A stretch of 35,004 bases of DNA from the IMG/VR virus record IMGVR_UViG_3300020044_005297, positions 1 through 35,004 of that record. One strand, written 5' to 3'. The notes under the pieces are model-generated. The model searched no databases and was not told the DNA's origin. It saw only the letters and a list, made by a program, of their open reading frames with translations. This DNA is from a virus (Duplodnaviria > Caudoviricetes). Below are positions 1-35,004 of the stretch, in pieces. How positions within the stretch are numbered: the first letter of the stretch is position 1; every line of letters begins with the position of its first letter. The position numbers and the translations under genes are program-made.

Positions 1-81
1 AAGATTATGGAAACGGTTCAACCGTAGCCAAAACTCCTTGTGTTTAATTGTTTTGATTTAGTTTCTGTTGTTTATTTAGAT

Positions 82-113
82 AGGCGGTTGGTAGAAATAC
101 CGCCGCCTTTTTT
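82..113 (+). terminator. Rho-independent terminator
   Basis: AGGCGGTTGGTA-GAAA-TACCGCCGCCT hairpin (GNRA loop, one bulge) followed by a T run; lies 11 nt before the holin start. Confidence 0.85.
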
Positions 114-124
114 ACTTCCATCTT

Positions 125-538
125 ATGCCTATTCCCATCCCAATCATTGATGCCGCTCTAAAGATTATAGACAAGGTAATCCCCGATAAAGAAGCACGAG
201 AGAAGGCAAAGCTTGAACTGCTGAAGGAAGACAATCGTCAGGTACTTGAAGAAGTCAAGACCGACATTTCAGCCATCATAGCTGAAGCCAATAGTTCCGA
301 TAAGTGGACCAGTAGAGCGAGACCATCGTTCCTATATTTGATGTATTTTTGTATCATTATATGTTTCGTGGGTGGTATCATCGGGATATGGTTTCCTACC
401 CAAATTCAAGAAGCGGCCAAAAATCTTAATAGCCTTCTGAATGCTATTCCTGAGTCTTTGTGGTGGTTATTCGGAGCCGGGTATCTTGGATATACCGGAG
501 GTCGTACTTTTGACAAATGGAAACAAACTAAGAAGTGA
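125..538 (+). CDS. holin (3TM / GTA-type holin family)
   Basis: IIDKVIPD..AKLELL..EANS..WTSRARP motif, hydrophobic segments, LGYTGGRTFDKWK tail; GTGA overlap with the endolysin. Confidence 0.85.
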   Translation: MPIPIPIIDAALKIIDKVIPDKEAREKAKLELLKEDNRQVLEEVKTDISAIIAEANSSDKWTSRARPSFLYLMYFCIIICFVGGIIGIWFPTQIQEAAKNLNSLLNAIPESLWWLFGAGYLGYTGGRTFDKWKQTKK

Positions 539-1017
539 CAGAAGCTGAAAAATATCGGAAGTTATTGGCGAGATATGGAAATCCAATGGAAAAACCTTTG
601 GACTTTGAACACCAATGGATGATATCTTGGAATGTACCCATGTGGATTGATACCCATATACCGGCTCTTCCAAATCGCCTATATTTAAACAAGGACCTAA
701 TTCCGGTCATTGAAGAGACATTCAACCGGATCATAGGGCTTGGAGCCTACAAGGAGATTAAGACCTTTGACGGTCTATTCAATATACGTTATGTCAGAGG
801 CTCTAAGACAAAGCTTTCAATCCATTCATGGGGATTAGCCATCGACTTAAACGCTTCACATAATCCATTAGGGGTAACTAAAGAACAAGCCCGTTCCAAA
901 GGTTTGAACCCATTTTCTACACTCTTTGACGAAATATGGAAGGATACTGGTTGGACCTGTGGATCTTCATTCCAAAGGTGTGACGGTATGCACTTTGAAT
1001 ATACTCATCACCTGTGA
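535..1017 (+). CDS. endolysin, M15 family Zn peptidase
   Basis: R..SIHSWGLAIDLN..DGMHFE motifs (SxHxxxxAxD, HxE/Q); next to the holin. Confidence 0.9.
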   Translation: MTEAEKYRKLLARYGNPMEKPLDFEHQWMISWNVPMWIDTHIPALPNRLYLNKDLIPVIEETFNRIIGLGAYKEIKTFDGLFNIRYVRGSKTKLSIHSWGLAIDLNASHNPLGVTKEQARSKGLNPFSTLFDEIWKDTGWTCGSSFQRCDGMHFEYTHHL

Positions 1018-1322
1018 TACTTACTTGTAACCGGATCATTTTCCCTCCCGTGATAGAAGATGAAGACGAAGTAATCCGTGAGTCTAAAATGAGACAAGCG
1101 GCGAAGAATATCCGTAAAAGACGGATGACCTTCCATCTTGGAGACATCGAGAAGTTCAGTGAACATGAGGATACTCGCTTCGTCATGGTGTGGTTCTATT
1201 ATTCTGAACCAGTCGTTTTAGAATATTCTTTTGATGAACTCAATAAGCTATACATCGACTATAACGAGAGTAACGAAGAGGATGATGAACATACTATGAG
1301 ATTTTGGATACCTGCTAACTAA
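1014..1322 (+). CDS. hypothetical protein
   Basis: 102-aa ORF coupled to both neighbours by GTGA and TAATG overlaps. Confidence 0.7.
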   Translation: MILTCNRIIFPPVIEDEDEVIRESKMRQAAKNIRKRRMTFHLGDIEKFSEHEDTRFVMVWFYYSEPVVLEYSFDELNKLYIDYNESNEEDDEHTMRFWIPAN

Positions 1323-2341
1323 TGGAAATAAATAACAAGTCAATCATCGTTAAAAGCTTTATCACCAAATTCTCAGGACTAAGCCACCGACAGATATCGG
1401 TTAAGATCTACGAGGAAAATCCTCACCTTTTTAAAAACTTAGAGAACGCCCGTACCATGGTTCGGTATTATGCAGGGAAAGTAGGGAAGAAGAATAGAAA
1501 ATCAATAACCAACGCAAAATCCGGAATGGAATCAGTAGCCAAACAAAATAAAGCCGTACTTGAAAAGTGGGGTATCAGTAAGACCAAAGCCAAAGGAAAG
1601 AAGTCCTATCAGATTCCTTCCCAGTACGACCGAATATTATGGATATCTGATATACACATTCCTAACCATGACGAAGTAGCCCTTTCAACAGCTCTTGAAT
1701 ATGGTCTATCTCATAAAGCTAACTGTATTATTATCGGTGGAGACTTACTTGATAACGCTCCGTTCACTCGGTTCAGAGTACCTCCTGCACTACGCAAAGC
1801 CAAAGACTTCTTCGATCAGGCAGTATCATTTCTGACAGCTTTACGGAAGAACTTCCCCGAAGCCCATATAGTATACATGGAAGGAAATCACGATAGGTGG
1901 TATTCAGACTGGCTTATAGATCATTGCGCCGTGGTATTCGATGATCCATATTATCAGCTTGAAGCACGTCTAAAGCTTGAGGAATTGAATATTCTATTCC
2001 TAACTGAGAATGTTATAGTTAAAGCCGGGAAACTTCCGATGTTACATGGACACACTATCGTCCGTGGAGTATTCGCCCCGGTCAATGCCGCCCGTGGAGC
2101 TTACACCAAGAGTAACCATAACCTTCTAATTGGTCACACTCACCAAGTATCTGTCCATTCAGCTAAGGACCTAATGGGTAGACCTACCAAGACATGGTCG
2201 GTAGGATGCTTATGTACCCTGTCTCCTGATTATGACCCACACAACATCCGACATAGTCACGGGTTCGCTTTCATAATAACTGAAACAGGAGGAAAGTTTA
2301 CCGTCCGTAATTTTGAAATAGTTGATGGAGAAATAAGATAA
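1322..2341 (+). CDS. calcineurin-like metallophosphoesterase with a basic N-terminal extension
   Basis: SDIH, GGDLLD, EGNHD, HGH and GHTH motifs. Confidence 0.9.
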   Translation: MEINNKSIIVKSFITKFSGLSHRQISVKIYEENPHLFKNLENARTMVRYYAGKVGKKNRKSITNAKSGMESVAKQNKAVLEKWGISKTKAKGKKSYQIPSQYDRILWISDIHIPNHDEVALSTALEYGLSHKANCIIIGGDLLDNAPFTRFRVPPALRKAKDFFDQAVSFLTALRKNFPEAHIVYMEGNHDRWYSDWLIDHCAVVFDDPYYQLEARLKLEELNILFLTENVIVKAGKLPMLHGHTIVRGVFAPVNAARGAYTKSNHNLLIGHTHQVSVHSAKDLMGRPTKTWSVGCLCTLSPDYDPHNIRHSHGFAFIITETGGKFTVRNFEIVDGEIR

Positions 2342-2346
2342 AGTAC

Positions 2347-2354
2347 TATATTTG
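2347..2354 (+). promoter_or_regulatory. Bacteroidota sigma-A -7 element (TAnnTTTG)
   Basis: Intergenic TATATTTG(C), with TTG at 2322-2324 upstream. Confidence 0.6.
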
Positions 2355-2404
2355 CGGACGATATACCAATGGGTTAGTGAGTTATCCTATTGGAATTCAA
2401 TATA

Positions 2405-2440
2405 AACGGGCGGATATGTATGTATCCGTCCGTTCCTTTT
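2405..2440 (+). terminator. Rho-independent terminator
   Basis: AACGGGCGGATA / TATCCGTCCGTT 12-bp stem (one G-U) followed by CCTTTT. Confidence 0.7.
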
Positions 2441-2490
2441 GTAACCTTTTCTGTACTGGTTAGGTATAAGACATATCTAAACCAAACAAC

Positions 2491-2649
2491 ATGAAAAAGT
2501 TCGACATCACCACTATTATCGCTATTATTTGCTTATTAACCGCTGAATGGGCTTACCTCGATGGTATTAAATGGCTCTATTTATCATCTATTGGGGCTTG
2601 TATTATTCTATTTATGCTTTATCTAATGTTTAATGACCATAGAAAATAA
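2491..2649 (+). CDS. small two-TM membrane protein (52 aa, not in the ORF track)
   Basis: MKKFDITTIIAIICLLTAEWAYLDGIKWLYLSSIGACIILFMLYLMFNDHRK; A-rich leader AAACCAAACAAC. Confidence 0.65.
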   Translation: MKKFDITTIIAIICLLTAEWAYLDGIKWLYLSSIGACIILFMLYLMFNDHRK

Positions 2650-2719
2650 GGTAGAACCCCTATATTTTTTATCAATTTCATAACTACTTTCACAGCCTAA
2701 ACAACAAAAAACAAAAGCC

Positions 2720-2881
2720 ATGAAAAAAAGCACCTATCAACTACTAATGTTAGCAAAAAATGGACACCGTATTATTTTGAACGGTGAAGATGTATCCTTT
2801 ACGCAGTTATTCAAAATGCAAGACATTATTTTTGAAGTAACCATCGACAAATCAAGTACAGTTCACGCTACTACCAAATAA
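2720..2881 (+). CDS. hypothetical early protein (53 aa, not in the ORF track)
   Basis: MKKSTYQLLMLAKNGHRIILNGE...HATTK; strong A-rich leader. Confidence 0.65.
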   Translation: MKKSTYQLLMLAKNGHRIILNGEDVSFTQLFKMQDIIFEVTIDKSSTVHATTK

Positions 2882-2892
2882 ACAACAAAAAT

Positions 2893-3159
2893 ATGTCTTA
2901 CGATTCCTACAAAACTGCCAGTCCTCACGACTACCTCAAAATGTATGACCGCCAATCCAACGAAGATGAACTTCGTGACCGTGATTGGGAACGGAAAGAA
3001 AAACAACTACGCCAATTATTATCATACCTCATTAGAAAAGAGTTCGATATGTGTGGGATGGATATCTGTTCTGATCAATATAAAGCAGAACTTATTTGGG
3101 CGATGAAGAACATTGGTGACTATGAAGAATCTCGTAATATGTTAAACGACCTCAAATGA
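2893..3159 (+). CDS. hypothetical protein
   Basis: A-rich leader; ATGA coupling to the next ORF. Confidence 0.7.
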   Translation: MSYDSYKTASPHDYLKMYDRQSNEDELRDRDWERKEKQLRQLLSYLIRKEFDMCGMDICSDQYKAELIWAMKNIGDYEESRNMLNDLK

Positions 3160-3401
3160 AATTAGATCATAATATATTTATACCTCACAACATACAGACT
3201 CTCATGTATGCCTATCTTCGGAAACTTGATAAGTCATTAAAATGTCAATCAATCGTGGATAAGATTGATTCAAATGATAGTAAATATCCGGACGCTTACC
3301 GTGACTTAGTCAACTGTCAAATAGATTGCAAGGATCTTGATGTTAAAATTAACAAACTAATTCTAAAACTCACTCCAAATGAACAAATCGGAAACCATTA
3401 A
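3156..3401 (+). CDS. hypothetical protein
   Basis: Coupled ORF in the early operon. Confidence 0.65.
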   Translation: MKLDHNIFIPHNIQTLMYAYLRKLDKSLKCQSIVDKIDSNDSKYPDAYRDLVNCQIDCKDLDVKINKLILKLTPNEQIGNH

Positions 3402-3963
3402 CGAACTTGCCTCTGCTTTAAGTAAAGCACAGGCGCAAATAAAAGGAGCTGTTGAAGACTCCACAAATCCTCACTTCAGGTCCAAGTATGCCTCCCTTCA
3501 GTCCTACATCGATTCAGCCCGTGAACCACTGGCTAAGAATGGACTGGCAGTTATGCAACTACTCACGGATATAAACTGTGAGTCGATGAACATTGTCTCC
3601 ATTGAGACTATAATGATGCACTCTTCCGGTCAATGGATCAGCTCTACCTTTAGTGTCCCAGTATCCAAAGCCGATGCTCAGGGATTCGGTTCAGCCGTGA
3701 CTTATGCGAGACGTTATTCCTATGCCGCCGCTATCGGTATTGCTCCGATTGATGACGATGGAAACGAAGCAGTTCAAGCCGCACCTACCAAAGTAGCTAA
3801 AAAGACCAATGATCTTCCTACATCAGTTATCAAAGGGATTGAAGACTCCAAGACAAAGGATGATCTGATGAACTTCGCCGCTCAACAGACTACATACCAT
3901 AAGAACACCGAGTTCAGAGCTTTAGTGGCCAAGAGAAAGGAGGAGCTAAATGTTAACGCCTGA
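3379..3963 (+). CDS. ERF family single-strand annealing protein
   Basis: NPHFRSKYASL, HSSGQW and GSAVTYARRYSY..DDDG motifs of ERF. Confidence 0.92.
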   Translation: MNKSETINELASALSKAQAQIKGAVEDSTNPHFRSKYASLQSYIDSAREPLAKNGLAVMQLLTDINCESMNIVSIETIMMHSSGQWISSTFSVPVSKADAQGFGSAVTYARRYSYAAAIGIAPIDDDGNEAVQAAPTKVAKKTNDLPTSVIKGIEDSKTKDDLMNFAAQQTTYHKNTEFRALVAKRKEELNVNA

Positions 3964-4729
3964 TATCCTATACCCCATCAGTCATAGTCGGTTAAACGCT
4001 TTCAAGCGTTCACCACTTCACCTAATCCATTACCTGACCCAACCAAAGGAGCAGACACCGGCTATGGCTTTCGGTTCAGCTTTCCACATGGCACTTCTTC
4101 AGCCTGACCAGTTTCAATATAAGTATGCTGTGGCTCCGGATGTGGACCGAAGGAGCAAAGAGGGTAAGTTAGAATGGGACGCTTTCGTTTATAATAACGA
4201 ACATAAGACAGTCATATCAAGAAATGATATGGAAAAGATTGACCGTATGTGTGTCTCTATCCTTTCCAGTGGTCAAGCTTCAGACCTTATACTTTCAGCC
4301 ACTGAGAAAGAATTACTTACAGAATGGGTTAACGAAGATACACTTCTTCCAATGAGAGGTATCATTGATGGCGTAGGTTCAAACTTTATGTTTGACCTTA
4401 AGACCTGTACTGATGCTACTCCACATAAGTTTCAAAGGGACGCTTGGAATATGGACTATCAAAGACAAGCCGCTATTTATTTGGACAGTCTTCAAGGTGA
4501 GTCTAAAGAGTTCTACTTTATAGCCATTGAGAAGGAAGCTCCGTATGGAGTATCTGTTCACAGGTGTGACCAATCTGTTATTGACAGGGGACGGACTCAA
4601 TTCTTGAAGCTTTTGGAAGAATATCGCAACTGGGTAAGTCTTGGATGTCCGGCTTCAGGTTATGATTATTGGCATTATACCGGCATTCATGATTTTGAAA
4701 CTCCAAGTTACATCAAGAATAATGAGTGA
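3950..4729 (+). CDS. PD-(D/E)XK exonuclease, RecE/exonuclease VIII-like
   Basis: ISHSRL..SP, FGSAFH, RGIID..DLKT, YQRQAAIY and FIAIEKEAPY motifs; partner of ERF. Confidence 0.88.
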   Translation: MLTPDILYPISHSRLNAFKRSPLHLIHYLTQPKEQTPAMAFGSAFHMALLQPDQFQYKYAVAPDVDRRSKEGKLEWDAFVYNNEHKTVISRNDMEKIDRMCVSILSSGQASDLILSATEKELLTEWVNEDTLLPMRGIIDGVGSNFMFDLKTCTDATPHKFQRDAWNMDYQRQAAIYLDSLQGESKEFYFIAIEKEAPYGVSVHRCDQSVIDRGRTQFLKLLEEYRNWVSLGCPASGYDYWHYTGIHDFETPSYIKNNE

Positions 4730-4803
4730 TATAACGGACATAATTAGCCCCTTTTGGGTACTATAAGTACCATTAAACTATAAAAAATACTACAACGAAA
4801 CCT

Positions 4804-5010
4804 ATGGAAAATAAAATTTATTCAGTCAAGAGAAATATCAAAGGATTTATCGAAGGAGATATTGTATTAGCATATAAAAGTCAAAAGTTTAAGACGAAAA
4901 GAATGGTTACTAATTGGGAGATAATTGGTAAATGGAGTTGTTGTGGATGCAATAAATACAAGCAAGAGTTAATTGATAACAAGCATTTAGAATATATCGG
5001 AACACTATAA
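4804..5010 (+). CDS. hypothetical protein (CCGC motif)
   Basis: 68-aa AT-rich ORF with an A-rich leader. Confidence 0.6.
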   Translation: MENKIYSVKRNIKGFIEGDIVLAYKSQKFKTKRMVTNWEIIGKWSCCGCNKYKQELIDNKHLEYIGTL

Positions 5011-5013
5011 CAA

Positions 5014-5244
5014 ATGAGAACAGAAGAAGAAACACAGAAACGCCTTGAATGGGCTTACGGTCAACACATGGAATCATTGGTCGAACTACAAACAGCCAAT
5101 AGAATCGGTAATCAGAAGAAAATCCTTACAGCCCGGCTGAACGCTGTCGGACTAATGATGGAAATCAACGCCCTTGAATGGATACTTGAATCTCGTGATA
5201 ACAAACAATCAGGATATGAGCCGGAAGCCACCAGTAACCCGTGA
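5014..5244 (+). CDS. hypothetical protein
   Basis: Helical 76-aa ORF ending in an INALEWIL motif often seen in phage early proteins. Confidence 0.65.
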   Translation: MRTEEETQKRLEWAYGQHMESLVELQTANRIGNQKKILTARLNAVGLMMEINALEWILESRDNKQSGYEPEATSNP

Positions 5245-5320
5245 AGTACTGGCTATCTACATAGCCATTAACGCTTTAATGATTTCAGTTTTATACTTAA
5301 TAATAAATTATATCCTATGA
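5216..5320 (+). CDS. small single-TM protein (34 aa, not in the ORF track)
   Basis: MSRKPPVTREVLAIYIAINALMISVLYLIINYIL; ATGA-coupled to the ORF at 5317. Confidence 0.5.
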   Translation: MSRKPPVTREVLAIYIAINALMISVLYLIINYIL

Positions 5321-5517
5321 AAGAGAAAGTCAGAATGTTAATGATCCTAAATGAAATAGAAGTTGATATAGCCCGTATCGTCAGACTTGATGATCAATAT
5401 AATAACCTATCAGCTAAAATCGGGGAGGTTAAGTCAATAGTCTTGGAGAATATGTTCCCGGCTATGATTCAAGGTCCTGAAATAGATTGGCAGAAAATCA
5501 AAGATTTGTCATGTTAG
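5317..5517 (+). CDS. hypothetical protein
   Basis: Coupled ORF. Confidence 0.6.
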   Translation: MKEKVRMLMILNEIEVDIARIVRLDDQYNNLSAKIGEVKSIVLENMFPAMIQGPEIDWQKIKDLSC

Positions 5518-5708
5518 AAAAGCGATTCATAACACGGGATGAGTGCTTCCAGTATGTTGTAACAGAGATGACTAATGGAGACCCTCTTATCTGGGCTTTA
5601 ATTGAAGCCGTAGCTTCTAAACAGGAGTGGATAACTTTCGCTACCTTTGATGAAGTAGCTGAAATCATCTATAAAAACATAAACGATGGCGAAAAAAGTA
5701 TCTTTTGA
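5511..5708 (+). CDS. hypothetical protein
   Basis: ATG at 5511 preferred over the track start at 5487. Confidence 0.6.
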   Translation: MLEKRFITRDECFQYVVTEMTNGDPLIWALIEAVASKQEWITFATFDEVAEIIYKNINDGEKSIF

Positions 5709-6003
5709 CTATGACGGAACTCTGACCACTAAATCCGGAGCCGAAACCCTTGACCGATGGATAGCCACAGGTGACACAGTCTATATTCTAACAGCTCGTC
5801 AGGATAGAATGATGGGACCAGTCTATGAATTCGCTCGTGAACATGGTATTCCTCGTTCAAGGGTTCTTCAATCAACTGTAGGTCATAAATGGGAAGTAGT
5901 TAAACGGCTTGGAATAGATAAGCACGTTGATAATAATAGAGACGAACTTAAACTAATAGAAGACAATACAGATGCCTCAGCTTGGCACACATCAAAACTA
6001 TGA
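5686..6003 (+). CDS. minimal HAD-superfamily phosphatase
   Basis: SFDYDGTL (DxDGT), ILTAR, K and HVDNN motifs. Confidence 0.8.
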   Translation: MAKKVSFDYDGTLTTKSGAETLDRWIATGDTVYILTARQDRMMGPVYEFAREHGIPRSRVLQSTVGHKWEVVKRLGIDKHVDNNRDELKLIEDNTDASAWHTSKL

Positions 6004-6341
6004 ACCAACACAAGATCTATAAGTCACTGTGTATGATAGTATACATGAGTGATGGAAAGTATGTTAGTGTCCATAAACTTAAGGAAGTATTTGGTATCAG
6101 TTCTCGTACAGCTTATAGGTATCTTATCATGCTTCAACAAGTCGGATTCGAGTTAGTAAAACAAGGAACTAAGTATTCAATTCAACCGGGAATAGTCCCA
6201 CAAACAATCAATTATCTATTAACCAATGGAAACAAAGGAAAAGAAGGTGTACCTGTCCAACCTAAAATCAATAGGACAACAGAACCAAGGACTCAGAGGC
6301 CGTCTGTACGAAGAGAAACTATCAGAACACTGGCAGGTTGA
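6000..6341 (+). CDS. winged-HTH DNA-binding protein (HTH_11-like)
   Basis: SVHKLKEVFGISSRTAYRYLIMLQQVGF; ATG at 6000 overlaps the previous stop. Confidence 0.75.
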   Translation: MNQHKIYKSLCMIVYMSDGKYVSVHKLKEVFGISSRTAYRYLIMLQQVGFELVKQGTKYSIQPGIVPQTINYLLTNGNKGKEGVPVQPKINRTTEPRTQRPSVRRETIRTLAG

Positions 6342-6504
6342 TGATAAAGGCCGTAGGTATATCCCTTTTAACGTATGGGCTAACCGTGAACCTGATCAGT
6401 ATGGTAACACTCATACAATGATTCTTGACACTTATAAACCGACTCAACAGGTAGGTGTTAATAACTCGTTAAATAAGGATAAGTATACTGACCTACCTTT
6501 CTAA
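6226..6504 (+). CDS. putative single-stranded DNA-binding protein
   Basis: Small beta-rich protein, PDQYGNTH motif, C-terminal DLPF tip typical of SSBs. Confidence 0.6.
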   Translation: METKEKKVYLSNLKSIGQQNQGLRGRLYEEKLSEHWQVDDKGRRYIPFNVWANREPDQYGNTHTMILDTYKPTQQVGVNNSLNKDKYTDLPF

Positions 6505-6507
6505 TAA

Positions 6508-6600
6508 CTTCGGGTCATCGATGTACGGATCGATAAGAGAATAAATTTCAGAGCCGACTTAGCCGGATGGACCGTACTCCTGATGGCAAGTCGGTTCTTA
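6508..6600 (+). ncRNA. candidate structured RNA with a kissing-loop pseudoknot (family not recognised)
   Basis: Hairpin 6517-6534 (loop GTACGG) and long hairpin 6550-6598 (loop CCGTAC); the loops are exact reverse complements. Confidence 0.6.
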
Positions 6601-6611
6601 ATTTAATCACC

Positions 6612-7040
6612 ATGGCTAAAAAGTATTCACCTGCAATGGTGGACTTACTCGGTAAAGCTTTAGAGTACTCTAAGATCCAGTACCCATCTATCCCTGATCA
6701 TTGCCGCCCAAAGCCTTCATTTAAGACCACTGACGCTAACGGTCTAACTAAAGCAATAGTCGAATTTATTGACCTATCCGGTGGATGGGCTACAAGGATA
6801 AGCACTGAAGGACGTTACATAGAATCACTCGGAAAGCGTATCCCATCAAGTGTAAAGAAAGGTACTGCCGATATTCACGCCGTTTGGAATGGTCGACATT
6901 TATCCATTGAGGTAAAGATAGGAGCTGATAGACAGTCACCCGAACAGAAGGAAATACAATCTGATATTGAAAGAGCCGGAGGACTCTATTACATTGCCAA
7001 AGATTTTGATTCATTTCACCACTGGATAACTAAACTATGA
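6612..7040 (+). CDS. VRR-NUC nuclease / Holliday junction resolvase
   Basis: KGTADI..IEVKIGADRQSPEQK..GGLYYIA; ATG 6612 chosen because the 6567 start lies inside the hairpin. Confidence 0.85.
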   Translation: MAKKYSPAMVDLLGKALEYSKIQYPSIPDHCRPKPSFKTTDANGLTKAIVEFIDLSGGWATRISTEGRYIESLGKRIPSSVKKGTADIHAVWNGRHLSIEVKIGADRQSPEQKEIQSDIERAGGLYYIAKDFDSFHHWITKL

Positions 7041-7300
7041 GCTATCACGATAAGACAACCATACTTGAATGGTTAAAGCTAAACAGAACGGGTCTTGATG
7101 GCCGTGTAGTTAGAGCCTTATTAACCCTTTATCATAAAGGAACTATTTATGTCCGGGATGTAACCGAAGAAGATTTTAAATCATTTCAGTATGTCGGTGA
7201 TAAGTCTTGGAAGGTATTCCTTACTTTGCGTGATAGCTTCTACCATAAAATAAAACCTAAACAATTTCCCTCCGTTTCAATCGGAAATAAAACTCACTAA
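7037..7300 (+). CDS. RNA polymerase alpha-CTD-like small protein
   Basis: LDGRVVRALL...DVTEEDFKSFQYVGDKSW resembles the alpha-CTD pattern LSVRxxNCL...DLxKFRNFGKKSL. Confidence 0.5.
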   Translation: MSYHDKTTILEWLKLNRTGLDGRVVRALLTLYHKGTIYVRDVTEEDFKSFQYVGDKSWKVFLTLRDSFYHKIKPKQFPSVSIGNKTH

Positions 7301-7305
7301 TCCAA

Positions 7306-9831
7306 ATGACTTCAGAACTGATTTACACTGCCGGTATCTATACCGGAGACGGGATATCCGTCACCCTTTGCGATGATCGAAAAGTATCAATCGGACGATG
7401 GAAAGAACTCCAAAGCCGGATGATTACTAAACAAGAACTTAAAGAATACGCTCCGAAAGCTAAAGGTATAGCTATCATCTGTGGACGTATATCCGGGTCA
7501 CTCGAAGTCATTGATGTTGACTGCAAGTACGATACTACCGGGACACTCTTTGATAGACTCATGGAAGCTATCGGTAAAGACCTTGCATCCATGGTATCAG
7601 TAGCCAAGACAGTATCAGGTGGTTATCATCTATACTACCGATGTTCAAAGATAGATCAGAACCTTAAACTGGCTCAACGTCCTGCAACACATGAAGAGAC
7701 CAAAGCTAACCCTCACGTTAAGGTCCTTGTACTTATCGAAACACGGGGAGAAGGTGGTTATGTAGTAGCACCTCCAACACCTGGGTACGAATGGATACAT
7801 AACGATCATAGTACCATACCAACAATTACACCTACCGATAGAGACTTCATCATGAACGTCTGTAAGTCCTTCAATGAATACCTTGACGCTCCACAGCTAA
7901 AGGAACGGGAAGACGTTGAGAAGTCCTTCGGATTGTCTCCCATAGACGATTACAATATCCGTGGGAATATCATTCCACTACTTGAAAAACACGGTTGGAA
8001 GCGACTATACGACCGTGGTGGGAAGACCTATTTCCGTAGACCAGGCAAGGATGAAGGTATGTCCGGTGACTACTGGCATGAGAAACGCTGGTTCTCCGTA
8101 TTCACTACTTCCAGTGAGTTCGATCCTATGAAAGCTTACAACCATTCAGCCGTATACTGCCATCTTGAATGTGGTGGTGATTGGACAAAAACTGTCCAAA
8201 AGTTGGCAGGGTCAGGATACGGAGAAGATATTAAAACACACTCAGCAAAAAAAAACACCGATTCCTTCATTAAGATGATGCGGGATAAAGGAATGGATGA
8301 TGACGCTATATCCGATTCTCTTATCGCTGAACGTGGACTAAAGCTTAAAGAAGTCAAAGATGCCATCAAAAAGTCCTACATACCTGAGAAGACAAGTGGT
8401 GAATTTTGGTCAAGGAATGAAAAGGATAAGTTAATCATCAATAAACCAAAGCTACTTGACTTCCTTGTCAAGAACGGATTCAACCTGATGGCTTACGACC
8501 AAGCCGGGAATGATGTCAGACTCGTTAATGTAACCGATTATATCATCGAAGAGTCATCCAATGAGAAAGCGAAGAAGTGCCTGTACGAATATGCCAAGCT
8601 TCATGATTCGGATGTCGCCACTTGGATCCTTGAAAAACACGCCCTAATCAGTGAGTCATTCCTTGAATATCTTCCTAAAATAGAACCCGATTTCCTTACT
8701 GATACTCCTGATACAGCTCTTTATCCGTTCCGTAACGGTGTAGTTAAAGTAACCAAGGATGGATCATCCATAGTTCAGTACGGTGACTTAAAGAAGCATA
8801 TATGGAGGTCATCACTAATCAACCGTGATATCGAACTCGTTCCAATGATATCAGACGGTAGACTATATTGGGGACATGAAAAGACCTCAACCGATATATT
8901 CGCCCAGTTCGTATATCTAATCTGTAACCGTGACCCAGATAGATTTAGAGCCGTATGTACTCATATCGGATACATCCTTCATAAGTTCAAGGATCCTACA
9001 CGTCCTTACGCTATAATACTTGCTGAAGAGACTGATGATGAAATGAACGGTGGTGGAACAGGTAAAGGTATATTCGGTAAAGCCATGTCCTACCTACTCC
9101 AAACTGAGAACGTAGACGGTAAGAACTTCAAGCTCGATAAGTCCTTCGCTTGGCAACGGGTAAGCCTTGATACCCGACTGGTCATCATGCAGGACATAAG
9201 AAAGAACGTAGATTTTGAGGGATTCTACTCGATGCTTACAGAAGGTCTAACAGTAGAAAAGAAGGGTCAGAATGAGCTATTCATACCCTTTGAAAAGTCT
9301 CCAAAGTTTCTATTCACTACTAACTACATGGTTCCGGATCAGGGTCAACACGCCCAAAGACGTCAGAGAGTTATTCCTTTCGGGGACTTCTTCGGAGCTG
9401 ATAATACACCTCTTTCATACTTTGGTCATCAACTATTCACCGGATGGGATGAAGGAGAGTGGAAGTGTTTCTATAATTACTTATTCGCTTGTATTCAGAT
9501 GTACCTATCTATTGGAATAATCCAAGTCCGTGTAACTGAATCTATGCAGTATAAAGCCCTAAAAACATCATTCGGTAATGAGTTCGTCCGCTTTTGGAAG
9601 GATATCATGGCTCAAACTGAACCGAAATGGGTCACATTTTCTGAATTATTTGATGAATTCTTGGCCATGTCTGACTTCAAGGAATTGGACTTTTCTAAGA
9701 AACGGTTCAAAAAAGCTTTGACTACTGCTTGTGACGCTTTTCAGGTAACTATGGAGACTCGTAGAGATGGTGACTTGAAGAGGAACAGGGTAAAATTCAC
9801 TCGATGTACTCGATTGGTACACGATTTATAA
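7306..9831 (+). CDS. Prim-Pol primase/polymerase fused to a P-loop helicase
   Basis: N-terminal VIDVD, SGGYHLYY and GGYVVAPPT; C-terminal GGTGKG Walker A, IMQD, FTTNY and RRQR. Confidence 0.9.
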   Translation: MTSELIYTAGIYTGDGISVTLCDDRKVSIGRWKELQSRMITKQELKEYAPKAKGIAIICGRISGSLEVIDVDCKYDTTGTLFDRLMEAIGKDLASMVSVAKTVSGGYHLYYRCSKIDQNLKLAQRPATHEETKANPHVKVLVLIETRGEGGYVVAPPTPGYEWIHNDHSTIPTITPTDRDFIMNVCKSFNEYLDAPQLKEREDVEKSFGLSPIDDYNIRGNIIPLLEKHGWKRLYDRGGKTYFRRPGKDEGMSGDYWHEKRWFSVFTTSSEFDPMKAYNHSAVYCHLECGGDWTKTVQKLAGSGYGEDIKTHSAKKNTDSFIKMMRDKGMDDDAISDSLIAERGLKLKEVKDAIKKSYIPEKTSGEFWSRNEKDKLIINKPKLLDFLVKNGFNLMAYDQAGNDVRLVNVTDYIIEESSNEKAKKCLYEYAKLHDSDVATWILEKHALISESFLEYLPKIEPDFLTDTPDTALYPFRNGVVKVTKDGSSIVQYGDLKKHIWRSSLINRDIELVPMISDGRLYWGHEKTSTDIFAQFVYLICNRDPDRFRAVCTHIGYILHKFKDPTRPYAIILAEETDDEMNGGGTGKGIFGKAMSYLLQTENVDGKNFKLDKSFAWQRVSLDTRLVIMQDIRKNVDFEGFYSMLTEGLTVEKKGQNELFIPFEKSPKFLFTTNYMVPDQGQHAQRRQRVIPFGDFFGADNTPLSYFGHQLFTGWDEGEWKCFYNYLFACIQMYLSIGIIQVRVTESMQYKALKTSFGNEFVRFWKDIMAQTEPKWVTFSELFDEFLAMSDFKELDFSKKRFKKALTTACDAFQVTMETRRDGDLKRNRVKFTRCTRLVHDL

Positions 9832-10072
9832 AAATCGGGCGGTCGTACACGAACTTCATTTCCAATGGATTAAGTGGGTTGGTACGCGATTACTCGATTT
9901 ATTCCTACTATGCTCTTCCACTATACTCTTTTTACCCCCCTTTTTAGTAGAAAATGACTTTCTACTAATATAGAAAAAAATCAAGTAATCAAGTTCTTAA
10001 CACAGAAAGAACTGAAAATCAAACACATGAACGAGACGCCAATGAAAAGCAAATCGAGTAAATCAAGTACCA
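9799..10072. repeat. putative replication origin: converging iterons around a palindrome
   Basis: TACTCGATT-like repeats at 9799-9899, inverted AATCAAGTA/AATCGAGTA copies at 9979-10072, perfect 10-bp inverted repeat at 9944-9968. Confidence 0.7.
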
Positions 10073-10335
10073 TTACAAAAACGCTGAAAAACGCAGGATT
10101 TCTGCATATTGGAAATTATCACGACTTGGATTATTTCGTGATTCCTAAAAGTGGGAGACTTTTATTAACAGGACCAGTAGAAGCGTTTAGAGGCCGTATA
10201 AAGGACTTTGTGGCTGTTGGGGCTATTCCGATACCTTTCACTACCTTTGAGGCTGTTATAGAGGCTCTAATACAGTCATTGGACACTTCTGAACATGAAC
10301 TAATTGAAAGAATATTCGATGTACTCGCAGAATAA
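10027..10335 (+). CDS. hypothetical protein
   Basis: ORF between the origin and the methyltransferase; start uncertain (10027 or 10042). Confidence 0.6.
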   Translation: MNETPMKSKSSKSSTITKTLKNAGFLHIGNYHDLDYFVIPKSGRLLLTGPVEAFRGRIKDFVAVGAIPIPFTTFEAVIEALIQSLDTSEHELIERIFDVLAE

Positions 10336-10930
10336 TGAAGAAGCTGTTATATTGGCTAATAGTGCTGATACTGGTCATTTTTTGGACATTGGGGCTTATG
10401 ACGGTGTACGCCTGTCTAATGTTAGGGCTTTGGCTGAGAAAGGTTGGACTGGTGTAATGGTTGAACCATCACCACTGATATTCACTCAGTTGATGGAGAA
10501 TTACCGATCATTCCCGGAGATAACACTGGTTAACTCGGCTATTATACCGGGTGCATCAGGACCAGTAGCGTTCCATGACTCGATGGGTGACGCTATCAGT
10601 TCATCAGACCCGGTTCACTTAATGAAGTGGCACGAACATAAAAACTGGCAGTCCTTTTGGATCAGACCCATGTCAACCGATGAACTGTTTAATCAATTCG
10701 GATATGACTTTGATGTTATTTCGGTGGATGTTGAAGGTCAGAATCTTCAAGTATTAAAATCATTACCTTTGGACAAGCTATCTAAATTGAAGCTTTTGTG
10801 TGTTGAATATGACGAGTTCTCAGGTCAGATGATATCTTACATGGAATCATTCGGCTTCATACTTGTCCATCGTAACGCTGAAAACATAATCTTCCAACGT
10901 CATGTCAAAGAAGAGAAAGCCGGGCTTTGA
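10319..10930 (+). CDS. FkbM family SAM-dependent methyltransferase
   Basis: MYSQNNEE..FLDIGAYDG..SN..GWTGVMVEP..ISVDVEG motifs. Confidence 0.9.
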   Translation: MYSQNNEEAVILANSADTGHFLDIGAYDGVRLSNVRALAEKGWTGVMVEPSPLIFTQLMENYRSFPEITLVNSAIIPGASGPVAFHDSMGDAISSSDPVHLMKWHEHKNWQSFWIRPMSTDELFNQFGYDFDVISVDVEGQNLQVLKSLPLDKLSKLKLLCVEYDEFSGQMISYMESFGFILVHRNAENIIFQRHVKEEKAGL

Positions 10931-11180
10931 ATCATTCCTTGAATTCCTGATGGATAAAGGAGCGTCTAAAGCTGAACGCATAATGATGACCATGGACGAT
11001 GATGACTTCATGAGATTTTATACACAGATGATTGAGTTCGCTGCACCTAAGCGGCAGAGAGTAGAACAAGAAACTAAGACAGACACTACGCTTAACATCG
11101 TGGTGAACTGGGATGAAGACACCAAGTTTATCCATAGACCTTCAACGTCCGCACTTGAATCAGCGGAAGGTGTTGACTGA
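10902..11180 (+). CDS. putative terminase small subunit
   Basis: Small helical protein (EFAAPKRQRVE..NIVVNW) immediately upstream of and overlapping TerL. Confidence 0.5.
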   Translation: MSKKRKPGFESFLEFLMDKGASKAERIMMTMDDDDFMRFYTQMIEFAAPKRQRVEQETKTDTTLNIVVNWDEDTKFIHRPSTSALESAEGVD

Positions 11181-12339
11181 AGCCAAGCGGTTTAATCTAC
11201 TTAAATGTGGGAGACGGTTCGGGAAATCTACCTTGAGTATATTCAAGGCGGCAGAAGCTCTGTGTCGTGGTGAGTCGGTGGCTTACTTCGCTCCTACTTA
11301 CAAGGATGCGGCTGAGTGGTGGAACGAGGTAACAGCAAGGTTACACGGGCTTATAACTGCCAAGGATGCGACCATGAAACAGATACGGACTATTACCGGT
11401 GGTAAGTTGGACGTTTGGTCATTCGATAATCCTGATAGCGGTCGTGGTCGGAAGTACCATCTTGTATTGATTGACGAATGTGAGAAAGGAGGGAACTTCG
11501 AGAAGGCTTGGAAGCAATCCATCAGACCGACACTGACCGACTATAAGGGTTCGGCTTGGTTCTTTAGTACTCCGCAGTTTGGTAAGACGTTCTTCAAGGA
11601 GATGTATAACTATCAGGACAGACTTGAAGAGTGGAAGTCATGGCGATTCACCACTTACGATAATCCATTCATAGATCCGGCAGAAGTAGATTCGGCAAAG
11701 ATGGAGCTTGATCCGTTGACATTCGCATGTGAATATTTAGCTGAAGATGTGGACTTATCGAATAAGCCATTCGCCTACTGTTTTGATAAGAATAGGCACA
11801 TCAAGCCGGTTCAATTTGATACTGGTCAGTACTTACATCTATCATTCGACTTCAACGTAGACCCCATTACTTGTGTAGCGAGTCAGTATATTGCCGGAGA
11901 GATACGGTTCATCAAAGAGTTTAGACTATCGAATAGTAATATCTACGAGCTTTGCGATAGGATCAATATCGCCTATCCTCAGGCTGTCTTCATGGTTACG
12001 GGTGATGCCAGTGGTCAGGCTCGGTCGGCTCTTACTATTGGTAACATTAACTATTATTCGGTAATCAAGGATAAGCTTCGGCTCAACTCCAATCAGTTCA
12101 AGGTACCATCGGTTAACCCGGCTATCAGTGACTCTCAGGTATTGACGAACTCAATCCTTCAGAACCATGTGGTATACTTTGATCCGTCCATGACATGGAC
12201 TATTGATGATATGCTGTACGTTGAAGTCACAGAAACGGGAGACATTGACAAGGCAAAGGATAAACACCGAAGCCACTTATTAGATGCTGTTAGATATACA
12301 TTCAATACATTCCATAAACACTTAATTCGATCAATATGA
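11113..12339 (+). CDS. terL: terminase large subunit
   Basis: GRRFGKS Walker A, LVLIDE Walker B, STP motif, SFDFNVDP and HLLDAVRY nuclease motifs. Confidence 0.93.
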   Translation: MKTPSLSIDLQRPHLNQRKVLTEAKRFNLLKCGRRFGKSTLSIFKAAEALCRGESVAYFAPTYKDAAEWWNEVTARLHGLITAKDATMKQIRTITGGKLDVWSFDNPDSGRGRKYHLVLIDECEKGGNFEKAWKQSIRPTLTDYKGSAWFFSTPQFGKTFFKEMYNYQDRLEEWKSWRFTTYDNPFIDPAEVDSAKMELDPLTFACEYLAEDVDLSNKPFAYCFDKNRHIKPVQFDTGQYLHLSFDFNVDPITCVASQYIAGEIRFIKEFRLSNSNIYELCDRINIAYPQAVFMVTGDASGQARSALTIGNINYYSVIKDKLRLNSNQFKVPSVNPAISDSQVLTNSILQNHVVYFDPSMTWTIDDMLYVEVTETGDIDKAKDKHRSHLLDAVRYTFNTFHKHLIRSI

Positions 12340-13121
12340 AGATTCTTGTAAAGTTTCCTACCCGTGGTAGACCGTTGAAATTCCTTAAAGCTTTGAACAT
12401 CTACCAACAGCTTAGGAGTACAGACAATGTCGACTTCCTTATAACCATTGATTCAGATGACCATTCCATGTTAAGGCGTGAGGTAATAAATAGTATGAAG
12501 TTATGGGGTAACTTAAGGTACGATATCATCGAGCCATCGGGAAAGATAGGAGCCATTAACGCAGGACTGAAGGATGTATCTGATAAGTATGATATCATTC
12601 TACTGGCATCGGATGATATGATACCTCAGGTAAAAGGATATGATCAGATTATCATTGACGAGATGATGCGATGTTATCCTGACACTGACGGGGTATTGTG
12701 GTTTAATGATGGGTATACCGGAAAGAATCTTAACACGCTCTGTATACTTGGAACCAAGTATTTCAGACGCTTTGGATACATCTACCATCCTGATTATAAG
12801 TCATTATGGTGTGACAATGAGTTTATGGATGTAGCCAATATGTTCAATAAACAGACCTATTTTGACCGGGTAATCATTAAGCATGAACACCCACTATGGA
12901 CCAGTTCACGTGGCGATTCATTGAATATCCGTGACAATAAACTTTATAAGACAGATGAACAAACCTACATCAGAAGAAAAGCTAACGCCTTCGACCTTAC
13001 CGATCTTGTCCCTGCTAATCCCGACATTACCAAGTCGGAAGTTCATGTTCGAGAATCTGATACTGGAAATAAACCGACAGATAGAAAGCCTAAACGCAGA
13101 AGGAAGAGTTCAGATCTGTAG
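12336..13121 (+). CDS. glycosyltransferase (GT-A fold, GT2-like)
   Basis: KFPTRGRP, GKIGAIN, LASDDM, WCDNEF and HEHP motifs. Confidence 0.85.
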   Translation: MKILVKFPTRGRPLKFLKALNIYQQLRSTDNVDFLITIDSDDHSMLRREVINSMKLWGNLRYDIIEPSGKIGAINAGLKDVSDKYDIILLASDDMIPQVKGYDQIIIDEMMRCYPDTDGVLWFNDGYTGKNLNTLCILGTKYFRRFGYIYHPDYKSLWCDNEFMDVANMFNKQTYFDRVIIKHEHPLWTSSRGDSLNIRDNKLYKTDEQTYIRRKANAFDLTDLVPANPDITKSEVHVRESDTGNKPTDRKPKRRRKSSDL

Positions 13122-13578
13122 TCTCTCGGATGACCGTCAGATGTCTATTGGAGAAAAGCGGAATAGACTTCTCGGTATGGCTACTGGTGACTATACGGCT
13201 TTCATTGATGATGATGATCAGATAGGACGTGACTATATTCGATTGGTGCTTGAGGCTTTGGATAAAAATCCTGATGTGGTTGGTATCACAGGTGAGATAA
13301 CGATGAACATCAACGGACGGGGTACTGTTCGGCGTAAGTTCTACCATACCATTGAGAATAAGGTCTATAGGACATCGATTAGGGGATATGAACGTCCTCC
13401 GAATCATCTTAACCCTATGAGACGGTCCATAGCTTTAGTCTATCAGTTCATTGATAAGAGCCATGGCGAAGACACTGATTGGGCTATGCGTATATGCCGT
13501 GGAGGTATCTTGAAAAGTGAGATATTTATCGATAAACCGATATATTTTTATAATTTCAATCCGAATAAAAACTATTAG
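12955..13578 (+). CDS. glycosyltransferase family 2
   Basis: LSLLIPTLPSR, IGEKRN, AFIDDDD and GEDTDW motifs; start could be 12931 or 12955. Confidence 0.88.
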   Translation: MNKPTSEEKLTPSTLPILSLLIPTLPSRKFMFENLILEINRQIESLNAEGRVQICSLSDDRQMSIGEKRNRLLGMATGDYTAFIDDDDQIGRDYIRLVLEALDKNPDVVGITGEITMNINGRGTVRRKFYHTIENKVYRTSIRGYERPPNHLNPMRRSIALVYQFIDKSHGEDTDWAMRICRGGILKSEIFIDKPIYFYNFNPNKNY

Positions 13579-13586
13579 TACCTTTG
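13579..13586 (+). promoter_or_regulatory. Bacteroidota -7 promoter element
   Basis: Intergenic TACCTTTG(C) about 20 nt before the ORF at 13606. Confidence 0.6.
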
Positions 13587-13605
13587 CATATAAAACCTTA
13601 AGACC

Positions 13606-13947
13606 GTGTCAATTAACGTCTGTGATTTATGTTACTCGTTAGTAGTGAGTCAATGTTCTAACTCCTACACCTTACCTATAACATTGATACCATCAACAGC
13701 TTATAAGATGTGGGTTGAGGATATGCACGGGAACATCTTTCAGTATTCAAGCACTACCAACGGAACTGGAAAGTTCACATTGATTACTACTGAATTTCCC
13801 GAAGGTATGTTCAATCAATGGAGTGGTACTTATGAAGTTACCTTCAACTATTCATTGGACAATCAGACTTTTGAGCCGTTCACTATTGATGGTGGTACAT
13901 ACCAGTGTATGTTATTAAGTTTCGCAAATAAAGAGGCAGTAAACTAA
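13606..13947 (+). CDS. hypothetical beta-rich (probably virion) protein with N-terminal CxxC
   Basis: VCDLC..QC..YQC; S/T/aromatic composition like structural proteins. Confidence 0.65.
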   Translation: MSINVCDLCYSLVVSQCSNSYTLPITLIPSTAYKMWVEDMHGNIFQYSSTTNGTGKFTLITTEFPEGMFNQWSGTYEVTFNYSLDNQTFEPFTIDGGTYQCMLLSFANKEAVN

Positions 13948-14321
13948 TGGAATTTGGTTGGCTATTCTTACTTTTAGTAGGTTTCATTAACTCCCTTGTC
14001 ATCTTCGGAGTTAACAAGGCTACTCACTTTGAGTACTGTCATCCGGATGATACCGAAGAATACTGCAAGAATGGTATTGACCTTGATAGTCGGATGATCT
14101 TGTATCGTCTTCGTTTATGGTCACTTAAGCATATCGGCGAGTTTTGGAGTAAGCCATTATTCACCTGTCCTCCATGTATGGCTTCGGTACATAGTACTTA
14201 CGTCTATTGGTTTGCTATGCCGTTTAATATTCAATCACTGGCTATATGGCCATTCTACATACTTATGTTATCAGGATTAGTCAGTCTAATCAATTCAGTC
14301 ACTAAATATGGAAATTCTTAA
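13947..14321 (+). CDS. membrane protein with CxxC (DUF1360-like)
   Basis: N-terminal TM, KPLFTCPPCMAS, C-terminal TM(s); extra Cys31 and Cys40. Confidence 0.65.
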   Translation: MEFGWLFLLLVGFINSLVIFGVNKATHFEYCHPDDTEEYCKNGIDLDSRMILYRLRLWSLKHIGEFWSKPLFTCPPCMASVHSTYVYWFAMPFNIQSLAIWPFYILMLSGLVSLINSVTKYGNS

Positions 14322-14598
14322 GGAAGCACTTGAACGTAATGGATTCACATACGTCGGACCGTGTAAGATATGCGGTGGTCGTGGGTTTGAATACGTTAGA
14401 AACAAAGCCAAGGCAAAGATTAAAAAAGACCTCAATGGTCGTGAACTTCAGATAACACTGAATGGGTTCGCAGATAACGGACGGCGTATCATCGATACGT
14501 TGATCCGGGTTAAAGAACCTGGTCATGTGGAGAACATCGATAACATTATTCAACGGGAATTAGGACTACTCAATGAGCAAGAAGAGACAAACAGCTGA
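14308..14598 (+). CDS. hypothetical protein with one CxxCxGxG motif
   Basis: GPCKICGGRG. Confidence 0.65.
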   Translation: MEILKEALERNGFTYVGPCKICGGRGFEYVRNKAKAKIKKDLNGRELQITLNGFADNGRRIIDTLIRVKEPGHVENIDNIIQRELGLLNEQEETNS

Positions 14599-15166
14599 AC
14601 AGCCTTGGACCGTTGAAGAGGGTCACGTTATTATCCCGGCTTTCGAGTCGGGAGGTATTCAGTATTACATGATGAAGGATATCTTCAATTCCTTCAGTGG
14701 ACGGGCTTTGGATGCTATGGCTATCTACGAGAAGTGGTCACTTCGCTGTAGTCCTGACTTTATGAAGTCGTGGATGGATGGGCTTGAGAATACCATTAAC
14801 GCTAATCCAATCAAGATAACGGAAGTAGCTGAGATGATCAATGTTATGAGGGAGAGGCTATCATTCGCTTTGCCTACTGAACAAATCATTTGGGAACTGG
14901 CTTCTGTTGCTTTCTTCGACAGGAACGAGAGTCCATACCGATATGACGAAGCTTACGCCAAGGATAAGATTAGTCGATGGAAGGAGGACATCGGACTACC
15001 TGATTTTTTTTTCAAGACCCCGTTAAGGGATTTGGTCAGCTTACCAGACTTATCGGAGGAAGGTTTAAAGAATTATTTGAAAATAGTGGAGGGAGTAGAG
15101 GGGAAGCAATTAGAGAAAGTCCTTTCAAAGCTTACATCCAGTCAGCTGAGAGTCGCTTCCTTATAG
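14573..15166 (+). CDS. putative tail assembly chaperone (short form)
   Basis: Directly upstream of the tape measure gene; contains a T9 slippery run. Confidence 0.6.
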   Translation: MSKKRQTAEQPWTVEEGHVIIPAFESGGIQYYMMKDIFNSFSGRALDAMAIYEKWSLRCSPDFMKSWMDGLENTINANPIKITEVAEMINVMRERLSFALPTEQIIWELASVAFFDRNESPYRYDEAYAKDKISRWKEDIGLPDFFFKTPLRDLVSLPDLSEEGLKNYLKIVEGVEGKQLEKVLSKLTSSQLRVASL

Positions 15167-15297
15167 GTGTTAGGTTACGTTCTGAATTCGGAATTGACCC
15201 TAACAAACTGAATCTGTACGAATACTATCTGTTAATAGAACAGTTAGAAAAAATGAGCAATAGTGGCGGAAACAGTCGTAATCAACATCGAAGCTAA
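15004..15297 (+). other. -1 frame extension of the tail assembly chaperone (G/GT-type programmed frameshift)
   Basis: GAT TTT TTT TTC at 15002-15013; the -1 frame opens right after TGA 15001-15003 and stays open for 97 codons to TAA 15295-15297. Confidence 0.65.
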
Positions 15298-17728
15298 TAC
15301 TACTGGGTTACAGTCAACCATTGACTTACTCGTCAAGTTGGGTAGTGTAGAGAAGTCAGTAGCGGAAGAGTTTAAGAGAGTTAACGAGGCTAATGTAGCC
15401 AGTCTGAACAAGGCAGCTACGGCTACTACTAAGCAATTCGAGCAAGTAAAGAAAGCCGTTGAAAGTGTCAAGGCTGATAATGGACTGGCTAAGGCTTTAG
15501 ATATATCCAAGGAATCTGTAGCAGTTGGTAACACATTTAAGTCATTAAAGACTCAACTAAAAGAGGCTACGTTAGAGGCTCAGAATCTTGCTGAGAAGTT
15601 CGGGGAATTAGATCCTCGGACGGTAGCGGCGGCTAAAAGAGCAGGAGAGTTAAAGGATAAGATTGGTGATGTTAACGCTCAGATCAAGGCTTTAACTCCT
15701 GAGGGTAAATTCCAAGCTATTCAGAATCTTGGTGGTGCTATTGCCGGAGTGTTTCAAGTAGCTACAGGTGCTTTACAAGCTTTCGGGGTAGAGTCTGAAC
15801 AGGCAACTAAGATAGCCCAACAGTTTCAAGGGGCTTTGAATATCTTCGGGGGACTGTCACAGCTAAGTCAGTTTAAGGACTCACTTGTAGCGGTACAATC
15901 GGCTTTAGGGTTAACTACGGTAGCAACTCAAACACAGGTAGTAGCTACGGAGGAACTGGCTGTCGCTGAAGGAGAGGCTACGGTAGCTCAGACGGCTTTA
16001 AATACGTCTATACTTGCTAACCCTTACGTTATAGCGGCGGCGGCTTTGGCGGCTTTAGTTGCAGGTATGTACTTATTCTCGACAGGTGCTGAAGATGCTA
16101 AGATCAAACAAGATGCACTCAATGAATCTATATCGGCTAATGATGCTGTCTATAGTAGAACCAATAAACAATTAGATGAAAGAGACAGAAAAGTATTAGC
16201 ACAGATAGACAATGAGATAGCTTTAGCTAAGGCTCGTGGAGCTTCTACATTGGAGATATCTAAACTTGAAGAAAATAGAATAAAAAAGGAACAAGAACTT
16301 ATTGATTTGCGAATAGATGCAAATGATAGATCCATAATAGCAGATCAAAAAAACGTACAGGCGGCTGTAGCTTTATCTAATGATGAAAACAAGGAAAAGG
16401 CTCGTTTATTAGGATTACAAATCAAAGACAAAGAATTTGCTAACGAGCAGTTATTAAATAAGTCGGAAGAGCTTGACGCAAAATTAAAGATATTAGAAGC
16501 TCAAAGGACTGCCGATGTTAAGAAGGAATTAGATGCTCAGGTTAAGGCTCGTCAGGAAGCTACTGAAAAATTAAATAAGGAGTCATTCGATAAGCAATTA
16601 GCCGCCTTAACCAATAGATTCAAACAGGAAAGAATCGAAGCAGGTAAGACGGCTACTACGGTTGAAGGGTATAAGATAGCGGAAACTAACATCACAACCC
16701 GTGAACTACAGGCTCAGTTAGACCTGTATAAGAAGTTCGGAATGGATACAACAGATATCCGTCTGAAGCTTCAAGAACAGGCAAGGAATAACCCTATCGA
16801 GATTGTCACCAAGTTTGATGATACTTCTCCTGCCATACCTGATGACTGGGAGAAAGCCGCTACTACTCCTGTTGTTGTTCCAATAGTAGTTGATCCGCAG
16901 TTAGAAGAAAATCAGAAAAAGCTTGACGATTTACAAAAGGAATTGTCTACAGCCTTTAAGGATTTGCTTCAAGAAATTGCTTCGAGTGCCATATTCAATC
17001 CTATTTTTCAAGGATTAGAGGATCAAATTAAAATAACAGAAGAGCTTCGGGATGCTGAATTGGAGGCAATTAAAACCGAAGAAGAGGCTTTGTTATCAAG
17101 TTATGAGAACCGAAGAATTGGTAAACGTGAACTCGAAGAGTCACAGAAGAAGTTAGCTTTAGACCGTGTAGCGGCTGAGAAGAAAGCTGAAAAGGAACTT
17201 AATGAGTTAAAGCATAAGCAAGATGTAGCTAATAGGAATCAGAAGCTATTCGACATCGCCTTGGCTACATTAAGAAATTCATTAGAACAACCCGGACCAC
17301 TTGGGGCGTTTATTCCATACTGGATAGGTCTTGGAGCTGTTCAAGCGGCGGCAGTATTGGCTCAACCATTACCAAAGTATAAAAAGGGTACTCTCTCAGT
17401 ACCGGGTGTAGGCTCTGAAGATAGCCACATGGCTATGTTACAACCCGGAGAGGCTGTCATTCCTACGGATACTAATCGTAGATATAAGACGGCTATTGAG
17501 GCTATCTATAATAACAAGATAGATCCTAACGATATCAATTCTTGGGTATCTTTACGATTAAGGGGAGGTATTAACGAAGGGGTTAATTCACGCCCAGTAA
17601 CAGCTAAATTGGAGACAGCTGACCTTTATGAACTTAGTAGAATGATGAAAAAGAATAACGGTGTATACATCCGTAACATGGGAGACTTCGCTACTATTTT
17701 TGAGAACATGAATAATCCTCGCAGATAA
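15263..17728 (+). CDS. tape measure protein
   Basis: 821-aa Ala/Lys/Glu-rich helical protein with an ANPYVIAAAALAAL hydrophobic segment and C-terminal KYKKG..AMLQPGEAVIP motif. Confidence 0.85.
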   Translation: MAETVVINIEANTTGLQSTIDLLVKLGSVEKSVAEEFKRVNEANVASLNKAATATTKQFEQVKKAVESVKADNGLAKALDISKESVAVGNTFKSLKTQLKEATLEAQNLAEKFGELDPRTVAAAKRAGELKDKIGDVNAQIKALTPEGKFQAIQNLGGAIAGVFQVATGALQAFGVESEQATKIAQQFQGALNIFGGLSQLSQFKDSLVAVQSALGLTTVATQTQVVATEELAVAEGEATVAQTALNTSILANPYVIAAAALAALVAGMYLFSTGAEDAKIKQDALNESISANDAVYSRTNKQLDERDRKVLAQIDNEIALAKARGASTLEISKLEENRIKKEQELIDLRIDANDRSIIADQKNVQAAVALSNDENKEKARLLGLQIKDKEFANEQLLNKSEELDAKLKILEAQRTADVKKELDAQVKARQEATEKLNKESFDKQLAALTNRFKQERIEAGKTATTVEGYKIAETNITTRELQAQLDLYKKFGMDTTDIRLKLQEQARNNPIEIVTKFDDTSPAIPDDWEKAATTPVVVPIVVDPQLEENQKKLDDLQKELSTAFKDLLQEIASSAIFNPIFQGLEDQIKITEELRDAELEAIKTEEEALLSSYENRRIGKRELEESQKKLALDRVAAEKKAEKELNELKHKQDVANRNQKLFDIALATLRNSLEQPGPLGAFIPYWIGLGAVQAAAVLAQPLPKYKKGTLSVPGVGSEDSHMAMLQPGEAVIPTDTNRRYKTAIEAIYNNKIDPNDINSWVSLRLRGGINEGVNSRPVTAKLETADLYELSRMMKKNNGVYIRNMGDFATIFENMNNPRR

Positions 17729-19674
17729 TGTTCAAATTCTATCTGAATGGCACTGAAGTAGTAGACCATCCCGAAGGGTGGAATAACATAGACACTACCG
17801 TTAAACGGGATGTCTTTAGTGGTGGATTGTTTTTTGATGCAAATATCAAGCTCGTAACATACGGAGGTCAGGATTTATATTCATCGCTTCAATCTTTATG
17901 GAATGCTGATCCGTTTGGTGTTTCCTCGTTTGATATCTTTCAACGTAGTGGAACGGCTGGTTATGTACTTATCCATGCAGGAATTGTATTCCATTCGGAC
18001 CTTAAGTTTAATCTCGTTAACAATAATATAGAATTCAAGGTCGATGATAACGGTTGGTATTCCAAGCTAAAGAATAACCAAAGGTTGGATGTCAATATGG
18101 GTACTTCTTTATCGAAGAATCAGATAGCCATTCAACCCATTTCACACTTTGATCTATCATTCCACAGGGTAAGTAACGGAACATACTACGCTGACACTCG
18201 GAACGCTTACAAGGTCTATGACTGTCTGAAGTTCTTGGTGGACTTCATGTCTGATGGAGAAGTAGAATTCGAGTCTGATTGTTTCAATGTCGGTGGTATT
18301 TACGAGTACTTTTGTATCGTAAACGGTCACGAACTATGGGCACATGACCATACTCAAAGTCCTCGTTTAAACTTTGCTTTATTATTTGGGGATTTAAAGA
18401 AGCGGTTAAATGTTCGGTTTGCCATCGTTAATAACGGGGCAACTCCTACCATTAAGATAGAACCGGCTGACTACTTCTATGATACGTCTACGGCTTTCAC
18501 TTTGCCTGATACACCTGATGAAATATCCATCCAAGCGGATTCATCGATTATGTATAGTGCTATCGTTGTAGGTTCGGAAAAGTATGAGACTACTTCATCA
18601 ATGACTTTTCCTGATATTCAAAATTTGATAGCTTTCCGACAAGAAAGTCTCCATTTTGAAGGGGTTAATAACATAGATAATGAGTTAGATTTGGTTGGTA
18701 AGCTCGTAGTATCCAACAGTTCTATTGACCTTTGTTTACAACTTCTTTCGGGATATGACTCGTATGACGAAGATAACTTCATGGTTCAGTATACTGGATT
18801 GAATCAGACACATAAGTCAGATTGGGCAGGTACTGGACATCATCTGTATAATGAGCAGTTGAATAATATAAACACACTTCAGAGATGGGCTAACTACATT
18901 CCGGGTAATGTTATCGCCAACTTTAATAATACGACTACCGGAAGGATGTTGGCTTTTAATACTGTCCTTCGTACTGGCTCTAACATTGGGTCGGCTTCAA
19001 CCATTGGTCCTATTCAGTTTGACGATGACTATACCCGTGGCTTTGATCCTAACGGAGTCTATGGAGGTTCTACGGCTCAGGGTTCACCCGTTAGTCAGGT
19101 ATTAAGTATCTACACAGCTCCTTCCAATGCTAATCTGACTTTCAGTAGTCAGGTAAGTATGGATACTATTGTTACGGGAGGTACAATACCATCAGTTCAG
19201 ATATTCTTCCAAAAGTTTAACGCTTCAAATACTGTAATCGATGACTTTAGTGGTCCATTGGTTCAGATGAATGTGTTCTCCGGTCAACAGGGTCCTACTG
19301 TTATATCAGCTTCATGGAATACCTATCTCAACACAAGTGAGTATATCGCTGTTTATGTCAAGTGTAATACGGGAGGATTCTTCTATAACATCAGACCGAA
19401 TGATACTTTCTTAAGTTGCAATGGTATCAATACGGGAGGCGGTACGGTATTGGCTTCAAATAGTGGAGTATTTAAGTGTTACAAAGTTAATTTCAAGTAT
19501 CCGATTACATTGGCTGACTTTCAAACGATAGGCAATAGTAAAAACGGACTGATTTCCATACCTTTGCACAATAACAGATCAATTCAGGGATGGGTTGATA
19601 ACATCAAGTTTGACAATAGTTCCGGGGAAACAACCTTCACACTTATAAGCGATGGCAATACAGTTTATCGATAA
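17728..19674 (+). CDS. tail tip / baseplate hub protein
   Basis: Follows the TMP; MFKFYLNG..DHPEGW start; beta-rich insertion near the C-terminus. Confidence 0.65.
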   Translation: MFKFYLNGTEVVDHPEGWNNIDTTVKRDVFSGGLFFDANIKLVTYGGQDLYSSLQSLWNADPFGVSSFDIFQRSGTAGYVLIHAGIVFHSDLKFNLVNNNIEFKVDDNGWYSKLKNNQRLDVNMGTSLSKNQIAIQPISHFDLSFHRVSNGTYYADTRNAYKVYDCLKFLVDFMSDGEVEFESDCFNVGGIYEYFCIVNGHELWAHDHTQSPRLNFALLFGDLKKRLNVRFAIVNNGATPTIKIEPADYFYDTSTAFTLPDTPDEISIQADSSIMYSAIVVGSEKYETTSSMTFPDIQNLIAFRQESLHFEGVNNIDNELDLVGKLVVSNSSIDLCLQLLSGYDSYDEDNFMVQYTGLNQTHKSDWAGTGHHLYNEQLNNINTLQRWANYIPGNVIANFNNTTTGRMLAFNTVLRTGSNIGSASTIGPIQFDDDYTRGFDPNGVYGGSTAQGSPVSQVLSIYTAPSNANLTFSSQVSMDTIVTGGTIPSVQIFFQKFNASNTVIDDFSGPLVQMNVFSGQQGPTVISASWNTYLNTSEYIAVYVKCNTGGFFYNIRPNDTFLSCNGINTGGGTVLASNSGVFKCYKVNFKYPITLADFQTIGNSKNGLISIPLHNNRSIQGWVDNIKFDNSSGETTFTLISDGNTVYR

Positions 19675-21658
19675 CCAACCTATTACATGGCGTACTGATT
19701 GGGCGACAGATAGCGATTGTAAGACATCGAATGAACTGGCCTGTACTATTTATAGCAACAACGATACTCTATTCGCTCAATGGCAACAGACACCGTGTGG
19801 AACAGGGTCTAATAAGCTTTGTAATCCGACATTCACCAATGGTAACACGGATTTGGTTACAAACGGTTCTTTTACAACCAATAGCACAGGATGGACACTT
19901 GGAACGGGCGTAACCCGTGATGCTGTCAATAAACGGATTCAGTTTCCCGGTACTACTTTGGCTACGGCTTTAAGTCAGACATTGACCATGTCAGCAGGTA
20001 ACTACTATCAAGTTACCTATACCATTGGAGGAAATACAACGGGGAGTATAACGGCTAAATTAGACGGAACGTCAGGAGTTACCCGATTCTCTCCGGGTAC
20101 TTATACCGAATACATTCAGTATACTGGAGGTACTAACTCCATCGTATTTTCAACTTCGGGGTTTAACGGATGGATTGATGATATTAGCGTTAATTTAAAC
20201 GGTATTAGTTCGGGATGTTGGCAGACTTCTTTTCCTTCAAGGTGGCAGATCAATACTAATGGAAGTATAACCAAGGTAGCAGGATTGGCTGATACACTTG
20301 GAGGAACTATCAATAGTTTTAACGTAGGTTCATACCTTAAATTAAGCTTTAGGGTTAGTGGTTTGTCAGCAGGTTCGATGGGATTTGAAATGGTTGGTGT
20401 GTCTCTATTGGATACAATTACCACTGATGGAATATATACTTACTACACTACAGCTCCGACAGTTGGAAACATTAACTTCCATCCTGACGCTAATTTCGAT
20501 GGAACTATATCTGATTTAAGTGTTTACGAATATTCCAACTTCTTTTCAGTAACATTAAAAGACAGTCATGGAGCTATCGTAGCCGATTTGAGTTCTGATG
20601 TTGAGTTATTCGAGGATAAGATTATCCTTAAGTATGATATGTACGATATAGATCCGGGCTGTTATGTTATAACCATTGGTGACGCTTGTGGCTATTCGTT
20701 AAGTCAGGATTTGATTACAAACTATTCCTTTACTGATGCAACAAAATGGAATGTTGACTTAACAGTTCCGGGAGGAGCTAACGGACAAACTGGATCTGTA
20801 GCAGGTGGAAAGTTAACGCTTGGAACATCAGCCGTAGGTGGATATAATGAGTGGAGAGTAACGGATACTGTAATTGGGGATATATTTCCTACGGCGGCTA
20901 CTACAATGGTTATTCAGTGGACCGTTGCTATGGGTGCTGTAACAGCCAGTCCTAACATATACATGAATGATAAGAATAGCCAGTATCACTTATTGGTTAC
21001 ATCGGCTGCAGCTAATACTACTTATACGGGAACTATAACGCTTTCTGGTCAACAGGTTGTATCGGGAATAAACCCACAATTAAGGGTATATTTGACTCCT
21101 GCCATTGCTTCAAGAACTATCGAAATCAATGACTTCCGTCTTCAGTTGATGTCTTACATACCCGGTCAGATGACTACCTACGATTCTAATTGTATCGAGG
21201 TTATCGATTATCCTGATTCAGAGAAATGCACTCAGTGGATTGGTGGAACTAATGGAGAGGACTCTTTCGGCTTTCACTTTAACCCCAATGATGCTACTCC
21301 GTTTCAGATTGGTGCTAGGGTCCGCTCTATGTTAATCAATCCAAAGTATTCGGGAGACATCAATAGGTATTCCAACGCCTCAGGGAAAAATATCATAACC
21401 AAGTCAAGTAGCGGAAAGCTTTACACGCTTTTCATAGATTATACTGATGAACATACACACGATTGGTTACGATTAGCCGTACTTTCGGACACTGTTAAGA
21501 TTGGAAAGTATTCCGGACAAGCTAACATCGATTATGTGTCTACAGATGGTGACTATTCGCCCGAATGGCCGTCTGCACTTGGTGACTGGCCATCGGCACA
21601 GGCTCGGATAGAAGTTCAGAAACAAACTGACGTTTTATATAACAATAATGCAGGATAA
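19652..21658 (+). CDS. tail protein (distal-tail-like) with carbohydrate-binding-like beta-sandwich inserts
   Basis: LVTNGSF..W..IDDISV type modules; Thr/Gly-rich; in the tail tip context. Confidence 0.65.
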   Translation: MAIQFIDNQPITWRTDWATDSDCKTSNELACTIYSNNDTLFAQWQQTPCGTGSNKLCNPTFTNGNTDLVTNGSFTTNSTGWTLGTGVTRDAVNKRIQFPGTTLATALSQTLTMSAGNYYQVTYTIGGNTTGSITAKLDGTSGVTRFSPGTYTEYIQYTGGTNSIVFSTSGFNGWIDDISVNLNGISSGCWQTSFPSRWQINTNGSITKVAGLADTLGGTINSFNVGSYLKLSFRVSGLSAGSMGFEMVGVSLLDTITTDGIYTYYTTAPTVGNINFHPDANFDGTISDLSVYEYSNFFSVTLKDSHGAIVADLSSDVELFEDKIILKYDMYDIDPGCYVITIGDACGYSLSQDLITNYSFTDATKWNVDLTVPGGANGQTGSVAGGKLTLGTSAVGGYNEWRVTDTVIGDIFPTAATTMVIQWTVAMGAVTASPNIYMNDKNSQYHLLVTSAAANTTYTGTITLSGQQVVSGINPQLRVYLTPAIASRTIEINDFRLQLMSYIPGQMTTYDSNCIEVIDYPDSEKCTQWIGGTNGEDSFGFHFNPNDATPFQIGARVRSMLINPKYSGDINRYSNASGKNIITKSSSGKLYTLFIDYTDEHTHDWLRLAVLSDTVKIGKYSGQANIDYVSTDGDYSPEWPSALGDWPSAQARIEVQKQTDVLYNNNAG

Positions 21659-22490
21659 GGGAATTCTCCTAATAGCTACTGGCCATCCATATTATAGCCA
21701 TATGGCTTTCAATCTATTGGTATCTATCAGGTATCATGTCCCTGATATGCCTATAGCTATTATCCAAGACGGTCAAGGATTTAACTTATTGGCTGATTAT
21801 CAGAGGGAAGAGTTCACCCATGTCATTGATCTTCCAAAGGAATTGACTGACGGTGACCCATACAAAGTCAAGCTTTACCTTGACGAACTGACCCCATTCA
21901 AAAAGACGTTATTCCTTGACGTTGATATGTTATGGGGAAACTTCAAGAGTCCATCAGATTTATTCAATGAATTGGATGGGAATGAATTCACCATCATCAG
22001 CCGATCAGAGCTTACACCTGATGATACAAGCTTATCAAGATGGTTTAATCTGAAAGAGGCTTCAGAGGCTTACAAATTGGATACGTTCTATGATGTAAGT
22101 TCTGAACTGATATACTTCGAGGGTAAACCGAAAGTCTTTCAGACGGCTCGAAAAGTGTATCTAAAGCCAAAGATGAATATCGCTCCGTTTGGGGCAGGTC
22201 TTCCAGATGAAGCTTTCTTTATGATTGCCATAGCAAAAGAAGGAATTCGTCTACATCAATGTCCCTTTGAGCCGACATACTGGGAACCAAGGTATCATCC
22301 AAAACAGCATAACCGAAAGCATATTGACGGCTTTTATGCTATGTCTGTAGGTGGAGCTTTTAGTTCCAATCACATTAAGAAGATATACGACAGTCTTTCA
22401 ACTCATTACCACAATTCATCGGGTAGGTTCTCTGAACCATACCAATTACAAAATAAAAGCCGTATTTTTAAAGAACGCAGGAAAATCTAA
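21648..22490 (+). CDS. glycosyltransferase (GT-A, GT8-like nucleotide-diphospho-sugar transferase)
   Basis: KGILLIATG..Y..MA..L..SIR, TPFKKTLFLDVD (DxD) and PDE motifs. Confidence 0.8.
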   Translation: MQDKGILLIATGHPYYSHMAFNLLVSIRYHVPDMPIAIIQDGQGFNLLADYQREEFTHVIDLPKELTDGDPYKVKLYLDELTPFKKTLFLDVDMLWGNFKSPSDLFNELDGNEFTIISRSELTPDDTSLSRWFNLKEASEAYKLDTFYDVSSELIYFEGKPKVFQTARKVYLKPKMNIAPFGAGLPDEAFFMIAIAKEGIRLHQCPFEPTYWEPRYHPKQHNRKHIDGFYAMSVGGAFSSNHIKKIYDSLSTHYHNSSGRFSEPYQLQNKSRIFKERRKI

Positions 22491-24265
22491 TGCCTATCAT
22501 CGATATTTCCCAATACCATCAGGGAGGCAAACGTCATCAGTTCTACGCTGATTCCGTTAAACAGTTTAACGATATTAAGGTTCACGCTATGGGTGAATAT
22601 CCTGTTCACCTGATATCTGAACGCCGTCCCGGGGAGTCTGAAACTATTAAGAGATACCGTGAAAAGATCTATGTCCCAAAAACTCAAGCGGCTCTATCCA
22701 AGGTCTTTAACTCCCTTCAGAAGATACGCAAATCTCAGGACTACGTCATCCGTTTCGATGATACAGTAGTTCCTCCAATGATAGCCAGTGAAGAACGTCC
22801 TTCAAAGTATTTGGATGATGATTTCCCTAAATACGGGTCACTCGATAACTGGTTCTGGTCCGTAGCTTTCAATCAGTATCTGATGGATGCTAACGCTTTC
22901 GTTATGATAGCTCCTCTAAATCCAATGAAAATGGATAACGAGTACTATCAGCCGTATCCAATGCTTTTCAATAGTCCTCAGGTACTTGATTATGTTGAAG
23001 GTCAATATGGTGTATTCAAGTCCATTGAAACGAGTACCTACCGTAGCGGAAACAGGACCTATCAAGGTGCTGTTTATTATTCCGTTGATGCTTTGTCCAT
23101 AGTTAAGTATGAGCAAGTTAATGCCAAAGGTGATTTTTCAGCGACTGAATTCCTTCACGGACTTGGTTACTTGCCATTGGTTAGGCTTAATGGGATGATC
23201 CTTAAAGACGGATTTGGAGACGCTTTGTATACATCCCGAATTCATTCAGTAGTCCCATCACTCAATGAAGCTGCTCGTGAATGGTCCGACCTACAAGCTG
23301 AAGTAGTTCAGCATATCCATAGTACCATGTGGGCTATCCATGGCAAGGAATGTAATTCATGCCGAGGTACTGGTTCCATCCCTAAAGCCGGACAGTCACC
23401 AATCCAATGTGATGAATGTAACGGAAAAGGATTCTATCCGTTTAACCCTTACGAACATATTACCATCAAGCCTCCGACAATGGGTGAGGCTATGCCTCCT
23501 ACTCCTCCTGCCGGGTACTTGACCAAGCCTATTGATATTGCCAAGCTTCAAGATCAACGGGTTCATGACCATATCTATCACGCTTTGTCTTCATTGAATA
23601 TGGAGTTTTTAGCCGCTGTTCCATTATCACAATCGGGTGTAGCTAAAGAAGTTGACAGAGCTGAACTCAATAACTTTGTGTATTCAATCGCTGAAGATTG
23701 TGTCCGTATTATTGATGAAATTTCGGAGATTGTTATTGACTATCGTTATGCAGGTATTATCCCTGATTACGAAGAACGTGAGAAATTACGTCCAATGATT
23801 TCAGTTCCTATGAAGTACGATATGATTCCGGAAAGCTTTATGGTCGATGAAATTTCAAAGCTCCGTACTGCACGGGTTAACCCGATGATTATCAACGCCG
23901 CTGAGCTTGAATACGCCGCTAAGAAATTCAATACTGATAAGAAGATTAAGCATAAGCTCGAAGACGTCTATCAGTTGGACCCATTGGCAGGACTGGCGGC
24001 TGAAGAGATTCTTGTAGCTGTATCCAATGGAGTCATAAACAAACGGACGTATATTATTCACTCCAATATATCTGAGTTTATTGATCTTGCTAATCAGCAA
24101 TATGAAGACTTTTATAAGTTACCATACCTTCAGAAACGTCAAATAATTAACGATTTGGCGGCTCAATGGGAAGCTGATAACCGTCCAAGAACTATTCCTA
24201 CCACAATACCTCAAATGATTACGGATGTCCCTCGTCCAGATTCAAACAATCCTCAATCGAATTGA
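22490..24265 (+). CDS. portal protein with a DnaJ-type zinc-finger insert
   Basis: 591 aa upstream of the minor head gene; HGLGYLP and QSGVAKEVDR motifs; two CxxCxGxG repeats. Confidence 0.8.
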   Translation: MPIIDISQYHQGGKRHQFYADSVKQFNDIKVHAMGEYPVHLISERRPGESETIKRYREKIYVPKTQAALSKVFNSLQKIRKSQDYVIRFDDTVVPPMIASEERPSKYLDDDFPKYGSLDNWFWSVAFNQYLMDANAFVMIAPLNPMKMDNEYYQPYPMLFNSPQVLDYVEGQYGVFKSIETSTYRSGNRTYQGAVYYSVDALSIVKYEQVNAKGDFSATEFLHGLGYLPLVRLNGMILKDGFGDALYTSRIHSVVPSLNEAAREWSDLQAEVVQHIHSTMWAIHGKECNSCRGTGSIPKAGQSPIQCDECNGKGFYPFNPYEHITIKPPTMGEAMPPTPPAGYLTKPIDIAKLQDQRVHDHIYHALSSLNMEFLAAVPLSQSGVAKEVDRAELNNFVYSIAEDCVRIIDEISEIVIDYRYAGIIPDYEEREKLRPMISVPMKYDMIPESFMVDEISKLRTARVNPMIINAAELEYAAKKFNTDKKIKHKLEDVYQLDPLAGLAAEEILVAVSNGVINKRTYIIHSNISEFIDLANQQYEDFYKLPYLQKRQIINDLAAQWEADNRPRTIPTTIPQMITDVPRPDSNNPQSN

Positions 24266-25127
24266 TTCAGCCGTTAACGGCTTTGTCAGGGGTCTTCCGG
24301 AAGTAGAACGGAAGGTCTTTGACCGTGTCATGGTGCTGATAAAACAGTTACAGATTGACAATCTTGGTAAGGTTCAAAACAATATCAACAACCTAAAGGT
24401 TCTAACACAACTAAATAAGGAGATAAATGACATTGTACTTTCCCCGGAATACAAAGACAAAGTATCTGCTTTCACGGGTGTCTTTGGTGACTTGTCTACT
24501 TTACAAAATGATTACTTATCCACTGTCTTTGATAAGTTCAAGCCTTCCAAAGTCCTTAAAGCTATCACTGATACAAGCGTGGATATTACTATCGATCAAC
24601 TTCAGGAAACAGGAGTAACGTCATCACTTGCCAGTGAACTTAAGGATATACTAAAGCAATCTATCACCACAGGCGGTTCATACGCTGAACTGACCGATAC
24701 TCTTAGAACTTCTATTCGTGGTAATGATCAGATAGAAGGTGGACTTATGAGATACGCCCGTACTTTTACTACGGATGCTATCAATCAGTTCAATGCTACT
24801 TATACTAAACAAGTTAGCCAAGACTTCAAAGCTGAATGGTATCGTTACACTGGCTCTAACATGGAGACAACTCGTGAGTTCTGCAAGGTTTTAAAAGATA
24901 AAGACGGTGGATACTTTCACATAAATGAAGTGCCGGGATTCTTGCAAGGGATAATAGGGAATAAACAGGTTGAGATATACTCCAAGTATGATCTACCTAA
25001 GGGGATGAATGAAGCCACTAATACAGATAACTTCTTCGTATTAAGGGGTGGCTATAATTGTGGACATCAGATCTTCCCTGTCTCCAAAGTCTCAGTTCCT
25101 GAATCGCTTCGCAGTAGGTTCGAGTGA
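24225..25127 (+). CDS. minor head / head morphogenesis protein (MuF/SPP1 gp7-like)
   Basis: YTGS..TTREFC and RGGYNCGH motifs; follows the portal. Confidence 0.8.
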   Translation: MSLVQIQTILNRIDSAVNGFVRGLPEVERKVFDRVMVLIKQLQIDNLGKVQNNINNLKVLTQLNKEINDIVLSPEYKDKVSAFTGVFGDLSTLQNDYLSTVFDKFKPSKVLKAITDTSVDITIDQLQETGVTSSLASELKDILKQSITTGGSYAELTDTLRTSIRGNDQIEGGLMRYARTFTTDAINQFNATYTKQVSQDFKAEWYRYTGSNMETTREFCKVLKDKDGGYFHINEVPGFLQGIIGNKQVEIYSKYDLPKGMNEATNTDNFFVLRGGYNCGHQIFPVSKVSVPESLRSRFE

Positions 25128-25276
25128 TTCCATTCACGGATAATTCGATTTATTATCTGCTGTCTACCTCTGAACTTTCCCATCAGTATAGATTTGGATT
25201 GTTCTTGAAGTATGATCTGTGCTACGTCATCACACATCTTAAAGGTAAAGGATAGACATCCTTCATCTTGCTTCAT
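25067..25276 (-). CDS. putative ribbon-helix-helix (Arc-like) regulator
   Basis: LSFTFKMCDDVAQII..GRQQIINRIIREW strand-helix-helix pattern; fills an otherwise empty gap and has a TATATTTG element upstream. Confidence 0.55.
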   Translation of the reverse strand: MKQDEGCLSFTFKMCDDVAQIILQEQSKSILMGKFRGRQQIINRIIREWNHSNLLRSDSGTETLETGKI

Positions 25277-25338
25277 TGGTCACCTCCGTGTTATAGTGCA
25301 TGAAATATACTAAAAATCTAATAATAATACAAGTTATA

Positions 25339-25346
25339 CAAATATA
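25339..25346 (-). promoter_or_regulatory. Bacteroidota -7 element for the minus-strand gene
   Basis: CAAATATA on + reads TATATTTG on -. Confidence 0.5.
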
Positions 25347-25409
25347 AAAACAAGCTGATACGAATAGAGACGTATTTATACGGAATTTTGCAGTAAAATC
25401 AGGCACTTT

Positions 25410-26309
25410 ATGGCAACTACAGCGGGTGAATTCATCACCAAATTGGCTCAAATGGCGGGACTATCTACATCAGATCCTGACATCGTTAGCATCCTTTCAA
25501 ATTCGGAATTCTCTAATTACAAGATTCCCGAATCAGTGACCAGTCGTATCAATGGTTCTATGTTAACTCCTGACTCAGCTCGTAATAATGAGGCTCTACG
25601 CCGTCATTATCACGCTGAAATCCTTAATGGATTGGATAACAACATCGAGACAGTTATTGAACGATTTGGTATCGATGGAGACATCGCAGATTCAGTTCGT
25701 AATGAGAAGAAGACTACCGAAAAGTACAATCGTCTAATAGAGCGATTGAATGACCTACACGCTAAGAAAGCGGCATCTACAACACGTTCAGACAAGCAAG
25801 AGCTTGAAAACGAAATCGGGAAACTAAACAATCAAGTCCGTGACTTGAATGAGAAGCTGAAAACAGCTCCGACAGAACGTGATTCTTTTTGGACTGAAAA
25901 GCTAAAGACTAAAGCTATTCAGAATATGCTGACCTCTTACAACTATGCAGGTGAAAAAGACATTCCAAAGGATGTACTTATCGAAACTGCTTCTGTTCTG
26001 CTTAATCGTAAGCTAAACGAGAATAAGATTCGCCTTGAGTACAATTCTGACCAAGATAATATCAGTCTGAAGACTGAATCAGGTATGGACTTCTATAAGG
26101 ATAATTCGCCCGTGTCCTTCAAATCCTTCGCCGATTCAGTACTTGCAGAATCTAAGCTATTAAGCATACCGGGTGCTAATAATGCACCAACTCAACAAGC
26201 CGCCTCACAACACCCATTGCCTACCCCAACTATTATTCAGGGCAGTGGAAAAAGTCAGGATATGTCAAGATACTTAGCGGCACTTGATGAAATTTCATCC
26301 GGACGATAA
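25410..26309 (+). CDS. capsid scaffolding protein
   Basis: Charged coiled coil with a Pro/Gln linker and short C-terminal helix; directly upstream of the MCP. Confidence 0.7.
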   Translation: MATTAGEFITKLAQMAGLSTSDPDIVSILSNSEFSNYKIPESVTSRINGSMLTPDSARNNEALRRHYHAEILNGLDNNIETVIERFGIDGDIADSVRNEKKTTEKYNRLIERLNDLHAKKAASTTRSDKQELENEIGKLNNQVRDLNEKLKTAPTERDSFWTEKLKTKAIQNMLTSYNYAGEKDIPKDVLIETASVLLNRKLNENKIRLEYNSDQDNISLKTESGMDFYKDNSPVSFKSFADSVLAESKLLSIPGANNAPTQQAASQHPLPTPTIIQGSGKSQDMSRYLAALDEISSGR

Positions 26310-26323
26310 TAAAATAGATAATA

Positions 26324-27439
26324 ATGGCTAACGGACTTGCCCCATATTTATTAAACGACCTTAAGACACTGGTCGGTCAGGCTTACCCTGCCCACGGAGT
26401 TGATCTTAAAGGTTTTCTTGGAATGCTGACCTCAGGACCAGGCGCAAACCCAATCCAAACCAACCAACTTAGCGGACACAAACGTGAAGTTCGTTTTTGG
26501 TATCGTAATCGTAACACGAAGCCTCAAACAGATACTTCTGCATCTTGTGACCAAGTGTTGACTCCTGCTCGTAAAGAGTATACCGTATCAGTAAGCAATA
26601 CTCGCCAAATCGCTTGGCACTTGCCTGATGAACTGGTAGCTTCTTACATGGATGAAGCTTCTCAGCGTGTATCTATCCCCGGTGGACCTATCGGCGGTGC
26701 TTCTGCTGAACTGTTTGACATCATTATGAGTGGTGCTAACGGTATTCTCAAAGGTGTTAACGATGACCTGATGGGTCTTATCACTTGGGGTAAAAACAAA
26801 GTAACGGGTAACAACTCGGCTACTACTTTGAATATGTCTCGTGATGCGGCTATCCAAAAGCTTACCACAGGTATGCCTCAGTTATTGAGCGAGTACAAAA
26901 AGAACAATCTTGCCGGTATGCCTAATATCGTAGGTGCTGGTTTGTTCTACTCTTGGTACTTAGCCAATGCTTACCGTGGTCAAGATCAAAGCGGTTTCCA
27001 ACCTGCTACCGCAGCCGGTATGTTCAACTTCTTCGCTGATCAGGATTTCGCTGATTCAGTAGGAGCTGATAACATCGGTGTGTTCGAGCCGGGTGCTATT
27101 CAGTTGGTTGAATATTTGGAATACACAGGATTTAAGGCAGGTGTTAAACCTGGTGCTTCTGAGTTCGGTGTTATCGCTCTTCCTGCTATGGCTTCTGACG
27201 GTACTATGTTACCTGTGAAATTCGATTGGCAGTTGAAGTACATCGACTGTCCTACGACTTTGACGGATGCTTACAGCGGTTCTTCTTCTACCTATCAAAA
27301 AGGTTGGAGCTTCATCATGAAGAAAGACTTCGGTCTGTTCCAACTTCCTTCTGATAGCTATCGTCAGGAAGATCCTAACTACGCTGTTAACGGTGCTTTA
27401 CGTTACAATGTGACCAATACTTGTGACACTTGTTCCTAA
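26324..27439 (+). CDS. major capsid protein
   Basis: 371 aa after the scaffold; codon usage typical of high expression (ggt, gct, cgt, ttc); ends in TCDTCS. Confidence 0.8.
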   Translation: MANGLAPYLLNDLKTLVGQAYPAHGVDLKGFLGMLTSGPGANPIQTNQLSGHKREVRFWYRNRNTKPQTDTSASCDQVLTPARKEYTVSVSNTRQIAWHLPDELVASYMDEASQRVSIPGGPIGGASAELFDIIMSGANGILKGVNDDLMGLITWGKNKVTGNNSATTLNMSRDAAIQKLTTGMPQLLSEYKKNNLAGMPNIVGAGLFYSWYLANAYRGQDQSGFQPATAAGMFNFFADQDFADSVGADNIGVFEPGAIQLVEYLEYTGFKAGVKPGASEFGVIALPAMASDGTMLPVKFDWQLKYIDCPTTLTDAYSGSSSTYQKGWSFIMKKDFGLFQLPSDSYRQEDPNYAVNGALRYNVTNTCDTCS

Positions 27440-27462
27440 TAGTTAATCGCTAACCAAAAACG

Positions 27463-28401
27463 ATGAATTGTCTAACGGACTATATCGGACTTTCCGGATG
27501 TGGGGCTTCAAGCCCTGCATCCGGTTTGTTTATTAACTCCCTTCCGGGTATAAGCTTGAAGTCGGTTGAACAACTGGCAGATGCTGAACAAAAGACTTAT
27601 ATCGGAGTATGGAACGATGTTCAACTCCGATCAACCAAACGACTTGAAATGATGCTCAACGCTGAGTTGAGTAAACAGCACAAAGTCAAGACAGGACTGG
27701 TCACATTCTTGACCAAGGCAGATGAACAGTTTACCAATCATGAATCTCTTCAATATGTCGCTTTTAAGATTGAAGCTGACTGTGAAAGCTACCTTCTGAG
27801 TCATTACATTCAATCAATTAAACTCAGGAAATTTGACTCAAATCAGGATACTCTTGTAACCATTACTGACCAATATGGTAACACTTTGTTTACCAATAAC
27901 TATTCATCTGATGGATCTGATGTTCAAACTTTTGAAGTGAATCAGATTTTCTATGAGAAGATTATCTATATTATTTTAAGTAATTCTTTTAACGAGTGGT
28001 TTTTAGATGACTACTCTTCTACATACATTGGATGTGTTCAGATTCAAGGTGGCACATCAGATAACTACGGGATGAGCTTTGTGGAGACATCCAAATCATA
28101 CGGTATAACCATCAACTACGGTCTACGCTGTTCACTGGCTAACCTTATGTGTTATGCTAAGGACCTATTCGCTATGCCACTTTGGTACTTGCTCGGTTCT
28201 GAAATGATGATGGAACGGATGACATCGGAACGGATTAACAAGTGGACCGTTGACCGTAAACAAGCTGAGGAACTTAAAGCTTATTATGATACAGAAGCTG
28301 AGAAGGCTTTAGGTCAAGCTATCGCAGGTACTTCTATTAACGATTGTAACTGTTGTATCCAGTGTGACCCGGTTATAGCTGTTCGGGAGGCTCGTCTATG
28401 A
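27463..28401 (+). CDS. head-tail adaptor-like virion protein (Cys-rich)
   Basis: Follows the MCP; helical termini around a beta insert; 10 Cys. Confidence 0.6.
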   Translation: MNCLTDYIGLSGCGASSPASGLFINSLPGISLKSVEQLADAEQKTYIGVWNDVQLRSTKRLEMMLNAELSKQHKVKTGLVTFLTKADEQFTNHESLQYVAFKIEADCESYLLSHYIQSIKLRKFDSNQDTLVTITDQYGNTLFTNNYSSDGSDVQTFEVNQIFYEKIIYIILSNSFNEWFLDDYSSTYIGCVQIQGGTSDNYGMSFVETSKSYGITINYGLRCSLANLMCYAKDLFAMPLWYLLGSEMMMERMTSERINKWTVDRKQAEELKAYYDTEAEKALGQAIAGTSINDCNCCIQCDPVIAVREARL

Positions 28402-28901
28402 TTAAAGTGACATCCAATCTTAAGGAGGTCACATCCCGTATATTAGGGAGATTACAGGCCATCAATGATCCAAATGGACCAGCCCGTGACAAGATGCTAC
28501 GGGTAATGGCTTTGGACACTGTAGCCGCTATGAAGGAAAGAATTCACGAGAAGGGGTTGAACTCTGAGGAACAATCACTCGGAGACTATACATCCAAATA
28601 CTTGAAGCTTCGGGATAAAGGGAAAGATAAGACAGGAAAGAGATATAACCGAGGATCAAGTTCAAAGGTTATTTTTAGCTTAACCCGATTGATGGAGAAC
28701 GATTTCAATATCGTATCAGGGGGTGGAAGTGGTTATAACCTTGGATTCAAAAATCCATTGAATGCAGATAAGGCTAATTGGTTACAACAGAATCCGAAAT
28801 TCGGTAAAGTTTACAAACCAACAGCAACAGAGGTAGAACACATGAAAGCTGTGGCAGAACAATTTATAACTGACTTACTCAACGGTGAAAATCCTCGATA
28901 A
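28398..28901 (+). CDS. neck / tail completion protein
   Basis: Basic protein; RIHEKG..G..Y..Y..R..VIFSLT motif; position in the neck cluster. Confidence 0.55.
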   Translation: MIKVTSNLKEVTSRILGRLQAINDPNGPARDKMLRVMALDTVAAMKERIHEKGLNSEEQSLGDYTSKYLKLRDKGKDKTGKRYNRGSSSKVIFSLTRLMENDFNIVSGGGSGYNLGFKNPLNADKANWLQQNPKFGKVYKPTATEVEHMKAVAEQFITDLLNGENPR

Positions 28902-29469
28902 AATAGTCACTATCTGTAACGATAATTTGGTAACTACGGTACTAAATGAATCGGCTTTTCAGAACTCTGCCATCTATGGACTATCCTATCAGACAGTTCC
29001 AAGAGATGAAAGTCCTCTGAGACCTTATACATGGATTGGAGACAATACAACAGGAATTGAGATTGATGACACCGTTAATTTCAGTATCTATCACAGATGC
29101 CAAAATATAAACTTTGTCGAAGTTTCCAATTCTTTTGGGGATGGGAACGGGATGATGGGAATGGTCTGTGATATGTACGCTGTAGTTTATGCTGATCGGT
29201 ATAAGACTGGCTATACTCAGGAAGACATCATAATGAAAATATCTGCAGGAATGAATCGTACATTTTCAAAAACTGAATTGGGTACATCAGGACTGCTAAA
29301 AGTAAAAACATCAGTACGCCGGGCGAATAACAACAGTGTACAGGTGTTTGAGGGTGAATATGGTAACGGGGCAAACTGTCCCTTACATTTAAATTCGGTC
29401 TATTTTGGTGTACAATACCAATTAGAAATTACTGCTTCCAGTTCGTGTCTGAACTGTTCTGACTGCTAA
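28885..29469 (+). CDS. tail terminator-like protein
   Basis: Precedes the tail tube gene; ends in CLNCSDC. Confidence 0.5.
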   Translation: MKILDKIVTICNDNLVTTVLNESAFQNSAIYGLSYQTVPRDESPLRPYTWIGDNTTGIEIDDTVNFSIYHRCQNINFVEVSNSFGDGNGMMGMVCDMYAVVYADRYKTGYTQEDIIMKISAGMNRTFSKTELGTSGLLKVKTSVRRANNNSVQVFEGEYGNGANCPLHLNSVYFGVQYQLEITASSSCLNCSDC

Positions 29470-29481
29470 TTATACTACAAA

Positions 29482-30051
29482 ATGTCTATTTACTATCCTT
29501 CCAGTTCATGCGGAGGTGGTTCAATTCCTGATTACTATTGTAATCCTTGTCTTGACTCCTCCGTTATCGAATATGGTCGTGTTCGTTCAATCGCACTGAT
29601 TAAGAACACATATATTGATACAGTTCTTGCTAATCCTACCTCATCATCGGTATGGTCTACGGGTGTTAATAATGCTAATATTATCGTTATTTATCAGACC
29701 CAAGGTTCTTACGATGGCGGTTCTACAGCTGAATTGACTGGCTTTGGTGACTCTATTTCCTACAATGGTAACACGTCTCATACCCTTGTTTATAAAGATC
29801 CATTTGCTGCTGATAACTGTGACTTCTACAACGCTATCCGTCACTCTACGGACTACACCATCGCTTTCCGTACCTCTTCAAAAGTATGGTTCGCTGAGAC
29901 TCCAGTAACATTCTCTCCTAAGAATGTCGTGGCTGATGATATCAATTCTGCTATGAACTGGGAAGTTACCTGCAAATGGACTAACTCTGAAAGTCCGTGC
30001 GGTTACACAACCCCAACAGGTATCTTTGATACTTGTTATATCCATAGTTAA
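29482..30051 (+). CDS. major tail (tube) protein
   Basis: 189-aa beta-rich protein with high-expression codons, followed by a strong terminator. Confidence 0.7.
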   Translation: MSIYYPSSSCGGGSIPDYYCNPCLDSSVIEYGRVRSIALIKNTYIDTVLANPTSSSVWSTGVNNANIIVIYQTQGSYDGGSTAELTGFGDSISYNGNTSHTLVYKDPFAADNCDFYNAIRHSTDYTIAFRTSSKVWFAETPVTFSPKNVVADDINSAMNWEVTCKWTNSESPCGYTTPTGIFDTCYIHS

Positions 30052-30056
30052 TTACT

Positions 30057-30086
30057 AACAGCGGACCCGTAAGTCCGCTGTTTTTC
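30057..30086 (+). terminator. Rho-independent terminator
   Basis: AACAGCGGAC-CCGTAA-GTCCGCTGTT perfect 10-bp stem plus T run. Confidence 0.9.
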
Positions 30087-30108
30087 TTACCTTTAAGAAA
30101 CTAAAGAA

Positions 30109-30510
30109 ATGTCCTCTACTTGGATTGTTACACCTCCTGAGAATGCTAAAGAAGTCGTGGAAAGGTATATAAATGACCCTACTCACGGACTTACGATCTA
30201 TTCGGGTGCTACATTGTCCTATGATCCTGATTGTGAGGTCTACTTAGATTATAATGTATTCATGGGTGCTTTTACTTTTAACCCTTTAGTTATCTACTTT
30301 GGTTTTCTTTCGTGTGGTGGACCAGTTGGAAGCGAAGAAAACGCTTTGAGACTTTCTATCGATGATGGATCTAATGATTTCACAACATTCGATGCCGGAG
30401 TAGCTCCTGTAAGTCAGTGTACCGTTCCGTTGATTTGGAATAATGGTATTACTCCTTCAACCAATATGGCCTCATTTATCGGGTATAAGTTTAACGTAAT
30501 TCTTCCGTAA
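30109..30510 (+). CDS. virion protein, MSSTW paralog 1 (domain only)
   Basis: MSSTW..P..NAK..INDP..G..EV.L..IYFG..TFDA..WN..FIGYKF. Confidence 0.7.
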   Translation: MSSTWIVTPPENAKEVVERYINDPTHGLTIYSGATLSYDPDCEVYLDYNVFMGAFTFNPLVIYFGFLSCGGPVGSEENALRLSIDDGSNDFTTFDAGVAPVSQCTVPLIWNNGITPSTNMASFIGYKFNVILP

Positions 30511-30515
30511 GCTAT

Positions 30516-30995
30516 ATGTCATCTACTTGGTGTGATATCCCCGTTAATGATGCTAAGAATATAGCCCAAAGCTTTATAAATAATCCTATTCATGGTATTA
30601 CTGGCTACAGTGATTATCTCGTAGATTATGATGAACAAACCGAAGTTCTTCTATCGTACCAAGATATCATTGATTTTCAGTATGATAGGAATTATATATA
30701 TGCCGGAATAATCTATTTGGCTAACAAATCGAATAGTATTTTCGAGGATCAGCTTCAACTAAATGTGTCCGATAGTGTTAACTTTTGGACTACTTTCGAT
30801 GCCTCAGCTTATTATCAAGGTTCATCTAAACGGTTTGTCGTTTGGAATGATATTGCCATATTACCCAGTACTCAGGTATTCTTTATGGGATACAAATTCA
30901 CCTTAGTCGATAATCCTAACATACCAAATGTGAGGATATTGACCGAAGATGGTGACTTCTTAATGACAGAAAACGGATTCAATCTTATTACATAA
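30516..30995 (+). CDS. virion protein, MSSTW paralog 2 with C-terminal LTEDG peptide
   Basis: Same domain plus ILTEDGDFLMTENGFNLIT. Confidence 0.7.
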   Translation: MSSTWCDIPVNDAKNIAQSFINNPIHGITGYSDYLVDYDEQTEVLLSYQDIIDFQYDRNYIYAGIIYLANKSNSIFEDQLQLNVSDSVNFWTTFDASAYYQGSSKRFVVWNDIAILPSTQVFFMGYKFTLVDNPNIPNVRILTEDGDFLMTENGFNLIT

Positions 30996-32467
30996 TGGCA
31001 GACAAAAAGATATCCCAATTACCACAGGGGTCGATCATCAACGATAACGATGAGATGGTAATGGTACAGGCTAACAATACCAAGCGTTTCAACGCTTCAT
31101 TACTTAAGACATTTATTGGGTCCATTGCTAAGGGTAATCTTACCGAAAGTACATCATCGGTATTGACTATTGGTAACGGTACGAATGCTGTTATCGGTAC
31201 AGGTACTACCATTCAGGTAAAACAGGCTTCAGCTCTTCAAGATGGATTTATATCGTCATCCGATTATACGTCTTTCAGTTCCAAGGAACCGGCTCTTACC
31301 AAAGGTAGCTTGACGGAGTCCACATCGGGTGTACTAACCATTACAGGTGGAACTTCTGCTGTAATTGGATCAGGAACAACTATACAAGTTAAACAAGCCT
31401 CTGCTTCACAGAACGGATATTTATCATCAACTAATTGGAGTACCTTCAACGGGAAACAAGATAGTATAACGGGTGGGGCTACTACTATTACAACAAGTAA
31501 CCTAACAGCTTTAAGAGCTGTGGCCAGTGATGCAAGTGGTAAAGTAGCTGTTAGTGCAACCACATCCACTGAACTTGGTTACGTTAGTGGTGTGACCAGT
31601 GCCATTCAGACTCAACTAAATGCTAAACAGGGTAGCTTAACACTAACCACTACTGGAACAAGTGGAGCGGCTACTTTGGTAGGAAGTACTTTGAATATCC
31701 CTCAGTACAGTGGTGGTGGATCTTATACCTTCTCTACTGGATTAACCAATACATCAGGAACGGTTACAAGTAACCTATCAGTAGGTGTATCAGGTGGTCA
31801 ATCAGTTATCGGTGGTACGGCGGCGAGTAACTCGCTGACTCTATCATCTACATCCAATGCTACTAAGGGAAAGATACTATTTGGTACATCAGCCTATGAT
31901 GAAGTAAATAATCGTTTGGGAATTGGAACGGCAAGTCCAAGTTATGCATTTGATGTTGTAGGAACTGGAACTGGAAATGGTCAATCTTTAGTTAGGTTTA
32001 CTAATCCGACAAATTTTAATTTAAATCTTGCATTAAATTCAACTGGAACAACTGGTAATACTAATTTTGGATTTACAGTAAATGATGTTACACAAGGTGC
32101 TGTAGGATGGGATAGAACAGATAATAGTATTCAATTTTGGAACGCAATAGCTAATGCAAGTTATGTTGGAATGAAATTAAGAAGTGATGGTAATACATCA
32201 TTTTTTAGGGTTTCAGATGGCAGTGAAAATGTTAGATTTGTCAGCAGTACTGGTAATGTATTGATAGGCACAACTACAGATGCAGGATTCAAATTAAATG
32301 TAAATGGAACAGTTAGAAGTACTCAATTCTATCTATCCGCTTTAAATACTGCTCCTGCTACAGCTTCTTCAACTGGTACACTTGGTGAGATACGAATAGA
32401 TGCAAGTTATATCTATGTATGCACTGCAACAAACACTTGGAAACGGTCACAAATTGCAACTTGGTAA
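30995..32467 (+). CDS. fibre protein
   Basis: MADKKISQLP start, Gly/Ser/Thr-rich repeats, LGIGT/VLIGT repeats, YIYVCTATNTWKR C-terminus. Confidence 0.85.
   Translation: MADKKISQLPQGSIINDNDEMVMVQANNTKRFNASLLKTFIGSIAKGNLTESTSSVLTIGNGTNAVIGTGTTIQVKQASALQDGFISSSDYTSFSSKEPALTKGSLTESTSGVLTITGGTSAVIGSGTTIQVKQASASQNGYLSSTNWSTFNGKQDSITGGATTITTSNLTALRAVASDASGKVAVSATTSTELGYVSGVTSAIQTQLNAKQGSLTLTTTGTSGAATLVGSTLNIPQYSGGGSYTFSTGLTNTSGTVTSNLSVGVSGGQSVIGGTAASNSLTLSSTSNATKGKILFGTSAYDEVNNRLGIGTASPSYAFDVVGTGTGNGQSLVRFTNPTNFNLNLALNSTGTTGNTNFGFTVNDVTQGAVGWDRTDNSIQFWNAIANASYVGMKLRSDGNTSFFRVSDGSENVRFVSSTGNVLIGTTTDAGFKLNVNGTVRSTQFYLSALNTAPATASSTGTLGEIRIDASYIYVCTATNTWKRSQIATW
31130..31471 (+). repeat. two tandem 57-aa repeats in the fibre
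   Basis: KGNLTESTSSVLTI..GTTIQVKQAS and KGSLTESTSGVLTI..GTTIQVKQAS, 171 nt apart. Confidence 0.85.
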
Positions 32468-32479
32468 ACTATAATAAAT

Positions 32480-32743
32480 ATGCTAACATTATTAGAAACA
32501 TTCACAGTTCCAACTAAAGGAACAGCCTACGCCATAGATATTAAACTCATAGGATACGAGCTGAAATCTTCGTCAGCTTCATTCTATTGGGTTATAGTTT
32601 CAGATGACAACAAAAATATCCTTGATGGTAATCTAACTATCAATAGTCCTGAGCTTGACCTATGGGGTACAGATGATGAATATATCATCGATTGGGTTCT
32701 TCTTCAATTAGATTTGCGTAAATTGGGCAACAGAAGACGCTAA
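32480..32743 (+). CDS. putative fibre assembly chaperone
   Basis: FYW..DGNLTI..WGTDDEYIIDWV pattern; directly after the fibre gene. Confidence 0.6.
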   Translation: MLTLLETFTVPTKGTAYAIDIKLIGYELKSSSASFYWVIVSDDNKNILDGNLTINSPELDLWGTDDEYIIDWVLLQLDLRKLGNRRR

Positions 32744-32747
32744 AATT

Positions 32748-32876
32748 ATGACAGTAGAACAAGCTATCGAAAATATCACAGCTGTATTGGAGCAGTTTCG
32801 TGGTACTAAACAGGAACATATTATCCTTGAACAAAGTCTACAAACTTTGAAGGATGAACTTTCTAAGGATAAGTAA
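32748..32876 (+). CDS. small helical protein (42 aa, not in the ORF track)
   Basis: MTVEQAIENITAVLEQFRGTKQEHIILEQSLQTLKDELSKDK; TAATG-coupled to the next gene. Confidence 0.6.
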   Translation: MTVEQAIENITAVLEQFRGTKQEHIILEQSLQTLKDELSKDK

Positions 32877-33754
32877 TGTCCAGTACTTGGATTGAAACAC
32901 CCATAGAGAACGCCAAAGAGGTAGTTCAACGGATCATCGATGATCCGTCTAAAGGATTTAATGACTTTACCGATAAGCTCGTAGCTTACGGTGAAGACTC
33001 TGAAGTGTTTCTCAATTCCAATGATATTAGCTACATACCTAATAATCCATCCAAGATATACTTTGGTAACTTATACACTACTACGGTTGATAGTCAAGGT
33101 ATTCTTTATATTACTTCAGACCTTTCAGATTCTTACATTACCTACGATTCAGCCGGATATCCATCTCCCGTAGGTATAGTTCCTGTTATGTTTAATAATA
33201 TCGCTGATCCTCCTACTGGTAACAGTTACTTTATTGGTTACGGCTTTAATCTTGTGAAAGTGTCAAGTACACAAGTTCGTATCAGAATGCAGGTAGGAGG
33301 TACTGGAACAGTCTTTGGATTTGAATTGGATACATTAGCTTCTTCAATAACCGTTGATTGGGGTGATGGCAATGTGGAAGTTATATCTACTCCCGGTAAT
33401 ATTTGGAAGATATTAGCTCAACATAACTATCCCTCCAGTAATGGGGTTACTTATGATGTAACCATATATTGTGAGAGTCCGATTAATATCTTTTGGGTAG
33501 CTTCATTTATTGGAACCGACAGACCAATAAGCTACATAGAAACATCCGATATCAGATATATCAATAACTTATGGTTGGAAGGTACTTTTAACCAAGATGA
33601 TATTAACGATATTTTAGTAGATTTGGATACCTATGCCAGTGTTCCTGGTCAGGTAATTACTTCCGTAAATACTCCTGTTATGCCTCCAACTGGGAGAGGT
33701 ATAATAGCTAAACAATCACTAATAAATAAGGGGTGGACCGTAACCACAGACTAA
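32876..33754 (+). CDS. virion protein, MSSTW paralog 3 with C-terminal PKD-like domain
   Basis: Same N-terminal domain, then ITVDWGDG..HNY..YDVTI and QDDINDILVDL..L..KGWTV. Confidence 0.7.
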   Translation: MSSTWIETPIENAKEVVQRIIDDPSKGFNDFTDKLVAYGEDSEVFLNSNDISYIPNNPSKIYFGNLYTTTVDSQGILYITSDLSDSYITYDSAGYPSPVGIVPVMFNNIADPPTGNSYFIGYGFNLVKVSSTQVRIRMQVGGTGTVFGFELDTLASSITVDWGDGNVEVISTPGNIWKILAQHNYPSSNGVTYDVTIYCESPINIFWVASFIGTDRPISYIETSDIRYINNLWLEGTFNQDDINDILVDLDTYASVPGQVITSVNTPVMPPTGRGIIAKQSLINKGWTVTTD

Positions 33755-33755
33755 T

Positions 33756-33926
33756 ATGAAAAAACTATCTATATTTTTAGCGTTATCTATTTTCGCTTGT
33801 ACTACTCCTGAAACTACATCCACAGAAGTCACGGATACTACCTGTGTTGATTCTTCAGTAGTTGTTATTGATACTATCGTAGCTGATACCTTAATAGCCG
33901 ATACAAATGAAATCGTGGTACAATAA
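33756..33926 (+). CDS. small lipoprotein with D-S/T motifs (56 aa, not in the ORF track)
   Basis: MKKLSIFLALSIFA-C signal and lipobox; DTT, DSS, DTI, DTL, DTN. Confidence 0.75.
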   Translation: MKKLSIFLALSIFACTTPETTSTEVTDTTCVDSSVVVIDTIVADTLIADTNEIVVQ

Positions 33927-34674
33927 TACCCTGGATGATACACTGGCTTCGTCAGTGACCAATACCAAGGCGGACGTTGATTGGATGAACGCTAACCGTT
34001 TCAGCCCAACCGACACCCAGTATGGGTCACTTTACATCGCTCAGTCGTTAGTCAATAACTCCAACTTTCCCAGTATTGTTTCTTATGCCTATTCCAAGAA
34101 CATAAAGCTTGGAATGGCTTACTCAACTACGGGAGAGGTGGACACACTCTTGGCTTATAACGCCAAACAGACATCCATCGATAAGAAGCTATACTACGCT
34201 GTTACAGAGATTGAACCCTATAATACGGGAGACTATTCCGGCATGACGGCTAAGATGCAGTACGCTTATCCGAAGCTTAAAGCAGCAGGAATTAAACACG
34301 TCGTTTATATGGGATGGCCAGTGGACACTTATTGGAGTACCATTGTGGCTAATTGTGACGAAATTAACCTTCATTGCTATCGGACGAGTGCTGATATGAC
34401 TCCTTCGAGTATTTGGAACTATGTCTCCAAGAGATTAGCTCTTATAGCTGATGCCTGTAAGGCGCAGAATAAGTTAATGAAAGTCAACATATTATATTCA
34501 TGTGAACCGGCTTTCGCTTACACGTTCTTCCAAACACACGCTTGGGGAGATGCTCATTCGATGTTTTTGTCCCAATACGCAACTAAAGCGACAGTTAATA
34601 TGAAATCCTTTCTTAATGTTATGGATTTCAGTATCTTCGTTTCAAAATATGGCAAACAGATTAAGCCGTTATGA
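33907..34674 (+). CDS. glycoside-hydrolase-like TIM-barrel protein
   Basis: Alternating beta/alpha pattern with TEIEPY, CDEINLHCY and YSCEP motifs. Confidence 0.45.
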   Translation: MKSWYNNTLDDTLASSVTNTKADVDWMNANRFSPTDTQYGSLYIAQSLVNNSNFPSIVSYAYSKNIKLGMAYSTTGEVDTLLAYNAKQTSIDKKLYYAVTEIEPYNTGDYSGMTAKMQYAYPKLKAAGIKHVVYMGWPVDTYWSTIVANCDEINLHCYRTSADMTPSSIWNYVSKRLALIADACKAQNKLMKVNILYSCEPAFAYTFFQTHAWGDAHSMFLSQYATKATVNMKSFLNVMDFSIFVSKYGKQIKPL

Positions 34675-34955
34675 GCAATGATACTGATGTATTATCTGAC
34701 CTTTACAAATTCGCTACCCCTTTGCTCATTGGTATTGTCGGTTATTTTCTTAAAGGAATTCTTAAAACTATCCGTAGAATTGAACAGGACTTCGGAAAGT
34801 TTCGGGAAGAGTATGCAGGACACAGGGTTGTTCTGCAGGAGCATAAAGAACGACTTGAGAAAATCGAAAGGAAACTTGAAGATTCGGACCGAGACTTCAA
34901 GCTATTCTTTATGGAATACGGCTCGGTACTTAAAAACGCAAAAAACAACCCCTAA
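34671..34955 (+). CDS. single-TM coiled-coil protein (possibly lysis-associated)
   Basis: FATPLLIGIVGYFL TM followed by a charged coiled coil. Confidence 0.6.
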   Translation: MSNDTDVLSDLYKFATPLLIGIVGYFLKGILKTIRRIEQDFGKFREEYAGHRVVLQEHKERLEKIERKLEDSDRDFKLFFMEYGSVLKNAKNNP

Positions 34956-34967
34956 AACCCAATAATC

Positions 34968-35004
34968 ATGAAAAACAAATCACTCGCTTGGCAGATCCTT
35001 TCAA
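34968..35004 (+). CDS. partial ORF running off the window end
   Basis: ATG AAA AAC AAA after an A-rich leader (MKNKSLAWQILS...). Confidence 0.45.
   Translation, partial: MKNKSLAWQILS

Follow-up and report, generated by a model that had tools for sequence, protein, structure and literature searches.

A three-helix membrane protein with an invariant CxxC pair as a candidate thiol oxidase for virion disulfides in a lineage of tailed phages

RESULTS

In the window, the whole 35,004-nucleotide stretch of viral DNA analyzed here, gene 13947 (genes are named by their start positions) encodes a small membrane protein, probably of distant DUF1360 type, and on balance we lean toward reading it as a membrane thiol oxidase that, with the product of gene 14308 as a shuttle, cross-links virion proteins in the cytoplasm. 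An oxidase with a shuttle fits the data best because of the invariant CxxC pair at the membrane edge, the two-Cys neighbor, the cotranscription with virion genes, and the recurrence of the family with disulfide-rich shells; against it stands the lack of a fold or profile match to any known thiol oxidase. The wider proposal, that a phage membrane protein forms virion disulfides, is plausible and turned out broader than first claimed.

The window and its CxxC cassette

The 35-kb virus record is that of a tailed phage. Profile annotation places a holin and an endolysin at 125-1017, and further genes encode Erf, an exonuclease, a primase-polymerase, and two glycosyltransferases ahead of a three-gene cassette (Table 1). 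TAnnTTTG promoters in the window, whose consensus we take to be that of Bacteroidetes, point to a host from this phylum, and the copy ahead of the cassette is presumably a Bacteroidetes-type -7 promoter element. The initial annotation had described three adjacent CxxC genes behind this element, and all coordinates and motifs were confirmed in the sequence, with genes 13606, 13947, and 14308 each overlapping its successor. CxxC motifs are present in 9 of the 49 window genes, versus 1.9 expected from residue shuffles, and three adjacent CxxC genes arose in 0.2% of 2000 such shuffles. Since five of the remaining six CxxC genes are virion genes farther downstream, the three consecutive genes are a piece of a wider pattern.

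Table 1 Features of the window bearing on the CxxC cassette and its candidate substrates
Feature	Coordinates	Strand	Basis or comment
Terminase large subunit	11113..12339	+	Used as independent anchor
Putative TAnnTTTG promoter element upstream of cassette	13579..13586	+	TACCTTTG
113-aa soluble protein, CDLC at 6-9, 4 Cys	13606..13947	+	Sequence; candidate disulfide-bonded virion protein (substrate)
Membrane protein of 124 aa with three predicted helices, probably of distant DUF1360 type; candidate thiol oxidase	13947..14321	+	Profile and model
C31...C40 loop pair of 13947, limited to close relatives	14037..14066	+	Alignment
C74-P-P-C77 of 13947, invariant pair opening second membrane helix	14166..14177	+	Family motif KPxxxCxxCM[AS]Sx[HW]
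96-aa soluble alpha/beta protein, C19/C22 (CKIC 19-22) on hairpin turn, candidate shuttle	14308..14598	+	Model
Tail assembly chaperone in its G form; the product of -1 frameshifting would reach 15297	14573..15166	+	Frame analysis
T9 slippery site	15004..15012	+	In frame in 43/43 distinct relatives
Tape measure protein	15263..17728	+	phrog_9959, E 8e-9
Two tail proteins, 7 and 9 Cys, candidate substrates	17728..21658	+	Profile match, Cys count
Portal, MuF-like, scaffold-like, putative major capsid, connector, and tube-like proteins, 7-10 Cys, candidate substrates	22490..30051	+	

The gene order between 11113 and 30051 is unusual, running from the terminase through tail genes to the portal and head genes. 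The capsid, connector, and tube genes were assigned by position only; the putative major capsid protein ends in CDTCS. The portal gene (22490-24265), followed by the MuF-like gene from 24225, encodes at residues 288-317 an insertion with two CxxCxGxG motifs of the DnaJ type (Pfam E 7e-4), which is probably a zinc finger. Glycosyltransferase genes lie within the morphogenesis cluster at 12336-13578 and 21648-22490; gene 21648, which is without a Pfam match, has a DxD motif that we take to be glycosyltransferase-like and is conserved upstream of the portal gene. Four loci (L043, L050, L052, and L053) carry blocks of ∼10 common extra genes at the glycosyltransferase region. The presence of such genes in the morphogenesis cluster makes virion glycosylation possible. 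Farther downstream, ORFs 30109, 30516, and 32876 are three paralogues, each starting with MSSTW.

An invariant CxxC pair at the edge of the membrane

A profile search with 13947 yielded 825 representatives at an E value of 0.001 or better, of which the best 150 were analyzed. Both C74 and C77 are present in all 150, followed in conservation by M78 (149), P70 and S80 (146 each), G21 (139), K69 and Y104 (133 each), and N15 (126), while the two inner residues of the CxxC vary freely. Between residues 24 and 67, 95 of these 150 proteins have no Cys, 42 have one, and 13 have two or more, and the viral relatives are mostly ∼95 amino acids long, without the loop. The initial annotation had seen in the loop pair and the CxxC the layout of VKOR and DsbB; this four-Cys reading fails because C31/C40 is not conserved and just C74/C77 is invariant. 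C31/C40 was accordingly rejected as a catalytic pair, loop Cys residues being confined to close relatives. With two conserved Cys residues only, a single-chain Zn site would have too few ligands.

The AlphaFold2 model of 13947 (pLDDT 95.5, pTM 0.85) has helices at residues 5-25, 53-62, 65-73, 75-90, and 95-122, with three membrane helices, the second of which (75-90) bears the CxxC at its N-end. In DsbB and VKOR, too, a membrane helix starts with the CxxC. The side that carries the CxxC and the C terminus has an excess of Lys and Arg residues in 150 of the best 150 proteins, and in 148 when just membrane-near segments are counted, the opposite side averaging just 0.3 Lys/Arg; the count is biased by the greater length of the CxxC-side segments. 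This excess beside the CxxC leads to a predicted cytoplasm-facing site, in agreement with the orientation proposed at the outset. No match to 13947 was found by tblastn among GenBank phages, and all 64 stretches confirmed in a profile scan are uncultured virus contigs.

Small three-helix membrane proteins of late operons are often holins, and one holin does appear low in the list of fold matches (rank 33, prob 0.15). It is nevertheless improbable that 13947 serves in lysis, exclusion, or some other accessory role at the membrane and has no part in virion Cys chemistry, given that the window already has its holin and endolysin and that such a role would leave the invariant CxxC, the two-Cys neighbor, and the linkage to cotY/cotZ described below unexplained.

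Relationship to DUF1360, VKOR, and DsbB

Curated families gave little: 13947 had no Pfam match, a search of 149 relatives against Pfam DUF1360 returned one at E 0.005 and 17.2 bits, below the 21-bit cut-off, none of the best 150 family members of 825 matched a PHROG, and the family profile found nothing among the sequences of solved structures. Among viral models, the neighbors of 13947 are an unnamed phage protein (E 4e-4), a DUF1360 protein, and a 139-amino-acid membrane protein of crAss001, which we take to be gp97 by length and hydrophobicity, though gp62 is equally long. The DUF1360 model matches that of 13947 with TM scores of 0.59/0.70 (prob 0.98, E 0.21), and the CxxC takes the same position. 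In sequence comparisons, a profile of the short relatives, run against a small set of mixed proteins, had only DUF1360-type proteins in its top 40 ranks (best E 6e-5 per 1000 sequences), hhalign of 13947 relatives against DUF1360 gave probabilities of 10-57%, and the short-relative profile aligned with an actinobacterial DUF1360 set over 93 columns with the CxxC in register, at a probability of 10%; the Atlas cluster of 13947 contains 17% DUF1360. The earlier label of DUF1360-like is thus supported by the predicted fold and weakly by sequence, and 13947 is probably a distant DUF1360-type protein, neither a VKOR nor a DsbB.

DUF1360 (PF07098; phrog_781), whose members include crAss001 gp97, PDS1 gp55, and cluster B gp7, has in common with 13947 a first helix, a basic amphipathic segment, a CxxC opening the second membrane helix, and a third helix, and the predicted folds superpose. 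The two differ in motif, CxWCxGxW in DUF1360 versus CxxCM(A/S)S in 13947, which falls below all curated cut-offs. A Pfam DUF1360 search over whole records missed both crAss001 gp97 and the window, so that profile absence of DUF1360 is weak evidence, including in the controls used below.

The Foldseek comparison with VKOR and DsbB suggested by the initial annotation gave no significant fold match: nothing in the PDB reached an E value of 0.001 or better, with human VKOR in second place (E 1.9, TM 0.20). A wide VIA structure search had its best Z score (7.0) with unrelated helical regions, with no VKOR or DsbB among the 50 matches listed. Bacterial VKOR (3kp9) gave Z 3.7 and an rmsd of 3.9 over 77 aligned residues of the 13947 model, a lead only, through its residues 98-183, which we take to be the CxxC helix of VKOR and its two flanking helices. 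Profile comparison with VKOR (11 sequences) reached an hhalign probability of 3%, the alignment being limited to the CxxC, and that with DsbB (17 of 25 loci gave a protein) stayed under 1%, with neither a CxxCxxxR motif nor a second loop Cys pair. The CPWC and CPYC motifs of DUF1360 and VKOR aligned over 21 columns with a probability of 27%. Direct kinship of 13947 with VKOR or DsbB was rejected, no fold or profile match being significant.

A literature search that spanned main texts, few of them from subscription journals, found no function assigned to DUF1360, and in the text so covered the sole relevant match for phage-encoded VKOR or DsbB was a giant-virus VKOR (PMC13486548). Separately, 11 loci (L163, L166-L174, and L178) encode DUF1360 proteins with an extra N-terminal helix; these belong to soil bacteria and bacteria with small genomes, and no phage context is evident around the genes.

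A conserved gene neighborhood with a two-Cys protein

To avoid selection on 13947, 80 loci were fetched by their terminase alone; a script located the terminase ORF in 75, of which 59 had at least 1 kb downstream of it. All 59 carry a 13947 homologue; they represent one lineage, including near-duplicates, without any gene-lacking member. From the terminase onward, optional extra genes come first, then a gene like 13606, next the 13947 homologue with a small ORF behind it, and last the chaperone and tape measure genes. In 48 of 53 distinct loci, the stretch from the terminase to the 13947 homologue contains a TAnnTTTG element, versus 27 expected from the locus-wide density of the element, which is mostly found 5-25 nt upstream of a start codon.

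The ORF between the 13947 homologue and the chaperone gene has a CxC or CxxC by rule in 42 of 50 loci; four of the other eight have a small CxC/CxxC ORF with a misplaced start, one has a single-Cys ORF, and three have none. Two Cys residues are the only invariant ones among 40 aligned relatives of 14308, a partly circular result given that the set was chosen for the pair, and their spacing is CxC in 32 of the 40, so that the CxxC spacing is not conserved. The model of 14308 (pLDDT 89) consists of a helix, six strands, and further helices; its Cys pair sits in the hairpin turn that follows strand 14-18, and there is no thioredoxin fold with a CxxC at a helix N-end. Fold searches with it returned no named family, with a best Z score of 5.3 and otherwise unnamed phage proteins. 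A neighboring CxxC protein had been proposed as shuttle or substrate, and 14308, as a conserved two-Cys protein, could be the shuttle. The two kinds of small Cys protein are bridged by one 14308 relative (L127:8359-8646), in which an N-terminal CxxCG motif occurs together with an internal CGC pair.

Relatives of 13606 are Cys-rich (3.6-5.0%), often have an N-terminal extension of 100-140 amino acids, and are missing from at least five loci; we read 13606 as a likely disulfide-bonded virion protein and candidate substrate. Gene 14573 is the tail assembly chaperone gene (G/GT): in 43 of 43 distinct relatives there is an in-frame T TTT TTT, and the -1 frame stays open for 90-109 codons, up to the tape measure gene. 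No database names this chaperone (14573-15297). The tape measure protein has no Cys in 33,130 residues, which was rejected as a signal, as controls likewise have 0-2.

The fixed position of 13947 beside the chaperone and tape measure genes would also suit a membrane anchor or chaperone of tail assembly whose CxxC binds a metal (Zn or Fe-S), either between subunits or together with 14308, the virion disulfides then coming from air oxidation after lysis. The two Cys residues of 13947 and the two of 14308 would make a full site, and no redox fold was found for 13947. We regard this explanation as unlikely, its weak points being the freely varying inner residues of the CxxC and, as laid out below, the settings in which the family occurs elsewhere.

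DUF1360 proteins in phages with disulfide-linked virions

Phages for which virion disulfides are described were compared for DUF1360 genes; for crAss001, PD491P1, and Jabs, these disulfides come from cryo-EM reports. In crAss001, disulfides are reported for the tail barrel, the fiber hubs, and gp57 (PMC10172136); its gp97, annotated as DUF1360 and matched by 39 records, is encoded outside the structural block. The virion of PD491P1 is disulfide-linked almost throughout, as cited in PMC13576161, and this phage has a protein, annotated as DUF1360 (45 records), that shares 98.8% identity with PDS1 gp55 and whose gene stands two genes ahead of the tape measure gene, the same order as in the window. 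Jabs, whose virion is described in a preprint as disulfide-linked throughout, is close to cluster MabL (PMC12993973); the MabL prophage T49-1 (PMC9934374), taken as its stand-in, has a DUF1360 gene upstream of the portal gene, as does the cluster B phage PG1 with gp7 (E 1.5e-10; 474 records). This variation in position, before the portal gene in PG1 and T49-1 and outside the structural block in crAss001, speaks against a metal-binding tail-assembly factor. On the other side, recombinant NBD2 tail tubes become disulfide-linked without such an enzyme, with spontaneous or cooperative formation offered as explanation (PMC13576161), and the authors of the Jabs preprint favor disulfide formation at or after lysis.

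Milano has no DUF1360 match in a profile search, despite its large disulfide network. Its gp4, of 81 amino acids, has CPCCNFYR ahead of one membrane helix and adjoins the 42-amino-acid MGCGCG virion-associated protein gp5 (both genes at L072:3913-4287); the gp4 type is also kept in 7-7-1 and OLIVR4. Its CxxCxxYR motif aligns with that of DsbB at a probability of just 0.3%, and gp4 is, judged from sequence, a candidate for an analogous oxidase. Small MxCxC proteins occur near the DUF1360 genes of T49-1, PG1, and 8 of 24 genome loci (L157-160, L164, L175, L176, and L179, two of them identical), and neither an MxCxC nor a two-Cys small protein was found beside PDS1 gp55 or crAss001 gp97. In PG1, the small MxCxC protein is read upstream of the annotated start of gp11 (L075 ∼9370-9641), where the frame is open and begins with ACGCGG, and the annotated gp11 is probably truncated at its N terminus. 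crAss001 gp5 (L062:2271-2468; 65 amino acids, 7 Cys), annotated as a ferredoxin-thioredoxin reductase, is a second redox candidate in the crassviruses.

The Cys content of the pooled portal, capsid, connector, and tube proteins, some of whose genes were assigned by position, is 1.81% in the window, 1.29% in PDS1, 1.27% in PG1, 1.22% in T49-1, and 1.07% in crAss001, versus 0.00% in Bxb1, 0.54% in 11b, 0.62% in BPs, 0.80% in p00, and 0.85% in HK97. The five carriers (1.07-1.81%) thus exceed the five hand-picked controls (0-0.85%; rank test, P 0.004), with HK97 coming near crAss001; Milano, without a DUF1360 match, has 2.08%, and the nonstructural genes of the window have 1.28%. The controls gave no match to the actinobacterial profile over whole records, with which PG1, T49-1, and PDS1 did match, and a motif scan of Bxb1, BPs, and HK97 covered their fetched parts. 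The expected association of the family with Cys-rich virion genes is hence supported, not decisively, by the higher shell Cys content of carriers.

An enzyme working in the reverse direction, keeping Cys-rich virion proteins reduced or reshuffling wrong disulfides until the final bonds form at lysis, would fit the same conservation, topology, and co-occurrence data, as the direction of transfer cannot be read from sequence. We nonetheless consider a reductase quite unlikely. The cytoplasm already holds thioredoxin- and glutaredoxin-type reductants, to which a dedicated reductase adds less, and the DUF1360 phages have anaerobic gut hosts, where air oxidation would presumably be scarce.

DUF1360 genes near spore coat genes in bacilli

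A sample of one phylum had DUF1360 in 7 of its 401 genomes, and one order within that phylum had it in 88 of 121 genomes. Its neighbors in bacilli belong to the CotZ, CotO, and SpoVAC families. CotZ is present in 65 of the 121 genomes, 50 of which have both CotZ and DUF1360. In 40 of these 50, no more than 3 kb separates the DUF1360 gene from cotY/cotZ, and a 5.5-kb limit takes in 41; the linkage is that of one inherited cluster. At the genome level, co-occurrence of DUF1360 and CotZ does not exceed chance (odds ratio, 1.6; P 0.31), 15 of the 65 cotZ genomes being without a DUF1360 match. The two conserved Cys residues of the 30 bacillar DUF1360 proteins analyzed are preceded by 4-11 Lys/Arg. 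In loci L181-L221, DUF1360 adjoins cotY/cotZ and cotO, and those without cotZ have spoVAC or family B7, which is coat-like and Cys-rich (8-10 Cys).

B. subtilis has a DUF1360 match, which we take to be YjcA, with its gene presumably beside cotV. yjcA is reported as a sigma-E gene (BSU11790; PMC517825) and is listed as a sporulation gene (PMC3533761). The location of the family beside cotY/cotZ in the tail-less context of bacilli is a further point against a tail-assembly factor with a bound metal. For disulfides that arise without an enzyme, in turn, there are the CotY lattices, which are described as disulfide-linked also when made in E. coli, with cooperativity proposed (PMC4950064); these speak against the necessity of a DUF1360 enzyme. 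A literature search on CotY and oxidoreductases returned nothing relevant.

DISCUSSION

In the mechanism that we infer for an oxidase with a shuttle, the CxxC of 13947 would be redox active and draw electrons from Cys residues of the assembling head and tail proteins, probably via the small two-Cys protein 14308, and would deliver them to an acceptor in the membrane, for instance a quinone. The loop pair that VKOR and DsbB have in cis would find its counterpart in a two-Cys shuttle on a separate chain, and the conserved polar helix residues N15, S80, and H82 could line a putative quinone site.

VKOR (PF07884) and DsbB/BdbC (PF02600) share with 13947 the membrane-edge CxxC at a helix N-end, but they have a four-helix bundle and a loop Cys pair, whereas 13947 has three helices in its model and no conserved loop pair; furthermore, the active site of DsbB faces out of the cytoplasm, while the CxxC of 13947 is predicted to be cytoplasmic. 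In poxviruses, E10R, A2.5L, and G4L are the genes of a pathway whose oxidase is of the FAD-linked Erv1 type and whose shuttle has a thioredoxin fold. Like the scheme proposed here, it is an oxidant chain that the virus itself encodes for virion proteins synthesized in the cytoplasm, and it combines an oxidase with a small Cys shuttle, but the components here would be a membrane protein and an alpha/beta protein without thioredoxin fold. This cytoplasmic disulfide pathway of poxviruses is cited in PMC13486548 and PMC13576161. Giant-virus VKOR modules, as presented in PMC13486548, resemble 13947, in its proposed role, in being virus-encoded membrane thiol-redox proteins; they are, however, true VKORs of eukaryotic viruses, outward-facing and tied to lipid modification (PMC13486548).

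More tentatively, and with some doubt on our part, DUF1360-type proteins may join DsbB and VKOR as a third family of membrane thiol oxidases, cytoplasm-facing and served by a tiny CxC shuttle. They would then build disulfide-armored shells within bacteria: in Bacillus spores the CotY/CotZ/ExsY layers, and in many tailed phages (this lineage, crassviruses, Bacteroides siphophages, and the mycobacteriophages of clusters B and MabL) the virions, with Milano-like phages using another mini CxxC membrane protein. If true, this would answer an open question of phage assembly, namely, how virion disulfides form inside the host cell, and would give DUF1360 a function, with a specific gene named in culturable phages (cluster B gp7, PDS1 gp55, and crAss001 gp97) and in Bacillus subtilis. 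It would also provide a two-gene tool for disulfide formation in the bacterial cytoplasm and would bear on the cross-linking of spore crust proteins in the mother cell.
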